A stretch of DNA of 64,000 bases from Nitrospirota bacterium (GTDB taxonomy: Bacteria; Nitrospirota; Thermodesulfovibrionia; Thermodesulfovibrionales; SM23-35): positions 2,456-66,455 of the forward strand of contig JBFMDO010000014.1 in assembly GCA_040753615.1 (NCBI GenBank), read 5' to 3'. How positions within the stretch are numbered: position 1 is the first letter of the stretch; every line of letters begins with the position of its first letter. The notes beneath the pieces are model-generated. The model saw nothing but the letters and a program-made list of their open reading frames with translations. It had not been told where the DNA came from and searched no databases. The position numbers and the translations under genes were made by a program. Shown here in pieces: positions 1 to 64,000 of the stretch.

Positions 1-267
1 TTTAAGATTTTAAACAAATTTGCCTGACACAGATTATTTATGGAATGTAAAACTCTTTCGCTACAATAGAGTAAAATTCAAATTTAAGTATCAAAGAAGA
101 CCGCAAATAAGAAATAAATTCACCCCACAAACACACACATTTTTTGGCTTGAGGAAGAAATTCCACATTTTCTTTATCGCGGTCTTCTAATAATTATAAA
201 TATTATAAATTTTATCCTGTAGGAAAATTCAAGTAAAATTTACAACTTATTGAAAAATAAGGAATTT

Positions 268-1158
268 TTATGTATAAACTACCTCTGACTGCTGGCTTAT
301 TTCTGAAACAAGCTCCCAGCAGTCAGGGCGGGAAAATAATTTTTTAAGAAATTTTATATTTCCAGTATGTCCTGACTTGCTCGCTATAATATGACCATAA
401 ATCGGGAATCCTGCTAAACATAAATCTCCTATCAGATCAAGTATTTTATGCCTAACAAATTCATCTTTGAATCTTAAGCCAGAAGAATTCAATATGCCGT
501 TTTCTCCAACTATTACAGCATTATCAAAAGAGCCGCCTTTTGCAAACCCATTTGATTTCAGATATTCAACATCCTTCAGGAATCCAAAGGTTCTTGCCGG
601 CGCTATTTCCACAAGAAAGTTTCTCTCGTTGAACTCCATACTCATCTCTTGCTCCCCGATCAGATGGTGGTTGAAATGCATTCTGTAAGTTAGATATTTC
701 CCTTCATGAGGCAAGACAGCAATCTCTGTCTGGCCGTCTTCAAAAACTAACGGATTCAGTATCCTTAGATAAGTTCTTTTTTTGCCCTGCTTTGCAATCC
801 CACCTTTAATAAGCACGTCTGTCAGCTCTATCGAGCTTCCATCGAGGATGGGTATCTCAGGACCAGTTACCTCTATGATTAGATTGTCTATTCCAAGTCC
901 AGAAATAGCAGCAAGGAGATGTTCAACGGTCTTTATCTTTGCGCCATTACTGCCGAGTGTAGTTGAGAAGGCAGTATCTGTAACAAAATCTACAGATGCC
1001 CTCATTGCCACATCTTTATCTGTTCTGATGAAAATTATGCCTGTGTCTCGCGGGGCTGGTTTAATGTAAACCTTCGAATATCTTCCTGTATGAAGTCCAA
1101 TACCCTCAAAACTTACTTCCTGCTTTAATGTCCTTTGTAAACGCATTTCTATCTCCAT
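268..1158 (-). CDS. lpxC: UDP-3-O-acyl-N-acetylglucosamine deacetylase (LpxC)
   Basis: 296-aa ORF. It has the N-terminal QRTLKQEVSFEGIGLHTG and the C-terminal FVRHKILDLIGDL and SGHTGN motifs typical of LpxC. Confidence 0.92.
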   Translation of the reverse strand: MEIEMRLQRTLKQEVSFEGIGLHTGRYSKVYIKPAPRDTGIIFIRTDKDVAMRASVDFVTDTAFSTTLGSNGAKIKTVEHLLAAISGLGIDNLIIEVTGPEIPILDGSSIELTDVLIKGGIAKQGKKRTYLRILNPLVFEDGQTEIAVLPHEGKYLTYRMHFNHHLIGEQEMSMEFNERNFLVEIAPARTFGFLKDVEYLKSNGFAKGGSFDNAVIVGENGILNSSGLRFKDEFVRHKILDLIGDLCLAGFPIYGHIIASKSGHTGNIKFLKKLFSRPDCWELVSEISQQSEVVYT

Positions 1159-1415
1159 AAATCTTAAATAGAAAGCAAATATAATGCCAGATAAAAATCG
1201 AGGTCATGCTACCTTTCTGCGGCTCATAAATTATGTATATTGGCTTAAAATAAAGGTCTTATTTAAAAATCTTTAGTTTCATTTATTTTCAGAGATACAG
1301 ATGTGTTGCAAATTATCAAATAACTGTGCATTATTTAACACACTGCTATGCTTTACCCTATCTGATTATGTTAAAATTTATTTAATAATTCAATACTAAA
1401 AGGAAAAAGTATTTT

Positions 1416-2195
1416 ATGATAGGAATTATAGGAGGAAGTGGGCTTTATGAGATCGAAGGAGTTATTATAGAAAAATTCAAAAATATTTCAACACCTTTTG
1501 GACCCCCCTCTGATTCCTACAGGATTGGCAGGTTTTGTAATATAGAGATTGTATTTCTCCCAAGACATGGTTCCCACCACAAAATTCCGCCACATAAGAT
1601 AAACTATAAGGCAAATATATGGGGGCTTAAAAAGCTTGGTGTCAAGAGGATTGTATCGGTAAACGCTGTAGGTGGCATAAATCAGAAAATAATGACAGGG
1701 GCAATTGTTGTTCCTGATCAAATTATAGATATGACAAAAGGAAGGCATTCAACATTTTACGATATAGATAAAGTTGCACATATAGATTTTACAGAACCCT
1801 ATTGTCCTGAATTAAGAGGCTTTATCTTTAAGGCAGGTAATGAATCAAAAATAAATTTAAAGAAGTCAGGAACTTATGTTTGTGCAGAGGGTCCGAGGCT
1901 TGAGACAAAAGCAGAAATAAAATTTTTTTCTAAGATTGGCGGTGATATTGTAGGGATGACAGCTATGCCAGAGGCTTCTCTTGCGAGAGAAGCAGAGATG
2001 TGTTATGCAGGCATTAGTGTTGTTACTAACTATGCAGCAGGTATAACAGGAAAGAAACTAACAACAACAGAAGTGGTAGAGGTTATGAAAAAAACAACCG
2101 TACAATTAAAAAAACTCTTAAAAGAATTATTTAATATTATACATATCGAAAGGAAATGTGCTTGTAAAGAAGCTCTTAAAGATGCACTAATGTGA
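1416..2195 (+). CDS. mtnP: S-methyl-5'-thioadenosine phosphorylase / purine nucleoside phosphorylase family
   Basis: 259-aa ORF. Motifs MIGIIGGSGLY, FLPRHGSHH and GMTAMPEA match the MTAP/PNP family. A purine-rich run (AAAAGGAAAAAG) lies upstream of the ATG. Confidence 0.85.
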   Translation: MIGIIGGSGLYEIEGVIIEKFKNISTPFGPPSDSYRIGRFCNIEIVFLPRHGSHHKIPPHKINYKANIWGLKKLGVKRIVSVNAVGGINQKIMTGAIVVPDQIIDMTKGRHSTFYDIDKVAHIDFTEPYCPELRGFIFKAGNESKINLKKSGTYVCAEGPRLETKAEIKFFSKIGGDIVGMTAMPEASLAREAEMCYAGISVVTNYAAGITGKKLTTTEVVEVMKKTTVQLKKLLKELFNIIHIERKCACKEALKDALM

Positions 2196-2199
2196 ATTT

Positions 2200-3573
2200 A
2201 TGGAAACTATTCTTGTAGTGGAAGATAAAGAATCAATGGCAGAAATGCTCAAGAGCACCCTCGATGCTGAAGGTTATAATGTGATTTCTGCCAGCGATGG
2301 CATCGAGGGTATAAATTATCTTAAAGAGCACAAAGTAGATATTGTCCTGACAGACCTTAAACTTCCAAGGAAAGACGGTATGGAGGTCCTCAGGGCATCA
2401 AAGGAAGAGAATCATTTAATCCCTGTGATTGTAATGACAGCATTTGGTTCTATTGAAATAGCTGTAACAGCTATGAAACAAGGAGCCTTTGATTTTATAA
2501 CAAAGCCTTTTGATACAGATCATCTGCTTATGCTGATAAAGAGGGCGATTGAGACTCAGCGCCTCCTTACAGAAAATATACTCCTGAAAGAAGAATTTGT
2601 ATCAAAATTAGGAATTCCGACGATTATTGGTAAAAGTGATAAACTTGCAAATGTGGCACAGATAGTACAAAAAGTTGCTCCTGCAAAAACAACGGTCATC
2701 TTGCTCGGTGAAAGCGGTACAGGGAAAGAGCTTTTTGCGAGGGCAATACATAACATTAGTAACAGAAAAGATTATCCATTTGTTCCAATCAATTGCGCAG
2801 CTATACCGAGGGATCTTCTTGAATCAGAGCTTTTTGGTCATGAAAAAGGTTCATTTACAGGGGCAGATTCAAAGAAGCTTGGAAAATTTGAGCTTGCTAA
2901 TAAAGGCACTATATTTCTCGACGAAGTTGGTGACATGGATATTACAATACAACCAAAACTCCTCAGGGCCATTGAAACAGGAGAAATTGAAAGGATAGGA
3001 GTTGGTAAGTCTATCAAGGTTGATGTGAGAATCGTTGCAGCAAGCAATAAGGATCTTGAAAAAGCGGTTGAAGAGAAAAAATTCAGGGACGACCTTTATT
3101 ACAGATTAAATGTATTTCCAATAAGTATTCCCCCTTTAAGAGAAAGGAAAGAGGATATCCCTCTGCTTGTTGAATATTTTATAAATAAGTACTGCCTTGA
3201 GATAAAAACTCCTGTAAAGAGCATTTCAGATGAGGCGCTTGATATACTTACTAATCATTACTGGAAAGGTAATGTCAGGGAACTTGAGAATGCTATAGAG
3301 AGGGCGGTAATTCTTTGTGAAGGAGATGTGATTACCCCCGAACAATTTATGTTTAATAAACAGCCTCTCGCAGAACCATCCAAAGAAGAAGCTCATATGA
3401 TTGATGGGAGTCTCGAATTTGTTGCAAAGGAGGCAACTAAAGCTGTAGAGACGCAAAGAATTATTGAGGTTCTGAAAGAGACTAAAGGTAATAAAAGCAG
3501 GGCAGCAGAAATACTCAAGGTTAGCTATAAAACACTTCTCACAAAGATTAAAGAATATGGAATCGAGGCTTGA
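2200..3573 (+). CDS. Sigma-54-dependent response regulator (NtrC family)
   Basis: 457 aa with three parts: a receiver domain (VLTDLKLP), an AAA+ sigma-54 activator core (GESGTGKE, ESELFGHEKGSFTGA) and a C-terminal Fis-type HTH (NKSRAAEILKVSYKTL). Confidence 0.9.
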   Translation: METILVVEDKESMAEMLKSTLDAEGYNVISASDGIEGINYLKEHKVDIVLTDLKLPRKDGMEVLRASKEENHLIPVIVMTAFGSIEIAVTAMKQGAFDFITKPFDTDHLLMLIKRAIETQRLLTENILLKEEFVSKLGIPTIIGKSDKLANVAQIVQKVAPAKTTVILLGESGTGKELFARAIHNISNRKDYPFVPINCAAIPRDLLESELFGHEKGSFTGADSKKLGKFELANKGTIFLDEVGDMDITIQPKLLRAIETGEIERIGVGKSIKVDVRIVAASNKDLEKAVEEKKFRDDLYYRLNVFPISIPPLRERKEDIPLLVEYFINKYCLEIKTPVKSISDEALDILTNHYWKGNVRELENAIERAVILCEGDVITPEQFMFNKQPLAEPSKEEAHMIDGSLEFVAKEATKAVETQRIIEVLKETKGNKSRAAEILKVSYKTLLTKIKEYGIEA

Positions 3574-3671
3574 CAGTATAATTCCTCTGGAATTATCATA
3601 AAAACATATGTCTTGCATTGTTGTTTCAGTGTTTTATCAAATTCATTTTTTTCTAAAGTAGGGGGGATTGT

Positions 3672-4427
3672 TTGTCAGGGCATTCTAAGTGGGCTCAAAT
3701 AAAGCATAAAAAAGCCCAGGTTGATGCAAAAAGAGGGAAAATCTTTACCAAGATTATCAAAGAGATTACTGTTGCTGCCCGTATCGGTGGCGGGGATCCT
3801 TCTGGAAATCCAAGGCTGAGGACCGCTGTAGAAAAAGCAAAAGAAGTAAACATGCCGCAGGATAATATTAAGAGGGCAATTATGAAGGGTACAGGGGAAC
3901 TTCCAGGTGTCTCCTTTGAAGAAGCATTATATGAGGGGTACGGTCCCGGTGGCGTTGCTATTCTTTTAGAAGTGCTTACAGATAACAAAAACAGGACAAC
4001 AGGCGAGATAAGGCACATATTGACAAAACATGGTGGCAATATGGGTGAGGCGGGGTGTGTATCATGGATGTTCGCAAAAAAAGGATATATTATTGTTGAG
4101 AAATCCAAGATTGATGAAGATAAATTAATGTCAGCAGCCCTTGAGGCCGGGGCCGAAGACATGAAAAATGACCCCAAAGAAGACAATTATGAGATTATTA
4201 CAATTCCTGAAGACATGGGGAGGGTAAAATCTTCTCTGGAGGCAACAGGGATCCCTATCTCACTTGCAGAAATAACAATGTTGCCCAAGAATTATATTAC
4301 ACTTGATGAAAAAGCCTCTGAACAGATGATGAAGCTTATAGAAGCACTTGAAGATAATGATGATGTGCAGAATGTTTATAGTAATTTTGATATTTCTGAC
4401 GAGGTAATTACTAAGGTTGTCAAATAA
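3672..4427 (+). CDS. yebC: YebC/PmpR family DNA-binding regulator
   Basis: 251 aa. The N-terminus (M)[13 protein letters not shown] is diagnostic. It uses a TTG start preceded by GGGGGGA. Confidence 0.92.
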
Positions 4428-4428
4428 T

Positions 4429-5046
4429 ATGAATTCCATTCGTGCTACCTTTAAGAGGAGATTCCTTGCAGGCATTATTGTTCTGATTCCCATAACTTTA
4501 ACCGTTCTAATAATCAAATGGTTATTCACTATTGTTGATAGTCTTCTTGAGCCGTTATATCAGAACATACTCGGCTATCATGTTCCTGGTATCGGTTTTG
4601 TTTCAACGATAATACTTATATTCATTATAGGTTTCATCTCGACAAATGTCTTCGGCAAAAAGGTTATCCAGTATTTTGAGAAAATTATGCTTAAGATACC
4701 TGTATTTAAAAGCATATACGTATCAATTAAACAGCTCGTTGATGCTTTTTCTCCTGAGAGTAAAAGTTCATCATTTAAAAAATTTGTTATTGTTGAATAT
4801 CCAAGGACTGGTGTTTTTGCCTTTGGGTTTCTTACAAAAGAATGCGCCCTCAAGAAAGAAAAAGATGGCAGCGAGTCCTGTATGAAGATTGTTTATATCC
4901 CAACTAATCTTATTTATTTCGGTGAAATAGCTATTTTCCGAAGTGAGGAAGTATATGCCACGCATATCCCTGTAGAGGAGGGAATAAAAATCATACTTTC
5001 AGGTGGCATCGCAGCCCCTCCCATGATACCAGAGACAAAACAATGA
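4429..5046 (+). CDS. DUF502-family membrane protein
   Basis: The ORF track starts at TTG 4417, but ATG 4429 is the more likely start. It has two N-terminal TM helices and FKRRFLAGIIVLIPITLT, typical of DUF502. Confidence 0.7.
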   Translation: MNSIRATFKRRFLAGIIVLIPITLTVLIIKWLFTIVDSLLEPLYQNILGYHVPGIGFVSTIILIFIIGFISTNVFGKKVIQYFEKIMLKIPVFKSIYVSIKQLVDAFSPESKSSSFKKFVIVEYPRTGVFAFGFLTKECALKKEKDGSESCMKIVYIPTNLIYFGEIAIFRSEEVYATHIPVEEGIKIILSGGIAAPPMIPETKQ

Positions 5047-6422
5047 AAATAGCAGGTGTGGTTTTAGCTGCAGGCTTAGGGAAAAGAATGAATTCGTCTT
5101 TGCCAAAGGTTCTTCACAAGTTGCATGGAAATACAATGCTTCAACATGTTTTAGACGTTCTTTATAAAATTAGCCCCCAAAAGATTATTGTTGTTGTGGG
5201 GAAATTTTTTGATGAAATAAGAGGATCTATAAAAGATATTAGTTCAATATCTTTTGCGCACCAGAAAGAGGCAAAAGGGACAGGTGATGCACTCTTGAAG
5301 GCTTCAGAATATCTCAAAGGATTTAAAGGGACGATTATTGTTGTTAACGGAGATATGCCATTAATTACGAGCAAGACCATCGAGAAATTTTTAAACATTC
5401 ATACCCGGAAGAAAAATATTATTTCCGTGCTTTCATTTAAAACAGAGAATCCCCGTTCATATGGCAGGATCGTAAGGGATGAAGCGGGTTACATGATATC
5501 AATAATTGAAGACAGGGATGCAACAAATTCTCAGAAGAATATAAAGGAGGTAAATAGTGGTGTCTATGCAATTGAGTCAGAAGCGATTCCTCTTTTAAAA
5601 GAGATAAAAATTAATAAATTGAAAGGTGAATACTACTTAACGGATATAGTTCATATTGCAAGGAATAAAGGCATGAAGGTAGATAGTTATTGCATCGGCT
5701 TTGAGGATGAATTTATGGGAATAAATACCAATGAAGAGCTTGAAAGGGCAAGACAATTGATGAAGGACAGGATAATAAAGAATCTGGTAAATAGCGGCGT
5801 GAACTTTATAGATACCACCTCGGTATTTATATCCTCATATGTCAGGATAGGCAGAGATACCACGATCTATCCGAATGTCCATCTTGAAGATAATACAAAG
5901 ATAGGAAAAGGCTGTACGATATTCCCGAATGTCAGGATTGTTAACAGCATTATAGAAGATGGTGCTATTGTTAAGGATTCAACCCTCATTGAAGATTCTA
6001 TAGTGAAAAAAAATGCATCTGTGGGGCCTTTTGCTCATTTAAGACCTGGCTCTGAGATTGGCGCAAAGGCAAAGATAGGCAATTTTGTAGAGGTTAAGAA
6101 ATCAGTGATTGGTTCTGGCACAAAGGCATCCCATCTTACTTATATTGGAGATGCAAAGATAGGGAAGGATGTCAATATAGGCGCTGGTACAATAACCTGC
6201 AATTATGATGGATACAAAAAAAATATTACGACCATTGAAGACAAGGTTTTTATAGGAAGTGACTCCCAACTTATCGCGCCTGTTAAGATAGGCAAGGGGG
6301 CTTATATTGGCGCTGGATCCACGATAACAAAAGATGTTCCTTCAAATGTCCTTGCATTAAGCAGGGCAAGACAGAAACATATCAAAGGGTGGGCAAAAAT
6401 AAAGTCAAAAGGTAAAAGATAA
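5043..6422 (+). CDS. glmU: Bifunctional GlcNAc-1-P uridyltransferase / GlcN-1-P acetyltransferase (GlmU)
   Basis: 459 aa. It has the N-terminal VVLAAGLGKRM nucleotidyltransferase motif and C-terminal hexapeptide (left-handed beta-helix) repeats. It overlaps the upstream gene by 4 bp. Confidence 0.93.
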   Translation: MKIAGVVLAAGLGKRMNSSLPKVLHKLHGNTMLQHVLDVLYKISPQKIIVVVGKFFDEIRGSIKDISSISFAHQKEAKGTGDALLKASEYLKGFKGTIIVVNGDMPLITSKTIEKFLNIHTRKKNIISVLSFKTENPRSYGRIVRDEAGYMISIIEDRDATNSQKNIKEVNSGVYAIESEAIPLLKEIKINKLKGEYYLTDIVHIARNKGMKVDSYCIGFEDEFMGINTNEELERARQLMKDRIIKNLVNSGVNFIDTTSVFISSYVRIGRDTTIYPNVHLEDNTKIGKGCTIFPNVRIVNSIIEDGAIVKDSTLIEDSIVKKNASVGPFAHLRPGSEIGAKAKIGNFVEVKKSVIGSGTKASHLTYIGDAKIGKDVNIGAGTITCNYDGYKKNITTIEDKVFIGSDSQLIAPVKIGKGAYIGAGSTITKDVPSNVLALSRARQKHIKGWAKIKSKGKR

Positions 6423-6427
6423 CTAAT

Positions 6428-8254
6428 ATGTGTGGAATAATCGGATACGTTGGTAGGAAAAATGCGGTATCAGTGGTAATAGAAGGGCTGAAACGACTTG
6501 AATACAGAGGATATGATTCTGCAGGGGTTGCTTTTTTTTCAGATACAGGTATTGAGGTTAGGAGATGTAAGGGAAAGATAAAAGAACTTAATTCCTTACT
6601 CGAAAGTGAAAACCCTTTCAGTAATACTGCAATAGGACATACGAGATGGGCTACTCACGGAAAGCCATCAGAAGAAAATGCGCACCCCCACAGGTCTGAT
6701 GGCATTGTGCTTGTGCATAATGGGATAATAGAAAATTACCTTCCACTTAAAAAGAAATTGACCGAAAAAGGATATCAGTTTACATCAGAAACAGATACAG
6801 AGGTTCTCTGTCATCTTATAGAGGATTATGCAAAAAAATCTCCTCTCGAAGATGCTGTAAGGGAATCGCTGAGAGAAGTTAAAGGCACTTATGCCATTGC
6901 TGTTATCAAGGAAGATGAACCAAATAAGATTGTAGGAGTACGAAAAGATAGTCCCCTCGTTTTAGGCATTGGAGAAGGAGAATTCTTTATTGCCTCAGAT
7001 TTTCCAGCATTTCTGAATTATTCACGTGAGGTAATATTCCTTGATGACGGAGAAATGGCAGTTATAACAGAAGATGGAGTTAAAATAACAGGATTTGACG
7101 GGACACCCGCCCAGAAAGAAATTAAATCTATTACATTTAGTCCCTCGATGGCAGAAAAAGGTGGATATAAACATTTCATGCTGAAGGAAATATACGAACA
7201 ACCGAGGGCTATTGCTGATACATTGAGGGGAAGATTCAATCCTGAATTTGGTGAGGTTAATCTCGAGGAATTCGGTCTTAACAAAGAAAGATTGATATCT
7301 ATTGAAAAGATTTTTATTGTTGCCTGTGGTACGTCTTACCATGCAGGACTTATTGGCAAATATATGATAGAAGGGCTTGCCAGAGTTCCTGTAGAAGTTG
7401 ATATTGCCTCAGAGTTTCGTTATAGGAAGCCAATTATAAAGGACGGGGACCTCATGATAGTCATAACACAATCAGGAGAAACTGCTGATACGATTGCTGC
7501 GCAGAGAGAAGCCAGAAGACTTGGAGCAAATGTCCTCAGCATATGTAATGTCGTGGGAAGCACATCCACAAGAGAAGCAGATGCTGTATTTTATACTCAT
7601 TCAGGTCCTGAAATAGGTGTTGCTTCCACAAAGGCATTTACTACACAGATTATAGGACTCTACCTCTTTGCAATAGCTCTCGGAAAAAGAAGATGCATGA
7701 TTTCAGAAGATATGTCTAAAGATCTTTTGAGAGAATTACTAACCATCCCCAGAATGGTAGAGAAGGCATTATCTACCGATGAAGATGTAAGAATAGTAGC
7801 AAGAGATTTTTTTAGGGCAAGAGGATTTCTTTATCTCGGTAGAGGCATAAATTATCCTGTTGCACTTGAGGGGGCTTTAAAACTTAAAGAAATATCTTAT
7901 ATCCATGCAGAAGGATATCCTGCAGGTGAGATGAAACACGGACCTATTGCACTGATAGATGAGGAACTTCCTGTTATTGTTCTTGTAACAAAAGATAATC
8001 TGCATGAGAAGATAATCTCCAATGTACAGGAAGTAAAGAGCAGAGGGGGAAAGGTTATCTCGATTACAAACGATGCTCAGGATGATGTATGTGGAATTTC
8101 AGATCAATGTATTTTTGTACCGGCTACGAATACATATCTAACAACAATACTAATGTCTATGCCTGTGCAATTGCTTGCTTATCATATCGGGATATTAAGG
8201 GGATGTGATGTAGATCAGCCGAGAAACCTGGCAAAAAGTGTCACTGTTGAATAA
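6428..8254 (+). CDS. glmS: Glutamine--fructose-6-phosphate aminotransferase (GlmS)
   Basis: 608 aa. It has an MCGIIGY N-terminal catalytic Cys, two SIS domains and the C-terminal AKSVTVE. Confidence 0.95.
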   Translation: MCGIIGYVGRKNAVSVVIEGLKRLEYRGYDSAGVAFFSDTGIEVRRCKGKIKELNSLLESENPFSNTAIGHTRWATHGKPSEENAHPHRSDGIVLVHNGIIENYLPLKKKLTEKGYQFTSETDTEVLCHLIEDYAKKSPLEDAVRESLREVKGTYAIAVIKEDEPNKIVGVRKDSPLVLGIGEGEFFIASDFPAFLNYSREVIFLDDGEMAVITEDGVKITGFDGTPAQKEIKSITFSPSMAEKGGYKHFMLKEIYEQPRAIADTLRGRFNPEFGEVNLEEFGLNKERLISIEKIFIVACGTSYHAGLIGKYMIEGLARVPVEVDIASEFRYRKPIIKDGDLMIVITQSGETADTIAAQREARRLGANVLSICNVVGSTSTREADAVFYTHSGPEIGVASTKAFTTQIIGLYLFAIALGKRRCMISEDMSKDLLRELLTIPRMVEKALSTDEDVRIVARDFFRARGFLYLGRGINYPVALEGALKLKEISYIHAEGYPAGEMKHGPIALIDEELPVIVLVTKDNLHEKIISNVQEVKSRGGKVISITNDAQDDVCGISDQCIFVPATNTYLTTILMSMPVQLLAYHIGILRGCDVDQPRNLAKSVTVE

Positions 8255-8360
8255 TAATTCCTGAAATAAATTCAGGACAAGTCAGATTTTCTCGGTTTCA
8301 TTAGAGTTAAAATTAGTAGATTTAAAAAGTAAAAACCTGTTAAAATGTAAAGGAGTCCCA

Positions 8361-10457
8361 ATGGAAGATTTAAATCCCCAGCAAAAAGAAGCCCTTGACT
8401 TTACGGAGGGTCCTCTTCTTGTTTTGGCAGGAGCAGGAAGTGGAAAGACAAGAGTCATAGCCCACAAATTTTCGCATCTCGTAAAATCAAAAAAATGTTA
8501 TCCTGATTCCATATTAACCCTTACATTTACCAATAAAGCGGCTGATGAGATGCGGGAGAGGATAAGCAGTTTAATCGGTAAAAATTGCGATAGCCATTGG
8601 ATAGGCACATTCCATTCGCAGTGTAGCAGGGTGCTGAGAAAAGAGATAAATGCTCTGGTGGGTTATGATAATAAATTTTCGATCATGGACGAAGACGGCC
8701 AGTGTGCTCTTATAAGACATATCTTAAAAGAATTCAAGATGCATGAAGTAATTTACAAAGGGTTCGCATCACGTATAAGCTTTTTGAAATCTTCTCTTGT
8801 AAGTCCTGAGAAGTTCCTCTCTTCAGCTAATGGTTTTGGTTTTGACGAGAAACTCGCAAAGGTTTATGTAAGATATCAGGATGAACTCATTAGATCTAAT
8901 GCCCTCGATTTTGATGACCTTATCGTATTAACGATTAAACTATTCGAGAATTATCCCTCCTTACTAAAGAAGTACCAAGATATGTTTTATTACATACTTA
9001 TTGACGAGTTTCAGGATACGAATTTTGCACAGTATTATCTTATTAAACTTATGGGTTCTGGTCATAATAAGGTATGTGCTGTTGGAGATGATGATCAGAG
9101 CATCTATAAGTTCAGAGGAGCTAACATAAATAATATCCTGAATTTCGAGAAAGACTTTTATAGTGCAAAAGTTGTTAAACTTGAACAAAACTATCGTTCG
9201 ACACAGCATATACTAAATGCATCGGATGCAGTTATTTCTAAAATTTCTGCAAGAAAACACAAAAGACTCTGGACAGATAGGGGGTGTGGAGAAAAGGTAC
9301 ACTATTGCTGTTTTAATACCTGCGAAGAAGAAGCCAAACATATTGCAAAGGTTATAAAAGCCCTGTATCTGAAGGGAGAATATAATCACAGGGATTTCGC
9401 AGTGTTTTATCGTATAAATATTCAATCAAAGCATGTAGAAGATGCACTGCTTGAAGAGGGCATACCATATCGTGTTTTTGGAGGCATCAGCTTTTACCAC
9501 AGGAAAGAGATCAAGGACATATTAGCATACGCTCGCCTGTCTCTAAATCACAGAGATAATATCAGCTTTAGGAGGATCATAAACAATCCTACACGGGGAA
9601 TCAGCAACTCCATTCTCTCAAAGATAGAGAATGAGGCAAAAAAGAAAGCTGTACCTTTGTTTGAAGCTGCCAGGATGGCGACGCGTGGGGATGTTTTTGC
9701 CAGTGCTATAAAAGATAAACTCCGCGAGTTTATAAAGATGATCGAAGGTTTTTCCCCTATAAAATACAAAACTGCATCCGAGATGTTTAAAGACATAATT
9801 GATAAATCCGGCTATATAGAAACCATTGAAGAAGAACGGATTAAAAATCTCCTCGAGATTATTTCTTCTGCAGAAGGCAAAGGAATAGAGGAGTTTCTTG
9901 ATATGACATCTTTATACACAAATCAGGATGAGATAACACAAGGGAACTATGTCTCACTTATGACACTTCATAGCGCAAAAGGACTTGAGTTTCCGGTAAT
10001 ATTTATAACAGGACTCGAAGAAGGCTTGCTGCCATATTTTAAAGCAATGGAAAACGATGATGATATCGCTGAAGAACGCAGACTGCTCTATGTTGGAATG
10101 ACTAGGGCAAAGGATATCCTATGGTTAACGAGTGCCAGGAAGAGAAGGCTTTATGCAAAAATAAAAGAACAGGAACCTTCAAGATTTCTAAAGGATATCC
10201 CACGAGACTGTTGCCATTGGATCGAGAAGATAACAGTCCAGCATATTATAGACCTTGTACCTGTAAAAAAGAGGGTTGAGACTAAAAATATCTTTACCCT
10301 GTATACTGCTGGTTGCAAGGTAAAACATCCTACATGGGGAGTGGGTGTGGTTCGTGACTGCTATGGAGATGAAGACAACATTAGGGTAATGGTTAATTTT
10401 CCGAAGTTTGGCATTAAAAAGCTATCCGCCAAATTTGCAAATCTAGAAAAAATCTAA
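8361..10457 (+). CDS. uvrD: ATP-dependent DNA helicase, UvrD/PcrA family
   Basis: 698 aa carrying SF1 helicase motifs: GAGSGKT, DEFQDTN, QNYRST, TLHSAKGLEF and LLYVGMTRAK. Confidence 0.9.
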   Translation: MEDLNPQQKEALDFTEGPLLVLAGAGSGKTRVIAHKFSHLVKSKKCYPDSILTLTFTNKAADEMRERISSLIGKNCDSHWIGTFHSQCSRVLRKEINALVGYDNKFSIMDEDGQCALIRHILKEFKMHEVIYKGFASRISFLKSSLVSPEKFLSSANGFGFDEKLAKVYVRYQDELIRSNALDFDDLIVLTIKLFENYPSLLKKYQDMFYYILIDEFQDTNFAQYYLIKLMGSGHNKVCAVGDDDQSIYKFRGANINNILNFEKDFYSAKVVKLEQNYRSTQHILNASDAVISKISARKHKRLWTDRGCGEKVHYCCFNTCEEEAKHIAKVIKALYLKGEYNHRDFAVFYRINIQSKHVEDALLEEGIPYRVFGGISFYHRKEIKDILAYARLSLNHRDNISFRRIINNPTRGISNSILSKIENEAKKKAVPLFEAARMATRGDVFASAIKDKLREFIKMIEGFSPIKYKTASEMFKDIIDKSGYIETIEEERIKNLLEIISSAEGKGIEEFLDMTSLYTNQDEITQGNYVSLMTLHSAKGLEFPVIFITGLEEGLLPYFKAMENDDDIAEERRLLYVGMTRAKDILWLTSARKRRLYAKIKEQEPSRFLKDIPRDCCHWIEKITVQHIIDLVPVKKRVETKNIFTLYTAGCKVKHPTWGVGVVRDCYGDEDNIRVMVNFPKFGIKKLSAKFANLEKI

Positions 10458-10466
10458 GCTTTTGGA

Positions 10467-10754
10467 ATGAAGATTTCGAGGGAAGATATTGAACATATAG
10501 CCTCGCTTGCAAGGCTTTCTCTCTCTGAAAAAGAGAGGGAATTGTTTGGCTTACAGTTAAGTAAAATTCTTGCCTATATGGAAAAGCTGAATGAACTTGA
10601 TACAAGCGATATCGAACCTACATCGCATGTCCTGTTGTTAAATAATGTAATGCGGGAAGATGAACCAAAGGATTCGATACCGAGAGAAGATGTACTTTCC
10701 AATGCAGCCGATCATACGGAAAAATTTTACCGTGTACCAAAGATAATTGAATAA
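10467..10754 (+). CDS. gatC: Asp/Glu-tRNA amidotransferase subunit C
   Basis: 95 aa. IEHIASLARLSLSEKE...DTSDIEPTSH is the typical GatC pattern. Confidence 0.9.
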   Translation: MKISREDIEHIASLARLSLSEKERELFGLQLSKILAYMEKLNELDTSDIEPTSHVLLLNNVMREDEPKDSIPREDVLSNAADHTEKFYRVPKIIE

Positions 10755-10893
10755 AATAAACACAGGGTTTAAGCAGAATCTGATATGCCTGTTTTATTTC
10801 ACCAAATTACTGACTATAAATAGGATGAAGATACAGAGGGGGACTCATTTGTGATTGACATTATATGGTATATATTGGTATAAATAAAATTCT

Positions 10894-11808
10894 ATGATTT
10901 CAAAGACAGAAAAGATATGGATGGATGGAAAGTTTGTAAAGTGGGATAAAGCTAATGTGCATATCCTTACACATACCCTCCAGTATGGTCTCGGTGTTTT
11001 TGAAGGCATAAGATGTTATGAAACAGACAAAGGTCCTGCAATATTCAAACTCAACGAGCATGTTGACAGACTATTTAGCTCAGCGCATATATTTCTGATA
11101 GATATCCCCTATTCTAAAAAGGAGATCAGAGAGGCAATAATAAAAACAATTAAAATAAACAGGATTAAGGAATGTTACATAAGGCCCCTTGTTTACATAG
11201 GGTACGGTGCTATGGGGCTGTATCCAAAAGGGAATCCGATTAATGTTGCTATTGCAGTATGGCCATGGGGGTCTTATTTGGGAGAAAAAGGGCTTAAAGA
11301 AGGCATCAGGGTGAAGACTTCATCCTTTATAAGGAATCATGTGAATGCAAATATGGCACGGAGCAAGGTTTGTGGATATTATGTGAACTCACAGCTTGCA
11401 AAAAAAGAGGCGATTTCATGTGGATATGAAGAGGCGCTTTTACTCGATACAGAAGGCTATGTTTCAGAGGGAAGCGGTGAAAATATCTTCATTGCAAGAA
11501 ATGGGATATTAAAAACAACCCCTCTTACCTCAATACTTGAAGGTATAACAAGGGATAGTATTATGCAAATGGCAAATAATGAGGGTATCAGGGTTGTAGA
11601 GGAAAGGTTTACGAGGGACGAAGTTTATATTGCTGATGAGGCATTCTTTACAGGAACGGCTGCTGAAATCACACCTATAAGAGAACTTGATAATAGGAGC
11701 ATTGGCAAAGGCAAGCCTGGCGATATAACAAAAAAGCTGCAGACATTATTCTTTGATATTGTCAGGGGCAAGAACAAAAAGTACGAATCTTGGCTGACAA
11801 GATTCTAA
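10894..11808 (+). CDS. ilvE: Branched-chain amino acid aminotransferase (class IV)
   Basis: 304 aa. Features are [22 protein letters not shown] and the class IV fold motif EGSGENIF. Confidence 0.9.
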
Positions 11809-11845
11809 CTAATACAATTTGTAAGTTTCACGAATAATCTGGGTT

Positions 11846-11884
11846 AAGAAAGAGGGCTGCAATCTATTTGCAGCCCTCTTTCTT
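11846..11884. terminator. Bidirectional intrinsic terminator between ilvE and the cytochrome gene
   Basis: Perfect 16-bp stem AAGAAAGAGGGCTGCA / TGCAGCCCTCTTTCTT with a 7-nt loop, placed between convergent genes. Confidence 0.65.
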
Positions 11885-11899
11885 AGAATTCTCTTAAAA

Positions 11900-12274
11900 T
11901 TACTGAGCAGGCGCTTCTTTTGGCGCTGGTGCTTCGGCTGGAGCTTCTGCTGGAGTTGCTGATTGATGACATTTAGCACAATCTGCTTCATTTGTCTGTG
12001 AGAATGCCTTTTCACCATTATGGCATACGCCGCAGCCCTTTGTAGTATCTCCATGACCTTCTTTTGTCATTTTATATTCGCCTTTTTTCATCTGGAAGAG
12101 TGTCGGATGACAGTCAGGACACTTCATTCCCTGTTGAACACCGTGTGTTGAACCATTGAATATAACTTTACCAGCTTCACCACCTGCATATTCAACAGTC
12201 TTACCAGGCATACTAGCGATGGCGATACCAGCAAATATGACTAAAAAGCATAATATAAAAGCTGTGTATTTCAT
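11900..12274 (-). CDS. Periplasmic triheme cytochrome c (c7/c3-like) with Pro/Ala-rich tail
   Basis: 124 aa with a signal peptide (MKYTAFILCFLVIFAGIAIA). Three CxxCH motifs (CPDCH, CGVCH, CAKCH) fall within about 55 residues. The C-terminus is PAEAPAEAPAPKEAPAQ. Confidence 0.85.
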   Translation of the reverse strand: MKYTAFILCFLVIFAGIAIASMPGKTVEYAGGEAGKVIFNGSTHGVQQGMKCPDCHPTLFQMKKGEYKMTKEGHGDTTKGCGVCHNGEKAFSQTNEADCAKCHQSATPAEAPAEAPAPKEAPAQ

Positions 12275-12342
12275 TTTTTTTCACCTCCTTTCGCAAGATG
12301 ATCTAAAAAAAATTCCTGCGTCTTATTTTTGAGAAAAGCTGC

Positions 12343-13560
12343 TTATAAATTTTTTGCCTTTACCTTCAAAAATTTTCTTTTCCCAACTTTAAACAGATAA
12401 TCACCCATTATAAGTTTCTCATCTGGGTTACCACATCTCCTGTCATTAATTGTAACACCTCCCTGTTTAATAAGCCGTATCGCCTCGCTTGTACTCGATG
12501 CCAAGCCAGAAAGCTTCATAATCTTGGGTATCCACGTCTTCTTTTCTTCCCAATCAAGTTCTATTACAGGGATTTCATCAGGAATGCCTTTATCTTTGAA
12601 AATCTGATTGAATTCTTCTTGTGCCATGATGGCATCTTTCTTACTCCAGTATCTTTCAACTATCTCGGATGCAAGGTCTTCTTTAGCTTTCTTGGGGTGA
12701 ATAGTCTTGTTTTCCAGTCCTTCCTTTACTTTTTGAAGGTTATCTAATGATAAATGACTCAATAGCTCATAATATTTGAACATTAACTTATCGCTTATAG
12801 ACATTATCTTGCCGAATATCTCTTTTGGTGGCTCTGAAATACCTATGTAATTTCCGAGACTCTTGCTCATCTTTTTAACACCGTCAGTGCCTTCAAGAAG
12901 AGGCATCATAACAAGACACTGCGGAGATTGTCCATATTCTTTCTGGAGTTCTCTTCCAACAATGAGATTGAATTTCTGATCTGTTCCACCGAGTTCTACA
13001 TCAGCCCTGAGTTTTACAGAATCATAACCCTGTATCAGTGGATATAAAAATTCATGAATAGCGATGGGATTCTGGCTGGTCCATCTTTGCTTAAAATCTT
13101 CTCTTTCAAGCATTCTCGCAACAGTATAACAGCTTGCAAGCTGTATCATTTCTACTGCTGTCATGCCTGACATCCATTCTGAATTGAAAACTACCATGGT
13201 TTTTTCAGGACTTAAGATTTTAAATATTTGTTCCTTGTAGGTTTTTGCATTATCCAGCACGTCTTCTTTTGTTAGGGGTTTTCTCATCTCATTCCTTCCG
13301 CTCGGGTCGCCTATCATGCCTGTAAAATCACCGATCAAAAAAATAATCTCATGTCCCAATTCCTGAAACTGCCTTATTTTTTCGAGCAGGACAGTATGTC
13401 CGAGATGGATGTCAGGCGCTGTTGGGTCAAAGCCAGCCTTAATTCTGAGGGGTGTTTTTTCATTATATGATCTTTTAAGTTTCTGAAGGAGTTCTTCTTC
13501 AGTAATTATCTCGACAGCACCCCTTTTTATTATCTCAAGTTGTTTTTCAGGTTTTACCAT
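12343..13560 (-). CDS. tyrS: Tyrosine--tRNA ligase
   Basis: 405 aa with the class I motifs HLGH and KMSKS and a C-terminal S4-like domain. Confidence 0.95.
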
Positions 13561-13605
13561 AGTGAATATAATAAAATTTAAGAATAACTTACGTCAAATG
13601 ACAGG

Positions 13606-14085
13606 TTATCTGAGTTTCAATAACTTAAGTAGAACGCCGAGGAATTTATTAATTGAATTGCTTCTTTTCAGAAAAGGGATGATTGGCGGTTTTCTTGTAC
13701 CAAGTTTATTTAATTCTTCGACAATCTCCTGCTTTGTTTCATGATTTAAGCCTTCCCTGAATACATTTATTGCCTCAGCCTTATTATTTAGGAGCAGATA
13801 AATTTTACCCAGATTCAGATAATGAGAAGAATTAGCGGGTTGTTGCATAATAGCATTCTTACATAATTTAATTGCGCGTTGAAATTGTCCCCGTTCTTTT
13901 GCTATGCAAAAAGCATAATATGACTGCATAGAAAAATTAGGTTTCATCATCATTGCCTTTTCAAAGCAGGAAAGGGCGGAAAGGGTATCATTGCTTGCAA
14001 GATGTTTGATGCCCTTGTTAAAAAGTTCCGTGCATTCTATATCTGACATATTATTATAATTATCCAATTTTATAATATTCCACAT
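13606..14085 (-). CDS. TPR-repeat protein
   Basis: 159 aa with repeated A/Y/F-rich 34-residue helical patterns (ALSCFEKAMMMKPN, AIKLCKNAIMQQPAN, AINVFREGL). Confidence 0.6.
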   Translation of the reverse strand: MWNIIKLDNYNNMSDIECTELFNKGIKHLASNDTLSALSCFEKAMMMKPNFSMQSYYAFCIAKERGQFQRAIKLCKNAIMQQPANSSHYLNLGKIYLLLNNKAEAINVFREGLNHETKQEIVEELNKLGTRKPPIIPFLKRSNSINKFLGVLLKLLKLR

Positions 14086-14383
14086 TAGTTTGCCAATAAT
14101 TTTTATGATATAGCTATCTAAATAATAATTTTCGAAGCTCCCGCCAATCTTTTTTTATCCTGCTTATTTTTCCTCTGACACTGTACTCAAGAATGGTTTG
14201 CAGAATAATATTCCAGCAAGAAATCATAAATTTTGTTATAATACATATGTTTAAGTCGTTTTAATTAACTGATTAGTTTCATGTTTTAACCCTGTCTATT
14301 TTTCCTCTTGTCAAAATTAAAAGGGGTTACAGCTACAGATTGAGATATAATGACTTGCATGGTTACAGGTAAGAAGGAGAACA

Positions 14384-15814
14384 ATGAAAGAAAAGGATAT
14401 TATTGAAGACATCATAGATATAGGTAAGAGGCGCGGAACTATTACTTATGAAGAGATAAATGATGCTCTGCCCTCAGAATATTTCTCGCCGGATGAGTTA
14501 GAAGAACTTACTGACCTTCTGCATGATATAGGAGTTGAAGTTGTAGGCGATCAGGAAACTGACACTACCGAGGAAGAAGCTTTAGTTTCAGGGGAAGAAG
14601 ATGAGTATGAAGAAACAGAGGATATTGTTCAGGCATATTTCCATTCGATGGGGAATATTTCAATACTTACAAGGAATGAAGAAGTAGATCTCGCTAAGAG
14701 ATTGGAAGAGGGAAAAGAGATAATTAGAGAAGTTGTTACAGCACTGCCTTTATACAAGAAATTCGAAATTAAATTAGATGGCAAAGAAGAAGAGGACTTT
14801 AATAATTCAGAAGAAGAAAAGACAGAGGAAGCTCTTGAAATAAGCTTAAAAGTGCTTGAGAATCTTATGCTAAAAATAGAAATAGCAGAGAGAAAGATTG
14901 CAAGATATGGGACTTTAAAAGATTTAAAAAAATTAATAAATAAAAGAAAAAAACAAGGCATCAATTCCATACAACTCAACACCATTGCAAAAGAAGTTCA
15001 AAATGAATATAAGCGAGTTGCATCAGAGGTTGGGATAAAGTTTGATGAATTGAAAACCATGTGGGATAGAATAACCAAGGCAAGAATCCTTGTGAATGAA
15101 GCAAAGAATGAATTAATAACTCGTAATCTGAGATTGGTAGTTAATGTTGCTAAGAATTATATTGGAAGAGGTCTTTCCTTGCTCGACCTTATTCAGGAAG
15201 GCAATATCGGTCTTATGAAAGCTATAGATAAGTTTGACTATAAAATGGGATTCAAATTCAGCACCTATGCAACATGGTGGATAAGACAGGGAATAACAAG
15301 GGCATTAATAGATCAAACAAAGACTATTAGAGTTCCTGTACATATGATGGAATTTTACAATAAGGTTACCAAGGCGTCCAGAGAATTAACTCAACAGCTT
15401 GGAAGAGAACCGAGCAAAGAAGAAATTGCTAAAAGATTGGAAGTTTCAACAGGAAAGGTCGAAGGAGTATTGAGGTCAATACAGGATCCATTAGCGCTTC
15501 AAACTCCAATAGGAGATGATGACGCAAAACTCGAGGATTTTATTAGTGATAAAGATAGTCCTTCCCCATACTCTGATTCGGAAAAAAATAATATCACTGA
15601 GCAGATACTTAGGGTTCTTAGTACTCTAACCCCAAGAGAAGAGAAGGTTATAAGAATGAGATTTGGTATAGGATTTGAGAAAGACCATACCCTCGAAGAA
15701 GTAGGGAGACACTTTTCTATTACGCGTGAAAGGGTAAGGCAAATAGAGGCAAAAGCACTCAGAAAACTGAAACATCCAAATAGACGTAGTGCATTGAAGA
15801 TATTGATCGATTAA
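14384..15814 (+). CDS. rpoD: RNA polymerase primary sigma factor (sigma-70)
   Basis: 476 aa. It has an acidic region 1, region 2 (DLIQEGNIGLMKAIDKFDY, YATWWIRQ) and region 4 (ITRERVRQIEAKALRKL). Confidence 0.93.
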   Translation: MKEKDIIEDIIDIGKRRGTITYEEINDALPSEYFSPDELEELTDLLHDIGVEVVGDQETDTTEEEALVSGEEDEYEETEDIVQAYFHSMGNISILTRNEEVDLAKRLEEGKEIIREVVTALPLYKKFEIKLDGKEEEDFNNSEEEKTEEALEISLKVLENLMLKIEIAERKIARYGTLKDLKKLINKRKKQGINSIQLNTIAKEVQNEYKRVASEVGIKFDELKTMWDRITKARILVNEAKNELITRNLRLVVNVAKNYIGRGLSLLDLIQEGNIGLMKAIDKFDYKMGFKFSTYATWWIRQGITRALIDQTKTIRVPVHMMEFYNKVTKASRELTQQLGREPSKEEIAKRLEVSTGKVEGVLRSIQDPLALQTPIGDDDAKLEDFISDKDSPSPYSDSEKNNITEQILRVLSTLTPREEKVIRMRFGIGFEKDHTLEEVGRHFSITRERVRQIEAKALRKLKHPNRRSALKILID

Positions 15815-15897
15815 TACACCTCATCTCCTTGTATAAGAGAGGGATTATATGCACAGATATAGTCTCCTTATCTTCTCTTATTGAGGCTGCGATAGTT

Positions 15898-16956
15898 TTA
15901 CACACGTCTTTTATTTTTAGTTCCTTCAAATAATCCGAATTCATTCTTATAAGTGATGTCTAAATGGCTATATGCTCTTTCCGAAGCCTTTCTTCCATGT
16001 GATGTCCTGATTATGAAGCCTGATTTCAACAGAAAAGGTTCAACCACATCTAATAAAACATCCGTCTCTATCTGGAGAGTTGAGGAAAGCGCTTCAATCC
16101 CAACAGGTCCCCCTTTATAATTCAGGATAATGATTTTTAGCAATTTTCTGTCTGTTTCTCCCAAACCATGCTCATCGATGCCTTCGAGGTCTAATGCTTC
16201 AATAGCTACATTTTTTGTTATTTTTCCTTGAGCCCTTACCTGTGCATAATCACGCACACGTTTTAATAACCTATTTGCAACTCTAGGAGTACCTCTTGAT
16301 CTTCGAGCTATTTCATAAGCTCCGTCATGTTCAGTGATTATATTTAATATTGATGAAGAACGTTTTACAATATGTATCAGATCTTCTTCATTATAAAAAT
16401 CCAGATCTCTTGTAATCCCGAATCTTTCTCTCAAGGGTGAGGATAACAGGCCGGATCTGGTTGTTGCACCGATCAATGTAAAAGGTTCAAGTCTATATCT
16501 ATGAGTTCTTGCATGTACACCTTTATCGAATATGAAATCCACTGCAAAGTCTTCCATTGCCGGATAAAGGAATTCCTCGACAATTTTCGGTATCCTGTGG
16601 ATTTCATCAATAAAAAAAATATCACCCCTTTCTATATGGGTCAAGATACCCATCAAATCACCACCTTTTTCTAAAGCAGGACCGGAGGATGTAATAATCT
16701 TGGTACCCATCTCATTGGCAATGATGTGAGCTAATGTTGTCTTTCCCAAACCCGGCGGCCCATTAAATAAGATGTGGTCTATAGGTTCTTTTCTTTGCAA
16801 TGCTGCCTCTATAGCAATCTTTAGTGTTTCTACTATTTTATCTTGCCCTATATAGTCAGAAAGCCGTTTAGGTCTTAAGGTTAAGTTGTTATCTTCATCT
16901 AAACAACTATTTTCTTTTAAGATTTCAGGAATATTATTTGCTTCTTCGTGTATCAC
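15898..16956 (-). CDS. ruvB: Holliday junction helicase RuvB
   Basis: 352 aa with [12 protein letters not shown], Walker [12 protein letters not shown] and IFFIDEIHR. Confidence 0.95.
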
Positions 16957-17570
16957 TTCTTTTGACCTCTATATACTTCCTCAAATAATTCTTCAGACGA
17001 ACTTATACGGGGATTTCGTTTCATGGCTTCTTCTATCATCTCCCGTGCTTCTACCAGTTTATGACCTAGTTGATTTACAAGAACATCCTCGACTTCTTTC
17101 CTGAAATCTTCTATAACTTCAGGTGCTGCTTCAATCTTAGGCATTAGTGCATACCTTGCCACTTTTCCATTTAGGGTAGCAATAATTTTCTCAGCTTTTC
17201 TTTCTCCAATGCCTTTTAATTGTCTTAGGGCTTTTGCATCTTTTCCCTCTATAAAACGAGCGATGTCTCCAACAGGTTTTAGGAGAGCCTTAATAGCAGC
17301 AGTAGGGCCTATATCTTCAACTGATATGAAAAGTTCAAAAAAGTCTTTATCAAATGGATGTTTAAATCCTACAAGAATTGGTTTGGGCTGTCTTTCTGTC
17401 TGGTTATACGAGATATGCAATTTCAATTCCTTAATCCCTTTTTTCTCATCTTCCTTAATTTCGTTCATCAAATATGCTGGGATTAATATGTCATAACCGA
17501 TTCCGTTTACCAGCAAAGTAATTCGGTCATCATAAGTTTTTACCAATTTTCCTTCTAGATAAGATATCAT
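16953..17570 (-). CDS. ruvA: Holliday junction DNA-binding protein RuvA
   Basis: 205 aa with MISYLEGKL and the GIGYDI motif. It overlaps both ruvB and ruvC by 4 bp. Confidence 0.9.
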
Positions 17571-18052
17571 CTCTCTCTCCGCGAAGGCTTTCTATAAAAT
17601 GCAGTTAAGGCTATAGCCAGTGCGTCTGAGGCATGAAAGGATTTAACATCAGTGATCTTAAGCAATTTCTTTATAGTCTCTTTAACTTGGTATTTATCTG
17701 CTCCACCATGTCCTACTAAAGAATTCTTTACTTCTTTTGGCGTAATTTCTACCATTGGGATATTATTTCGAAAAACAGATAAATATATAATACCTAAAAC
17801 CCCTCCTAATAATATACCAGCCTTTGGGTATCTAACTAAAGAAAATACATTCTCTATTGCAATTAAGTCTGGCTGCAATGCATGTATCAGATTATTTATG
17901 TCCGAATGAATTTGGAAAAGTCTATTGGAAATATGTTCTCTTGGAGATGTTTTAATATAGCCACATTTAAGTAAAGAAGGGGTTGCTTTATCGTACCTAA
18001 TTGCACCAAAGCCTGTATTTGCTAAACCTGGGTCTATGCCGAGTATGATCAT
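17567..18052 (-). CDS. ruvC: Crossover junction endodeoxyribonuclease RuvC
   Basis: 161 aa with MIILGIDPGLANTGFG and an acidic catalytic pattern. It is the first gene of a ruvCAB operon. Confidence 0.9.
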   Translation of the reverse strand: MIILGIDPGLANTGFGAIRYDKATPSLLKCGYIKTSPREHISNRLFQIHSDINNLIHALQPDLIAIENVFSLVRYPKAGILLGGVLGIIYLSVFRNNIPMVEITPKEVKNSLVGHGGADKYQVKETIKKLLKITDVKSFHASDALAIALTAFYRKPSRRER

Positions 18053-18080
18053 GTTTCAAAACTCGAATCAATTTCTGTTA

Positions 18081-18668
18081 TTATTTTTTCCTCGGTGATT
18101 CAAAGAGGATCTCTTCTACCATCTGACAGATTACATGTCCGAGTGTTATATGTGTTTCCTGTATCCTGGGAGTGTTATCAGAGGGAACCATAAAGGCATA
18201 TGTGGCTTTTGATGCAAGTTTTTCTCCTCGTGAACCTGTAAATGCAATTGTTGTTAATCTTTTTCTCTTTGCAACATCCATTGCCTTTAATACATTGGGA
18301 GAATTTCCACTTGTGCTGATTGCGATAATGACATCTCCTTCATCTGATAATGCCTTAAGCTGCTTTGCGAATACCTCAGAAAAGTCGTAATCATTGGCAA
18401 TTGCAGTAATAACAGCCATATCAGTATTAAGCGCTATTGCTGGAAGACCAGGTCGGTCTTTTTTGAACCTATTGATGAATTCTGCTGCAATATGAGAGGC
18501 ATCAGATGAACTTCCGCCATTTCCAAATAAGATTAACTTTTTTCCTTCATTAAAGGCATTCGCAATAGCTTTTGCAACCTCAATGATTTTATCAATATTG
18601 TTTTTCTCTAAAAATTTCTCTTTAATGCTTATGCTTTCCGCAAATGCCTTAAGTATCTTTTCTTTCAT
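18081..18668 (-). CDS. gmhA: SIS-domain phosphoheptose isomerase (GmhA-like)
   Basis: 195 aa with GNGGSSSDASHIAAEF and ISTSGNSPN, typical of GmhA/DiaA SIS proteins. Confidence 0.8.
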   Translation of the reverse strand: MKEKILKAFAESISIKEKFLEKNNIDKIIEVAKAIANAFNEGKKLILFGNGGSSSDASHIAAEFINRFKKDRPGLPAIALNTDMAVITAIANDYDFSEVFAKQLKALSDEGDVIIAISTSGNSPNVLKAMDVAKRKRLTTIAFTGSRGEKLASKATYAFMVPSDNTPRIQETHITLGHVICQMVEEILFESPRKK

Positions 18669-18731
18669 AAATAAAAATGTATGTAATTTTTATTAGAGTA
18701 ACTAAATTCAGAATTTTATGTCAATCAAACA

Positions 18732-21455
18732 TCATTTTTTAAAAGAGGTATAATTTCGTTTCCACCATTTTTCAATCTCAACAGTGAAGAACACAATCGA
18801 AGACAATCCTAATGTTATAACCAATTCATTAAAGCTAAGAGGCTCTGTCTTGAATATTGGATTTAAAAATGGCACATATATTGTAGCCATTTGGAGAATA
18901 AAGGTTAAAATGAAGGCACTTAGAAGTGGTTTATTTGATAACAAACCCTGAGCGAAAAGAGACTCCCTCTCGGATCTTATGGCGAGGACATGACCCATCT
19001 GACTGAGACATAATACTGTAAAAACCATTGTCTGCCAGTGAGCATGTCCTGTCTTAATGGACCATGCCTGTGTAAAGATAGATACAAAGCCCATGAGTAA
19101 GCCTACCCAGATGATATGGGCACCAAGTCCATGTGCAAATATACTCTCTTGAGGATGCCTCGGTGGTCTTTGCATTAATCCTTTTTCAGCAGGTTCTGCT
19201 GCAAGGGCAAGACCGGGGAGACCGTCAGTAACAAGATTAATCCACAAAATATGAATCGGCAACAGCGGGATCGGGAGACCGAGAAAAGGCGCGAGAAATA
19301 TTGTCCATATCTCACCCGAATTACTCGTCATTGTATATTTTATAAACTTGCGAATATTATCAAATATCCTTCGCCCTTCCTTTACTGCCTTTACAATTGT
19401 TGCAAAATTATCATCGAGGAGTATCATGTGAGATGCCTCTTTTGAAACATCAGTTCCTGTAATGCCCATGGCAATGCCTATATCCGCCCTCTTTAATGCA
19501 GGTGCATCGTTTACACCATCTCCTGTCATTGCAACGAATTGTCCTTTATCCTGAAGTGCCTTTACTATCTTTAATTTTTGTTCCGGCGCTACCCTCGCGT
19601 AAACCCTTATGTGATCAACCTTTTCTTCAAATTCTTCCAGTGGCAACTTTTCGAGCTCTCTGCCTGTAATTATGTTTTTCTTATCGCTCTCGATTATTCC
19701 AAGCCTTTTTGCTATTGCCTTTGCTGTGAGCGGATGATCTCCAGTTATCATTACAGGTTTTATACCTGCAGTTTTACAAAGCAATACAGCCTCCTTTGCC
19801 TCTTCCCTCGGTGGATCCATCATTCCCACAAGACCTAAAATTATGAGGCTTGTTTCCACACTTTCAGGGGTAATGTCATTCGGCAGATTATCCCACATCC
19901 TCATACCAATACCTAATACTCTCAAACCATCAGCAGCCATCCTATCACTTATTCTGAGGATTTCTTCTGTATTTATGGGTTTTAATCCCTCAGATGTTAA
20001 AATACTGCTGGATTTTTCAATTAAAACTTCTACTGCCCCTTTTGTGAAGGAGATACCCCCCCCTTCGCTCCCCCTTACTAAAGGGGGGATGTGGGGGTGA
20101 GGTGGGTTTTTATGAATTGTTGTCATACATTTTCTTTCTGAATCAAAAGGGATTTCTGCAATACGGGGAATTTTTCTTTCCAGTTCTTTCTTATCAAAGC
20201 CTTCATCCTGTGCAATGTTATAAAGGGCAATCTCTGTTGGGTCCCCTATGATATTGCCTTCAGCATCCATCTGTGCATCATTGCTTAAAGCAAGAGCAGT
20301 CATAAGTATGACATCTGGAGAAGTTGGGAATGTAAGAAATTGAAAAGTTAAGAGTTTTTCAGTTCCTGTTCTTTTCTCGTCTCCTAAATTTCTCAGCTTC
20401 TTATCTTCTGTCTTTACTAATTGCCCATCCACATAAATCTCCTCTACATTCATCTTGTTCAAAGTAAGGGTTCCTGTCTTATCCGAACATATGTATGTAA
20501 CAGAGCCGAGGGTTTCCACTGCAGGGAGTTTTCTTATAAGGCTGTTCTGTTTCACCATCTTCTTTGCCCCAATTGCAAGTGAAATAGTTACTACAGCAGG
20601 AAGTGCTTCTGGTATTGCTGCAACAGCAAGGGAGATGGATGTGAGAAGCATCAAAAGAGGGGGCTCTCCTCTAAGTATCCCTATACCGAATACAATGGCG
20701 CATATGGCTAAAACTGCGATTGCGAGTTTTTGGCCAAACTTGGCAAGCCTTTTTTGAAGAGGAGTTTTTACCTCCTCCTCTTCCTGTAGCATGGTTGCAA
20801 TCTTTCCGAGTTCTGTATCCATGCCTGTTGCTGTAACAACACCCGTGCCTCGTCCATAAGTGACGAACGTTCCCTTGTACGCCATGTTTTTCCTGTCACC
20901 AATTGGCAAATGTTCGTCATGCAATGGCTTGATGTGTTTTTCCACAGGTACGGATTCACCTGTTAATGTTGCTTCTTCAACCTTTAATTGAGCAGCCTCT
21001 ATAATCCTCATATCAGCAGGTACAACCTTCCCAGTCTCAAGAATTACAATATCACCAGGAACGAGTTGATGGGCAGGGATGTTTGCGGGTATCCCGTTTC
21101 TCATTGCTGTTGCAATAGGCGCTGCCATCTTTTTAAGTGCTGCCACTGCCTTTTCTGCCCTGTATTCCTGTATAAATCCGATAATAGCATTAAGGACTAC
21201 AATGACCACTATAGCAATAGTATCTGAAAGTTCACCGATAAATCCTGATATAATTGCAGCGGCTATTAGGACAATGATCATGAAGTCCTTAAACTGGTCA
21301 AGGAGCATCATGAAAGGTGTCTTCTTTTTTGTCTCTTTTAGTTCATTGGGGCCGTATTGCTCAAGCCGCTTTCTGACTTCGTCTTCAGAAATGCCGCGGA
21401 GAGAAGACCTTAACTCATTAATAGTATCTTCTATATTTTTTTGGTGCCAGCGCAT
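18732..21455 (-). CDS. P-type IIA cation-transporting ATPase (SERCA/PMR1-like; predicted Mn2+/Ca2+ exporter)
   Basis: Motifs [28 protein letters not shown] and [15 protein letters not shown]. The ORF-track start at 21500 runs into the leader terminator, so ATG 21455 (MRWHQKN...) is preferred. Confidence 0.9.
20053..20107. repeat. G/C-rich nested-palindrome repeat inserted in frame inside the ATPase gene
   Basis: The sequence ACCCCCCCCTTCGCTCCCCCTTACTAAAGGGGGGATGTGGGGGTGAGGTGGG contains the hairpin TCCCCCTT-ACTA-AAGGGGG. It translates as [18 protein letters not shown] between the conserved [10 protein letters not shown] and ISFTKGAVE. It resembles the palindromes at 25026, 54351 and 61746. 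Confidence 0.55.
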
Positions 21456-21483
21456 AATACTCACTTCTTCTTGAATTAGAAAA

Positions 21484-21515
21484 CCTTTACCACGATCCAA
21501 TATTCGTGGTAAAGG
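21484..21515 (-). terminator. Intrinsic terminator (expression platform of the Mn2+ riboswitch)
   Basis: The minus strand reads CCUUUACCACG-AAUAUUGGAU-CGUGGUAAAGG followed by UUUUCU. The 5' arm overlaps the 3' P1 strand of the aptamer (GAGACCUUUACC). Confidence 0.65.
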
Positions 21516-21606
21516 TCTCGCTTGTTAGTTTTCACTAACCAGTGGTACCGGCCCGCTTTTCGTGGACGTGCTGACGATATCCACTGATTCAGCTACTCCC
21601 CTTCAC
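21503..21606 (-). promoter_or_regulatory. yybP-ykoY-type Mn2+ riboswitch aptamer
   Basis: Minus strand: GAAGGGGAGUAGCUGAAUCAGUGGAUAUCGUCAGCACGUCCACGAAAAGCGGGCCGGUACCACUGGUUAGUGAAAACUAACAAGCGAGACCUUUACC. It carries the conserved GGGGAGUAGC 5' element and the CAAG.GAGACCUUU 3' element recalled from the yybP-ykoY consensus. Confidence 0.75.
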
Positions 21607-21628
21607 TTAGAATTTGAGAGCTGTTTTT

Positions 21629-21658
21629 TATATAACCAGAAACTCTATATTTTTTCAA
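21629..21658 (-). promoter_or_regulatory. Candidate sigma-70 promoter for the riboswitch-ATPase transcript
   Basis: The minus strand has TTGAAA, an 18-nt spacer and TATATA, about 20 nt upstream of the aptamer. Confidence 0.35.
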
Positions 21659-21672
21659 GAAGGCATCCTGAA

Positions 21673-21876
21673 TTACTGCACTCTTATTGTCACGAGGGGG
21701 GCAAAATCTATTCGTTTTACAATATTCCCTACAGTATCTGTCAGTGCCCTTAATGAACCTATTTGGTCATACATTAGATAATACTTTGTTCCCTCTTTTT
21801 CCATTGATACTGGCATCCTGTCATCTGCATAATTAAATCTCATTATAAGATTATCATTTTTGTCATATGTTGCCAA
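21673..21876 (-). pseudogene. Rhs/YD-repeat protein fragment
   Basis: A 67-aa ORF without a credible start. YDKNDNLIMRFNYADD...YYLMYDQIGSLRALTDTVGNIVKRIDF matches the YD-repeat pattern near Rhs/teneurin core ends. Only a fragment is present. Confidence 0.5.
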
Positions 21877-21913
21877 TAGTGTTATCTATCCTTAGTAGCA
21901 TTGTCATGTTGTT

Positions 21914-21997
21914 TTATAACACAACAATGGACAATGGATTAAAATGCAAGAAACAAGACTTGACCCCCTGATCCCCTTTTCCTTATAAGTGTTAGGC
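21914..21997 (-). other. attC-like element after the DUF2283 gene
   Basis: The minus strand starts with GCCTAAC (an RYYYAAC core) whose TAA is the DUF2283 stop codon. TAACAC pairs with GTGTTA 70 nt downstream (GTGTTATAA). It contains the conserved 19-mer. The R' core is non-canonical. Confidence 0.4.
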
Positions 21998-22216
21998 ACT
22001 TTTCCGAATCAATTTATTATCAAGTTCAAGTTCGTAGGAGAGGATTGTTTTAATGTTCATCTTCTTGGATGCATTAAGGATTTCTATTCCGACTATCTTA
22101 TTTTCAGATGTTGTATCTAAATTGACACCCTCAGAAATCTCAACGACGCCGTCAGGTTTCTGATTCCCTAATTTAATATATATGGCATCAACCTCATTAT
22201 CATAATGTACTCTCAT
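21992..22216 (-). CDS. DUF2283-family small protein (antitoxin-like partner)
   Basis: 74 aa. MRVHYDNEVDAIYIKLGN...GIEILNAS is the DUF2283 (YuzE-like) pattern. Its start overlaps the upstream ORF in an ATGA. Confidence 0.75.
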   Translation of the reverse strand: MRVHYDNEVDAIYIKLGNQKPDGVVEISEGVNLDTTSENKIVGIEILNASKKMNIKTILSYELELDNKLIRKSA

Positions 22217-22440
22217 CTTTTCCTCCCTTTCTTAAGCGGATAATTTGTTACTATGGTTGTTAAATCTTCCTCAACGAAGACAACAATCTTCAAGGGATAC
22301 TTAAATTCAGGAACATCTCTTATAATTTCATGTTCGCCTTGATGCAAATTCATGCTCTTTAAAATGTCTATTACCATTGACTCTGAAATTCCGTAAAGTT
22401 TTGCCCGCCTTTTAGCATAGCGCTAAAATTTTATTTCCAT
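22213..22440 (-). pseudogene. DUF4258-like toxin gene with in-frame TAG at codon 6
   Basis: The minus-strand translation is MEIKF*RYAKRRAKLYGISESMVIDILKSMNLHQGEHEIIRDVPEFKYPLKIVVFVEEDLTTIVTNYPLKKGRKR, with the stop at 22423-22425. It overlaps DUF2283 by 4 bp. It was absent from the ORF track because of the stop. Confidence 0.55.
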
Positions 22441-22602
22441 CAGATATTACCTTTTTAAATTATAGCTTTTTTAGCAAAAAAGAGGCAATTTTATCGCCCA
22501 ATGCCCTATGAATGATTCGTTAGGCTGAAAATCTATTTCTTGAATGGATATTTAGTCCCCTCTTTGCCAGTATACGGATTATAATTTCCTTTTGTGCCAT
22601 AA

Positions 22603-22767
22603 TTGTTGAATTTCGATTTGTCCCTTGATACGTTTGATGCCATTCAACTCTCCATATGCATAGGATTAAAACCTATTGCTCTGATCTCAAGGGATAAGGA
22701 TTTTATAAAAATCTCAAAGCAATTTACTAAAGCTTTTACACCCGAAGAATTTTTATACAGCATCTGA
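22603..22767 (+). pseudogene. Possible PIN-domain (VapC-like) C-terminal fragment
   Basis: The open frame reads LLNFDLSLDTFDAIQLSICIGLKPIALISRDKDFIKISKQF... The D-A-x-x-L...LISRDKDF part resembles PIN C-terminal motifs. There is no N-terminal half. Confidence 0.3.
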
Positions 22768-23030
22768 AGTCTTTTAATTTGCTGAAGGGAGATTTAATTT
22801 TGCTTTGTGTTCAGCATTTATTTCATTCCTGTGGACAGTCGGACAAGACACCTAATGAACTAATATGGGAAGTTTTACTATGTTTCTATATTATGCTCTC
22901 CTTGCAATTTGCAAGAAACAAGACCTGATAATATGATTCGCTCTACAAATACCTCCCCACTATACCCTGATTCATCTCCTTCTCATATGGTCAGCACAGA
23001 GTGGAGCAGCGTGCATATTATAAGTAAGGA

Positions 23031-23321
23031 TTAGGTGACTAACGGTTCAAGATCGAATTTAACAGTAGGGACAGAAATTCTTGGCGATTTGGCAATCCGC
23101 TCTGAACTTTCTATTAATTTCAAGATTAATCGTCCCACATCAGCCTTAACGACCTTCTCTCCGCAACGTGGACATACGCCTGCAGGAACATCCTCCACAA
23201 TAATAAGTTCCCCTCGCAACCAAAAATCCTGTTTGATAAGCTTTTCCTGCATTTGAGTACCACAAATCTCGCATTCTCCATAATTATATTTTGTCTTTTT
23301 TCTCATTATCTTATTCCTCAT
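23031..23321 (-). CDS. YgiT-type zinc-finger protein (MqsA-N-like antitoxin candidate)
   Basis: 96 aa with CEICG...(30)...CPRCGE, a four-Cys zinc ribbon. It overlaps the upstream DUF4258 gene by 4 bp. Confidence 0.7.
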   Translation of the reverse strand: MRNKIMRKKTKYNYGECEICGTQMQEKLIKQDFWLRGELIIVEDVPAGVCPRCGEKVVKADVGRLILKLIESSERIAKSPRISVPTVKFDLEPLVT

Positions 23322-23593
23322 AAAGCATAAGTTGTAATTAATAATAATTTCCCCGTGTTTTTAATTCTACAAATAACTGCTATTTTCCTCCCATCAATTG
23401 CAGAACCAATAACCTCATAACGTGTTCCTCTGGGATCACGTGTAAACTTACGATTTATTCGGCCATTGCAAATTGCTATTTCAATATCCTCGAAAGTAAG
23501 ATTGTCGTTAGCCATCTCTTCAAAAAAATGTGGGATTGTAAATTCATATTCCTGCCCTTTAATTTTTTCTCTTATAATATGGATAATAGCCAA
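23318..23593 (-). CDS. DUF4258-family protein (toxin candidate)
   Basis: 91 aa with FTIPHFFEEMANDNLTFEDIEIAICNG...PRGTRYEVIG...KLLLITTY, typical of DUF4258. It uses a TTG start with AGAGGT upstream. Confidence 0.7.
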   Translation of the reverse strand: MAIIHIIREKIKGQEYEFTIPHFFEEMANDNLTFEDIEIAICNGRINRKFTRDPRGTRYEVIGSAIDGRKIAVICRIKNTGKLLLITTYAL

Positions 23594-23864
23594 TAATATT
23601 GACCTCTGACATTATCATTTATAATATTAGTATAGCATAACTCATAAGCTATCATGGCATATCGTATATCGTATATTATTTCGAGTGCTTGAGAAGGGCG
23701 AAGCCTTTAGGTGTTAACCTCGATCACCATGTTATCTATTGCTGAGAGCACCCTAAAAATACAGGCAGTGGAGCTATTAAAAATATCACCTTGAACTTGT
23801 TTCAGGGTCTCGTAACACATTAATTTATCTCGATGTTGGTTTATAACGTAACAATCGCTTAAAA

Positions 23865-23937
23865 TGCAAGAAACAAGACCTGACCCCTATGCCTCGCGTC
23901 TTGCAAGAAACAAAACCTGACCCCTATGCCTCGCGTC
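23865..23937. repeat. Two tandem 37-bp units carrying the conserved 19-mer
   Basis: TGCAAGAAACAAGACCTGACCCCTATGCCTCGCGTC, then T, then TGCAAGAAACAAAACCTGACCCCTATGCCTCGCGTC. The two units differ at one position. Confidence 0.85.
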
Positions 23938-24000
23938 TTCTGTTCGATTCGCATGGTTGTGAGGTGCTTCGCACCGAGCAAACATGCGAATACTCCTCAT

Positions 24001-24090
24001 TCGCACCGTTGTTGAGCCGCGCCAGCCACAGACCTTACAGAAAACTCTGCGACGTTTCACGGCGTCGGCTCGAACAACTGGTTATGTGGC
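24001..24090 (-). other. attC-like recombination site (best candidate)
   Basis: Minus strand: CACATAAC-CAGTT-GTTCGAGCCGACGCC-(37 nt)-GGCGCGGCTCAAC-AACG-GTGCGAA. It begins 8 nt after the PIN gene stop. It forms an imperfect hairpin with unpaired bases. The inner arms closely resemble the class 1 aadA attC as I recall it. Confidence 0.6.
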
Positions 24091-24093
24091 GTT

Positions 24094-24558
24094 TTAGCTT
24101 TCAAGCTCAGCGAGCATTTCGTTGATGTTGGCACACTTACCACGAAAACTTTTCGTAACAGCCACAAGATCAGTATCTTCAGTAACCAGCGTAATATTAT
24201 TTTTGATAGCTGTCTCGGCGATCAGAGCGTCCTGAATGTTGTTTGGTTTATTTTTATTCCGCTTGTCTATCTCTGCTTTGACTTTTGAATATAGATTGTT
24301 TTCTTCGTCTCCCAGTTTTGCTTTGTCGAGCCGGGAGACATCCAAGACAAATGACTCGGTTGGAACCTCATTGTTTTCTGAAACTTCCTCGAACACAGAA
24401 ATGAGTTCTTGGCGTCTTTGGGTATTTGAAGTTGCTTTTAGTTCGTCAAGCTGAACGTGGGTTGCGCAGAAATGCGCCTTTGTGCGGAATTTAGTAATTT
24501 CAACCACACCATCGAGGATACGGTTAAAAATATTTGTATCGAACATGTAACTTGGCAT
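24094..24558 (-). CDS. PIN-domain protein (cassette-borne)
   Basis: The likely start is ATG 24558 (MPSYMFDTNIFN...), preceded by GAGGGA. The motifs are the N-terminal DTN and the C-terminal DALIAETAIKNNITLVTEDTD. Confidence 0.75.
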   Translation of the reverse strand: MPSYMFDTNIFNRILDGVVEITKFRTKAHFCATHVQLDELKATSNTQRRQELISVFEEVSENNEVPTESFVLDVSRLDKAKLGDEENNLYSKVKAEIDKRNKNKPNNIQDALIAETAIKNNITLVTEDTDLVAVTKSFRGKCANINEMLAELES

Positions 24559-24571
24559 GGTCGTTCCCTCG

Positions 24572-24628
24572 CCACATAACAAGTTATTATGTAGTTAACT
24601 CGATAATACCAGAAAGTTCTTATGTGGT
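24572..24628. other. Imperfect 57-bp palindrome at the integrase-proximal cassette boundary (attI/attC-like)
   Basis: The minus strand reads CCACATAAGAACTT...(26 nt)...ATAACTTGTTATGTGG. The GTTATGTGG end is complementary to the CCACATAAC core of the attC at 24081-24090. Confidence 0.35.
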
Positions 24629-24689
24629 CAAGATAACAAATATGAGATGCTTGACGTAACTTTTTAATTTTAGTAGATTATTTAACCGA

Positions 24690-24713
24690 CTAATATTCCA
24701 AATGGAATATTAG
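24690..24713. promoter_or_regulatory. Perfect 11-bp inverted repeat upstream of the integrase remnant (operator candidate)
   Basis: CTAATATTCCA-AA-TGGAATATTAG lies 20 nt upstream of ATG 24733. A second dyad, TTAGTTA-GAAAA-TAACTAA, overlaps it at 24710-24728. Confidence 0.4.
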
Positions 24714-24732
24714 TTAGAAAATAACTAATACC

Positions 24733-25195
24733 ATGCAAAAAGTTCCATATGATATTTGGGATCAATATGTGGCATTCCTAAATGCTAAGGTGAAAGATGT
24801 TTCGCAGCATGAAAACCTCAAAAAATGGTTTTTATACTTCTGGGACTTCCGTGCCAAATACCGTCCGCCAGATTCCAGATCCGAGCAGGTACGTTCGTTT
24901 ATCGAAAAGCTTCAGAACAAGGGACAGTCACAAAACAGGCGGCCCATGCAGTATCGCTTTATTTTGAGTCTCAGAATGCAGAGACAAAGGCTGAGGCAAC
25001 AACCCCGGCACCCAGAGAATCATAACTCCCCCTATCCCCCTCTTATCTTAAGAGGGGGATAGGGGGAGTTAATATTAAGGGGAAATTTTCAGACTTTTCG
25101 AAGATCAGGCAGGGTCATTATAGTGAATGGCGATGCCTTGAGAAATCCGGATCTCCGGCGTGGGAAAAGGTCATCTCCGAAAAAAGATACAAAAC
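24733..25195 (+). pseudogene. Tyrosine recombinase (integron-integrase-like) N-terminal remnant
   Basis: Frame 1 reads ...LKKWFLYFWDFRAKYRPPDSRSEQVRSFIEKLQNKGQSQ. It continues in another frame as KQAAHAVSLYFE, so there is a frameshift near 24930. This is the SAM-like N-terminal domain pattern. No catalytic domain is present. The remnant is interrupted by the palindrome at 25026-25068 and ends at lplA. Confidence 0.5.
25026..25068. repeat. Perfect 19-bp-stem G/C-rich palindrome
   Basis: CTCCCCCTATCCCCCTCTT-ATCTT-AAGAGGGGGATAGGGGGAG. It is related to the second hairpin of the 120-bp repeats at 54281 and 61676. Confidence 0.85.
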
Positions 25196-25987
25196 ATGAT
25201 CATGGATGACTGGCGTTTTATTGATACAGGGGCATGCGGTGTAGCCTATAATATGGCTCTGGATGAGGCTATTGCTACTTTTGTAAGAAAAGGTATCTCC
25301 CCACCAACGTTAAGGTTTTATGGATGGACCACGCCATCTGTAACCATAGGATATTTTCAGAAGATCAAAAATGTTGATATTGAATATTGCGCCCAAAGAA
25401 ACATATCTGTTGTGAGAAGATTAACCGGGGGGCGCGCGGTTTTACACTATGATGAACTTACATATAGTTTCTCTGCAAAAATAGGAAGAGGTTTTTTTTC
25501 GAAAGGGTTGTTTGATAATTATAAAAAGATCGGTTACGCCCTTGCATATGCACTATCAGCAATTGGTCTTAATCCAGAATTAAAACTAAAAAGAAAAACC
25601 TCTGGAATAAGAAATCCCCTGTGTTTTCAATCAACATCGTATGGTGAGATTACTATAAATAATAAGAAGATCATTGGTTCTGCCCAGAAACAATGGGAAG
25701 ATTGTCTCCTTCAGCAGACTTCAATACCATATTCTTTAAATAAAGAAGAAATATGTAAGGTATTCAGGTTTGAATATGGTCAAATATTAAGAGAACAGAT
25801 GCTTGGTTTAAGAGACATTTTTCCAGAGTTAAAGACTGATGATCTTAAAAATGCAATTAGGAATTCATTTGAGGAAATTTTTGGTGTAAGGTTTATCCAT
25901 GCATCTCCTTCCGAGTTGGAAATATCTTTGGCAAAAGAGACTGAAGCACAAAGATACCTGTCAGAACAATGGAATTTTAATATGTAA
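25196..25987 (+). CDS. Lipoate-protein ligase / octanoyltransferase family (BPL_LplA_LipB domain)
   Basis: Motifs are WRFIDTG, YNMALDEAI, LRFYGW, RRLTGGRAVLH and GSAQK. ATG 25196 is preferred over the GTG 25160 of the ORF track. Confidence 0.8.
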   Translation: MIMDDWRFIDTGACGVAYNMALDEAIATFVRKGISPPTLRFYGWTTPSVTIGYFQKIKNVDIEYCAQRNISVVRRLTGGRAVLHYDELTYSFSAKIGRGFFSKGLFDNYKKIGYALAYALSAIGLNPELKLKRKTSGIRNPLCFQSTSYGEITINNKKIIGSAQKQWEDCLLQQTSIPYSLNKEEICKVFRFEYGQILREQMLGLRDIFPELKTDDLKNAIRNSFEEIFGVRFIHASPSELEISLAKETEAQRYLSEQWNFNM

Positions 25988-26009
25988 TTAATATGTAATT
26001 TTGCAAATC

Positions 26010-26025
26010 TGGCACGTCTTTTGCT
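26010..26025 (+). promoter_or_regulatory. Sigma-54 promoter (-24/-12)
   Basis: TGGCAC-GTCTT-TTGCT matches the TGGCAC-N5-TTGCW consensus exactly. It lies about 20 nt upstream of the 26041/26047 start. Confidence 0.6.
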
Positions 26026-26040
26026 ATATTTTAAGTAGAG

Positions 26041-26559
26041 GTGTTTATGAACAATTTAGAAGGAAAACTGAAACTTCAGAATAGGTTATTAAAATCCGTG
26101 CTGGTTTCATTACTCTTTTTCGTACCCATTTCTCATATTAATTCTGCAGAACCCACATTAGAGAATACGTTAAAGACAGCTATGGCTGAAGAAATAAAAG
26201 TTCATACTGCACTGAAAATAGTATTTCAGACTCCAGAGCTAATTATAACTCCTGCTGACATTATTCGCGGATACATAGACATTCCAGATGCTGTTCATGC
26301 TGAAATCCAAAATAATAATCTGGCTGGTTATCTGATCGTCTTTGAAGGATTAGGCGAATACTTCAAAGAGGCAGTGGTTAAAGGACTTGGAAAAGATACC
26401 ATTATTAGCTCTAATGGCGGATGGATTGCCCAGCCTTATAATGGTAAAGACCCTGTTATGATTGAACTAAGTTTCAGGTTTATTTTATCAGAAAACATTA
26501 CTCCCGGAACATATGCGTGGCCCCTGAGTATCTCGGTCAGTCCTATAATTCCAGTATAA
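26041..26559 (+). CDS. Secreted protein of unknown function
   Basis: 172 aa with a signal peptide (LLKSVLVSLLFFVPISHINSA/EP). The C-terminus is PGTYAWPLSISVSPI. I recognise no family with confidence. Confidence 0.6.
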   Translation: MFMNNLEGKLKLQNRLLKSVLVSLLFFVPISHINSAEPTLENTLKTAMAEEIKVHTALKIVFQTPELIITPADIIRGYIDIPDAVHAEIQNNNLAGYLIVFEGLGEYFKEAVVKGLGKDTIISSNGGWIAQPYNGKDPVMIELSFRFILSENITPGTYAWPLSISVSPIIPV

Positions 26560-26567
26560 AAAATAAT

Positions 26568-26611
26568 AAGAGTAAGCCCCCCTGCTTAAAGGACCCAAAG
26601 GGCTTACTCTT
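26568..26611. terminator. Bidirectional terminator hairpin
   Basis: A 12-bp stem AAGAGTAAGCCC / GGGCTTACTCTT between convergent genes, with T-rich flanks on both strands. Confidence 0.6.
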
Positions 26612-26624
26612 TATTTAGGTTAAT

Positions 26625-26984
26625 TTATCTTCCTACGAGGATTGGTGCGTCATGACTGGAAATAATAGCTTCAGCAACCATTTCCTTGCCTGTATGGGTA
26701 GATTTTGTTATATTTTTTAGGGTATGTTCTTTCCCGCAGAGTTTTCTTCCAATATCTTCTGCGCTTAAATCTGCAAATTCTTGAGGAGTGCTTGCCCACG
26801 TAGTGGGTCCTATAATAACGGGTTGTCCCTCACTATACCCCACGAACATAACGCTTACGGTTTCATTTTTGCTGTCGTATGTAGCTGATAGTGTTCCGAC
26901 CATAGTGGAATCAGCATAAACCAATGTTGTTCCCATTATCATTAGCGATAACAGGATAGTGAATAATACCACTTTTTTAATCAT
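26625..26984 (-). CDS. Small secreted protein of unknown function
   Basis: Start ATG 26984 is preceded by AGGAGGGAG. The signal peptide is MIKKVVLFTILLSLMIMGTTLVYA/DS and the protein is 119 aa. Confidence 0.6.
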   Translation of the reverse strand: MIKKVVLFTILLSLMIMGTTLVYADSTMVGTLSATYDSKNETVSVMFVGYSEGQPVIIGPTTWASTPQEFADLSAEDIGRKLCGKEHTLKNITKSTHTGKEMVAEAIISSHDAPILVGR

Positions 26985-27015
26985 TTTTTTCTCCCTCCTG
27001 AAAACAATTATTTTT

Positions 27016-27231
27016 TTAAAATCCTCCAATTTTTCCTAAATCGAAACTATTTCTGACATCATCTTCATGGCTGATGCCTTCCCGATTTAGGACATTCCAT
27101 AATTCCCCAAATAGTTCTTCGATATTCGAAAATGTTATCTTCCTATTTATTTCAACATCCTCTAATATCCCAATAATATCGCGGGAATTAGTATCATCAC
27201 GACGATAAACACGAATAACATAACTTTCCAT
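27016..27231 (-). CDS. Small cytoplasmic protein of unknown function
   Basis: 71 aa from ATG 27231 (MESYVIRVYRRDD...GILEDVE...FSNIEELFGELWNVL). It lies directly downstream of the STAND regulator and no family is recognised. Confidence 0.45.
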   Translation of the reverse strand: MESYVIRVYRRDDTNSRDIIGILEDVEINRKITFSNIEELFGELWNVLNREGISHEDDVRNSFDLGKIGGF

Positions 27232-27308
27232 GAAATTCTCTCTTGTTTGTAAGATAATTAAGGATATCATATTAAATGTTACAAATGAGTTACGGATTAA
27301 TGAAAATT

Positions 27309-30300
27309 TTATTCAGGGAGCAAAGATTTATAAATAGCCTTTGTTTTAGTGGAAGGTTCGATGCCTAAACCTGTATAAAGAGCGCTGCGGCAACGATTAT
27401 AAATAGTCAATGCCTCTGTCTGCATGCCGAGACGGACATAACAGGACATGAGACGCTGGTAAAATTCTTCTGCAAGATCATCTACTTCAAGTCCTTTATG
27501 GTAACAATTTATAGCCTTGTTAAAATCTCCAACCTCCTCCCAGTAATAGCTTAATCTTCTGACATTTCGCAGAAACTTACTTCGCAGACGTTCACGAAAG
27601 GACACTGTCCATGGTTGGTCTATTTCTTCAGCCAGAAATAGACCTTTGTACATCTCAACTGCCTTTTCAGCTAATTGCACAGTCTTGATGTCAGTCTCTA
27701 TTATTTCTTTTTCCCATGCTTTTTCAATTTGTCCTATTATTCGCTCAAATGCCCAGACATCCACGTAGCAATATCGGGGATCTAACGTTACACGACTCTC
27801 TCGAAGCTGGATAGCCTTTTCATTGCCGATTAATTTACGAAGGCGGTGTAAAGTTGTAGCAAATGACTTATGAGCCACGTCACCTTCTGCATCCTTCCAG
27901 AGTATATCTATTATCTGTACTTCACTTACTTCCTTTCCTCCAAGTGTAATTAGCACCTTTAATAAAGCGAGCGGTTTCTTTTGCACCTTTCTTGAAAACC
28001 GAAGTGGTTTTCCGCCCTTTATTAATTCAAACCCTCCCAGAGTGTATATTTTTAACGGCCATGGCCAATTTTCTATATGGACTGGGGGAATATCAGGGAT
28101 AAGTTCACGTTTTTTTACAATATCCTTGACATATTCAACCTCTATTCCGGATTCAATAGCTTTTATGCAGAGTTTTGTCATGATAGTCGCACGCCATATA
28201 AAGATGTTTACATAACCATGCCTTTTTCCTATATCCATTGCTTTGTTAAGTAACATCAAGCCAGTTTCTTCTTCACCATGGTCAAAGGCAAATTGAGATT
28301 CGCTTAAAAAACACATAAATTCAATAAAATGGCTGTTGATTTCTTTACCAATGCGGCTTGAAAGGCGAAGCAAGTCTTCCGCCTGTTTCTGTTCTCCTGT
28401 CTCATGCATTATCTGTGCTTTTGCTAAGTAGCAAACAGCCTCATTTTGGGGGAACCCTGCATTAAATGCTGATTTTAAGGCTAAATCCGCATGTAGTAAT
28501 GCTTGTGTCATATCGTTTTTTATCAAGGCTTCCCATGTTAACAGTAAATGGTAAAAACTTTTGTTTAATGCACGGGAATTTACTATGGAGAGGGCACTCT
28601 TCTTGAGTAACTTTTTAGACGTTCCTGTCTCACCTTTACTCAGAGCATTTGCTACACCGCACCCTAATAAAAGGTCATCCATTATATGGATTTCGGTCAT
28701 GTGGGCTAATTCTATGCCATCAGATATTGTTTTTTCACATTGCTCGGGCATTGCCATTAGAAAGTAATAAAATGCTTCTACACTTTTAAGATGCAGCAGA
28801 TATAAAGGCGGAACAATACCTGATTCGATTACCTCCTTTAAAGAGTCAATCATCAGTGCTGCTTTTGCAAAATCTCCTGTAAACAGTCTGTGCCATGCAA
28901 AATATAAAAGTGTCTGCATCCTCGTGGTAATATCCTCGCAGTCCTGTGAAAGTGATAAAGCACGTTCAGCCCATGAATCAAGCTCTGGATGTTCTGGATG
29001 TCTTAATACCATGATTTTGAACATACAAGATGCTACACGGGCTTCGATCTCCTTTGAAGGGAATCCTTTAAAGCCAGTAATGGGTTCATTTAATAAAGAA
29101 AACCATTTGTCAAGACGTTTAAACACACGGTCATAAATAGTTGACTCAACTGCCGCAGTGGAAGCCAATAATATACCAGATGTATCTTGCTGGTCATTAA
29201 AAATTTTAAATGCCTGTTCAAAATATCCGTAACTTTCATCAGGATTAAATGGCATGTAGCACATACCCTTCCAGTAAAGAAGCCAAGGGGTATTTTCGAC
29301 AATATCTTTGGATAGACTGTTTATCCATCTTATAAGGGTTTTATTTTTTCCCTCTACTATCATAGACCCTGCATATCTATAAATCAGTTTGATAAGTTCA
29401 TCCCAGTTACGAGTCTCTGAGAAAAGCCTTGCTGCCTCCTCAATTAGATTAAACTCCACCAAAATTGAACTAGCATTTTGCTGTGTCCTTAAGAGATCAT
29501 CTGGCAGTAAAAAATCCTTTGCGCGTAATAAAAGGAATTCCTTAAATAAAGGGTGATACCGATACACAGGGTCCGCCTCTCCGGGTCCTAAGTATTTTTC
29601 TAAAAAATAATTATTCCGATTAAGATGCATAAGGATACGGTCTGCCATGTGATGACCAGTAAGATTTTCAGCCATTTTAGAAGTAATTTGTGGTAGAAAC
29701 GCAGTCTTGAGCAAAAAGTTTCTAATTTCTTCATCTGCATTTTCAAAAACCTCTGTCGAAAAATAGTCAAATATCTCTTCAGGTATAAATTCATTAAGCA
29801 GGTGAAGATCAATCTTTTCTTTTCTTGCCCTCTCTAACATCAATACAATACCCGCTACCCAACCATCTGTCTTGTTATATAAAGATTGAATTATGTCTTT
29901 CGAATATTTTCCTAATCTCTTTCTGACTATCTCATCCATTTCTTTCAGTGTAAATTTGAGTTCGTTCCAGCCTATAACCGCAGGCAAATAGTCTGTGCGC
30001 ATTCGTGCCAAGACAGGAGGGATATCGCTACGGCTAATAAAGATGATATTTATATTTAGAGGAAGTTCGCTTAATCCAATTTTAATCACCTCTTGAAATA
30101 ATGATTTTGACTGTACATTTTGGTAGTTGTCAAAAACCAATATAAACGGGTAGGGTAGTTTGCCGTAAAAATTATCAAAATATTGACGGGCAAATTTGGA
30201 GATGTCTTTCTGGCATTCAGGAGTAAAAATAGGTAAAGGAATATTTTTCTGTTTTTTAATCTTTTCAGCCTTCATACTCATGTAATTAAAAAAGTTTCCT

Positions 30301-30530
30301 ATTTTTGCGTCACTTTCATTAATCCTGTACCACAAATTAGGTAGACGGTATGCCTCAAGGTAACTGCTGACGAGGGTGGTCTTGCCAGAACCTGCTGGGC
30401 CTGATATCCAGATGACAGGGCGATTACGACCTTTATCAATGATTTGAAAAAGCCTTTCTCTAAGACAAATATCTATCATGGACGTATGATTTTTTTTAGC
30501 TAAAGACATATGGGCTTGTTTTACCATCAT
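27309..30530 (-). CDS. STAND NTPase (MalT-like) fused to C-terminal SARP module (OmpR-type wHTH + BTAD)
   Basis: 1073 aa. The N-terminus has RERLFQIIDKGRNRPVIWISGPAGSGKTTL (Walker A) and ILVFDNYQ (Walker B). The middle region is helical and TPR-like. The C-terminus has LKIYTLGGFELIKGGKPL...LHRLRKLIG (wHTH) followed by a BTAD-like LAEEFYQRLMSCYVRLGMQTEALTIYNRCRSAL. Confidence 0.8.
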   Translation of the reverse strand: MMVKQAHMSLAKKNHTSMIDICLRERLFQIIDKGRNRPVIWISGPAGSGKTTLVSSYLEAYRLPNLWYRINESDAKIGNFFNYMSMKAEKIKKQKNIPLPIFTPECQKDISKFARQYFDNFYGKLPYPFILVFDNYQNVQSKSLFQEVIKIGLSELPLNINIIFISRSDIPPVLARMRTDYLPAVIGWNELKFTLKEMDEIVRKRLGKYSKDIIQSLYNKTDGWVAGIVLMLERARKEKIDLHLLNEFIPEEIFDYFSTEVFENADEEIRNFLLKTAFLPQITSKMAENLTGHHMADRILMHLNRNNYFLEKYLGPGEADPVYRYHPLFKEFLLLRAKDFLLPDDLLRTQQNASSILVEFNLIEEAARLFSETRNWDELIKLIYRYAGSMIVEGKNKTLIRWINSLSKDIVENTPWLLYWKGMCYMPFNPDESYGYFEQAFKIFNDQQDTSGILLASTAAVESTIYDRVFKRLDKWFSLLNEPITGFKGFPSKEIEARVASCMFKIMVLRHPEHPELDSWAERALSLSQDCEDITTRMQTLLYFAWHRLFTGDFAKAALMIDSLKEVIESGIVPPLYLLHLKSVEAFYYFLMAMPEQCEKTISDGIELAHMTEIHIMDDLLLGCGVANALSKGETGTSKKLLKKSALSIVNSRALNKSFYHLLLTWEALIKNDMTQALLHADLALKSAFNAGFPQNEAVCYLAKAQIMHETGEQKQAEDLLRLSSRIGKEINSHFIEFMCFLSESQFAFDHGEEETGLMLLNKAMDIGKRHGYVNIFIWRATIMTKLCIKAIESGIEVEYVKDIVKKRELIPDIPPVHIENWPWPLKIYTLGGFELIKGGKPLRFSRKVQKKPLALLKVLITLGGKEVSEVQIIDILWKDAEGDVAHKSFATTLHRLRKLIGNEKAIQLRESRVTLDPRYCYVDVWAFERIIGQIEKAWEKEIIETDIKTVQLAEKAVEMYKGLFLAEEIDQPWTVSFRERLRSKFLRNVRRLSYYWEEVGDFNKAINCYHKGLEVDDLAEEFYQRLMSCYVRLGMQTEALTIYNRCRSALYTGLGIEPSTKTKAIYKSLLPE

Positions 30531-30607
30531 AGGATATATTTAGAAGATATTAAATCATTTATAAATTGTCAAGGAAGGTCTACCTAAAAATTGCTTAACC
30601 AAAAATA

Positions 30608-31594
30608 CTACCTTATAAAAAACTGAGTGATATATCTTAATGCCAATGAGATAATAATAATTCCGAGCATGAGTTTAATGAACTTCTGGGGGACAAACTT
30701 TTGAAACCTTGCGCCGAGATATATTCCGATAAACCCACCTGCCCCAAAGAGAAAACCGAGAAGCCAATCTGGTGAAGTAACCATTCCACCCGGTGACGGT
30801 ACCACGCTGTAAAAGAAGACGCCTGCAATGGAGGTTAAAAAAGTCCCCATTAATGCTGCGCCTGCAACAGTGTAAACAGGCAGGTGAAAGACAGCCACAC
30901 AGAAGGGTGCTATTATTGCTCCTCCTCCAATTCCATATGTGCCACCTATGATCCCAACAATGAAGGCAAGGAAAAACATGCCTATTGTGCTGAATGAAAA
31001 TCTCTCTCCCCAGAATTCATATTCTATCTTTTTAAGACTAACCGAGACGGTTTTCACTATTGCTTCTGGGGGGAGTCCTGATGCGATCCTACTTTTCTGC
31101 TGTTCCTTGATCTGTCGCGTTCTTTCCCTGAATTTATCTTCGAGTGCCTTCATTTTTGACTTTCCGACTGATGCCTTTCCTGTAATTTCATAAATAAGAC
31201 GAATGCCAATATAAAGTAAAACGCATCCCACGAAAAATTTGAATGCCATCGGGTCTGGGAGATAAAGTACCCTGAGATAATATCCTATGAATACCCCCGG
31301 TAATGTTCCAATAATAACTATATTGGTTAGTGGCCATGCCATTCTACCTTCCTTAAGATAGCGGTAGACCCCGCTCGGGATTGCAACAATATTATAGACA
31401 AAATTTGTAGCGCTTACAGAAGGGCTTGTAAAATGAAGAAAGCTCATCTGGAATGGAAGTAATAAAAATGCACCTGAAACACCACCCATAGATGTAAAAA
31501 AAGAGACAACCAGTGCAACAAGGGGTGGGATAAAGATATAAGTTTTTACACCTGATGCAGAAAAAATAACTTGTAGAGAATTCAAAACATCCAT
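30608..31594 (-). CDS. TauE/SafE (DUF81) family anion exporter-like membrane protein
   Basis: A polytopic membrane protein with two halves separated by a charged loop of about 60 aa. The start is probably MDVLNSLQ (31594), not 31642. Confidence 0.65.
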   Translation of the reverse strand: MDVLNSLQVIFSASGVKTYIFIPPLVALVVSFFTSMGGVSGAFLLLPFQMSFLHFTSPSVSATNFVYNIVAIPSGVYRYLKEGRMAWPLTNIVIIGTLPGVFIGYYLRVLYLPDPMAFKFFVGCVLLYIGIRLIYEITGKASVGKSKMKALEDKFRERTRQIKEQQKSRIASGLPPEAIVKTVSVSLKKIEYEFWGERFSFSTIGMFFLAFIVGIIGGTYGIGGGAIIAPFCVAVFHLPVYTVAGAALMGTFLTSIAGVFFYSVVPSPGGMVTSPDWLLGFLFGAGGFIGIYLGARFQKFVPQKFIKLMLGIIIISLALRYITQFFIR

Positions 31595-31648
31595 TTTGCC
31601 TTTCTTATTGACAGCAACAAATTTTTCATAGTATAGTAACACAAAACA

Positions 31649-31732
31649 GGCGATGGGGTTCGCCTTTAACCGTTCCGGTTGATCGGAAATAATGACCCCT
31701 ACTGAGACAAATAGTTTCGGTAGGGGTTTTTT
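31649..31732 (+). promoter_or_regulatory. Fluoride riboswitch (crcB motif) with terminator, copy 1
   Basis: GGCGAUGGGGUUCGCCUUUAACCGUUCCGGUUGAUCGGAAAUAAUGACCCCUAC is followed by the terminator CCCCUACUGA...UCGGUAGGGG and UUUUUU. This matches the recalled consensus GGCGAUGGnGUUCGCC...AACCGC...CUGAUGAcnCCUAC. Confidence 0.85.
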
Positions 31733-31768
31733 AATTTATTCCCCTTCCGAATAAAGGAGGAACAGATA

Positions 31769-32905
31769 GTGGAAAACCAATGGCTTCAGGCAACACTATG
31801 GATAGGGCTTGCACTTGCTGCAACGCTTATTTCTTTACGGATAGCAGTTTCTATTGCACTCATTGAAATAATTGCAGGAGTTATCGGGGGGAATTTCCTC
31901 CCGCTTCAGAGGACAGAATGGGTAAACTTCCTTGCAGGATTTGGCAGTGTACTCTTAACATTTCTTGCAGGGGCAGAGGTGGACCCCATAGTGATGAAAA
32001 AAAAGTTTAAGGAGAGCGTGACCATAGGGGTGCTGAGCTTTTTTGGTCCATTTATAGGTGTTATGGCATATGCTTACTATATTGCAGGATGGAGCCTGCC
32101 TCAATCACAAATAGCAGGGATAGCACTTTCAACTACTTCTGTTGCGGTCATCTATGCTGTGATGATAGAGACTGGATATAATAAGACAGAACTCGGCAAG
32201 ATTATACTTGCTGCCTGTTTTATAACTGATCTTGGAACTGTCCTTGCCCTTGGTATTCTCTTTGCAACGTATGACCTGTATATGGTGTTATTTATTGCTG
32301 TCACAGCGATTGTTTTATTCTTGCTTCCAAGATTTACTCCATGGTTTTTTAGAAAGGTCGGGAGTCGAATTAGTGAGCCTGAGACAAAGTTTATCTTTTT
32401 CTTACTCTTTGGTCTCGGCGGGCTTTCATTAATGGCGAAAAGCGAGGCTGTGCTTCCTGCGTATCTTGTCGGAATGGTTCTCGCACCTTTTTTTCTTGAA
32501 AATAAGACCCTTAGCCACAGGATGCGTGTTATAGCCTTCACTATGCTGACACCGTTTTATTTTATTAAAGCAGGCTCACTCGTCAAGCTCTCAGCAATAT
32601 GGGACTGTGCATTTTTAATAACTATATTCCTTTTGATCAAAATGGTAACAAAATTTATAGGAGTATGGCCACCTACTAAGGTATTTAAGTTCGGAAAAAA
32701 AGAGGGTATGTATACTACTTTGCTGATGTCAACAGGACTTACATTCGGCACTATCTCTGCACTTTTTGGTTATACGAATAAGATAATAGATCAGGAGCAA
32801 TATACTATTCTTGTTACTGCTGTTATACTTTCAGCAGTAGTGCCGACAATAATAGCCCAGACATGGTTTCAACCGAAGATGAAAAAGGAGGATGATAATG
32901 TTTAA
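31769..32905 (+). CDS. Cation:proton antiporter (Na+/H+ exchanger family, CPA2-like)
   Basis: 378 aa with about 11 TM segments. It uses a GTG start after GGAGGA and has the Na_H_Exchanger-like pattern LLTFLAGAEVD. Confidence 0.8.
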   Translation: MENQWLQATLWIGLALAATLISLRIAVSIALIEIIAGVIGGNFLPLQRTEWVNFLAGFGSVLLTFLAGAEVDPIVMKKKFKESVTIGVLSFFGPFIGVMAYAYYIAGWSLPQSQIAGIALSTTSVAVIYAVMIETGYNKTELGKIILAACFITDLGTVLALGILFATYDLYMVLFIAVTAIVLFLLPRFTPWFFRKVGSRISEPETKFIFFLLFGLGGLSLMAKSEAVLPAYLVGMVLAPFFLENKTLSHRMRVIAFTMLTPFYFIKAGSLVKLSAIWDCAFLITIFLLIKMVTKFIGVWPPTKVFKFGKKEGMYTTLLMSTGLTFGTISALFGYTNKIIDQEQYTILVTAVILSAVVPTIIAQTWFQPKMKKEDDNV

Positions 32906-33320
32906 GAAAATCTTAATTGCCAATGATGGCTCAGATGGTGCAAAGCATGCATTACGGGTTGCGATAGATATTGCAAAGAAATATAATGCCGAACTTCACA
33001 GCATATCAGTTGAAGAAGGTGTTCCGCATTATGCTGCGACTATCGGCGAAGTCGAGGAATTCAGAAAAGAAGCAAATGATTATTTCAAGAAGATTAATGA
33101 CGAAGCAGTGGAAGCTGCAAGGAAAGAAGGCATTGAATTTCATACTAAAGTACAGGCAGGTCATGAAGTGGAGACAATCATAAATTATGCAAAGGAAGAA
33201 AAATTCGATCTATTAGTTATTGGATTTATGGGGCATTCGAAGATATTCGGAAGGATATGGGGTTCGACCTCACAGAACATAACAAAACTTTCTCCTTGTA
33301 CTGTTATTGTGGTAAAATAG
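32892..33320 (+). CDS. Universal stress protein (UspA family)
   Basis: 142 aa with KKILIANDGSDGAKHAL...DLLVIGFMGHS...GSTSQNITKLSPCTVIVV. Confidence 0.85.
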   Translation: MIMFKKILIANDGSDGAKHALRVAIDIAKKYNAELHSISVEEGVPHYAATIGEVEEFRKEANDYFKKINDEAVEAARKEGIEFHTKVQAGHEVETIINYAKEEKFDLLVIGFMGHSKIFGRIWGSTSQNITKLSPCTVIVVK

Positions 33321-33326
33321 CCTGAA

Positions 33327-33405
33327 GGCGATGGAGTTTGCTTAACCGTTCCGTATAATCGGAACTGATAACTCCTACCGAAGATATTTTTGGTAGGAGT
33401 TTTTT
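33327..33405 (+). promoter_or_regulatory. Fluoride riboswitch (crcB motif) with terminator, copy 2
   Basis: GGCGAUGGAGUUUGCUUAACCGUUCCGUAUAAUCGGAACUGAUAACUCCUAC is followed by the terminator ACUCCUACCGA...UUGGUAGGAGU and UUUUU. It aligns with copy 1 along its full length. Confidence 0.85.
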
Positions 33406-33449
33406 AGTTTTCAAACAATAAAGAACTCCTCTACACTATAATATGACGT

Positions 33450-34610
33450 ATGGATAATAAAAGAAGAACCGCATTTCAATTTATTATCCTTCTCGGGATT
33501 GTTAGTCTCTTCGGAGATATAACATATGAGGCGGCAAGGAGTGTTACAGGACCTTATTTGTCGGTTCTGGGCGCAAGCGCTTTTATTGTTGGATTAGTCG
33601 CAGGACTTGGTGAATTTCTCGGTTATGCTTTGCGTTTAGCCTCTGGGTATATTGCAGACCGCACAAGGGCATATTGGCCTATTACGATCATTGGTTATGG
33701 ATTAATTCTTTCTATACCCATGCTGGCATTTGCTGGCTATTGGCAGGTTGCAGCTTTCCTCATTATTTGTGAGAGAGTTGGAAAGGCAATAAGAACTCCT
33801 GCGAGAGATGCCATGCTTTCGCATGCCACAAAGCAGGTGGGCAGAGGGTGGGGATTCGGAATTCACGAGGCATTAGACCAGGTCGGCGCTATTGTTGGAC
33901 CTTTGATATTTTCTGCAGTGTTCTTTCTAAAGGGTGACTATCAAGATGGTTTTGCTATTTTATGGATCCCTGCTTTCTTGACTTTAGCAATACTTTTAAT
34001 GGTAAGGAAAAAAGTCCCATCACCACAAAAACTTGAGACTTCAGAAAAGGAACATACGGATGAAAACAGCAGATTACCAAAGATATTCTGGCTTTATGCA
34101 TTGTTTATCTTTCTGAGTGTTGCAGGTTTTGCAAATTTTCAGATCATTTCATATCATTTCAAGGTCAAATCAATCGTAACAGATGCACAAATCCCCTTGC
34201 TATATGCAATAGCGATGGGTGTTGATGGATTGGCAGCCTTAATTATTGGTAAAGCCTACGATAAAATTGGTCTAAAGGTGCTTATAACAATTCCACTGCT
34301 AACTATTGCAATCCCTATTTTTGCGTTTTCTTATAACTATAGTTTTGCTGTAACAGGGGTCTTGCTCTGGGGGACTGTTATGGGGATCCATGAGACTATT
34401 ATGCGTGCTGCAATTGCTGATTTAATACCGACTGGGCGCAGAGGATTTGTATACGGCGTTTTTAATATAATATACGGTATATCATGGCTTATAGGAAGCA
34501 CCCTCATGGGATTGCTATATACCATAGACCCTTTTCTCATAATGCCTTTTGTAATTTTTATGGAATTAATATCAATTCCTGTATTTTTAGCTGTCTATAG
34601 GAGAAAGTGA
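33450..34610 (+). CDS. MFS transporter
   Basis: 386 aa with about 12 TM segments and a loop motif DRTRAYWPI (D-R-x-x-R-like) between TM2 and TM3. Confidence 0.8.
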   Translation: MDNKRRTAFQFIILLGIVSLFGDITYEAARSVTGPYLSVLGASAFIVGLVAGLGEFLGYALRLASGYIADRTRAYWPITIIGYGLILSIPMLAFAGYWQVAAFLIICERVGKAIRTPARDAMLSHATKQVGRGWGFGIHEALDQVGAIVGPLIFSAVFFLKGDYQDGFAILWIPAFLTLAILLMVRKKVPSPQKLETSEKEHTDENSRLPKIFWLYALFIFLSVAGFANFQIISYHFKVKSIVTDAQIPLLYAIAMGVDGLAALIIGKAYDKIGLKVLITIPLLTIAIPIFAFSYNYSFAVTGVLLWGTVMGIHETIMRAAIADLIPTGRRGFVYGVFNIIYGISWLIGSTLMGLLYTIDPFLIMPFVIFMELISIPVFLAVYRRK

Positions 34611-34689
34611 CGATTTCAATTATATTTATGCAATAAAATCTTTTATGGAAAAAATTGGAACAAGCTACCACATCTAATTGTGAATAATC

Positions 34690-34766
34690 TGGTCGGGGCG
34701 ACTGGATTTGAACCAGCGACTCCACGGTCCCGAACCGTGTGCGCTACCAGGCTGCGCTACGCCCCG
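34690..34766 (-). tRNA. tRNA-Pro (anticodon CGG)
   Basis: Minus strand: CGGGGCGTAGCGCAGCCTGGTAGCGCACACGGTTCGGGACCGTGGAGTCGCTGGTTCAAATCCAGTCGCCCCGACCA. It folds into a cloverleaf with anticodon loop TTCGGGA and an encoded CCA. Confidence 0.9.
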
Positions 34767-34915
34767 ATAAATGAATAATAAAAATCCCATACCCTTTAAG
34801 TCAAGTCTTTGTCCTCTTTTGTTATAATTGATAAATATCGTGCAAAAAATTTAAACTTGAATTGCAGGATTTTTGAAGCAGGCATTCTACCCCACTATAT
34901 TTATGAATTTTATTT

Positions 34916-35063
34916 CATGTATAGCAGATATAGTATTTGAGCGGATTTTTTTGCCGATAGTCAAATACACTATATGAATATTTGAAAATAAAGAGGCAAA
35001 AGCCTCGGAGTCCCGACTTTATGTCGGGACGAGAATGAGCGAAAATACTATATCTGCTACATT
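34916..35063. repeat. MITE-like element or long hairpin with ~20-bp terminal inverted repeats
   Basis: GTA(T)AGCAGATATAGTATTT at the left end pairs with AAATACTATATCTGCTAC at the right end (18 bp perfect). They enclose about 105 bp containing the hairpin GTCCCGAC-TTTA-TGTCGGGAC. Confidence 0.5.
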
Positions 35064-35110
35064 AATATGTATAATTTATGAATAATCTGAGCTAACTAAA
35101 AGGAGGAAGG

Positions 35111-36016
35111 ATGGGTTTTTTTGAGCATCTTAAGGATAGTTTAACAAAGACAAGAAAAGGATTTATCGAAAAGGTTGAATCTATTTTTACCGGACGTAAA
35201 ATTGACAGCGAAACCTTAGAAGAACTTGAGGAGGTATTAATTATTTCTGATGTGGGAGCTAAGGCAACAGAAGAAATCATAACAGCCATAAAGGAAAAGG
35301 TAAAGAAAGGAGAGGCTAAAGATTTAGATTCTGTAAAAGAACTACTAAAAAGAGAAATGATCAATATTCTTGGAAATTCAAACCCAATGGTTGTTTATGG
35401 GGATAAGCCTTTTGTGATTCTCGCTGTTGGTGTAAATGGGGTAGGGAAGACAACAACTATCGGAAAACTTGCGAGTAGATTTCACTCTCAGGGCATTTCT
35501 GTTTTGCTTGCTGCAGGCGATACGTTTAGAGCCGCAGGAATTGAACAGCTTGAGATATGGGCTGAAAGAGCTGCTGCACAGTTTGTTAAGCACCAAAAAG
35601 GTTCTGATCCGGCTGCAGTGGCTTATGATGCAGTTATGGCAGCTAAAAGCAGAAATATAGACGTTGTTATAGTTGATACTGCCGGAAGATTACATACAAA
35701 AACTAACCTGATGGAAGAACTTAAAAAGGTAAAAAGGACCATTCAAAAAGTAATGCCAGAATCGCCACAGGAGGTTCTTTTAGTTGTTGACGCTACCACA
35801 GGGCAAAATGCTATTCGCCAGGCAGAATTATTTAATAAGGCTATCGGAGTGACAGGAATTGCCCTGACAAAACTCGATGGTACTGCTAAAGGAGGCATTG
35901 TTTTTGCAATAAAGAAAGAACTCGGCATTCCGGTGAGGCTTATAGGTGTTGGCGAGGGGATTGATGATCTCAGGGACTTTGAACCTAAAGAGTTTGTAGA
36001 AGCGCTTTTTTCGTAA
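35111..36016 (+). CDS. ftsY: Signal recognition particle receptor FtsY
   Basis: 301 aa (NG domain only) with GVNGVGKTTTIGKLA, DTAGRLH and TKLDGTAKGG. Confidence 0.92.
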   Translation: MGFFEHLKDSLTKTRKGFIEKVESIFTGRKIDSETLEELEEVLIISDVGAKATEEIITAIKEKVKKGEAKDLDSVKELLKREMINILGNSNPMVVYGDKPFVILAVGVNGVGKTTTIGKLASRFHSQGISVLLAAGDTFRAAGIEQLEIWAERAAAQFVKHQKGSDPAAVAYDAVMAAKSRNIDVVIVDTAGRLHTKTNLMEELKKVKRTIQKVMPESPQEVLLVVDATTGQNAIRQAELFNKAIGVTGIALTKLDGTAKGGIVFAIKKELGIPVRLIGVGEGIDDLRDFEPKEFVEALFS

Positions 36017-36032
36017 AGCTAATCTATATTAA

Positions 36033-36195
36033 CCCAGAATAATGCAGATATTGCTCAAAAATTTCTTTAACTCGATAAATTATTAAATTATCCAAATTCG
36101 TTCAATGAATAAAAATATTCGTAAAACCATCAGTTGAAGGTACACTAAGGTATCGAAAAATTAATTTTCTCACAACATCTGCATTATTCCAATTG
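36033..36195. repeat. Inverted-repeat-flanked intergenic element
   Basis: GAATAATGCAGAT (36038-36050) pairs with ATCTGCATTATTC (36176-36188), 13 bp perfect and about 20 bp with mismatches. It lies between the convergent ftsY and hydrogenase protease genes. Confidence 0.4.
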
Positions 36196-36206
36196 CGTTT
36201 TTTGGA

Positions 36207-36719
36207 TTAATTTGAATTTTTTATTTCTTCCTTAATTAGCTCGATTATCCTGGGGATTTTTGATTTAATTTCAGGGGATAATTCCATACCCATATCAATA
36301 GACTTGGGTTCGACGCCTATTACAGTTGTATGAGGTGTTTTGCCGATTAATTCTGATAAATTTATGACTTCAAGTATCCCGATCTGATGAACAGATGTCT
36401 TGAAGCCAGGGGGACAGGCTTTAACATCCTTGACATTAAAACGATATATAGACCCTGGAGGCTCTCCGCCTTTTACAGCATCAATTACTATCAGGCGTTC
36501 AGCTTCTGTTATTACATTCATTAAATAGAAACCATCGGTCCCCCCCTCGACAACAGAAACATCTGGAGGCAAATCCATCTTCATAAGTTCATTGGCTACA
36601 TGGACACCGACGCCTTCGTCAGACAACAAAATATTTCCTACTCCGAGGATAATAATTTTTTGGGAGGAGACAATGTCTCCTCCCTGTAAATTTACTGAGG
36701 AATGTTCGGATAAGTTCAT
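36207..36719 (-). CDS. [NiFe] hydrogenase maturation endopeptidase (HybD/HyaD family)
   Basis: 170 aa with IIILGVGNILLSDEGVGVHV and LIVIDAV motifs. It overlaps the large subunit gene by 4 bp. Confidence 0.85.
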   Translation of the reverse strand: MNLSEHSSVNLQGGDIVSSQKIIILGVGNILLSDEGVGVHVANELMKMDLPPDVSVVEGGTDGFYLMNVITEAERLIVIDAVKGGEPPGSIYRFNVKDVKACPPGFKTSVHQIGILEVINLSELIGKTPHTTVIGVEPKSIDMGMELSPEIKSKIPRIIELIKEEIKNSN

Positions 36720-38278
36720 TCTATGAGAAATTTCCGTATCTCATTAGTCTTAGGGTCTATAATGTGTATGGCACAGGCAAGACATGGGTCAAATGAACGG
36801 ATTATCCTTACGACGTTAATAGGATTTTCTGGGTCTGGCACCGGCGCGCCAATCAAGGATTCCTCGTATTGACCGCGAATGTTCTTTTCGCAGCGAGGCG
36901 AGGCATTCCATGTTGAAGGTACAACAGCCTGATAGTTCTCAATCTTTTTGTTTTTAATCTTAATCCAGTGCCCGAGGGCGCCACGTGGCGCCTCATAAAA
37001 CCCTGCACCCATACCAGTTTGTGGCGGATCCCAGTGTTCAGTGTCATGGATCTTAAAGGTGGGTTTTGTCATTTCCTTCTCGAGTTCATCAAGCCATTGG
37101 TAGCAGGCATCAACTACAAGTTTTGTCTCAATAGCACGCGCTGCGTGCCTTGCTACTGCACCGGGCTTGGCGCCTTTCTTAACTAGATCAATAAGAGTAG
37201 GATTTTTGGCTACAAGCATTCTCGCTAATGGGCCAACCTCCATTGGGTTGCCATTGTAGCGAGGAGCCTTAACAAAACTATATGCCCCTTTCTTTTCAAG
37301 ATTAAATACCTGTTCGCCATTATATGGATGTACAGGCTTATTATCTTTATACCAGCCATATTTCACTGACTCGGTAATTTTATCCGGCTCAAATGGATCA
37401 ATCTTAATATTAGCGGGATTTAAGTTGGTAATGACACCTGCAGGGAAGACAAGATTCCTTCCTTTCATATCTTTCTCTAATGCACCATAAGAAAGATAAT
37501 TATAATGTCCACCACCCAGTCCCATTTCTGCAAGTTTCCAGAGCGGACCTGTTCCAAAAAGCAGGACATCTGGAATGTATACTTCATTGACAAATTTAGC
37601 CTGCTCATCGAGCATTGTACGGAAACGTGCTATCTGGTTAATATCAGGATAAGATGTAACACCACCAACAACAATATTCTGATAATGAGGAGTCCTGCCA
37701 CCCCATATAGCCCCCATATTTCTTGCTTTTGCATGCATCTTCAAGGCATCAATATAATGCTTGACTGCCATGGTTACCAAATCAGGATCTTTAACGCTGA
37801 ACTCATCTGGTTCATAGCGGGGTGTGAGAGGAAAGGTATCATTTGATTTAACCAGACTAACTATTTTTTCTTTAACAGCAAGCAGGTCTTTATCTTTTCC
37901 CTTATACTTAGCAATGGCCATGATGTCAATATAATCAAGGGCACTTAATTGATAAAAATGGATGAGATGGTCGTAGATATACTGCGCACCCATTACAAGG
38001 TTTCTTAGTAAGGTGCCTCCCCAAGGTACATTGGCGCCAAATGCTGCATCCAGAGCACGAGCTGAAGTTATTTGGTGAACGCTATAGCATACGCCACAGA
38101 AACGGCTTGTTACATAAGATGCATCTCTCGGGTCTTTTCCTATAAGCAGTGCTTCGAATCCACGAGCCATTGTGCCGCTGCTCCACGCATCTTTTACCTT
38201 GCCATTTTCGATCTCTACCTCAATTTTAAGATGTCCTTCAATCCTGGTTATTGGATCTATAGTTATTTTCTTTCCCAT
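36716..38278 (-). CDS. [NiFe] hydrogenase large subunit
   Basis: 520 aa with ITIDPITRIEGH, the N-terminal RFCGVC and the C-terminal DPCLACAIH followed by a cleavable extension. Confidence 0.93.
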   Translation of the reverse strand: MGKKITIDPITRIEGHLKIEVEIENGKVKDAWSSGTMARGFEALLIGKDPRDASYVTSRFCGVCYSVHQITSARALDAAFGANVPWGGTLLRNLVMGAQYIYDHLIHFYQLSALDYIDIMAIAKYKGKDKDLLAVKEKIVSLVKSNDTFPLTPRYEPDEFSVKDPDLVTMAVKHYIDALKMHAKARNMGAIWGGRTPHYQNIVVGGVTSYPDINQIARFRTMLDEQAKFVNEVYIPDVLLFGTGPLWKLAEMGLGGGHYNYLSYGALEKDMKGRNLVFPAGVITNLNPANIKIDPFEPDKITESVKYGWYKDNKPVHPYNGEQVFNLEKKGAYSFVKAPRYNGNPMEVGPLARMLVAKNPTLIDLVKKGAKPGAVARHAARAIETKLVVDACYQWLDELEKEMTKPTFKIHDTEHWDPPQTGMGAGFYEAPRGALGHWIKIKNKKIENYQAVVPSTWNASPRCEKNIRGQYEESLIGAPVPDPENPINVVRIIRSFDPCLACAIHIIDPKTNEIRKFLIE

Positions 38279-38292
38279 TTATCGTCACCCCC

Positions 38293-39306
38293 TTAACTAT
38301 TTTTATTTAAAACGCCGGCTTCTCTCATAGCCCATATCTTCTTTGAAGTTTTGCCCTCAGCAGTATAAAGAGGGGACATCTCAGAATAAAAGCCGGGTTC
38401 AGAACAACCCATGCAAACTGCACCACAATCGAGACAGAAATTTATTCCGTCATTCCATCTGCGCACTGCGCAATCTGCATATGTCATGGGACCTTTACAG
38501 CCTTTTTCAAACAGACACCAGTCTTTTTGTTCAGGATTATTCCAATCTTTAAGGAATTTCCCCTCATTGAAATATGCACGACGCCTGCAGTTATCATGAA
38601 TTGTGTCCCTGAAGTACATAACAGGGCGTCCAATATTATCTAATTGAGGCACTTTTCCTGTTGTAAGGAAATAGAGAATAGTTCCTGCGAGATGATCTGG
38701 ATGTACTGGACATGTAGGAAGATTGATTATTGGCTTACTAATCCCTGCCTTCTTAAGGGCTTCGCCAACTCCTATGCCTTTGCTCGGAGTGCCTGCAGGG
38801 ATACCGCCAAATGCTGCACAGGCACCTGTTGCAATTATTGCTGCTGTGTTTTTAGATGCCTCCTCCACTATTTCCCTGAAGGGACGTCCCCCAACCAAGC
38901 AGAAGCGGTCATCTGCGGTTGGGATTGAACCTTCAACCACTAATACATATCCACCTTGTTTTACAGTATCGTGGTAAACTTTTTCAGCCTGATGTCCAGA
39001 GGCTGCCATGGCAGTTTCATGGTATCTAAGTGATATCTTGTCGAGAAGTATTGAAGAAGCAGGGGGGTTAAGTATCTGTGTGAATGAGATAGTGCATCCT
39101 GCACAATCCTGGCCTTCAAGCCATATTACAGGTGGTTTTTTTGAAGAAGTTTCTAATGCATGTGCAATTTTGGTTGTAAATTCTAATTCTGAAAGACCTA
39201 ATATAGCTGCTGTTGTAGCACAATACTTAAGAAAGTCTCTTCTACTTATCCCGTGGAAATTAAGCTCTTTCAAAAGCTGTTTGTTCAGGATTCCATCCTT
39301 TTTCAT
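38293..39306 (-). CDS. [NiFe] hydrogenase small subunit, Tat-exported
   Basis: Start ATG 39306 follows a GGAGGA SD. The twin-arginine signal is ISRRDFLKYCATTAAILGL. Fe-S cluster cysteines include CAGC, GACA and a C-rich C-terminus. Confidence 0.9.
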   Translation of the reverse strand: MKKDGILNKQLLKELNFHGISRRDFLKYCATTAAILGLSELEFTTKIAHALETSSKKPPVIWLEGQDCAGCTISFTQILNPPASSILLDKISLRYHETAMAASGHQAEKVYHDTVKQGGYVLVVEGSIPTADDRFCLVGGRPFREIVEEASKNTAAIIATGACAAFGGIPAGTPSKGIGVGEALKKAGISKPIINLPTCPVHPDHLAGTILYFLTTGKVPQLDNIGRPVMYFRDTIHDNCRRRAYFNEGKFLKDWNNPEQKDWCLFEKGCKGPMTYADCAVRRWNDGINFCLDCGAVCMGCSEPGFYSEMSPLYTAEGKTSKKIWAMREAGVLNKNS

Positions 39307-39366
39307 AATTTCCTCCATTTTTAATCTATAAAATTTCTTATGAAATATCGAAATCCTCCTTTCTAT

Positions 39367-39388
39367 CCAATATGTAACCAATATGTAA
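39367..39388. repeat. Perfect tandem 11-mer in the hydrogenase leader
   Basis: CCAATATGTAA occurs twice head to tail, between the candidate promoter and the small-subunit start. Confidence 0.7.
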
Positions 39389-39404
39389 TTTCATCTTAAT
39401 TATA

Positions 39405-39433
39405 TATTTAGCAAATAAATACCTGTTTGTCAA
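39405..39433 (-). promoter_or_regulatory. Candidate sigma-70 promoter of the hydrogenase operon
   Basis: The minus strand has TTGACA, a 17-nt spacer and TAAATA, within the 63-bp aroE-hydrogenase spacer. Confidence 0.4.
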
Positions 39434-39444
39434 GCAAAATTGTC

Positions 39445-40272
39445 TTATGTTTTTATTTTTTTTAATGCATTTTTCATCACCTTGATATCTGGTCTTATGC
39501 CTGTCCATAATTCGAATGCAAGAGTGCCCTGCCATAAGAGCATATCTATGCCATCCAGTATAAAACACCCCTTTTTTGCTGCCTCTTTAATGAGCCTCGT
39601 CTTTTTATAAATAAGATCACAAACAATCTGTTCTTTTTTAAGAAGAGATGTATCAAAAGGCAGGGAATCTTCTTTTTTAAGTCCCAATGGTGTGGCATTA
39701 ATTATTAGATGAAATCTCTCAAGACTTGAGATATCTTCTGTGAGTGATACATTATTACTTATCTTTTTTAAATCCTGAACAAGTCTTTCAGCCCTTTCTT
39801 TGGTTCTATTGTATATATTTAAAGTTTTTGCCTTCTGGCAGAGATAATAGCTTACTGCCCTTGCTGCACCACCTGCGCCTATTATCAGGATATCTTTATT
39901 TTCAAAGGGGATATGATTTTCTAAAAGAGATTGTATAAATCCTTTCCCATCTGTATTGTAGCCTATAAGTTTGCCATCTGAATTTACGATTGTATTAACC
40001 GCACCTATAAAAGATGCCTCCTCATGGATTTCATCAAGTAAAGGCATTACCTTTTCCTTATGAGGGATGGTGACGTTTACACCATGTAAATTCAATGCTT
40101 TTATTGCCTTTACAGCATCATTTAAATAATCAGGATGAACAAGAAAAGGGACATAACAATAATCCAGCCCCAGTGATTTAAAGGCAGCATTATGTATTAC
40201 AGATGACAATGTGTGCTCTACTGGATATCCAAAGATTCCTGTAATCTTTGTCCTGCCACTTATCTGTACCAA
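39445..40272 (-). CDS. aroE: Shikimate dehydrogenase
   Basis: Motifs GIFGYPVEHTLS, NVTIPHK, NTDG and GAGGAARA. TTG 40272 after GGAGA is preferred over the ATG 40296 of the ORF track. Confidence 0.85.
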   Translation of the reverse strand: MVQISGRTKITGIFGYPVEHTLSSVIHNAAFKSLGLDYCYVPFLVHPDYLNDAVKAIKALNLHGVNVTIPHKEKVMPLLDEIHEEASFIGAVNTIVNSDGKLIGYNTDGKGFIQSLLENHIPFENKDILIIGAGGAARAVSYYLCQKAKTLNIYNRTKERAERLVQDLKKISNNVSLTEDISSLERFHLIINATPLGLKKEDSLPFDTSLLKKEQIVCDLIYKKTRLIKEAAKKGCFILDGIDMLLWQGTLAFELWTGIRPDIKVMKNALKKIKT

Positions 40273-40394
40273 TTTGCATCTCCTTTTGCTGCACAAATTC
40301 TAAGGCGATAAGTGGTGGTATGTCAAGCTTTATTTAATTCGTTTTCTTGACAGGCTATTTATTCAAAATATAAAATTTAACATCGTTTAAACTT

Positions 40395-41285
40395 ATGAAT
40401 AAAATAATTTTAAAAACAAACTTTTCTGATATATCTCCTGTCAAACGTGGCAAGGTGAGAGATATATATAATCTCGGTGAACATCTCTTAATTGTTGCAA
40501 CTGACAGGATATCAGCCTTTGATGTTGTCCTGCCAGACGGTATCCCTGAAAAGGGTAAGGTGCTTACTCAGATATCCATATACTGGTTTGAACAGATGAG
40601 GGATATTATTCCGAATCATCTTATAAGTACACAACCAAAAGATTTTCCTGAGAAATTGCAAAAATATGCTGATATTCTTGAAGGAAGAAGCATGCTCGTA
40701 AAGAATGCACAACCTTTGCCAGTTGAATGCGTTGTAAGGGGGTATCTTTCAGGGAGCGGATGGAAGGAATATAAGAAGACAAGCTCTGTTTGTGGTATTA
40801 AACTACCCGAAGGGCTTTTAGAGTCCTCAAGACTTGATAAACCAATTTTTACTCCGAGCACCAAGGAAGAACATGGGCATGATATCAATATATCTTTCGA
40901 AGACGTTAGAAAAACTGTAGGTGAAAAACTTGCAAATAAACTCAGGGATATGAGTCTGAATATATATTTAAAGGCAAGAGACATAGCCGAAAAGAAAGGC
41001 ATTATTATAGCAGACACAAAATTCGAATTCGGCATTTACAATAACAAATTAATTCTAATAGATGAACTTCTTACGCCTGACTCGTCGCGTTTCTGGTCAA
41101 TAAAGGATTATACTCCCGGAAAAAGTCAGGATAGTTATGACAAACAGATTGTCAGGGACTATCTCCTAACCCTCGACTGGGACAAGACTTATCCCGGACC
41201 TTCTTTACCAGAAGATGTCATAGAAAAGACAGCGAGAAGATACAGTGAAATCTTCAAGATTATTACAGGTCGAGATTTACCTTAA
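40395..41285 (+). CDS. purC: Phosphoribosylaminoimidazole-succinocarboxamide synthase
   Basis: 296 aa with [16 protein letters not shown] and DTKFEFG motifs. Confidence 0.93.
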
Positions 41286-41389
41286 ACCGAAGTTATTAGC
41301 CCATATTATTCATGAGTTTCTACGCTCAAATACTCTATCCCCTATTACTATCTCTAATTTTACGAATAAAGGGGGATAGCTGTCTCTCG

Positions 41390-43966
41390 TTATATGCTGA
41401 TCTTCTTTTTTAGCTCTATTAATTTATTGAGTGCGTCTTCTGGCGAAAGTTGATCCAGATCTATATTTTTGATTTCCGAGATAACAGAGTCTGTTATTGA
41501 AGAGAATAGGTCAAGCTGAGCTATGCCCTTTTTCATCTTTCTGTCTGCAAATCTTGGCTTCCCCGCCTCATTCAATTCCTCTTTTTCGAGATTTGCAAGC
41601 ACCTCTTTTGCCCTGTTTATAACTTCATCAGGAATTCCTGCTAATCTTGCTACCTGTATGCCATAACTCTTGTCAGCAGGACCTTTTTCAATCTTTCTCA
41701 GGAAGATGATCTCATCACCCCATTCTTTTACTGCGATATTGTAATTTTTTACAACGTCATGCGTAAGACTGAGTTCTGTTAGTTCATTGTAGTGTGTTGC
41801 AAATAGTGTTCTTGCCTTAATCTCATTCAATATATGTTCTGCAACAGCCCACGCAATACTTATACCATCAAATGTACTTGTTCCCCTTCCCACCTCATCG
41901 AGAATAATAAGGCTCTTTTCAGTTGCACTATAAATTATATTTGAAACCTCTATCATTTCTACCATGAAGGTGCTCTGGCCTTTTGTAAGGAAATCGGATG
42001 CGCCTATTCTTGTAAATATCCTGTCGGCAATTCCTATCCTCGCATATGAAGCAGGGACAAAACTTCCGATCTGTGCCAAGATTGCTATAAGTGCTGTTTG
42101 CCGCATAAAAGTTGATTTTCCAGCCATATTAGGGCCTGTAATTATAAGCAGACGATCATCCTCATTGTTCATATAAACACTGTTTGGTATAAATCTTTCA
42201 TCAGTTGGTATCCTTTCAAGAACAGGATGACGTCCATCTGTTATTTCTATAACATTGCTTTCGTCCACTAATGGCTTAACATAGTTATACCTTTTTGCAA
42301 CAACAGCAAGTGCTGTAAGAAGATCAACAATCGAGATTGCAGAAGCTGTTTTTGAAAGGGAAGGAGATACTTTCTGAAGATCGTCAAGCATCTCCTGAAA
42401 GAGGTCATATTCAAGATTCTTAAGCCTTTCTTCTGCTCCGAGAATCTTGTTTTCAAATTCTTTAAGCTCCTGTGTTATAAAGCGTTCTCCTCCAACGAGC
42501 GTCTGTTTTCTTATATAATCATCAGGGACCATGTAGAGATTAGGTTTTGTAACTTCAATATAGTATCCAAAAATGCGGTTAAATCCTACCTTTAAAGACG
42601 ATATACCCGTCCTTTGCCTCTCTTTATATTCAAGTTCTGTAATAAAGTCTTTTCCCTTTGTGGATATTTTTCTGAGGTCGTCTATGTCAGTATTATATCC
42701 ATTTTTAAAAATGCCCCCATCTCTAAGGCTTAAAGGAGGGTCGTCATTGATGCTTTTATCCAATAATATTTTTATGTCTGAAGATTCTGATATATCATCC
42801 GCAATTGAGTTTAAATAAAAATTTTTAGAGGACTTAAGAGATTTTTTAATCTTTGGAAGATATGTTATAGAATTTTTGATTGCTATAATGTCCCTTGCAT
42901 TTGCAGTCCGTGAACTTATTTTTGCTGAGAGTCTCTCGATGTCCTGTATTTTCCTTAGAGATGTTCTTAGTACTTCAAGAAGTTCATAGTTTTCCACAAG
43001 GTATTCAACAGCATCATGGCGTTTTCTTATTTCATTTATATCAATAAGGGGTTTAAGAATGGATGACCGTAAAAACCTACCGCCCATTGGAGTCAATGTC
43101 TCATCAAGAACCCATAGAAGTGTGCCCTGCTGTGAGCCGTCCCTGATATTATGTGTAAGCTCAAGATTGCGCTGGGTTGAAGCATCGAGAAACATATAAT
43201 AATCCTCTCTGATTGTCCTTATCTGTTTAAGGCTGAATGTCTCTTTCTGCGTTTCTTCAAGATAATTTATAAGGGCGCCTCCAGCAGATATAGCAGCAGC
43301 CATCTCATTACAACCATAGCCTTCAAGTGATGATACCTTTAGATGCCTCAGCAGGATTTTATATGCCTCTGAATAATCAAAGAACCAGTCTTCGTATTTA
43401 GTTATAAAAAAATTATTGAGTGTTTCTTTGAAATGGATATTTTCTCCTAAGCTCTTTGGAATTAATATTTCTTTTGGTTCGAACCTGTACATCTCATCTT
43501 CAATATTTTTAGTTGTCTCATATAAGATGAAATCTCCTGTAGAGACATCTGCTACTGCAATCCCATGTTTATTTTTAGAGGGGAGTATACTTATGATATA
43601 AGAATTTGCTTTTGGGTCCTCGGGTGTATGGGTTCCGGGTGTGATTACTTTTACCACATCCCTTTGTACAATACCCTTTGCCTCCTTTGGATCTTCCAAC
43701 TGTTCACATATCGCCACCTTGTATCCTGCCTTGATAAGCTTTGATATATAGGTCTCTGATGCAAAATAAGGAATGCCACACATGGGGATGGGTTCATCTT
43801 TTGATTTGTCCCTCGATGTAAGTGCTATCTGGAGGATCTTTGATGCCTTCTCAGCATCCACTCCGAACATCTCATAAAAATCACCGAGCCTGAAAAATAC
43901 AATAGCATCACTGTATCTTTCTTTGATATCGAAATATTGTTTCATTAAGGGGGTCAATTCTGGCAT
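41390..43966 (-). CDS. mutS: DNA mismatch repair protein MutS
   Basis: 858 aa with TPLMKQY, FYEMF, GPNMAGKSTFMRQ, DEVGRGTST and HYNELT. Confidence 0.95.
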   Translation of the reverse strand: MPELTPLMKQYFDIKERYSDAIVFFRLGDFYEMFGVDAEKASKILQIALTSRDKSKDEPIPMCGIPYFASETYISKLIKAGYKVAICEQLEDPKEAKGIVQRDVVKVITPGTHTPEDPKANSYIISILPSKNKHGIAVADVSTGDFILYETTKNIEDEMYRFEPKEILIPKSLGENIHFKETLNNFFITKYEDWFFDYSEAYKILLRHLKVSSLEGYGCNEMAAAISAGGALINYLEETQKETFSLKQIRTIREDYYMFLDASTQRNLELTHNIRDGSQQGTLLWVLDETLTPMGGRFLRSSILKPLIDINEIRKRHDAVEYLVENYELLEVLRTSLRKIQDIERLSAKISSRTANARDIIAIKNSITYLPKIKKSLKSSKNFYLNSIADDISESSDIKILLDKSINDDPPLSLRDGGIFKNGYNTDIDDLRKISTKGKDFITELEYKERQRTGISSLKVGFNRIFGYYIEVTKPNLYMVPDDYIRKQTLVGGERFITQELKEFENKILGAEERLKNLEYDLFQEMLDDLQKVSPSLSKTASAISIVDLLTALAVVAKRYNYVKPLVDESNVIEITDGRHPVLERIPTDERFIPNSVYMNNEDDRLLIITGPNMAGKSTFMRQTALIAILAQIGSFVPASYARIGIADRIFTRIGASDFLTKGQSTFMVEMIEVSNIIYSATEKSLIILDEVGRGTSTFDGISIAWAVAEHILNEIKARTLFATHYNELTELSLTHDVVKNYNIAVKEWGDEIIFLRKIEKGPADKSYGIQVARLAGIPDEVINRAKEVLANLEKEELNEAGKPRFADRKMKKGIAQLDLFSSITDSVISEIKNIDLDQLSPEDALNKLIELKKKISI

Positions 43967-44104
43967 ACCAAATTATTAAATAATATCATACAATGAAAGT
44001 GCAATATGTAAAAAAAGGATTAATAATATTAGGGAAAAACGTTCTCTGACTGAAATTATCAATGCCTTTAATAAATTATTTTATTTATAATATTATACCT
44101 TTTT

Positions 44105-44311
44105 ATGAATAAAACTGAAGCAGAAATCAGGGAGATACTGGAGAACCTGAAGTATATTCTGGATATTCATGAGGGTTTTGCTGAACTGATAGAAGTGAAG
44201 GATAAAAAAGCAGTCATATATTGTGGCGGACAATGTGCACGCTGTGATAATAAATGTATTGAACAGGCAATTAAGGAAAAATTGCCTGATATTGAGGTAA
44301 TTATAAGATAA
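44105..44311 (+). CDS. NifU-like C-terminal domain protein
   Basis: 68 aa with an NfuA/NifU C-terminal pattern: HEGFAELIEV...GGQCARCDNKC (CxxC). Confidence 0.65.
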   Translation: MNKTEAEIREILENLKYILDIHEGFAELIEVKDKKAVIYCGGQCARCDNKCIEQAIKEKLPDIEVIIR

Positions 44312-44323
44312 AAAGGAGGAGAA

Positions 44324-44893
44324 ATGAACCCTGTTTTAAAGGCTATTGCAGAGAGAAGGGCTGTAAGGAATTATGAGCCTAAATCCATTCCAAAAGATAT
44401 TATAGAAAAAATTATAGGGGCAGGTAATCAGGCGCCATCTGCGATGAATAGTCAGCCATGGCGTTTTGTTGTTGTGAAGGACAAAGAATTTCATAAAAAG
44501 CTGACAGAAACTGCTATCCCTAACAGCAAAAAAAGACTCGAATCTTTAAAGCATGTTAATCCTGAAAGATATCAGACTATTATGAAACGATATGATGAAC
44601 TTGAAGACCCGATTTACTATTCGGCCCCTGTAATCATATTTGTAATCGGATATGGAGAATTTGCAGATCTATCCTGTCCCTTAGCCTGTCAGAATATGAT
44701 GCTATCTGCTTATTCTTTAGGACTTGGAAGTTGCTGGGTATTTTTCGGTTCTCTCGTAATAGACAATGAGGAGATAAACAAAGAGCTTGGATTAACCGAA
44801 AACGAGAAGATATACGGACCAATAATTATCGGCTATCCAAAACAATTTCCCGAACCTCCGCCTAAAAAAGAGCCTCGCATAAAATGGATATAG
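44324..44893 (+). CDS. Nitroreductase family protein
   Basis: 189 aa with RRAVRNY, APSAMNSQPWRF and LGLGSCW motifs. Confidence 0.8.
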   Translation: MNPVLKAIAERRAVRNYEPKSIPKDIIEKIIGAGNQAPSAMNSQPWRFVVVKDKEFHKKLTETAIPNSKKRLESLKHVNPERYQTIMKRYDELEDPIYYSAPVIIFVIGYGEFADLSCPLACQNMMLSAYSLGLGSCWVFFGSLVIDNEEINKELGLTENEKIYGPIIIGYPKQFPEPPPKKEPRIKWI

Positions 44894-44962
44894 AAAAAAT
44901 AAGGGGATTTGGGTTAACTTCTTGCCCAACTCCCCTTGTAGGTATAAACGAAGGTTACTTCA

Positions 44963-45682
44963 CTATCCCCAGATTTCGACTTTCCCACTGCCTAAATAAT
45001 AGTAGCCTCCTACGATCTTTAGCTCACCTTTCTTCTGCATATCACCGAGCGCCTTACTCTCTTTGGCAATCTGTTTTACAACCATGCGTACATTCTCTTT
45101 GGAAGAAGCTTCTACAAGTTCCTTGCCTTTTGCCCCTGTCTCTTTAGCCTTCAATACAGCGGGTTTAAGCCGATTCATTATATCTTCAATACATGGTGTT
45201 TCTTTCATATGCGGATATTCCAGAACCTTTACAGTAGCAGCCACTGCACCGCAGGATTCATGTCCTAAAACAAGGATCAGCCTACTTGTAGAATGTAAAG
45301 AAATATATTCCATGCTGCCTAACAAAGCCGGATTTATAACATTGCCTGCTACACGTACGACGAATAAACGGCCTAGACCTTCGTCAAATATCAATTCAGG
45401 CGGCACACGTGAATCAGCACAACATAGGATGGTGGCATAAGGCCACTGTCCCATGGTAAGTGTCTGACGGATTTCTGGTCCAACGCCGGGGTCGGATTTC
45501 CTTTTCATCGAGATAAAACGTTCGTTTCCTTCCTTCAGAAGCTTAATAGCCTCATCCGGGGAAACAAGTTTTTTAGATTCGCCATGGCCCCCTGCCCAGG
45601 CAAGCATATCTTTTACCTGAGAAGTTGCCAGAGCAACTGCCATAACACCAAAACCCTTCAATAATTCACGACGAGAAAGCAT
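44963..45682 (-). CDS. Beta-class carbonic anhydrase with Tat signal
   Basis: 239 aa. The twin-arginine signal is MLSRRELLKGFG. The zinc ligand motifs are CADSRV and GHESCGAV. Confidence 0.85.
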   Translation of the reverse strand: MLSRRELLKGFGVMAVALATSQVKDMLAWAGGHGESKKLVSPDEAIKLLKEGNERFISMKRKSDPGVGPEIRQTLTMGQWPYATILCCADSRVPPELIFDEGLGRLFVVRVAGNVINPALLGSMEYISLHSTSRLILVLGHESCGAVAATVKVLEYPHMKETPCIEDIMNRLKPAVLKAKETGAKGKELVEASSKENVRMVVKQIAKESKALGDMQKKGELKIVGGYYYLGSGKVEIWG

Positions 45683-45756
45683 GGCTCTATCCTCCTTTAT
45701 AATATAGAAATTTAGGGATGGTAATATAAAGAATATTTATATGTCAACAGAAATCG

Positions 45757-45975
45757 TTAACCCCAAAAATGCATTTGACAGGGATATGGATGACTGAAAA
45801 GTCTTTTGCAGCAACACCTTTTACATGCCATGATGAAATTCTTGATGTGCATAAAATTATGCAAGAAACCTTTGAGAATTGCATTATGGCATATGATAAA
45901 ATTTTGTTGAAATCTAAAGACTTTGAAGGCGTTCATGTCCCTGTCTATCAAAATCAATTGCATTTTTGGGGTTAA
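45757..45975. mobile_element. MITE-like 219-bp element with ~40-bp imperfect terminal inverted repeats
   Basis: The left end is TTAACCCCAAAAATGCATTTGACAGGGAT. The reverse complement of the right end is TTAACCCCAAAAATGCAATTGATTTTGATAGACAGGGAC. The outermost 17 bp match perfectly and TTAA sits at both ends. It has no coding capacity and lies directly after the rarA stop. Confidence 0.55.
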
Positions 45976-45977
45976 GT

Positions 45978-47210
45978 TTAAGGGGTATAATATTTCTTTT
46001 TCTTTTTCAGATAATCCTGTTCAACATATCCACCGTAATCATGCGGATATTTATATCCTTTTCCATGTCCTAATTTTTCAGCTCCTGGATAATGGCTGTC
46101 TTTTAAATGATCTGGGACTTCTATTGTTTCTTCAGTAGAAATATCTTTTAGCGCTGACTCAATAGCCGTATAGCAGGCATTACTTTTTGGCGCCTTTGCA
46201 ATATAAATAGTTGCCTGTGCAAGAGGTATCCTTGCCTCTGGCATGCCTATGAACTCTACTGCCCTCAATGCAGATGTAGCAACAACCAGAGCCATTGGGT
46301 CTGCATTCCCAACATCTTCTGAGGCGCATATAACAATGCGCCTTGCAATAAATCTTGGGTCTTCACCTGCATAAAGCATCTTTGCAAGATAATAGGTGGC
46401 AGCATCAGGGTCTGAGCCTCGCATGCTTTTTATGAATGCAGAGATTGTATCATAATGCTGGTCGCCTTGTTTATCATAGACAATGACCTTTTTCTGTATG
46501 GATTCCTCTGCTACCTGAAGAGGTATTCTTATGTCGCCTTCTTTATCAGGAGGGGTTGTAAGGACTGCTAACTCTATGGCTGAAAGCGCCTTTCTTGCAT
46601 CTCCATCAGACATCTTAGCGATGTGTTTCAATGAATCTTCATCTGCAACTATGTTTAAATTTCCGAGTCCTCGTTCTTTATCCTGGAGTGCGTTATTTAA
46701 CACTTTTAGAATATCTTCTTTTAAGAGAGGTTTTAATTCAAATACTTGACTCCTTGAAAGCAGGGCAGAGTTTACATAAAAAAATGGATTTTCAACAGTT
46801 GCAGCTATAAGTATGATATTCCCTTCCTCAACATCAGGCAGGAGCGCATCTTGCTGAAGTTTATTAAACCTGTGGATTTCATCGAGGAATACGATGGTGT
46901 TTATCCCCTTAGCCTTTCTTGCCCTCGCATCCCTTATAACCTTTCTGATTTCATCGAGTCCAATTGTAGCTGCATTGAGCCATTCAAAGTGCGCCTTTGT
47001 TTTTTCAGCAATTATCCTTGCAAGAGCTGTTTTGCCTGTTCCTGGCGGTCCGTATAGAATAAGCGAAGTGATTTTATCTGCTTCAATGGCTCTTCTCAGG
47101 AGTTTTCCATGACCGAGAATATGCTGCTGACCTACATATTCATCGAGGGTTCTTGGACACATCCGGTAGGCAAGAGGCGGGGCAGGAGATCCTTCTTTAA
47201 AGAGATTCAT
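45978..47210 (-). CDS. rarA: Replication-associated recombination protein A (RarA/MgsA)
   Basis: 410 aa with RPRTLDEYVGQ, GPPGTGKTALA, FLDEIHRFNK and a MgsA C-terminal domain. Confidence 0.92.
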   Translation of the reverse strand: MNLFKEGSPAPPLAYRMCPRTLDEYVGQQHILGHGKLLRRAIEADKITSLILYGPPGTGKTALARIIAEKTKAHFEWLNAATIGLDEIRKVIRDARARKAKGINTIVFLDEIHRFNKLQQDALLPDVEEGNIILIAATVENPFFYVNSALLSRSQVFELKPLLKEDILKVLNNALQDKERGLGNLNIVADEDSLKHIAKMSDGDARKALSAIELAVLTTPPDKEGDIRIPLQVAEESIQKKVIVYDKQGDQHYDTISAFIKSMRGSDPDAATYYLAKMLYAGEDPRFIARRIVICASEDVGNADPMALVVATSALRAVEFIGMPEARIPLAQATIYIAKAPKSNACYTAIESALKDISTEETIEVPDHLKDSHYPGAEKLGHGKGYKYPHDYGGYVEQDYLKKKKKYYTP

Positions 47211-47330
47211 AAGTTATATTTGCTCATGCAGAAAGAATTTTTCAAGTTTAAGATCAGTTTTGTTAAAATAGTGAAGCTTTTTTCAGAAAGCTGGAACATT
47301 TATATCAGTAAATAAAGGAAAGGATGGGCT

Positions 47331-48485
47331 ATGTTTCATACTGCAGATATTAAAGATATTATTGATGGCAAGATTACAGATGTATATTTTGAAAGGACAT
47401 TAAAGATACTGAAAGCTAAAGGAGTTAACCCTATTGTAAGGGCAGAATTTATTGCAAAAAACCTTCCTGAAAACTGGCAATGGGCGATATTCGCAGGTCT
47501 TGAAGAGGCAATGTATTTGATGAAACACTTGCCGATCAAGGTCAGGGCAATGAAAGAAGGCACTGTTTTTTATCCCTATGAACCAGTTATGGAAATAGAA
47601 GGGAGATATCAGGATTTCTGTGTATATGAGACCGCAATATTAGGTCTGATATGTCAGGCATCAGGAATTGCAACAAAGGCTGCAAGGTTTAAAAAACTCG
47701 CTGGAGAAAAAATTGTCATAAGTTTTGGTGCGCGCAGGATGCATCCGATACTTGCACCAATGATAGAAAGGAACGCATATATCGGCGGATGCGATGGCGT
47801 TGCTGTTACAAAATCAGGCGAGTTAATAGGCAAAGACCCTATGGGTACTATGCCCCATGCATTAATCTTATGCTTTGGTTCAACAGTAGAGGCATTAAAG
47901 GCATATGATGAAGTTTTAGAGCCTAAATTTAAAAGGGTTGCCCTTATAGATACATTTCTTGATGAGAAGTTTGAGGTGCTGAATGTTTCTAATGCAATTG
48001 GCAGAAAGCTTTTTGCTGTAAGATTCGACACACCTTCATCGAGGAGAGGGAACTTTTATCGGCTACTCGAAGAATGTAGATGGGAATTGAATCTCAGAGG
48101 GTATAAATATGTAAAATTTTATGTTAGCGGCGGCATAAAAGAAGAGGATATACCTGTTTTAAATTCTGTAGTAGATGGCTATGGAATTGGCACTTCGATA
48201 AGCAATGCATCTGTTGTTGACTATTCAATGGATATCGTGGATGTTGAAAGAATGCCATTGGCTAAAAGAGGAAAATGGTCAGGAAGCAAAAGGGTTCTGA
48301 GATGTCCTAAATGTGGCGCAAGAAAGATTGTGCCAAATAAAAAAGATAAACATGTCTGCTTATGCGGAAAGAAACTTGAAGATATACTCATACCTGTCCT
48401 TGATAACGGGAAGCAGCTTATCAAGATAGAATCCCCATCAAAACTCAGGCAATTTGTTCTTAAGAATGTAAGAGATATTAATTAA
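47331..48485 (+). CDS. Nicotinate phosphoribosyltransferase family protein with C-terminal zinc ribbon
   Basis: 384 aa with an NAPRTase-family core (GTMPHALI, FGARRMHP) and the C-terminal CPKCG...CLCG. Confidence 0.75.
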   Translation: MFHTADIKDIIDGKITDVYFERTLKILKAKGVNPIVRAEFIAKNLPENWQWAIFAGLEEAMYLMKHLPIKVRAMKEGTVFYPYEPVMEIEGRYQDFCVYETAILGLICQASGIATKAARFKKLAGEKIVISFGARRMHPILAPMIERNAYIGGCDGVAVTKSGELIGKDPMGTMPHALILCFGSTVEALKAYDEVLEPKFKRVALIDTFLDEKFEVLNVSNAIGRKLFAVRFDTPSSRRGNFYRLLEECRWELNLRGYKYVKFYVSGGIKEEDIPVLNSVVDGYGIGTSISNASVVDYSMDIVDVERMPLAKRGKWSGSKRVLRCPKCGARKIVPNKKDKHVCLCGKKLEDILIPVLDNGKQLIKIESPSKLRQFVLKNVRDIN

Positions 48486-48504
48486 AAGTGAAAAGGATGG
48501 ATTA

Positions 48505-49344
48505 ATGGCTTCTCTTTATATTTTGATTGCCATCTTCCTCTGGAGTTCTCTTGGGGTAGTTGTAAGGCTCTCAGGGGTAGAGATACATCTGCTCATCTTT
48601 TATTCAATTATTGTATCCCTGATTGTTCAGGCAGCAATATTATCCCGCAAAAAATACAGGAATAAATTTCCTCATAGAAAAAATCTTAAATACCCGATAA
48701 TACTTGGATCTTTTTCACTCCTGAATACCTTTACCTACTACTATGCCTTTAAACATACCACTATATCAAATGCAGTCCTCACGCATTACACTGCTCCTGT
48801 AATTGTTGCCTTTCTCGCGGCATTTTTCTTGAAAGAAAAGATTACAGGGAAACTGATTGGTGTTATTATTGTGGCATCTACAGGATTATGGATAATGCTC
48901 AATGGGTTTGTAATCGAAAAGGGTCAAACATTAGGCATAATGGCGGGACTTGCGTCAGGAGTTGCGTATGCTATAATTGTCATCTTTTTGAGAATGCATG
49001 CCCGCAATTTTAATCCCATCGTTCTTGCATTTTTCTCAAACGCCACCATTGCAGTGATGCTCTTACCTTTTATAAGCAGCGTTCCTTTAAAAGCCGTATG
49101 GAGTTTTTTGTTTATGGGTATAGTTCATTCGACTATTGCACCCATTTTATATTTTAAAGGACTTCAATATATTACCGCCAACAGGGCTGCTGTACTCGGT
49201 TATCTCGAGCCTGTCTGCGCTATTATCTTCAGCATGGCATTATTAAATGAAGTGATAGGGATGAATTCCATTATCGGTGGAATTCTGATAATTTTTTCAG
49301 GTTATCTAACATTAACCCAAAAAGTGCATTTGAATAATAATTAA
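48505..49344 (+). CDS. EamA/DMT-family transporter
   Basis: 279 aa with 10 TM segments arranged as two EamA-like halves. Confidence 0.8.
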   Translation: MASLYILIAIFLWSSLGVVVRLSGVEIHLLIFYSIIVSLIVQAAILSRKKYRNKFPHRKNLKYPIILGSFSLLNTFTYYYAFKHTTISNAVLTHYTAPVIVAFLAAFFLKEKITGKLIGVIIVASTGLWIMLNGFVIEKGQTLGIMAGLASGVAYAIIVIFLRMHARNFNPIVLAFFSNATIAVMLLPFISSVPLKAVWSFLFMGIVHSTIAPILYFKGLQYITANRAAVLGYLEPVCAIIFSMALLNEVIGMNSIIGGILIIFSGYLTLTQKVHLNNN

Positions 49345-49364
49345 GGCAGGCACATATGCCTGCC
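49345..49364. terminator. Short hairpin between convergent genes
   Basis: GGCAGGCA-CATA-TGCCTGCC. The U tract is weak. Confidence 0.4.
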
Positions 49365-49396
49365 TCCCAATAAATTAATTGCGTTTTTTTGGTTAA

Positions 49397-50617
49397 CTAT
49401 TTATAAAGAGTGGAAGCTATCTTCACCGTGAGGTCTCCTAACATATTCGTATAACTTCCCAGCTCATTATCATACCACCCATAAATTACTGCCTGTGTAA
49501 TAGGTATTTTTATATTTGGCTGTTCAAGTGTTATAAAGCTTGTCCTTGTCTGTGTCTCGGTGCCTTCAATGATAGTAGCAGGGCCAAACATCCCGATTAT
49601 GTCTGAAGATACATTCTGATCTTCTGTGTATTTTATATAGCCCCTTTTTTCTTTCTTTTCAGCCTCATGATAAATGTTGTTGATAAGTGCTGCGTTAATT
49701 TTTGGTTCTTTAATATCATCACAAAAAGTAATTACAAGAATAATTAATGAGCCGGTTGTTACAGGAACGCGTACTGATTCTGCAATAAATCCTATCTTAT
49801 TCATCTCAGGGATTACTAATCCTAATGCCTTTGCTGCCCCTGTTGTAGTCAGTATGATATTATTTATTACGCTTCTGTTTTTTCTTAAGTCAGTAGCCCC
49901 TGCTTCAGGCAGTCTGTCCAGCACCTCTTGAGTGCCTGTAACAGCATGAATTGTAGACATAGAGGCGCTTAATATTTTTTGAGAACCAAGATAATCTAAA
50001 AGAGGCTTAACCATATATGCAAGGCAGGTGGTTGTACAAGAGGCAGCCGAAATGATGTTATGTTTATTATAATCAAATTTATCATCATTGATGCCCATTA
50101 CGAGAGTGACTGCATCTTCTGGCATAGGAAGACCTTTTGTTTTTATCTTAAATGGCGCTGAAACAATAACCTTTTGTGCCCCTGCTTCTAAATGTCCTCT
50201 TACAGACCCCTTTTTGTCATCAGATGGAACTGTCGGATCTTTGAATTTGCCTGTACTATCAACAACTATCTTTACACCATACTTGCCCCACTGAATGTCT
50301 TTCGGGTTACGGTTTTCTCTCAGTATAGTTACAGGTATGCCATCTATTACCATTGTCCCTTTTTCTTCATTTAGGTTTTCTATTACCCTTTTTGCTTTAT
50401 GTCCGTAGAGATAACGCTGGAATGTTCCATATGTAGAATCTTTCTCGAGATAGAGGGCGAGATCTTCAAGTTTGGTTCCCACCTGTCTGCCGATGTTTAT
50501 AATTATTTCTGAAAAATACTTTTTGCTTATATGATGCCAGAGTGTAAGTTTTCCAATCCTGCCCAGACCGTTTATACCGAGTACGGACTTATTTCCTGAA
50601 ATTAACTTTTCAGCCAT
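49397..50617 (-). CDS. Glyceraldehyde-3-phosphate dehydrogenase family protein (long form)
   Basis: 406 aa with the NAD-binding GINGLGRIGK, catalytic SAASCTTTC and STIHAVTG. It is about 70 aa longer than the canonical GapA because of internal insertions. Confidence 0.75.
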   Translation of the reverse strand: MAEKLISGNKSVLGINGLGRIGKLTLWHHISKKYFSEIIINIGRQVGTKLEDLALYLEKDSTYGTFQRYLYGHKAKRVIENLNEEKGTMVIDGIPVTILRENRNPKDIQWGKYGVKIVVDSTGKFKDPTVPSDDKKGSVRGHLEAGAQKVIVSAPFKIKTKGLPMPEDAVTLVMGINDDKFDYNKHNIISAASCTTTCLAYMVKPLLDYLGSQKILSASMSTIHAVTGTQEVLDRLPEAGATDLRKNRSVINNIILTTTGAAKALGLVIPEMNKIGFIAESVRVPVTTGSLIILVITFCDDIKEPKINAALINNIYHEAEKKEKRGYIKYTEDQNVSSDIIGMFGPATIIEGTETQTRTSFITLEQPNIKIPITQAVIYGWYDNELGSYTNMLGDLTVKIASTLYK

Positions 50618-50994
50618 TGCTCTTATACCTCCCTGATATCTAAAACTTTTTCAGTTCTAATTATATAATATAAATACATATTTTGCATTCATAACAGTCC
50701 AAAACAACAAAAACAGAAAAGAGGCTGGGTGCTGAAGAAACACAATGACGACACCTTAGAAAGAAAACGTAATGCTTCCTAAATAACATCATATGAGAGT
50801 TATCCATATAAGGATTATATACAAAAATGAGGTTTGCCAGATAAATTATCATGTCGATTCAGTGTGTTTATGAGGCATTTAGCCTCTTATATAAAATTAT
50901 CTTAGACAGGTTTGATTTTGCATTAAATGGAAAAAACCTGTAATATTATTCTTGAAGGGTATTAATCTAATCAGGTTTAAGAGAATTAAGATTC

Positions 50995-52065
50995 TTGGAA
51001 AAAAATAGCAGTTATTATAAGAGAAAAGGTATGTCGTTTAATTCAAAAATAATTAATTATATTTTCACTGTAGATAAACAACAGAGAATAATTTCCTGTA
51101 ACAAAGAGGAGGAAAAGATTTTTGGGAAATCTTTTCCTGAGGTGCAGGGGCTTCCCTATTATGAAATAATCCCGAGAATAAAGAAAGACGGTAAAGATAT
51201 AGTCAAGCAAGTATTAAAAAGCAGTGCGCCGGTTTTTTTAAAGGGATATCATATCCCGTGTTTTTATGGACATATAACCATGGACATACAGATTGTACCT
51301 GTAAAAGATAAAGCTGGCAAAATAACAGGTGCAAATCTCCTATTTGAAGAAAAGCGAGGTTGTCCGATAAAAGAGAGACTCAAACAGTCCCAAACATTTA
51401 TTGATATAGGCAGAATTGCGGCAACTTTTGCTCATGGCATAAGGAGTCCATTAAATGCAATTAAAGGGTCTGTGGTATACCTTAGAGAAAAATATGCTGA
51501 TGAGAAAAGACTTATTGAATTTACAAAGATAATAGAGGAAGAGATTGCCCATCTCGATAACTTTATAGCTAAATTTCTCAGTGCTTCTGTTTTTGATTTT
51601 GATAAAGGATTCTCTATAGTAGATATAAACTCATTATTGAAAAAAATAGAAATTTTGACCTCGTTACAGGCTCAGTCTTATAAAATTAAGACTTTTTATG
51701 AATATGGCAAGGTTTCTCCTGTGATAATAAATCCCTTTCACCTTGAACATGCTTTGTTGAATGTTATTAACAATTCTATTGAAGCGATGTCTTCAGGAGG
51801 GACTCTCAGAGTAAAGACACAGACTGAAATTAGTTCAGGTACCAATTTTGCTATGATTGAGATTTCGGATAGCGGTCCAGGTATAAGTAAAGAAAATAAT
51901 AAAGTGCAACCTGATAACAATAAGGGAAGAGGTTTGGGGTTATTTATTACCCGTGAAACCCTCAAATCGTATAAAGGACACCTCGAGGTAAAGAGCAAAA
52001 GAGGGACCGGAACTATTGTAAAGTTATATATCCCTACAGGACACGCAGATGGTAAACAGGGCTGA
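50995..52065 (+). CDS. Soluble PAS-domain sensor histidine kinase
   Basis: 356 aa with the H-box FAHGIRSPLNAIKG, N-box NVINNSIEAM and G-boxes ISDSGPGI and GRGLGLF. No TM segment is present. The start could be TTG 50995 or ATG 51031. Confidence 0.8.
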   Translation: MEKNSSYYKRKGMSFNSKIINYIFTVDKQQRIISCNKEEEKIFGKSFPEVQGLPYYEIIPRIKKDGKDIVKQVLKSSAPVFLKGYHIPCFYGHITMDIQIVPVKDKAGKITGANLLFEEKRGCPIKERLKQSQTFIDIGRIAATFAHGIRSPLNAIKGSVVYLREKYADEKRLIEFTKIIEEEIAHLDNFIAKFLSASVFDFDKGFSIVDINSLLKKIEILTSLQAQSYKIKTFYEYGKVSPVIINPFHLEHALLNVINNSIEAMSSGGTLRVKTQTEISSGTNFAMIEISDSGPGISKENNKVQPDNNKGRGLGLFITRETLKSYKGHLEVKSKRGTGTIVKLYIPTGHADGKQG

Positions 52066-53398
52066 TGGAAGGATTTTAATAGTTGATGACGAACCAAACG
52101 CTCTTAAGGTACTATCAGCGATTCTTTCAGAAGCAGGTTTCAGTGTTGTGGAGTCATCAAATGGTGAAAAAGCCGCAAAAATAATTTCGAGGAAAAATAT
52201 AGATGTAGTTATTACAGACCTGAAGATGCCCGGCAAGGACGGGATGCAATTATTTGAATATGTCCTCGCAAATAATCCTGATATCCCTGTTATCTTCCTC
52301 ACAGCCTATGGGACAATTGATTCTGCTGTCTATGCAATGAACCGGGGAGCCTTTTATTATTTTATTAAACCTCCTGATTATCTAAAGCTTAAAAACATGA
52401 TCGATAAGGCATTAAGCCAACGACTTATGAAAAAGGAACTCGAAATTCTGAGGCAAAAACTTTCAGACGAGAATAATAATATTCCTATTATTGGAAAGAC
52501 TCCTCAGATGCTTAAAATACTTGATACAATTAATGCAATAAAGGACTCATCAAGCAGTGTTCTCATTTATGGTGAAACAGGCACTGGAAAGGAACTCGTA
52601 GCTAATGCACTTCATTTTAGCAGTATAAGAAAAGATAAGCCTTTTATTCCTGTTAACTGTGCTGCTATTCCAAGAGATCTCATGGAGTCAGAACTTTTCG
52701 GGTATGAAAAAGGCGCATTCACAGGCGCTATTTCAAAAAGGATCGGAAAGATTGAGGAAGCCTCAGGTGGTAGCCTTTTCCTTGATGAAATAGGGGAACT
52801 CGAACTTCCGCTTCAGGCGAAGCTTTTACGTGTTTTTCAGGACAGTGAGATAGAGCGTCTCGGCAGTAATAAAAAGATAAAAGTAGACTTCAGGCTCATT
52901 TGCTCTACAAATCGTGACCTTAAAAAGGCAGTAGTATCCGGAGATTTTAGAGAAGACCTTTTTTATAGAATTAATGTTATACAACTAAATTTGCCATCCC
53001 TCAAGGAAAGAGGTGATGATATTCCTTTGCTGGTGTCAGGATTTACTAAAGAATTCTGCGCGAGAGAAAAGAAAATGCTTAATGTATCTACAGAAGTTAT
53101 GGAGATACTCAGAAATTACTACTGGCCCGGCAATGTAAGACAACTTAAGAATATTATAGAAAGAGCAGTTGTACTGGCGAAAGAAGACAATATGTTGTTA
53201 AAGGACTTACCTGAAGAGTTTTTACCCCCTAAAGTAGAAAGTGTGTTTCCATTCCCGAAAACTCTAAAAGATATGGAGATACACGCTATAAAGAATGCAA
53301 TGAAGGAATGCAAGGGAAATAAATCAAAATCTGCAAAGATGATTGGAATATCAAGAAAGGCATTTTATAAAAAATTAAAAGAGTATCAACTTATCTAA
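52049..53398 (+). CDS. Sigma-54-dependent response regulator (NtrC family; PrsR-like position)
   Basis: 449 aa with a receiver (VITDLKMPG), an AAA+ core (GETGTGKE, ESELFGYEKGAFTGA) and a Fis-type HTH. It overlaps the kinase gene by 17 nt. Confidence 0.9.
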   Translation: MVNRADGRILIVDDEPNALKVLSAILSEAGFSVVESSNGEKAAKIISRKNIDVVITDLKMPGKDGMQLFEYVLANNPDIPVIFLTAYGTIDSAVYAMNRGAFYYFIKPPDYLKLKNMIDKALSQRLMKKELEILRQKLSDENNNIPIIGKTPQMLKILDTINAIKDSSSSVLIYGETGTGKELVANALHFSSIRKDKPFIPVNCAAIPRDLMESELFGYEKGAFTGAISKRIGKIEEASGGSLFLDEIGELELPLQAKLLRVFQDSEIERLGSNKKIKVDFRLICSTNRDLKKAVVSGDFREDLFYRINVIQLNLPSLKERGDDIPLLVSGFTKEFCAREKKMLNVSTEVMEILRNYYWPGNVRQLKNIIERAVVLAKEDNMLLKDLPEEFLPPKVESVFPFPKTLKDMEIHAIKNAMKECKGNKSKSAKMIGISRKAFYKKLKEYQLI

Positions 53399-53606
53399 AG
53401 TGTATCGAATAAACACACAGAGACAGCATAGATGTTTCCAAACGATACATTTATTTTTATAAAATCTTCCTGATAAAAAAGATTTCTTCCCAAAAATTTT
53501 TTGAACTTTTTTATTAACATCCCGATTGAAACTCTATGATATATTTGATTTTTTAACTAATTGAAATTTATTCATCAGACATATTTAAATCTCTTAAATT
53601 TTTTCA

Positions 53607-53622
53607 GGTATGTTTATTGCTC
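53607..53622 (+). promoter_or_regulatory. Possible sigma-54 promoter upstream of the NusG paralog
   Basis: AGGTATGTTTATTGCT has GG and GC at the consensus 12-nt register. The -24 element is degenerate (GGTAT instead of GGCAC). Confidence 0.3.
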
Positions 53623-53648
53623 TCTAACAAAAAGGGGGGATATTTATC

Positions 53649-54143
53649 TTGGATTGGTTTGCCTTATACGTTAAATCAAGACATGAATTTGTTACTGATA
53701 ATGAATTACAAAAAAAGGGTATAGAGACTTTTCTACCTTCTGTAAAGAAACTATCTCTTTGGAAGGATAGAAGAAAATTTATTGATTTCCCTCTTTTCCC
53801 CGGCTATCTTTTCGTTAATATCTATCCCGATCCCGAAGAATTTATTAAAGTGCTTAGAACAAGAGGGGCTGTAACATTTATCTCAGATGCGCCAGGTTGC
53901 CCTACGCCTGTGCTACCTGAAGAAATAAATTCCCTAAAACTCATGATTAATAGTGGTCAGAAATTGGATATCTATCCTCACATAAAAGAGGGGGCATGGG
54001 TTAGAGTCAGGAGAGGTCCGATGAAGGGTGCAGAAGGTGTCCTGACAAAAAAAGAAGACGAACATATTTTTATCGTTAATATAAAACTTCTTGGTAGAAG
54101 TGTAGGCGTAAAAATCTATGCTGATGATCTTGAAAACGCCTGA
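53649..54143 (+). CDS. NusG-paralog transcription antiterminator (RfaH/UpxY/LoaP-like)
   Basis: 164 aa with a TTG start after AAGGGGGGA. The NGN domain is WFALYVKSRHE...PLFPGYLFV and the KOW motif is GAWVRVRRGPMKGAEGVL. Confidence 0.8.
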   Translation: MDWFALYVKSRHEFVTDNELQKKGIETFLPSVKKLSLWKDRRKFIDFPLFPGYLFVNIYPDPEEFIKVLRTRGAVTFISDAPGCPTPVLPEEINSLKLMINSGQKLDIYPHIKEGAWVRVRRGPMKGAEGVLTKKEDEHIFIVNIKLLGRSVGVKIYADDLENA

Positions 54144-54151
54144 TAATAGTT

Positions 54152-54196
54152 AAGCGGTTTAAACTGTTCAAGCGGTTTAAGCGGTTTGAACCGTTT
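54152..54196. repeat. Three copies of AAGCGGTTT plus a near-palindrome
   Basis: AAGCGGTTT occurs at 54152, 54170 and 54179, the last two in tandem. AAGCGGTTTGAACCGTTT is a near-perfect dyad. The region lies directly after the NusG-paralog stop. Confidence 0.6.
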
Positions 54197-54280
54197 AATT
54201 TGTCCCTGAATTTCTTCTCAGTTGTTAATGTAACTGAGAAGGCGGAGCATTGCTTAAAAATTATTCAAATATCTATCTTT

Positions 54281-54400
54281 AAAACCACCTTCTTCCCTCT
54301 TTTCCAAATCCCGAAGGCTTTCGGGACTCTTTAGTAAAGAGGGATACACACCCCTACCCCCCTCTTAATAGAGGGGATAGGGAAGATTTTATGAATAAGT
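54281..54400 (+). repeat. 120-bp composite hairpin repeat, copy A (left flank of the EPS export block)
   Basis: It aligns without gaps to 61676-61795, with about 10 mismatches in 120. It contains nested hairpins: CCCTCTTT...(CCCGAA-GGCT-TTCGGG)...AAAGAGGG and CCCCTACCCCCCTCTT-AATA-GAGGGGATAGGG. Confidence 0.9.
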
Positions 54401-54454
54401 AATATTTTCATTCTCCATTGTGAACTAAAGGCTCATCAATATACCAGAAACTCT

Positions 54455-54820
54455 ATGAAACAAATATTAATAATTGACGAAGATACTTTTTCAAAAATCT
54501 GTGCGGCTATCCTTGAACTTGAAGGATACAAGGCAGAGATAGTCAAAGACCTTAATAGCCTCAAATTGAACACTGATAACTTTGCATTGGTAATAATGAG
54601 TTATCCATTTGGATACTTTTTATTTGAGGATATAAGGAAGATAAATCTTCCAACAATTGTATTGACTGATCATATTAATAAAGATGTTGTCAATCTACTC
54701 GAAGATCTTGATAAATCTTATTGTATGGTAAAGCCCCTTGATTATCAAAAGTTCAGATATTTAGTGAATCAAATACTAAAGGGCAATATATCTGATACAA
54801 AAGAGATCAATATTCTATAA
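54455..54820 (+). CDS. Receiver-like domain protein lacking the phospho-acceptor Asp (pseudo-receiver)
   Basis: 121 aa with a REC-like fold pattern (ILIIDED...MVKP). The expected acceptor position reads VIMSYP, with Ser in place of Asp. Confidence 0.55.
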   Translation: MKQILIIDEDTFSKICAAILELEGYKAEIVKDLNSLKLNTDNFALVIMSYPFGYFLFEDIRKINLPTIVLTDHINKDVVNLLEDLDKSYCMVKPLDYQKFRYLVNQILKGNISDTKEINIL

Positions 54821-54829
54821 GTATAGCAA

Positions 54830-55051
54830 ATGAAAAAAACGATGATATTAACCACCGCCGGCGTTGCAAACAAAATTTTTATACTTGTTACAGTCCCACT
54901 TGCACAAAAAATCGGGGAAATTGTAAAATCTACAAATCACCGCTATATACTTACAGGGGATATGGGTCTACCTAATGAGCCGATAGATGTGCCGACAAAT
55001 TCTATTTTAATGAATGAGAATGTGGCGAAAACGGCAATGGCAGTGGACTGA
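54830..55051 (+). CDS. Hypothetical small protein
   Basis: A 73-aa ORF in the operon context. It has no clear SD and no recognisable motif. Confidence 0.3.
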   Translation: MKKTMILTTAGVANKIFILVTVPLAQKIGEIVKSTNHRYILTGDMGLPNEPIDVPTNSILMNENVAKTAMAVD

Positions 55052-55144
55052 ATTATATAAAGCACATGTCTTTATTTTTCGATGCTATAGTCATCATGGA
55101 GACAGTTAAAGTAGTATTATTTGGAAGAGGAGCAAGATAGCAGA

Positions 55145-56314
55145 ATGAAAAAAGGGATATTAGTATTTATTCTGATTTTTCTATTTAGCTGTGCAACAAC
55201 TGGAGATATTAAAAAAGATGAGAATGTTTCTATTACAGGGATCGAGGTTCAAGACTGTGCGCTAACAATAAGGGCTAATAAACCATTTATATATACCATA
55301 TCCAAATCGAACAATCCTAATAAAATAATCATCGAACTCCCTAATGTGAATATCGGTGAATTTAACTCCAAAATCATTTCTAACAAAGCAGGTATAAGAG
55401 AAATAATCCCTTCACAAATTTTGTTACCAAATGCTATTGCAAAAATCGAGGTAATGTTGCGGAAGACGTCTATATTTACTCCGGAATATAAAGACAATGC
55501 GGTGACAATCATAATACAGGAACTTGAAACATCTCATCCTCCTTTGGATACAGATGTTTCTGTTGATAAGGGCTATACAATTGGGGATGAGGATGTTCTT
55601 CAGATATCTGTATGGGGAAGTCCTGAATTAACCGTTGAAGTTCCTGTAAGACCTGATGGCATGATTTCTGCCCCCCTCGTAGGAGATGTCAAAGTAGCAG
55701 GACTTACACCACAGGAACTCAAGATCAAACTCGAAAAAGAGCTTACGAAATATATTAAAGCACCATCTGTAAGCGTGATTGTAACAGCAATAAACAGCTT
55801 CAAGATCTTTGTAATCGGAGAAGGGGTATCAACGTCAGGAACAATAACATTAAGAAGAAACACCACTCTTTTGCAGTTGCTTTCACAACTTGGTTCACTT
55901 CAGAACGCTGATCTTAATAATTCTTCCGTGATTAGAGGCGGACAAAAACTCGCTGTTGATTTATATAAGCTTGTAATAAAAGGTGACATCACACAAGATG
56001 TTCATCTCAGGCCAAATGATACAATATTTATTCCTGATAACTTCACAAAAAGAATCATGGTTGTGGGTGCGGTCAGGACGCCGAGTTCTATTCCCTATAG
56101 AGAAGGCATGACCACCCTCGATGCTATATTGAGTGCCGGCGGGTTTACAGAATTCGCTGATCAGAATGACGTAGTTATTGTAAGAAAAGAAGGGAATGAG
56201 GTAAGAAATATAGAGGTAAGATTAAAAGATGTAATGAAAAAAGGTGACATTAATAAAGATCTATCTTTAAAGCCAGGTGACCGTATAATAGTTAAAACAG
56301 GGGGGATATTTTAG
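55145..56314 (+). CDS. Polysaccharide export outer-membrane lipoprotein (Wza/PEP-CTERM export type) with N-terminal AMIN-like domain
   Basis: ATG 55145 gives MKKGILVFILIFLFSC, which carries a lipobox. An AMIN-like beta domain is followed by a Poly_export motif (YTIGDEDVLQISVWGSPEL...VRPDG.ISAPLVGDVKVAGLT) and SLBB repeats. Confidence 0.85.
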   Translation: MKKGILVFILIFLFSCATTGDIKKDENVSITGIEVQDCALTIRANKPFIYTISKSNNPNKIIIELPNVNIGEFNSKIISNKAGIREIIPSQILLPNAIAKIEVMLRKTSIFTPEYKDNAVTIIIQELETSHPPLDTDVSVDKGYTIGDEDVLQISVWGSPELTVEVPVRPDGMISAPLVGDVKVAGLTPQELKIKLEKELTKYIKAPSVSVIVTAINSFKIFVIGEGVSTSGTITLRRNTTLLQLLSQLGSLQNADLNNSSVIRGGQKLAVDLYKLVIKGDITQDVHLRPNDTIFIPDNFTKRIMVVGAVRTPSSIPYREGMTTLDAILSAGGFTEFADQNDVVIVRKEGNEVRNIEVRLKDVMKKGDINKDLSLKPGDRIIVKTGGIF

Positions 56315-56322
56315 AAAGAGCT

Positions 56323-57879
56323 ATGCAGGGAAATCCATCTGACTTTGATATAAAGCATTATATAGCACTAATAAAAAGGAAGAAATACGTAGCCCTTTCT
56401 ATCGGATTGATAGTGCTATCTTTATTTGCGTGGGGAAGCTTTTTTATGCCGAATATATATGAAGCAAGCACTACTGTTACAATAGAAAGAGATTCTGTGT
56501 TACAGCCTCTTATAAAGGGTGTAGGGGTTTCGCGAAGCATGGAAGACAGCATCAGCAATATCAGGAACGAGATTACAAGCAGGAGTATTATAGAAAAGAT
56601 TATAAAAAAACTTGGTTTAGACGCAGACATCAATAGCCCTGTGCAATATGAGGCGCTTATAGAGAGCATGCAGAAAAATTTGAATATTACGGTAAGGGGA
56701 AGCAGGCCTAACTTTTTCAATATTTCCTATACGGGAGATGATCCTAAAAAAGTAACAGATATTGTTAATACTATTACAAGTGAATATATAGAAGGGCAGA
56801 TGATTTTCAGGAGAACAGACGCAACAGATGCATATGATTTCATACAGGCTCAACTGCTGGAATATAAGAATAAGCTTGAAGAATCTGATAGGGCAATAAG
56901 GGAATTTAAAGAGAAACATCCTGATGTGGTTCCCCGGAGCGAAAGCACACTTCTCACCAGATTGGAGAGTTTGGAGAGTTCAAGGATGGACGCAGAGATC
57001 AGGATGAAGGAACTTCTTAAAAAGAGAGATAATCTTCAAAAGCAGCTTTCAGGTGAAAAAGAGCTTACTGTTGCTATTGTAACACGAGAAGGTTCACCCC
57101 AGACAAGACTAAATTACCTGAACAATCAACTTATGCTTCTGTTAACTAAATATACTGAAAGTTATCCTGAGGTAATCAAGATAAAAAGCGAGATAGAGGA
57201 ATTAAAACAACAAATATCTGAGGCAAAAAAGCCACAAGTAGAAAGTTCAGGCTCCGAAACTTCTACCTTGAATCCAATTTATCAGCAATTAAAAGAAGAA
57301 TTGGCAAAGACCGAGGCTGAAATAGAGTCTTTAAAGGCAAGATCAACAGAACTTTTGAGACAACAACAGGAAATTCAGAAGATATTTGGACGGATGCCAA
57401 AAGAACAGGAAGAATGGACAAAACTCCAGAGAGACAGGAATGTATATCAGCAGATATATGATCAGCTACTGGAGAGACTTGAAAACGCGAGGGTTTCAAA
57501 AGACCTTGAACTTACCGACAAAGGTGAACCTTTCAGGGTTATTGACCCTGCAATACAACCTTTATTCCCGGTAAAGCCCAATAGAGTCAAAATGATAATT
57601 TTAGGATTATTTCTCGGCATAGCTTCAGGAATAGGTGCAGTTATAGGGCTTGACTATTTCGACCGCACTTTTAAAGATGAAAATTTAATTGAATCCACTT
57701 TAAAAATACCCGTGTTTGCTGTGATCCCCAAAATAGTCACAGAGGCAGACGAGCTTTCAGCAAAAAGACTTGATAGGAAGGTCTTTTTCGCCACAGGTGG
57801 ATATCTCTTTATCATAGGACTGATATTTGTAGAAGAATTCATATCGAGATACGTGGGTATTAATATCATTAATTTTTAG
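56323..57879 (+). CDS. Polysaccharide chain-length determinant (GumC/Wzz; PEP-CTERM locus type)
   Basis: 518 aa with an N-terminal TM, a Wzz motif, a long coiled-coil periplasmic region, the proline-rich PAIQPLFPVKPNR and a C-terminal TM. Confidence 0.85.
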   Translation: MQGNPSDFDIKHYIALIKRKKYVALSIGLIVLSLFAWGSFFMPNIYEASTTVTIERDSVLQPLIKGVGVSRSMEDSISNIRNEITSRSIIEKIIKKLGLDADINSPVQYEALIESMQKNLNITVRGSRPNFFNISYTGDDPKKVTDIVNTITSEYIEGQMIFRRTDATDAYDFIQAQLLEYKNKLEESDRAIREFKEKHPDVVPRSESTLLTRLESLESSRMDAEIRMKELLKKRDNLQKQLSGEKELTVAIVTREGSPQTRLNYLNNQLMLLLTKYTESYPEVIKIKSEIEELKQQISEAKKPQVESSGSETSTLNPIYQQLKEELAKTEAEIESLKARSTELLRQQQEIQKIFGRMPKEQEEWTKLQRDRNVYQQIYDQLLERLENARVSKDLELTDKGEPFRVIDPAIQPLFPVKPNRVKMIILGLFLGIASGIGAVIGLDYFDRTFKDENLIESTLKIPVFAVIPKIVTEADELSAKRLDRKVFFATGGYLFIIGLIFVEEFISRYVGINIINF

Positions 57880-57893
57880 ACGAGGAATATTTA

Positions 57894-58760
57894 ATGAGCA
57901 GAATAGAAAAGTCTTTACAGAAGGCATTAGAGGTAAGAGAGTCAGTGAAAAATACTATTGACGAAAAGATGGTTATCACAGAAGATCGTCAGGATTTTAC
58001 TCTTCCAAAATTTGAGATAGGAGAGTCAATAATCAAGATAGATACAGTTGATAAGCATATAATCTGCTTAACAGATCCTTTCTCTCCTGCAGCGGAACAA
58101 TATAAAAAATTACATGTTAGAATTTTCAGGTCTACTGTAAAGGATTTTATAAATACAATTATGATTACAAGCCCAGGTGTTGGAGAAGGAAAAACAATAA
58201 CTGCAACAAACCTTGCTGTTTCCATGGCAAATGAAATTGACCATACTGTTCTTCTTGTGGATGCTGACTTAAAACATCCATCTATACATAAATATCTTGG
58301 TATCGAATCGAAATATGGTCTAAGCGATTATTTGATGGGCAAGGTAAAACTTCAAGATATCTTAATAAAGACAGGTGTTGGAAAACTTGTCTTTTTACCA
58401 GCAGGTACATCTGCAGAAAATACGACAGAACTTATGTCTTCACAAAGAATGAAAAGACTTGTGTACGAATTAAAGCATAGGTATAAGGACAGATATATAA
58501 TTTTTGACTCACCACCTCTGCTTGTGACAGCAGATTCCCTTTCAATGTGTAGCTACATGGATGGAATTGTTTTTGTGATACAGGCAAGTAAGACCACACA
58601 AAAGGCTGCACTGCATGCTGTTTCTCTTATAAAAGGACATAACATCCTCGGAGTTGTATTTAATAATGTCCCGAAAGACTTTGCAAAGAATCTTTATCCC
58701 TATTATTATGAGAGTGAGAAATATTACAAAAGGGCTAAAAATAACAAAGAAACGGAATAA
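57894..58760 (+). CDS. Exopolysaccharide tyrosine autokinase (BY-kinase catalytic subunit)
   Basis: 288 aa with Walker A GVGEGKT, A' VLLVDADLKHP and B IIFDSPP, plus the C-terminal Tyr cluster YPYYYESEKYY. Confidence 0.85.
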   Translation: MSRIEKSLQKALEVRESVKNTIDEKMVITEDRQDFTLPKFEIGESIIKIDTVDKHIICLTDPFSPAAEQYKKLHVRIFRSTVKDFINTIMITSPGVGEGKTITATNLAVSMANEIDHTVLLVDADLKHPSIHKYLGIESKYGLSDYLMGKVKLQDILIKTGVGKLVFLPAGTSAENTTELMSSQRMKRLVYELKHRYKDRYIIFDSPPLLVTADSLSMCSYMDGIVFVIQASKTTQKAALHAVSLIKGHNILGVVFNNVPKDFAKNLYPYYYESEKYYKRAKNNKETE

Positions 58761-58765
58761 AGAAA

Positions 58766-60781
58766 GTGTCTGAGATTATTGATTTTGAGAATTTTCTTTC
58801 ATTAGTTACCTATTTATCAGACCTGACAGGTCTTTCTCTTTCTGTATATGGAGATAAAGGAAATATCATTCAACCCGCTACTATAGATGATAAGTTCCTG
58901 TCATATATAAAAACATCTCCAATGGGGAGAGACGAATATAATGATTTTTTGAAGAGATGTATAGGGAAGGCAATACAGAGAAAACGCCCTTCGATCTTCA
59001 AGGGGCCTGCAGGGCAGCAGCATTTTTTTATTCCTGTAACCATTAATGATTTAACATTTGTTATATCGGGTGGCGTATATTTCTCTTCAGAGGAGTTCAA
59101 GGATTTTTATATAAAAGAAGGACCATCTTATGGCTTATCTCCAAAACAAATTGACCTCTGGCGTGATAAGATTGCCATCAGGGATTACACGAATATTATG
59201 GAAACTTCTACTCATATTGGATCCCTGATTAATCTTTTTCTCAAAGAAAATTATGAAGGCAATTTAAATAAAAAAAGATACAGATTAACAAAGACCATAT
59301 TAAGTCTTCTGTCTAATATAAAATTAGATAATCAATTCGAGGCTGTTAGTGATATGCTGGTGGACATATTACTCTTTTTATTTAATGTAGATAGTGTATC
59401 TGTCATGGTGAAAGATAATGATATATTCAGACCTAAAAAGATAGCAGGGAGGTTGAGAGAAAATCTTAAGTCATTATCACTAACGACAACTGGCATCATA
59501 TCCGAGGTTATCGAGAAACAACGCCCTCTATATTCTGACAATACGATGGAAATATTACGATTGGGCTTGCCTGATATGATTCTATCTATCTATATATTTC
59601 CTATAATAGCAGAAGACAAAGTAACAGGGCTTGTATGCATTTTTAACCCTGCTATATCTCGAGAAGATGTTGATATCATCTCAGAGTTGTGCAATGTTGG
59701 AGGGTTTATTTTTAGACTCTCAAGACTGCAGAATCTCTACGGGAAGCGCCTGAAGGACATGGATATATTAAATATAGTTAGTACAAGTCTTTGCGAAGTA
59801 AAGGAACCAGAGATACTTTATGAGACTATAGTGGATAAATCAGTTGAGTTAACATATGCAGAAAGGGGTTCATTAATGCTTATGGATACTGAAACTCCTT
59901 ATCTTACTATAAAGGCTGCAAAAGGTGTAAACAAACTGCTCCTGAATGAGATAAAGATCAAGGCAGGTGAAGGAATTGCAGGCAGGGTATTTAAAGAAGG
60001 CATCCCTCTTTTGGTGCATGATATTGAAACTAACGAAAGGATTCCTTTCAAAAAGAAACCAAGCTACAAAACAGGCTCTTTTGTAAGCATTCCTATCAAA
60101 ATAGGAGAAAGAACTATAGGAGTTCTTAATATCTCTGATAAGATAACAGGAGAGGTATTTTCAGAATCAGATATGGCATTGCTTCGGTCTTTTGCATCCT
60201 ATGCATCTATCGCACTCGAAAGGTCAATGTGTTATAGCCTTGCAGGACATCTAAGAGAACTATCCATTACAGACTCTCTGACAAGCCTTTTTAACAGACG
60301 GTACTTTGAGGAAAGATTTTTTGAAGAGCTCCAGCGTTCAGAACGCCACGGCTTATCATTTTCATTGGCAATGGTAGATATAGATGATTTCAAGCTCTTT
60401 AATGACACAGAAGGGCATCTCGCGGGTGATGAGGTATTGAAGCACATTGCTAATATTATAAAAGAGAGTTTGCGTGTGGTTGATGTAGTAACAAGGTTCG
60501 GAGGCGAAGAATTTGTGATTATCATGCCACAGACAGATAAGCAAGAGGCATTTATGGTTGCCGAAAGGGTAAGGGAATCTGCAAAAACACAGATACCGCA
60601 TTTCTGGAAGACCTTCCCTAAAGAAAATATAACTATAACAGTAGGCGTATCAACTTTTCCATCCGATGGAAAGGAAATGAAGGAATTAATAAGAAATGCT
60701 GACAAAGCCCTTTACAGAGGGAAGATGGCAGGCAAAGACAGGGTATTTTTATATAATATACCAGAAGTTAATATCATATAA
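58766..60781 (+). CDS. Diguanylate cyclase with N-terminal PocR-like sensor and GAF domains
   Basis: 671 aa. The GGDEF domain has an intact GGEEF active site and an RxxD I-site (RVVD) five residues upstream. It is preceded by two GAF-like regions. The PocR assignment of the first 170 aa or so is tentative. Confidence 0.85.
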   Translation: MSEIIDFENFLSLVTYLSDLTGLSLSVYGDKGNIIQPATIDDKFLSYIKTSPMGRDEYNDFLKRCIGKAIQRKRPSIFKGPAGQQHFFIPVTINDLTFVISGGVYFSSEEFKDFYIKEGPSYGLSPKQIDLWRDKIAIRDYTNIMETSTHIGSLINLFLKENYEGNLNKKRYRLTKTILSLLSNIKLDNQFEAVSDMLVDILLFLFNVDSVSVMVKDNDIFRPKKIAGRLRENLKSLSLTTTGIISEVIEKQRPLYSDNTMEILRLGLPDMILSIYIFPIIAEDKVTGLVCIFNPAISREDVDIISELCNVGGFIFRLSRLQNLYGKRLKDMDILNIVSTSLCEVKEPEILYETIVDKSVELTYAERGSLMLMDTETPYLTIKAAKGVNKLLLNEIKIKAGEGIAGRVFKEGIPLLVHDIETNERIPFKKKPSYKTGSFVSIPIKIGERTIGVLNISDKITGEVFSESDMALLRSFASYASIALERSMCYSLAGHLRELSITDSLTSLFNRRYFEERFFEELQRSERHGLSFSLAMVDIDDFKLFNDTEGHLAGDEVLKHIANIIKESLRVVDVVTRFGGEEFVIIMPQTDKQEAFMVAERVRESAKTQIPHFWKTFPKENITITVGVSTFPSDGKEMKELIRNADKALYRGKMAGKDRVFLYNIPEVNII

Positions 60782-60783
60782 TT

Positions 60784-61665
60784 ATGCACATATCATTTTT
60801 TGGCCTTAAAACCAAACCATTTGAGTTAACCCCTGACCCGGAATTTCTGTTTATGAGCAGGATTCATAAGAAGGCATTAACCTATCTCAATTATGGAATA
60901 ACAGAAAATTCTGGGTTTATCCTGTTAACTGGTGAGGTAGGAACAGGGAAGACAACGCTTATACGGAGTGTTATGAAAAATGTAAAGGAAGATATCAAGC
61001 TTGCCCGGATTAACAATACACGGCTTACACCGGAACAGCTTATTTATATGATTAACGAAGAGTTTGGCATTGAGGCAAAAAATACGGATAAGGCGATAAT
61101 GTTAAGAGAGCTTACAGACTTTCTTATTGAGCAATATGCAAAATGTAACAGGTCTGTGCTTATTATAGATGAGGCACAGGATTTAACACCTTCCCTTCTT
61201 GAAGAAATAAGGCTTCTTTCAAATCTCGAAACAGATAAGTCAAAATTACTTCAGGTGATACTCGTTGGTCAGCCCGAGATCAGAAAAGTCCTTGCACAGC
61301 CAGACCTAAGGGCGCTTAAACAAAGAATAAATATAAGCTGTCACATTTATCCACTCACACGCGAAGAGACCGAAGAATATATATTCTACAGGCTTGAAAT
61401 CGCAGGAAATAGAAATGCGCTTAATTTTCAGAAAGGAAGTATTGACTTAATTTATGATTTTTCCAGAGGTATCCCAAGACTAATAAATATAATCTGTGAT
61501 TTTGTCCTGCTCTCTGCATTTTTTGAGACGACAAGAGAGATATCGCTTGATATGGTCAAACAAATAATTAATGATCTCGAAAAAGAAAATATATACTGGC
61601 AGGATGCAACAACTGAAAAATATTCAGGTGATATAAAGTTCTTAAAAAGATTTCAGAAATACTAA
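60784..61665 (+). CDS. ExeA-like AAA ATPase (PEP-CTERM locus secretion ATPase type)
   Basis: 293 aa with Walker A GEVGTGKTT, Walker B LIIDEAQ and the ExeA-family pattern LLSNLETDKSKLLQVILVGQPE. Confidence 0.85.
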   Translation: MHISFFGLKTKPFELTPDPEFLFMSRIHKKALTYLNYGITENSGFILLTGEVGTGKTTLIRSVMKNVKEDIKLARINNTRLTPEQLIYMINEEFGIEAKNTDKAIMLRELTDFLIEQYAKCNRSVLIIDEAQDLTPSLLEEIRLLSNLETDKSKLLQVILVGQPEIRKVLAQPDLRALKQRINISCHIYPLTREETEEYIFYRLEIAGNRNALNFQKGSIDLIYDFSRGIPRLINIICDFVLLSAFFETTREISLDMVKQIINDLEKENIYWQDATTEKYSGDIKFLKRFQKY

Positions 61666-61675
61666 TATCCCAGAG

Positions 61676-61795
61676 AAATCCCCCTTCATCCCCCTTTTCC
61701 AAATCCCGAAGGCTTTCGGAACTCTTTAGCAAAGAGGGATACACACCCCTACACCCCTCTTAATAGAGGGGATAGGGGAGATTTTATAAATAAGT
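61676..61795 (+). repeat. 120-bp composite hairpin repeat, copy B (right flank of the EPS export block)
   Basis: A direct repeat of 54281-54400 offset by 7395 bp. It starts 11 nt after the ATPase stop codon. Confidence 0.9.
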
Positions 61796-61838
61796 CCATG
61801 ATGTCCTGAAGATGTGAGTTAATAAGGAATAGATTTTT

Positions 61839-62000
61839 ATGGTTTTTTGTAAGGGTCTAAAGAACTGGCTTGAGTGTCTTAAATGTCCTTATTTATGCAC
61901 AAAAGAATGCCCCATAGAAAGTGACAATGTGATGGAAGAGATGAAAAGACAACTACATTTGTTGTATGTCTCTGAAAGTGATGATAAGAGAAACTTGTAG
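61839..62000 (+). CDS. Possible small Cys-rich protein (53 aa)
   Basis: MVFCKGLKNWLECLKCPYLCTKECPIESDN... has five Cys, including a CxxCxxxCxxxC run. It falls below the ORF-track cutoff and has a weak SD (AAGGA, 11 nt upstream). Confidence 0.3.
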   Translation: MVFCKGLKNWLECLKCPYLCTKECPIESDNVMEEMKRQLHLLYVSESDDKRNL

Positions 62001-62033
62001 GGCAATCATAATAAACAATAAGGTGGCATTATA

Positions 62034-62225
62034 ATGCTTATCAAAGCATGTTTTGATTGCAAATTTCATGAGTGGAGACAAGAAGAAGATACCCAGATGA
62101 GCTACTGTAAAAAAGAATGCTGCTGGTCCCAATATTCTGATTGTATAACACTGAAGGCTTTAGAGCGGTTTTTAAATGAAGAGTGCGCATCTCCGAACAC
62201 CCAGCTCGCAACCCGTAACCCGTAA
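62034..62225 (+). CDS. Small Cys-rich protein (63 aa)
   Basis: MLIKACFDCKFHEW...YCKKECCWSQYSDC has seven Cys. A good SD (AAGGTGG) lies 8 nt upstream. Confidence 0.45.
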   Translation: MLIKACFDCKFHEWRQEEDTQMSYCKKECCWSQYSDCITLKALERFLNEECASPNTQLATRNP

Positions 62226-62326
62226 CCTATCAACTAATGAACCAATTAACTTAATTAGCCAATACCCCTGACTAATGAATTAATTAAGATTCTGGCAGGA
62301 TTAAAATAAGGTCGCACTTATAAAAA

Positions 62327-63067
62327 ATGGCAATTTTTTGGAAGACACAGTTATCAGGCTTACCACTTTCAAAAAAAGATATACATATTTGGCGAGTTGC
62401 TCTTGATTCACCGGTTATAAGTGTTCAAAAGCTCAAGCAAACGCTCTCTATTGATGAGAGGATAAGGGCTGAACGATTTCATTTTGAAAAAGACAGGACG
62501 TACTTTATCATTCGTCGTGGGATACTAAGAACGCTCTTGGGTTTTTATTTAGGCATTGATTCGAGAAAGCTACAGTTTTGTTATGGAAAATATGGGAAAC
62601 CAGCACTCGCTGATATATCTGGCAAGGGAACGATTTGTTTTAACATATCTCACTCAGGGGGGGTCGCCCTTTATGCTTTTACCCGAGACTGTGAAATAGG
62701 TGTGGATATCGAACGCATTCGCGATATTCCTGAGATGGATCAGGTAGTCGAACATTTCTTTTCTGAAAGAGAAAAATCTGTTTTTCGTTCACTTCCTAAA
62801 AACAGGCAAAAAGAAGCATTTTTTAACTGCTGGACACGCAAAGAAGCCTTTATAAAGGCAATCGGAGATGGTTTGTATCTGCCATTAGACAAGTTTGACG
62901 TATCAGCGACTTCGGATGAACCAGCTAAGTTATTAAAAATAGAGGGAGATTCAAAGGGAGCATCCCAATGGTTTATTCAGGATTTGAAACCTGCTAACAG
63001 ATTTGCATCTGCTATTGCAGTAGAGGGTCGAAACTGGCAACTGCACTGCTGGCAATGGTCGCATTAG
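62327..63067 (+). CDS. 4'-phosphopantetheinyl transferase (Sfp type)
   Basis: 246 aa with GKPAL, FNISHSGG, GVDIE and WTRKEAFIKAIGDG motifs. Confidence 0.85.
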   Translation: MAIFWKTQLSGLPLSKKDIHIWRVALDSPVISVQKLKQTLSIDERIRAERFHFEKDRTYFIIRRGILRTLLGFYLGIDSRKLQFCYGKYGKPALADISGKGTICFNISHSGGVALYAFTRDCEIGVDIERIRDIPEMDQVVEHFFSEREKSVFRSLPKNRQKEAFFNCWTRKEAFIKAIGDGLYLPLDKFDVSATSDEPAKLLKIEGDSKGASQWFIQDLKPANRFASAIAVEGRNWQLHCWQWSH

Positions 63068-63150
63068 ATAAACCAGTTAGATAAATCAGTGGTCAAGTAA
63101 AAAACAAAGTTCTGGGTCTCTGTGGCTATAGTAAATGTCCTTGAAAAGGT

Positions 63151-64000
63151 ATGATTAGAAGGACCTTCTTGAAATACATTGTCTTATTAGGACTTGGTTT
63201 TATGGCTATTTTTTCTATAAAAGCCTCGTTTATAAGACAAAGCATTCACAAAATCAAAGATATATTTAAGTCAGAGGTAGAGCTTTCCTCTGAAGGCGAA
63301 ACTATTTCAGTTGAGATGGTGTTGAATTCAAGGTGTACAAGTGACTACGATGAAAATCCTAAAAAGTTCCATTGGGGCATGTTTGATAGAACAAAGAAAC
63401 TTTCTAACGAACAAATTAAAAAGATCATTAGACTTGCAAAAATTCCTCGTTTTACCGATAGGAAAGTTGAAATAAAATCTGATCGCAATATGCTGACTTT
63501 TGTGATCGAGAATCGTACTTCAGTCCCCCTGAGAGACTGGATAATGGTTGAAAATGGAATGCAGCAACAGGCAGTGGGATTGGTTTGTGCTGCACTGGGT
63601 GTAGGGATGGTATTCAGTAATCTCGGCAAGGACGGAAATCCCATCTCGGATACGGAGTATGCGACTATAAATATCAAACTGGATCCTATGAAGCCGACTT
63701 ATGACAGAACCTTTTGGACATCTTCTACTCCTTCAGGAGAGAAACATTGGATGAGAGGAAACCTGCCTGACCCTGTAAGAGATGGGAAGAAATCACTGGT
63801 ATCAATGTTGGATACATTGAAGCTTAAAAATAAGGGTTCACAAATAGCAACTATTGAGTCTTTAAGTCAGCTTTTATGGGCGGCAAGGGGCAGAACGCCA
63901 CATTTCTATAAATCAAAACCATGGGGTATGACTATACCCACATGGGCTGGTGAGCAGCATATTTCAAGTATATACCTAATTTCAGATAATAAATTGTCGC
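63151..64000 (+). CDS. Tat-signal nitroreductase/SagB-like family protein (3'-truncated by window end)
   Basis: It is absent from the ORF track because it has no stop in the window. My translation is MIRRTFLKYIVLLGLGFMAI... (RRTFLK is a twin-arginine motif) ...NGMQQQAVGLVCAALGVGMV...IESLSQLLWAARGRTPH. LSQLLWAA is typical of nitroreductase/SagB-type domains. Confidence 0.65.
   Translation, partial: MIRRTFLKYIVLLGLGFMAIFSIKASFIRQSIHKIKDIFKSEVELSSEGETISVEMVLNSRCTSDYDENPKKFHWGMFDRTKKLSNEQIKKIIRLAKIPRFTDRKVEIKSDRNMLTFVIENRTSVPLRDWIMVENGMQQQAVGLVCAALGVGMVFSNLGKDGNPISDTEYATINIKLDPMKPTYDRTFWTSSTPSGEKHWMRGNLPDPVRDGKKSLVSMLDTLKLKNKGSQIATIESLSQLLWAARGRTPHFYKSKPWGMTIPTWAGEQHISSIYLISDNKLS

Follow-up and report, generated by a model that had tools for sequence, protein, structure and literature searches.

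A dispersed family of short palindromes and its probable in-frame insertion in an N-domain loop of a Nitrospirota P-type ATPase

A gene for a type II P-type ATPase in a 64-kb stretch of Nitrospirota DNA (64,000 nt, hereafter "the window") contains a G/C-rich nested palindrome that is read in frame. The same type of palindrome occurs, often in frame, in many unrelated genes, and we refer to this dispersed short-palindrome family as T1. It is very probable that a T1 copy was inserted in frame into a loop of the nucleotide-binding (N) domain of the ATPase and is tolerated there. A sequence-only reading of the window had proposed such an insertion of a mobile palindromic element in a surface loop; the proposal is supported by a gap in orthologs, by a census of T1 copies, and by the position of the loop. 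Features of the window are listed in Table 1.

Table 1. Location of the ATPase gene, its two variable sites and the palindromes of the window.
Feature	Position	Strand	Description	Basis
ATPase host gene	18732..21500	-	intact type II (Ca2+-pump-like) P-type ATPase, 922 aa from TTG start	ORF listing
T1a-type nested palindrome, 53 nt	20055..20107	-	outer arms 20100-20107 and 20055-20063; inner hairpin 20069-20089, loop TTTAGTAA	sequence, folding
Loop codons (19), between ...CMTTIH and ISFTKGA	20055..20111	-	basal orthologs have 6-7 codons	motif-anchored extraction, 120-protein alignment
Second hypervariable N-domain site, after IYVDGQL	20307..20417	-	long imperfect purine-arm/pyrimidine-arm hairpin	
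Perfect palindrome, 23-nt arms TAACTCCCCCTATCCCCCTCTTA / TCT / TAAGAGGGGGATAGGGGGAGTTA	25023..25071	.	related non-coding or ORF-end copy	
Composite intergenic repeat, 120 nt	54281..54400	+	C-run/G-run palindrome 54352-54382; downstream of NusG-like gene	
Second copy (93%) of the 120-nt composite repeat	61676..61795	+	palindrome ~61747-61777; downstream of AAA_22 ATPase gene	

The ATPase remains intact despite the insert. Its reading frame is unbroken along the whole ORF, and the product matches NCBI protein P0001, of a Nitrospirota MAG, at 100% identity; the annotated form of P0001 is 907 aa long with an MRWHQ start at ~21455. Pfam analysis of P0001 revealed all five domains (Cation_ATPase_N, E1-E2_ATPase, Hydrolase, Cation_ATPase and Cation_ATPase_C). 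The closest solved relative is Listeria LMCA1 (E 6e-194, spanning residues 19-910), and matches to SPCA1 and SERCA had E values of 1e-150 to 1e-162. Homology to Ca2+-ATPases is full-length and includes the A, P, N and transmembrane domains, as in type II P-type ATPases. The catalytic motifs are undamaged by the insert, and their columns are invariant in the ortholog alignment (A2).

A C-run/G-run nested palindrome of 50-55 bp, with a GC content far above that of the gene, had been described in the ATPase frame. Both statements were borne out: the palindrome is 53 nt long, and the GC content of the loop DNA is 0.61 vs 0.42 in the flanking ATPase gene. On the coding strand, up to ISFTKGAVE, the sequence is ACCCACCT-CACCCCCACA-TCCCCCC-TTTAGTAA-GGGGGA-GCGAA-GGGGGGGGT, which encodes 18 aa. 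Inner and outer stems are complementary apart from one mismatch and an asymmetric internal loop. The loop DNA folds at -27.1 kcal/mol (z -4.5 vs shuffles), and no other 60-nt segment of the gene folds as stably as the one holding the element (-27.6 kcal/mol, compared with a mean of -9.3 and an sd of 4.1). In the + strand of the whole 64-kb window it ranks second in stability (-33.3 kcal/mol, z -6.1). The pattern CCCCCT..AGGGGG has four matches in the window, representing two sites (the ATPase element and the copy at 25026), vs 0.06 expected. The palindrome in the ATPase is now decaying: one arm has a mismatch, the internal loop is enlarged, and the hairpin is weaker than those of fresher copies. 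BLAST revealed no second copy of the ATPase subfamily within the 64-kb window, and the ATPase copy was not flagged as terminator-like in a simple terminator scan. At the gathering threshold, Rfam gave nothing at the four palindromes of the window, where the only matches were a tRNA and two fluoride riboswitches.

The same repeat architecture had also been claimed for non-coding DNA at 25026, 54351 and 61746. All three palindromes exist and share the architecture of two C-runs, a loop and two G-runs; however, their sequence likeness to the ATPase copy is only moderate (mean column identity 52%, alignment A3), and they belong to other subfamilies. The palindrome at 25023-25071 forms the most stable hairpin of the window (-45.4 kcal/mol). 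It overlaps the last 13 codons of an ORF (24733-25062) that ends in PYPPLILRGG and has no Pfam match, and in the simple scan both of its strands scored as terminator-like, the T tail being weak. An integron was considered for this copy, with an integrase-like N-terminus and a cassette-like upstream region, and was rejected: Pfam showed no integrase, and the next ORF encodes an LplA/B lipoate ligase. The palindromes at 54352-54382 and 61747-61777 are both intergenic, each lying within one copy of a 120-nt direct repeat (93% identity between copies).

The T1 core has 18-19 nt, CCCCCCTT(T)AGTAA(A)GGGGG, with a hairpin loop TTAGTAA and a second pair of C- and G-runs on its flanks. The full form is [A]ATCCCCCC-N3-CCCCCCTT(T)AGTAA(A)GGGGGG-N3-GGGGGGAT[T]; the subtype present in the ATPase is ACCCCCCT-N4-10-TCCCCCCTTTAGTAAGGGGGA-N5-GGGGGGGT. 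The ends are accordingly either (T/A)AATCCCCCC ... GGGGGGATT(T/A) or ACCCCCCT ... GGGGGGGT. Copies measure about 42-55 bp, and lengths of 42 and 43 nt were both found in frame. The ATPase element shares 90% identity over 41 nt with those that L010 and L080 carry in this loop, and 87-96% over 27-38 nt with metagenomic copies.

A metagenome scan revealed the T1 core in at least 120 metagenomic contigs (at least 124 copies), with occurrences in MAGs labelled Nitrospirota, Thermodesulfobacteriota and others. Among the 124 copies listed, 52 (42%) lay in open frames that were 200 aa or longer, compared with 69% for random positions in the same contigs. The frames belong to real enzymes, and the copies lie within their Pfam domains. 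In 9 of 10 host frames tested, Pfam domains spanned or flanked the insert; the host genes were those for MurD, chorismate synthase (AroC), MnmA, FabF (two copies), an epimerase, a MetH-like protein, HypF, PfkB and TatD. Two of the three T1 frames on each strand are open, and the third meets TAG or TAA in the hairpin loop. The in-frame copies listed always used a stop-free frame, on either strand, and all four stop-free readings were seen (one strand gives PPLVKGG and PPFSKGG, the opposite strand PPLLKGG and PPFTKGG), as expected from random insertion followed by selection. Genomes with an element in the ATPase loop carry the same element elsewhere as well: L014 has one at 2254-2301 that is 92% identical over 48 nt to its loop copy, and further copies lie in L039 (at 11041) and L001 (at 17609).

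At the borders of T1, only the A at -1 and the T at +1 are invariant, and the right flank reads ATT(T/G). No target-site duplication was apparent: flanking direct repeats with k=3-6 were found in 0 of 28 copies, and with k=2 in 5 of 28. The internal N3 spacers were fully complementary in 5 of 15 parsable copies vs 0.8 expected, a sample too small, and parsed too crudely, to build on. A mobilising enzyme was sought by tblastn in 2.2 Mb of DNA with an approximate IS608 TnpA query, a crude probe that gave no match in the 64-kb window. Its sole result was one IS200-like fragment, in L007, flanked by a different hairpin CCCTGCAGCAAGCTGCAGGG, and with this approximate query a RAYT/IS200 link to T1 found no support. 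A literature search for the T1 signature peptides and core DNA found nothing relevant in searchable full texts.

The insertion loop had been called naturally variable, and among ATPase orthologs it proved hypervariable in both length and content. The comparison covered 120 homologs at the protein level (73-81% identity) and 80 loci at the genomic level; loops were extracted with a first motif from 75 loci and with a looser motif from the other 5-6. The loop is 6-7 aa long in 17 of 75 loci, 19 aa in the ATPase, and up to 35 aa among the loci. A basal loop motif, (K/R)WxDG(K)F, is common to distant branches, and the open frame through the loop is kept in all 80 orthologous loci. A gap of about 15-18 aa had been predicted at the site of the palindrome. 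A gap is present at exactly this position (13 aa in LMCA1); the net gain, however, is only ~12-13 aa, because most of the basal turn gave way to the element. Carriage of the same peptide by orthologs from genomes without the repeat family had been named as evidence against an insertion; the orthologs do not have this peptide.

At least nine distinct hairpin or heptamer-repeat families occupy the loop in different orthologs. The occupants termed T3-T9 are heptamer arrays, often followed by their own inverted complement. Twenty-one loops of at least 10 aa fold with z <= -3, and T1 copies in the loop have z values of -4.5 to -8.2; tandem-heptamer inserts without a significant hairpin are found, for example, in L001, L005, L041, L008 and L003. 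Among loops that hold the same type of element, identity is 80-90%, vs 58-77% for the adjacent 150 nt of coding DNA. This is the opposite of ordinary codon-level conservation, the pattern that had been proposed as an argument against a palindromic element.

Loop contents differ even in ortholog pairs that are 83-92% identical (L007/L004, L002/L013, L036/L037 and L040/L041). Judged from these comparisons, turnover of elements at the ATPase loop reflects recent, independent events. The ortholog tree is star-like (75-82% identity), and the T1 copies in the loops of the ATPase, L081 and L010 may go back to a single old insertion or to more than one. Recombination of loop alleles between ATPase genes was considered and rejected, because the flanks of same-type loops are not closer to each other than the gene average. 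Nested elements do exist (L039, L021, L035, L002 and L107/L188); targeting of hairpins into hairpins nevertheless found no support as a general cause of the hot spot, since flanks with T1 removed folded at -14.6 kcal/mol vs -14.1 for mismatched flanks (p = 0.23, 157 copies).

A second hypervariable site in the N domain folds at -20.1 kcal/mol (z -2.2). It corresponds to a 16-aa gap in LMCA1, varies from 0 to 19 aa among orthologs, with repeat-like peptides there, and has a weak 20-nt match to the loop element of L058; in L039 this site holds a T1b copy. The AF2 model gives pLDDT <50 at residues 353-377. The site is probably a decayed second repeat insertion.

A check of the proposed surface placement was made with an AlphaFold (AF2) model. 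The whole-protein model was poor (mean pLDDT 57, pTM 0.39), and the N domain alone was usable. Within this otherwise confident domain, the insertion is a coil (pLDDT <50 at P0001 residues 453-464) between strands 443-449 and 467-473, at a beta-hairpin tip. The coil coincides with the LMCA1 gap, and both agree with a surface loop. The insertion loop probably corresponds to the T1-trypsin loop of SERCA; a short-segment PDB search for SERCA numbering gave no match. The insertion site adjoins the KGAxE nucleotide-binding motif.

Could the hairpin, or the peptide it encodes, be selected at this site? It might serve as a translational pause for N-domain folding, as an mRNA processing or stability signal, or as a lineage-specific regulatory or interaction loop, repeatedly acquired because it is useful. 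Such a function would fit the presence of at least nine unrelated structured families at the same two N-domain sites in many lineages, the strong folding of 21 of the longer loops, and the better conservation of the elements relative to flanking coding DNA. However, an insert is entirely missing from 17 of 75 loci, in several others it consists of tandem heptamers that form no significant hairpin, and the palindrome in the ATPase itself is decayed. Contents are also swapped between close relatives, and intergenic DNA and many unrelated enzymes contain the same elements at arbitrary positions. We consider a selected function unlikely.

Growth of the loop in place, by slippage or by quasi-palindrome template switching, would make the likeness of this Pro/Gly-rich segment to the repeats merely compositional. 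C-runs and G-runs are prone to slippage, the loop is generally variable in type II ATPases, and the other copies in the window are alike only in architecture. This origin is very improbable and largely refuted by the recurrence of the 18-19-nt core, with its TTAGTAA loop and second C-/G-runs, in at least 120 unrelated contigs and genes. Moreover, the identity to the L010 and L080 elements is as high as stated above although the proteins are only 72-80% identical, and both L014 and L039 have near-identical copies at other places in their genomes. The probability of an assembly or binning artefact, such as a repeat-induced chimera, is very low. Repeats can cause contigs to be joined wrongly, and the source contig belongs to a MAG; yet the frame is continuous with the same ATPase on both flanks, an identical protein was deposited independently as P0001, and dozens of independent assemblies from different studies have elements at the same loop.

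In the insertion model that we prefer, a T1 copy would have landed at the beta-hairpin tip of the N domain and replaced the ancestral turn of 6-7 residues. T1 probably survives in the ATPase because the length of the element preserves the reading frame, because the frame used has no stop codon, and because the C- and G-runs give a flexible peptide, Pro-rich and then Gly-rich (PPxPPLxRGxxGGG), that a surface loop can bear. This peptide is most likely translated. The insert would be neutral or tolerated rather than functional, and T1 may spread by a copy-and-paste process driven by an enzyme acting in trans.

The element had been likened to Rickettsia palindromic elements (RPEs). As summarised in two later papers, RPEs (Ogata et al. 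2000, 2002) are palindromic repeats that lie in frame in unrelated housekeeping genes without destroying the proteins, that occur also in non-coding DNA, and that are read as selfish DNA filtered by selection (PMC10969869, PMC3733652). One of these summaries gives a length of ~150 bp, ten families, and confinement to Rickettsia (PMC10969869). T1 is likewise a dispersed hairpin-forming family, found in frame in unrelated intact genes and in non-coding DNA. It is set apart from them by its length (42-55 bp), its C-runs and G-runs, its Pro-run and Gly-run peptides and its host, a Nitrospirota MAG rather than Rickettsia. Furthermore, many different families here enter the same loop of one protein. 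The comparison with RPEs therefore holds as an analogy and not as membership (~45-55 bp vs ~150 bp), and by this analogy T1 may be counted as a further family among the RPE-like coding palindromes.

Other known systems resemble T1 in part. REP/REPIN elements are short (20-40 bp), imperfect, high-copy palindromes mobilised by RAYT transposases (PMC3116915); they include GTAG- and CGTC-tagged superfamilies, and some REPs lie within coding regions of known proteins (PMC3733652). T1 shares the small size, high copy number and palindromic form; REP doublets also form larger hairpins, and REP clusters arise by insertion beside or into existing copies. However, the ends of T1 have no GTAG or CGTC tag, and its halves are not themselves palindromes, so that T1 forms a single nested hairpin and not a pair of inverted REPs. 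A mostly extragenic location is part of the definition of REPs, whereas 42% of the T1 copies listed fall in open frames of 200 aa or more (69% for random positions). MITEs have terminal inverted repeats and a target-site duplication and are typically 70-300 bp long; T1 is a single palindrome of ~45 bp without a flanking direct repeat (0 of 28 at k=3-6).

STRR and SDR are said, after Mazel (1990) and Elhai (2008), to be very small mobile repeats and tandem heptamer arrays that can lie within structured or coding sequence and can be nested. The heptamer arrays T3-T9 of the ortholog loops are similar by description, whereas phylum and sequences differ; cyanobacterial STRR heptamers are noted in one paper (PMC4692102), and SDR are named in another (PMC3116915). 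SPRITE is a mobile terminator-like hairpin of Streptococcus pneumoniae (PMC10969869). T1 resembles SPRITE and intrinsic terminators in being a GC-rich hairpin with an A on the left and a T on the right, and the intergenic copies of the window lie downstream of genes. However, its T tail is short, with only the +1 position invariant in ATT(T/G), and the ATPase copy is in mid-gene, where termination would be harmful. Nematomorpha mitochondrial genomes have inverted repeats of up to 284 bp in protein-coding genes (PMC6649704). In both cases a palindrome lies inside a protein-coding gene, with both arms part of the reading frame; the Nematomorpha palindromes, whose arms are translated, differ in being long, mitochondrial and eukaryotic, and they do not make up a dispersed family with members in non-coding DNA too.

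In-frame "selfish" palindromes in genes are, to our knowledge, textbook material only for Rickettsia. We tentatively suggest that T1 and at least eight other hairpin or heptamer families may represent a large, undescribed process in uncultured anaerobes (Nitrospirota, Thermodesulfobacteriota and others). Tiny palindromic repeats would then be a major origin of loop insertions in housekeeping proteins, and a fast one, with particular surface loops, among them the two in the N domain of the ATPase, as recurrent landing sites where elements turn over at <10-15% protein divergence. If this is true, an RPE-like process operates on a phylogenetic scale far wider than Rickettsia, here in free-living, uncultured lineages and with a much smaller element whose C- and G-runs become a Pro/Gly linker. 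For annotation and phylogenetics, such segments inflate apparent divergence and create spurious low-complexity regions, and they can mislead alignment, domain calling and structure prediction. For mobile-DNA biology, a tagless element of ~45 bp that occurs in several phyla, with no apparent target-site duplication and no transposase known for it, needs a mobilisation mechanism. For protein evolution, the orthologs show which P-type ATPase loops tolerate 10-35 extra residues, and they provide a natural series of loop variants beside the KGAxE nucleotide-binding motif.

The P-type ATPase gene of the window is a single unbroken frame of 922 codons. Its product was 100% identical to P0001, a Nitrospirota MAG protein annotated as a cation-translocating P-type ATPase. 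The Listeria Ca2+-ATPase LMCA1 aligned with it end to end (E 6e-194), SPCA1 and SERCA also aligned, and the catalytic motifs DKTGT, KGAxE, TGD, and GDGVNDAP were all present. From 20107 down to 20055 the coding strand reads ACCCACCT CACCCCCACA TCCCCCC TTTAGTAA GGGGGA GCGAA GGGGGGGGT, preceding the codons for ISFTKGAVE. The inner stem TCCCCCC/GGGGGA closes the loop TTTAGTAA; the outer stem ACCCACCT/GGGGGGGGT pairs with a single mismatch, and between it and the inner stem lies an asymmetric internal loop. As the sequence-only reading had proposed, a G/C-rich nested palindrome is thus read in frame as part of the ATPase, and GC content is well above gene background (0.61 for loop DNA vs. 0.42 for the flanking gene).

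The pattern CCCCCT..AGGGGG matched the window 4 times, at two sites in total, vs. 0.06 matches expected. The ATPase loop folded at -27.1 kcal/mol (z -4.5). Among 60-nt windows of the gene the palindrome was the most stable (-27.6 vs. mean -9.3 ± 4.1), and on the + strand of the 64-kb window it ranked second in hairpin stability (-33.3, z -6.1). Pattern excess, GC contrast, fold energy, and stability ranks demonstrate that the palindrome is not a chance feature. BLAST within the 64-kb window revealed no second copy of this subtype, and Rfam gave no match at the palindrome sites.

For comparison with orthologs, 120 homologous proteins (73-81% identity) were aligned, and the loop DNA was taken from 80 loci in genomes that represent species in GTDB, for the most part Nitrospirota/Thermodesulfovibrionales MAGs. 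The strands flanking the N-domain loop were near-invariant. Loop length was 6-35 aa across the loci, with 6-7 residues in 17 of 75, and reached 46 aa in the protein set; the frame was open through the loop in 80 of 80 loci. A basal turn, (K/R)WxDG(K)F, is common to distant ATPase branches, and LMCA1 is 13 residues shorter at the insert site. A gap of 15-18 aa had been anticipated here. The gap was found at exactly this loop; however, the window loop of 19 residues represents a net gain of only ~12-13 aa, because the element replaced almost the entire basal turn. Loop location was confirmed with an AlphaFold2 model (61 input sequences), which was poor overall (mean pLDDT 57) and confident in the N domain (P0001 residues ~380-560, pLDDT 83-90); the insert, which joins strands 443-449 and 467-473, was modelled as coil, with pLDDT <50 for residues 453-464. 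By sequence (FDSxRK ... KGAxE), it lies in a hairpin directly upstream of the KGAxE nucleotide-binding motif. The loop presumably corresponds to the exposed SERCA1a loop that bears the trypsin site called T1. A short-segment PDB search to fix the SERCA numbering gave no match.

We use T1 below for the palindromic repeat family of the ATPase copy, whose core contains AGTAA flanked by C-/G-runs. T1-kind elements were also present in the ATPase loops of nine ortholog loci (L080, L046, L010, L014, L039, L021, L035, L007, and L081), with -18 to -47 kcal/mol and z -3.1 to -8.2 where folded. Over 41 nt, the window copy shared 90% identity with the elements of L010 and L080. Near-identical copies were also present outside the loop in genomes of this set. 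L014:2254-2301 matched that locus's own loop copy (92% over 48 nt), L039 had a T1 copy also at the second variable site of its ATPase gene, and L001 had a further copy at 17609. A scan of public metagenome contigs with the query CCCCCCTT[N]AGTAA[N]GGGGG yielded at least 124 copies in at least 120 contigs, revealing the dispersed family, with copies in ORFs, that the sequence-only reading had suggested looking for. The common form is (T/A)A-ATCCCCCC-N3-CCCCCCTTTAGTAAAGGGGGG-N3-GGGGGGAT-T(T/A), in which the AT ends are usually 42-43 nt apart; position -1 is always A and position +1 always T, and no target-site duplication was found around the copies. The window copy resembles a second form, ACCCCCCT-N4-5-TCCCCCCTTAGTAAGGGGGGA-N4-5-GGGGGGT. 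By record title, carriers of T1-like copies were Desulforhabdus sp. TSK, Desulfobacterium sp. N47, a Pelobacter MAG, and MAGs labelled Nitrospirota. At two different metagenomic loci (L107:4276 and L188:5088), the same T1 copy was nested in another hairpin (GGGCGTCTCGCC ... GGCGGGACGCCC); this composite of two repeat families appears to be itself repeated.

Of the copies listed, 52 of 124 (42%) fell within an open frame of 200 aa or more, vs. 69% for positions drawn at random from these contigs; in this set, depletion of T1 from genes is no stronger than about 0.6-fold. An initial parse covered 82 copies on 80 of the scanned contigs; 15 of them were in a long frame that extended for 100 codons or more to each side. 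Nine of ten tested host frames were recognizable enzymes with a Pfam domain spanning or flanking the insert; hosts were MurD, chorismate synthase, MnmA, FabF (two copies), NAD-epimerase, a MetH-like protein, HypF, PfkB kinase, and TatD. Each T1 strand has two open frames and one stopped by TAG/TAA in the hairpin loop. All four open readings were seen in metagenomic genes and in ATPase loops of various orthologs: one strand gives PPLV(K/R)GG and PPFS(K/R)GG, the opposite strand PPLL(K/R)GG and PPFTKGG. Such a pattern would be produced if T1 inserted in both orientations and in every frame and disruptive copies were then lost; it also means that T1 by itself has entered the ATPase loop on several occasions. 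An extreme case of a repeat-peppered gene was a hydantoinase/oxoprolinase-like frame of 1357 aa (L103, metagenome contig Ga0208362_1000521) with at least six T1-like peptides: PPLVRGG, IPPLARGGKGG, PLSKGGERE, PPLLRGEGE, SPLLRGGQGG, and PPLVIGGN.

In other orthologs, at least eight repeat types besides T1 occupied the ATPase loop. These included a palindrome CCCTCTCCC..GGGAGAGGG (peptide PHPxPLPQGERE), tandem heptamer arrays often followed by their inverted complement (GATACAG.., GGGGCAA.., GAAGAGCA.., TTAACTC..), and plain tandem heptamers (AGAAGTC, CAGCGGT). A second N-domain site, bounded on one side by IYVDG, was likewise hypervariable and carried the same repeat families. The loop of L003 (protein P0003), RAAEQQSSRAAVIANY, is encoded by a AGCAGCAG-type tandem repeat; its hexapeptide SSRAAV is also in the equivalent SERCA1a loop (…AKSSRAAVGNK…), probably by coincidence.

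Loop content differed between close relatives L007 and L004 (92% protein identity), L036 and L037 (89%), and L002 and L013 (87%); in the pair L040 and L041 (83%) one loop was empty and the other occupied. Loops with the same element type were 80-90% identical, vs. 58-77% for the adjacent 150 nt of coding DNA. This greater similarity of loops than of flanks speaks against simple vertical inheritance of a neutral loop and against exchange of large gene segments; it favours family members having been inserted separately or homogenised with further copies. Tolerance of the two N-domain loops is the simplest account of the hot spot. A preference of T1 for existing hairpins found no support as a general rule (p = 0.23), although nested cases exist.

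We consider it very probable that a T1-family palindrome was copied in frame into the N-domain loop, replaced the basal turn, and was tolerated. T1 may spread by copy-and-paste through a putative enzyme acting in trans, and copies in genes would persist only if their length and frame fit and the Pro-run/Gly-run peptide lies on the surface. The palindrome-encoded peptide is presumably translated. The window copy is probably an older, decaying one: it folded at -27 kcal/mol, vs. -35 to -47 for most near-perfect copies of other orthologs; its arms contain a mismatch, and its internal loop is longer. T1 had no GTAG/CGTC tag, and tblastn with an approximate IS608 TnpA query found no RAYT-like gene in the DNA searched. 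An ATPase ortholog with a short T1-like hairpin in its loop lies ~1 kb from an IS200-like TnpA fragment (L007:3700-4200; 106-aa ORF containing HIHIM). CCCTG(C/T)AGCAAGCT(G/A)CAGGG hairpins on both sides of the fragment constitute a REP-like element different from T1.

Coordinates of repeats and associated features in the window
Feature	Position	Strand	Remarks
P-type ATPase gene	18732-21500	-	
ATPase palindrome	20055-20107	-	
Second variable site of ATPase gene	20307-20417	-	long imperfect hairpin, z -2.2
Motif TGCAAGAAACAAGACCTGACCCC	about 21945, 22910, 23865, 23902		spacing roughly 960 bp
MqsA-like partner of DUF4258 gene	23031-23321		
DUF4258 gene	23318-23593		
PIN gene	24094-24582		toxin-antitoxin-like small gene
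ORF, 109 aa	24733-25062	+	no Pfam match; ends inside perfect palindrome (...NSPYPPLILRGG*)
Perfect palindrome, 23-nt arms	25023-25071		overlaps last codons of 109-aa ORF; window's most stable hairpin
Fluoride riboswitches	31640-31708, 33318-33384	+	1.7 kb apart, each with strong terminator-like hairpin; Rfam gathering threshold
tRNA gene	34693-34766	-	Rfam gathering threshold
120-nt direct repeat	54281-54400, 61676-61795		93% identity; both intergenic; downstream of NusG-like gene and AAA_22 ATPase gene, respectively
C-run/G-run palindromes	54352-54382, 61747-61777		intergenic, within 120-nt repeat

The sequence-only reading had placed the same repeat at 25026, 54351, and 61746. The sites exist and have the architecture of two C-runs, loop, and two G-runs; however, their sequence likeness to the ATPase copy was only moderate in our alignment (A3). 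The 109-aa ORF either takes its C-terminus and stop codon from the perfect palindrome or is itself spurious. The 120-nt repeat consists of three successive hairpins (TCCCGAAGGCTTTCGGGA, CTCTTTAGTAAAGAG, and the C-run/G-run palindrome) and may represent either a mobile element of composite structure or a module of the 3'-UTR/terminator kind. The region 21500-24700, adjoining the ATPase gene, is gene-poor, with toxin-antitoxin-like small genes, namely PIN and DUF4258 with its MqsA-like partner. Recurrence of motif TGCAAGAAACAAGACCTGACCCC gives its layout the look of a cassette array; no integrase was found.

Rickettsia palindromic elements (RPEs) are dispersed palindromes that in many cases lie in frame inside housekeeping genes (PMC10969869, PMC3733652), and T1 is similar in both respects. 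T1 itself is not an RPE: by description it has one third of RPE length, another composition, and other hosts. The sequence-only reading, with its RPE analogy, was essentially right. In size and clustering T1 is similar to REPs/REPINs (PMC3116915); however, it is without their defining tag and extragenic habit. The heptamer arrays of the orthologs recall cyanobacterial STRR heptamers (PMC4692102). Among the papers searched for T1 signature peptides or core, none had either. T1 is a new family, RPE-like in behaviour. Interest in it is raised by its spread over uncultured lineages and many enzymes, and by a single ATPase loop being struck again and again by many repeat families.

Follow-up and report, generated by a model that had tools for sequence, protein, structure and literature searches.

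At the locus a truncated integrase gene on the plus strand lies divergent from a run of short genes and gene fragments on the opposite strand, with an attI region between them and a PIN-domain gene cassette directly at this attI. "The window" denotes the whole stretch of DNA that was analysed (64,000 nucleotides of a Nitrospirota chromosome). The coordinates of the features are given in Table 1.

Table 1. Features of the locus, ordered by position in the window
Feature	Position	Strand	Basis and remarks
67-aa ORF	21673-21876	-	possible Rhs core resemblance
RAYT left end and ~30 nt of decayed transposase gene start	21880-21968	-	alignment; intact elements in L007, L034, L039, L076, L092
DUF2283 gene (21992-22216) and preceding short toxin-like ORF with in-frame stop	21992-22450	-	DUF2283, 56.4 bits
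PIN fragment, C-terminal	22603-22767	+	PF01850, E 0.055, profile positions 88-119
Partial RAYT-element end	22850-22928	-	further copy, repeat comparison
DUF4258 toxin / YgiT-type zinc-finger antitoxin module	23031-23642	-	Pfam and NCBIfam; own ~50-nt upstream region
Two tandem RAYT left ends	23823-23924	-	inner copy keeps promoter/5'UTR to start codon; no transposase gene
GC-richer 118-nt stretch after attC	23888-24005	-	composition; internal inverted repeats
attC of PIN cassette, 88 nt	24000-24087	-	covariance model R2, fold
PIN gene cassette, 574 nt	24006-24579	-	first position at attI; boundary shared with homologues
PIN-domain CDS, 154 aa	24094-24558	-	PF01850, 29.3 bits
attI and intI promoter/operator region	24580-24732		conserved in related loci (alignment)
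Integrase pseudogene stump	24733-25181	+	long-form IntI, N-terminal extension alone left (~150 codons)
G/C-tract palindrome, 59 nt	25018-25076		in integrase linker; repeat search, 28-nt arms, 93% complementary

The integrase piece is read in an ORF (24733-25062) and in shifted frames. In tblastn with the full-length IntI of L130 as the query, residues 1-67 match 24733-24933 (88%) and residues 71-168 match 24933-25181 in another frame (42%); residues 169-479 have no match anywhere in the window. The switch of frame bears out the frameshift at about 24930 proposed in the sequence-only reading, and the claims that the catalytic domain is missing and that lplA adjoins hold as well, lplA beginning about 15 nt past the stump. 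The palindrome was correctly seen to interrupt the gene; it brings a stop codon into the window copy, and in the homologues P0003 and P0004 the palindromic element is read through in frame, as NHNSPYPPLILRGG.

The piece had also been described as the SAM-like N-terminal part of a tyrosine recombinase. A truncated recombinase it is; however, the retained part is not the canonical IntI SAM domain, which is deleted too, but a different one, namely a family-specific N-terminal extension, itself a second SAM-like domain, though a weak one (PF13495 scores the repaired stump of the window at 16.8 bits and the homologue P0026 at 36.1 bits). By itself the stump matches no integrase HMM above the threshold; it is identified as IntI because the extension is homologous to the extensions of full-length IntI proteins. 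Compared with IntI, as had been suggested earlier, the reading-frame pieces belong with the integron integrases. The IntI core and the IntI-specific additional domain that mark the intI of an integron are missing from the window, and for want of the core the gene is a remnant and not a member of a functional integron.

In the family to which the stump belongs, the IntI core is preceded by an extension of about 165 residues with a second, divergent SAM-like domain. The full-length relatives P0041, L130, L132 and L134 score 364-389 bits with TIGR02249 (cut-off 265 bits; model positions 2-313 of 315), and in every full-length relative tested the extension is joined to a TIGR02249-positive core. 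Intact intI ORFs of 445-508 aa are present in at least 47 of the 80 metagenome loci; the members come mainly from groundwater and sediment. In the family loci, a covariance model seeded with class 1 attC sites alone detects attC arrays, which mostly lie ahead of intI and run on the other strand; the retrained attC model gives 47 matches. Judging by its conservation, the family appears functional. An IntI clade about 120 aa longer than usual is known in Deltaproteobacteria ("clade 15", a gene fusion; PMC2426708); it likewise has an extra N-terminal region before the IntI core, and the two groups may be one and the same, the extension being about 120 aa there against about 165 aa here.

Beside the stump lies an attI with a G|TT junction. 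The canonical crossover falls between 24580 and 24579 (minus strand AATAACTTG|TT), 153 nt from the intI ATG. In the alignment, 7-8 related loci share the conserved attI block as far as AAC|CAGTTATT, past which point the sequences are unrelated; 38 of 83 loci have the motif AATAACT[G/T]G|TT some 150 nt before intI. The region also contains a conserved 12-nt inverted repeat (24689-24714). The inverse core GTTATGTGGCG, earlier reported at the 5' edge of the cassette, is present at 24570-24580, the first coordinates having been one base high.

Sequence comparison indicates that the PIN unit is a genuine integron gene cassette: a promoterless ORF with a TT 5' end and a 3' attC, which recurs as one unit in more than one array. 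Homology with L211 and L208 sets in precisely at G|TTATGTGGCG (identity is 18-32% upstream of it and 89% inside the cassette), and the 5' cassette boundary is the same in L211, L213 and L214. In the L213 and L214 arrays the cassette has attC matches of 30-42 bits on both sides and different neighbours. The cassette and attI boundaries can thus be proved by comparison of metagenomic arrays even when attC models fail. The PIN protein of the window is 100% identical to P0174, an NCBI Nitrospirota MAG protein.

The boxes of its attC are R'' ACATAAC (24087-24081), L''..L' (24075-24011) and R' GTGCGAA (24006-24000). Our home-made covariance model R2, built from 32 attC sites, places this site at the top of its matches in the window (19.6 bits, E 0.011), covering the L''-L' part alone (model positions 13-47 of 60); model R1, built from 6 class 1 sites, does not report it when run on the window. 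The hairpin has a folding energy of -24.2 kcal/mol (z = -3.6), and in the fold of the bottom strand T24065 and G24072 are extrahelical. The site thus shows the L''/L' stem with bottom-strand extrahelical G and T, and its 88 nt lie within the 57-141 nt range of attC. Folding and an attC model search had been recommended in the sequence-only reading; folding produced the expected extrahelical bases, and the R2 search gave one match at E<=0.1, a partial one. As for R'' (RYYYAAC) and R' (GTTRRRY), which should pair, R'' fits 6 of 7 positions and the two form 2 bp; the defining core is missing because R' reads GTG. The attC of L211 is almost identical, but its R' is the canonical GTTAACC.

The aadA-like hairpin with unpaired bases, which had been noted right after the PIN stop, is supported by this fold and by the attC of aadB and aadA2 fetched from class 1 integrons (GTCCAAGCCGACGCC...GGCGCGGCTTAAC). 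The inner arms of the window site (GTTCGAGCCGACGCC...GGCGCGGCTCAAC) are nearly identical to those of aadB, with one change per L box, and these are compensatory (A>G paired with T>C); both extrahelical positions are shared with aadA and aadB. Unlike in the class 1 aadA/aadB sites, the terminal loop is 37 nt long (7 nt there), R'' is ACATAAC, R' has GTG for GTT, and the host is an environmental Nitrospirota chromosome.

One might instead see here a generic toxin-antitoxin or defence island that a tyrosine integrase of phage or ICE type left behind, and take the hairpin for a terminator or a REP; the fragment by itself indeed matches no IntI model, and toxin-antitoxin genes and scraps of mobile elements abound in the region. 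This is contradicted by the relatives, all of which, where full-length and tested, have the extension fused to TIGR02249-positive cores, by the conservation of attI and its crossover, and by the homology of the hairpin to the attC of the same cassette in real arrays; we consider such an island highly improbable.

An assembly artefact presents a different difficulty: the PIN cassette and attI (about 23969-24694) would come from another integron of the community, joined via the conserved attI/intI 5' region, and the true locus would be the stump by lplA. Logan contigs assembled independently from this sample (SRR29635778) match 21939-23968 and 24695-34717 at 100% and break around the PIN/attI segment; therefore its join is supported by the MAG assembly alone. 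Being highly conserved from one organism to another, the attI/intI 5' region could tangle an assembly graph, and the exact PIN protein is on record from the NCBI MAG only. On the other hand, the MAG contig is unbroken over both junctions; in L004 the conserved region ahead of intI is already present with 38 nt, so that an attI must follow there; a correct join, too, would be expected to show contig breaks at repeats such as the RAYT ends and the conserved attI; and the composition shows no sign of chimerism beyond that expected of a foreign cassette. We consider the artefact unlikely.

Past the attC the picture changes. Of the domains named earlier for this run, PIN, DUF4258 (46.8 bits), the YgiT zinc finger (TIGR03831, 51.9 bits) and DUF2283 are recovered by profile search; a second "DUF4258 with a stop" and an "Rhs fragment" are not. 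The short ORF upstream of the DUF2283 gene has no Pfam match, and the 67-aa ORF, which may resemble an Rhs core fragment (YYLMYDQIGSLRALTD), has none in Pfam or NCBIfam. The PIN fragment had been assigned to the wrong strand. The GC-richer stretch matches nothing in all the fetched loci except the adjoining RAYT end; perhaps it is what remains of a second cassette. Copies of the DUF4258/YgiT unit elsewhere (83-86% DNA identity over about 600 nt) occur within a liv ABC-transporter operon as well as in toxin-antitoxin islands, and a search of 26.7 kb around the copies in seven other contexts gave no attC. We regard the unit as a free-standing toxin-antitoxin module and not a cassette.

The sole repeats between the downstream units are RAYT left ends, which the sequence-only reading overlooked. 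Intact RAYT/REPtron elements, such as those found in L036, L039, L062 and L109, carry a Y1 transposase gene between two REP-like 23-nt ends in inverted orientation, and their protein passes NF047646 (98.6 bits). Unlike them, the window has four solo left ends in the same orientation, remnants alone, with no RAYT coding sequence anywhere within it. Elsewhere an end of this type lies upstream of MARPLRIEYDGAVYH genes and also brackets them in inverted pairs, and several phyla share its conserved sequence. It is tempting to propose, more speculatively, that single-stranded attC hairpins are homing targets of RAYT elements, which would then erode cassette arrays; this would explain four RAYT ends beside one surviving attC.

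A CALIN, as IntegronFinder defines it, is a cluster of at least two attC sites, a few kb apart at most, without an integrase. The window resembles it in that its attC has no functional integrase beside it; however, the stump and attI are kept, and the whole 64 kb contains one attC site at E<=0.1 (R2, filters off), so the term does not apply. The run of 21.9-24.6 kb might nevertheless be, in its entirety, a decayed, CALIN-like array whose other attC sites have eroded past recognition; this idea draws on several observations. Toxin-antitoxin genes are typical cassette cargo (PMC9668308), the downstream units are short and mostly co-oriented, RAYT ends lie just past ORF stops, where attC would be expected, and the PIN attC of L208 is truncated right behind R'', which demonstrates that such loss occurs. 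Two ORFs are followed by GCCTAAC, and a local search yields a weak full-model match at 22489-22525 (13 bits, E 0.026). This match, at 37 nt, is too short for an attC and has no L boxes. The further RYYYAAC-type cores claimed earlier are at chance level (78 in the window against 114 expected) and coincide with no attC model match; as to GCCTAAC, the position 21991-21997 was right, but the second one is 22519-22525 and not 22528-22534. GCCTAAC at 21991 has a potential pairing partner in GTTATAA, but this is the RAYT element's own sequence; the DUF4258/YgiT module is conserved without attC, as described above, and one fragment lies on the other strand. No unit past the PIN attC has cassette boundaries. 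The 2.8-kb run can hardly be upheld as an array, and we put little credence in this possibility. The broader claim of an inactive platform, with a recombinase fragment divergent from a cassette, stands: the fragment is of the integron-integrase family, the attI is true, and the cassette is that of PIN.

We believe that the locus is very probably a pseudo-integron of the long-form IntI family with one fixed PIN cassette on a Nitrospirota chromosome. We presume that an integron of this family once occupied it. A deletion took all of the IntI core, joining what was left of the gene to the upstream region of lplA; the intI-proximal attI was left intact. Recombination of attI with attC at G|TT placed the PIN-toxin cassette in the first position, and its attC still folds with two canonical extrahelical bases; the 3' junction of the cassette is G|TG, and the R''/R' box is no longer able to pair. 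The cassette would be fixed in place, since there is no integrase in cis and the R box is broken; it is probably still transcribed from a putative promoter on the attI/intI side. The array past the attC, if it was ever longer, would have been replaced or overwritten; what lies there are the four RAYT ends, two free-standing toxin-antitoxin modules and gene fragments.

About one third of genomic intI genes are pseudogenes (PMC2426708), and the type of locus is already known, an ordinary kind of genomic fossil that will not surprise a specialist. It is similar to the pseudo-integrons described by Nemergut et al. 2008 (PMC2426708) in the intI pseudogene divergent from attI and a promoterless attC cassette, in decay via frameshift, stop codon and deletion, and in toxin-gene cargo. 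Unlike in those, the N-terminal extension of intI alone is left, one cassette is recognisable, and R' is broken. The locus thus documents an example of the death of a chromosomal integron, with the integrase cut to a stump, the first cassette frozen because of the broken R' core, and the rest overwritten. Such a locus would altogether escape any tool whose detection depends on an IntI core or on two or more attC sites.

As a by-product, the comparison yielded a large long-form IntI family with its own conserved attI, which may merit study. That it defines an integron lineage of its own, abundant among bacteria of groundwater and sediment, is a tentative suggestion that we would not press. The marks of such a lineage may be the extra N-terminal SAM-like domain, the motif NEWRCLEKSxSPxWD, the conserved attI AATAACTGG|TT and the 12-nt inverted repeat before intI; the added domain may bind accessory sites in attI or the operator.

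The interval between the P-type ATPase gene and lplA is very probably a real pseudo-integron that retains a stump of intI, an attI and a single fixed PIN cassette; the toxin-antitoxin genes and transposon debris around these are unrelated to it. The locus is neither a CALIN nor a multi-cassette array. Two proteins with exact matches, P0174 and P0294, assign the window to a 74-kb contig of a Nitrospirota MAG at NCBI. Some coordinates of the sequence-only reading were one base too high (the sequence ruler gives the first base of each line). Synteny with the neighbouring genes of the window was found in none of the fetched comparison loci (tblastn against all of them).

Features of the ATPase-lplA interval, with further palindromes, in window positions
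Feature	Position	Strand	Remark
P-type ATPase gene	18732-21500	minus	one edge of the interval
Copies of TGCAAGAAACAAGACCTGACCCC	21946-21963, 22911-22928, 23866-23883, 23903-23920	one orientation	repeat search
Next-best attC-model match	22489-22525		
36-aa ORF	22533-22643	minus	ends ...GNYNPYTGKEGTKYPFKK
PIN fragment	22603-22767	plus	
DUF4258/YgiT unit	23031-23642		
attC of the PIN cassette	24000-24087	minus	
PIN cassette	24006-24579	minus	
attI/promoter region	24580-24732		
12-nt inverted repeat	24689-24714		ACTAATATTCCA / TGGAATATTAGT
intI stump	24733-25181	plus	frame 1 from 24733
lplA	from ~25197	plus	PF21948, 99.5 bits; other edge of the interval
G/C-tract palindromes	20056-20090, 25018-25076, 54357, 61754		within coding sequence

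The stump begins in frame 1 with MQKVPYDIW...KLQNKGQSQ, continues in a different frame as KQAAHAVSLYF, and past its palindrome (25018-25076) the reading resumes as ...HYSEWRCLEKSGSPAWEKVIS. The repaired stump as a query has 31 close homologues, and a profile search yielded 2,108 cluster representatives. In the family alignment a conserved N-terminal module is followed by a variable linker, by NEWRCLEKSxSPxWDxVI and then by EIKTRHYSRKTLKAYADW, which is where the canonical core starts. Full-length members match TIGR02249 (NCBIfam) in a single stretch, residues ~165-478; therefore the IntI model does not cover the first ~165 residues, which form an extension. The extension is a weak SAM-like domain (PF13495, 36.1 bits in the protein P0026 and 16.8 bits in the repaired window copy). 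The claim that the recombinase fragment is of integron type is borne out by these full-length homologues: against the TIGR02249 cut-off of 265 bits, the full-length member P0041 scores 364 bits and the integrases of L130, L132 and L134, the relatives whose upstream DNA most resembles that of the window, score 382-389 bits. By this model the full-length members are integron integrases.

Compared with the window by tblastn, the L130 integrase matches over residues 1-67 at 88% and over residues 71-168 at 42%, and its residues 169-479 match nowhere in the window. The entire IntI core is deleted from the window copy, which ends ~15 nt short of lplA. Intact integrase ORFs of 445-508 aa are present in at least 47 of the 80 metagenomic relatives, so the long-form family appears functional; several other relatives carry a truncated integrase, as the window does. 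IntI pseudogenes are common (in genomes, about one intI gene in three), and an IntI clade ~120 aa above the usual length has been known since 2008 (PMC2426708).

The surroundings of the family were searched with attC covariance models. Real class 1 arrays from plasmids supplied attC sites that were read directly, and six of these, trimmed, made up a small model (R1). R1 reported 29 attC sites in the 80 metagenomic loci, mostly upstream of the integrase on the opposite strand and often several per locus. As a detector it was abandoned, since it missed long-loop attC sites and did not report the PIN hairpin in the window; it was useful only to seed a model retrained on 32 attC sites (R2). R2 gave 47 matches at E<=0.1 in the metagenomic loci, with the same geometry. 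These long-form IntI loci are ordinary integrons, and the geometry of the window is identical to theirs.

In several long-form integrons the first cassette, or every cassette, opens with the same small GC hairpin directly past G|TT, e.g., TTCCCTCCCTCGCTTCGCTCGGGA; it is present in L134 (four attC sites), L129, L132, L135 and L142. A metagenome contig, L188, carries at 12572-15363 a class-1-type array downstream of a long-form intI and co-oriented with it; its aadA-like attC scores 69 bits and the cassette start reads GTTAAACATCATGAGGGAA.

We aligned the window with eight relatives over the 230 nt that precede intI. The conserved block ends at AAC|CAGTTATT (plus strand; AATAACTGG|TT when read on the cassette strand), with unrelated sequence beyond. 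Of 83 loci, 38 have the motif AATAACT[G/T]G|TT ahead of the start codon, at a distance of 140-255 nt that is mostly ~150, and the sequence after its TT is different in every locus. The window has AATAACTTG|TTATGTGGCG 153 nt from the start codon, the signature of an attI at which a first cassette has inserted at G|TT. The perfect 12-nt inverted repeat, which precedes the intI start by 20-45 nt, is kept in all close relatives in the alignment of this DNA (A6), and it is a candidate operator controlling integrase expression.

Close homologues of the PIN protein, 76-88% identical to it, occur in several contexts. Strong attC matches lie on either side of the PIN gene in both L213 and L214 (41.9 and 35.9 bits before it, 34.5 and 30.5 bits after it), and the neighbouring genes differ between the arrays. 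Both copies begin at G|TTATGTGGCGAGAGAACGACCATG, and the start in L211 is identical. The L211 attC reads CGCCACATAAC-TAGTA-GTTCGAACCGACGCC...GGCGCGGCTCAAC-AACAC-GTTAACC, and that of the window CGCCACATAAC-CAGTT-GTTCGAGCCGACGCC...GGCGCGGCTCAAC-AACG-GTGCGAA, with 80% identity in the 5' arm. A three-way alignment of the window, L211 and L208 (which has lost all sequence past R'') gives 89% identity within the cassette and 18-32% in the sequence upstream of its crossover.

The folding energy of the window hairpin is -24.2 kcal/mol (z = -3.6). Its bottom-strand fold leaves T24065 and G24072 bulged, the pair of extrahelical bases familiar from attC sites. The likeness to aadA put forward in the sequence-only reading proved sound, as the hairpin arms match real aadB and aadA2 attC sites. 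A blastn search of plasmids with the hairpin returned no attC match, the query being too short. With R2 and filters off the hairpin is the top match (19.6 bits, E 0.011) of the whole 64-kb window; it is limited to model positions 13-47, since an R' of GTG is unable to pair with R''. Considering the clean attI crossover at the 5' junction, G|TT must once have stood at the 3' junction too; the simplest explanation is that it was presumably lost by a later point change or small deletion.

The reading of the whole run as a decayed cassette array stands for the stump, the attI and the PIN cassette with its attC; it is not supported for the rest: the same R2 search of the 64-kb window (filters off) found no second attC at E<=0.1. 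The next-best match has 13 bits, spans only 37 nt and is without L boxes. The RYYYAAC-type cores adduced for the array carry no weight: 78 are seen in the window vs 114 expected. The PIN fragment assigned to the minus strand is actually on the plus strand, and Pfam and NCBIfam searches gave no HMM support to either the "Rhs" ORF or the second "DUF4258" ORF. The 36-aa ORF may resemble a polymorphic-toxin fragment of the pre-toxin TG type, which would fit with a nearby Rhs-like fragment. The DUF4258/YgiT unit is compact, and its DNA is 83-86% identical to copies elsewhere (L215-L225). These occur across distant contexts and phyla, in toxin-antitoxin islands and, in one lineage, within the operon of a liv ABC transporter; a search of 26.7 kb of those contexts yielded no attC.

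A repeat overlooked in the sequence-only reading, TGCAAGAAACAAGACCTGACCCC, is confined to this region of the window. It was considered as the attC of the lineage and rejected: it does not fold (z about -0.7), and a genome-wide scan identified it as the end of a REP-associated tyrosine transposase (RAYT) element. It occurs in more than 116 loci of the genome collection, many from Thermodesulfovibrionia/Nitrospirota and others from other phyla, and integron loci seldom have it (2 weak matches in 80). Intact elements have inverted TGCAAGAAACAAGACCTGACCCC pairs ~918 nt apart around a 282-aa protein starting MARPLRIEY, the transposase (NF047646, 98.6 bits). The four window copies are solo left ends spaced by 965, 955 and 37 nt, the first two values being close to that length. 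In two of them the promoter/5'UTR of the transposase is retained as far as the start codon; the transposase gene is absent from the window (tblastn).

The Logan assembly of SRR29635778, made independently from the same sample, equals the window at 100% identity over 21939-23968 and 24695-34717. Its contigs break at 21939 (a RAYT end) and at either edge of the PIN/attI segment, at 23968/23969 and 24694/24695; both joins of this segment are supported by the MAG assembly alone. Breaks at repeats are expected, and these hint at strain heterogeneity or at repeats common to other genomes in the sample.

The 23-nt RAYT end GGGGTCAGGTCTTGTTTCTTGCA is exactly conserved over several phyla (L005-L120), its carriers including Nitrospirota, Burkholderiales, Wenzhouxiangella, Aminicenantes and an archaeal MAG. 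Ahead of many copies, a variable sequence of 8-15 nt plus GGGGTCA is duplicated in tandem.

Short G/C-tract palindromes of the form CCCCCTCTTA..TAAGAGGGGG lie within coding sequence at four places in the window. An Rfam scan of the ATPase-lplA region gave chance microRNA matches only, and these fell on its palindrome. The palindrome in the P-type ATPase gene is translated through as an 11-residue stretch, and that in the integrase homologues P0003/P0004 as SPYPPLILRGGSEAGG; such reading within coding sequence recalls the in-frame palindromic elements of Rickettsia.
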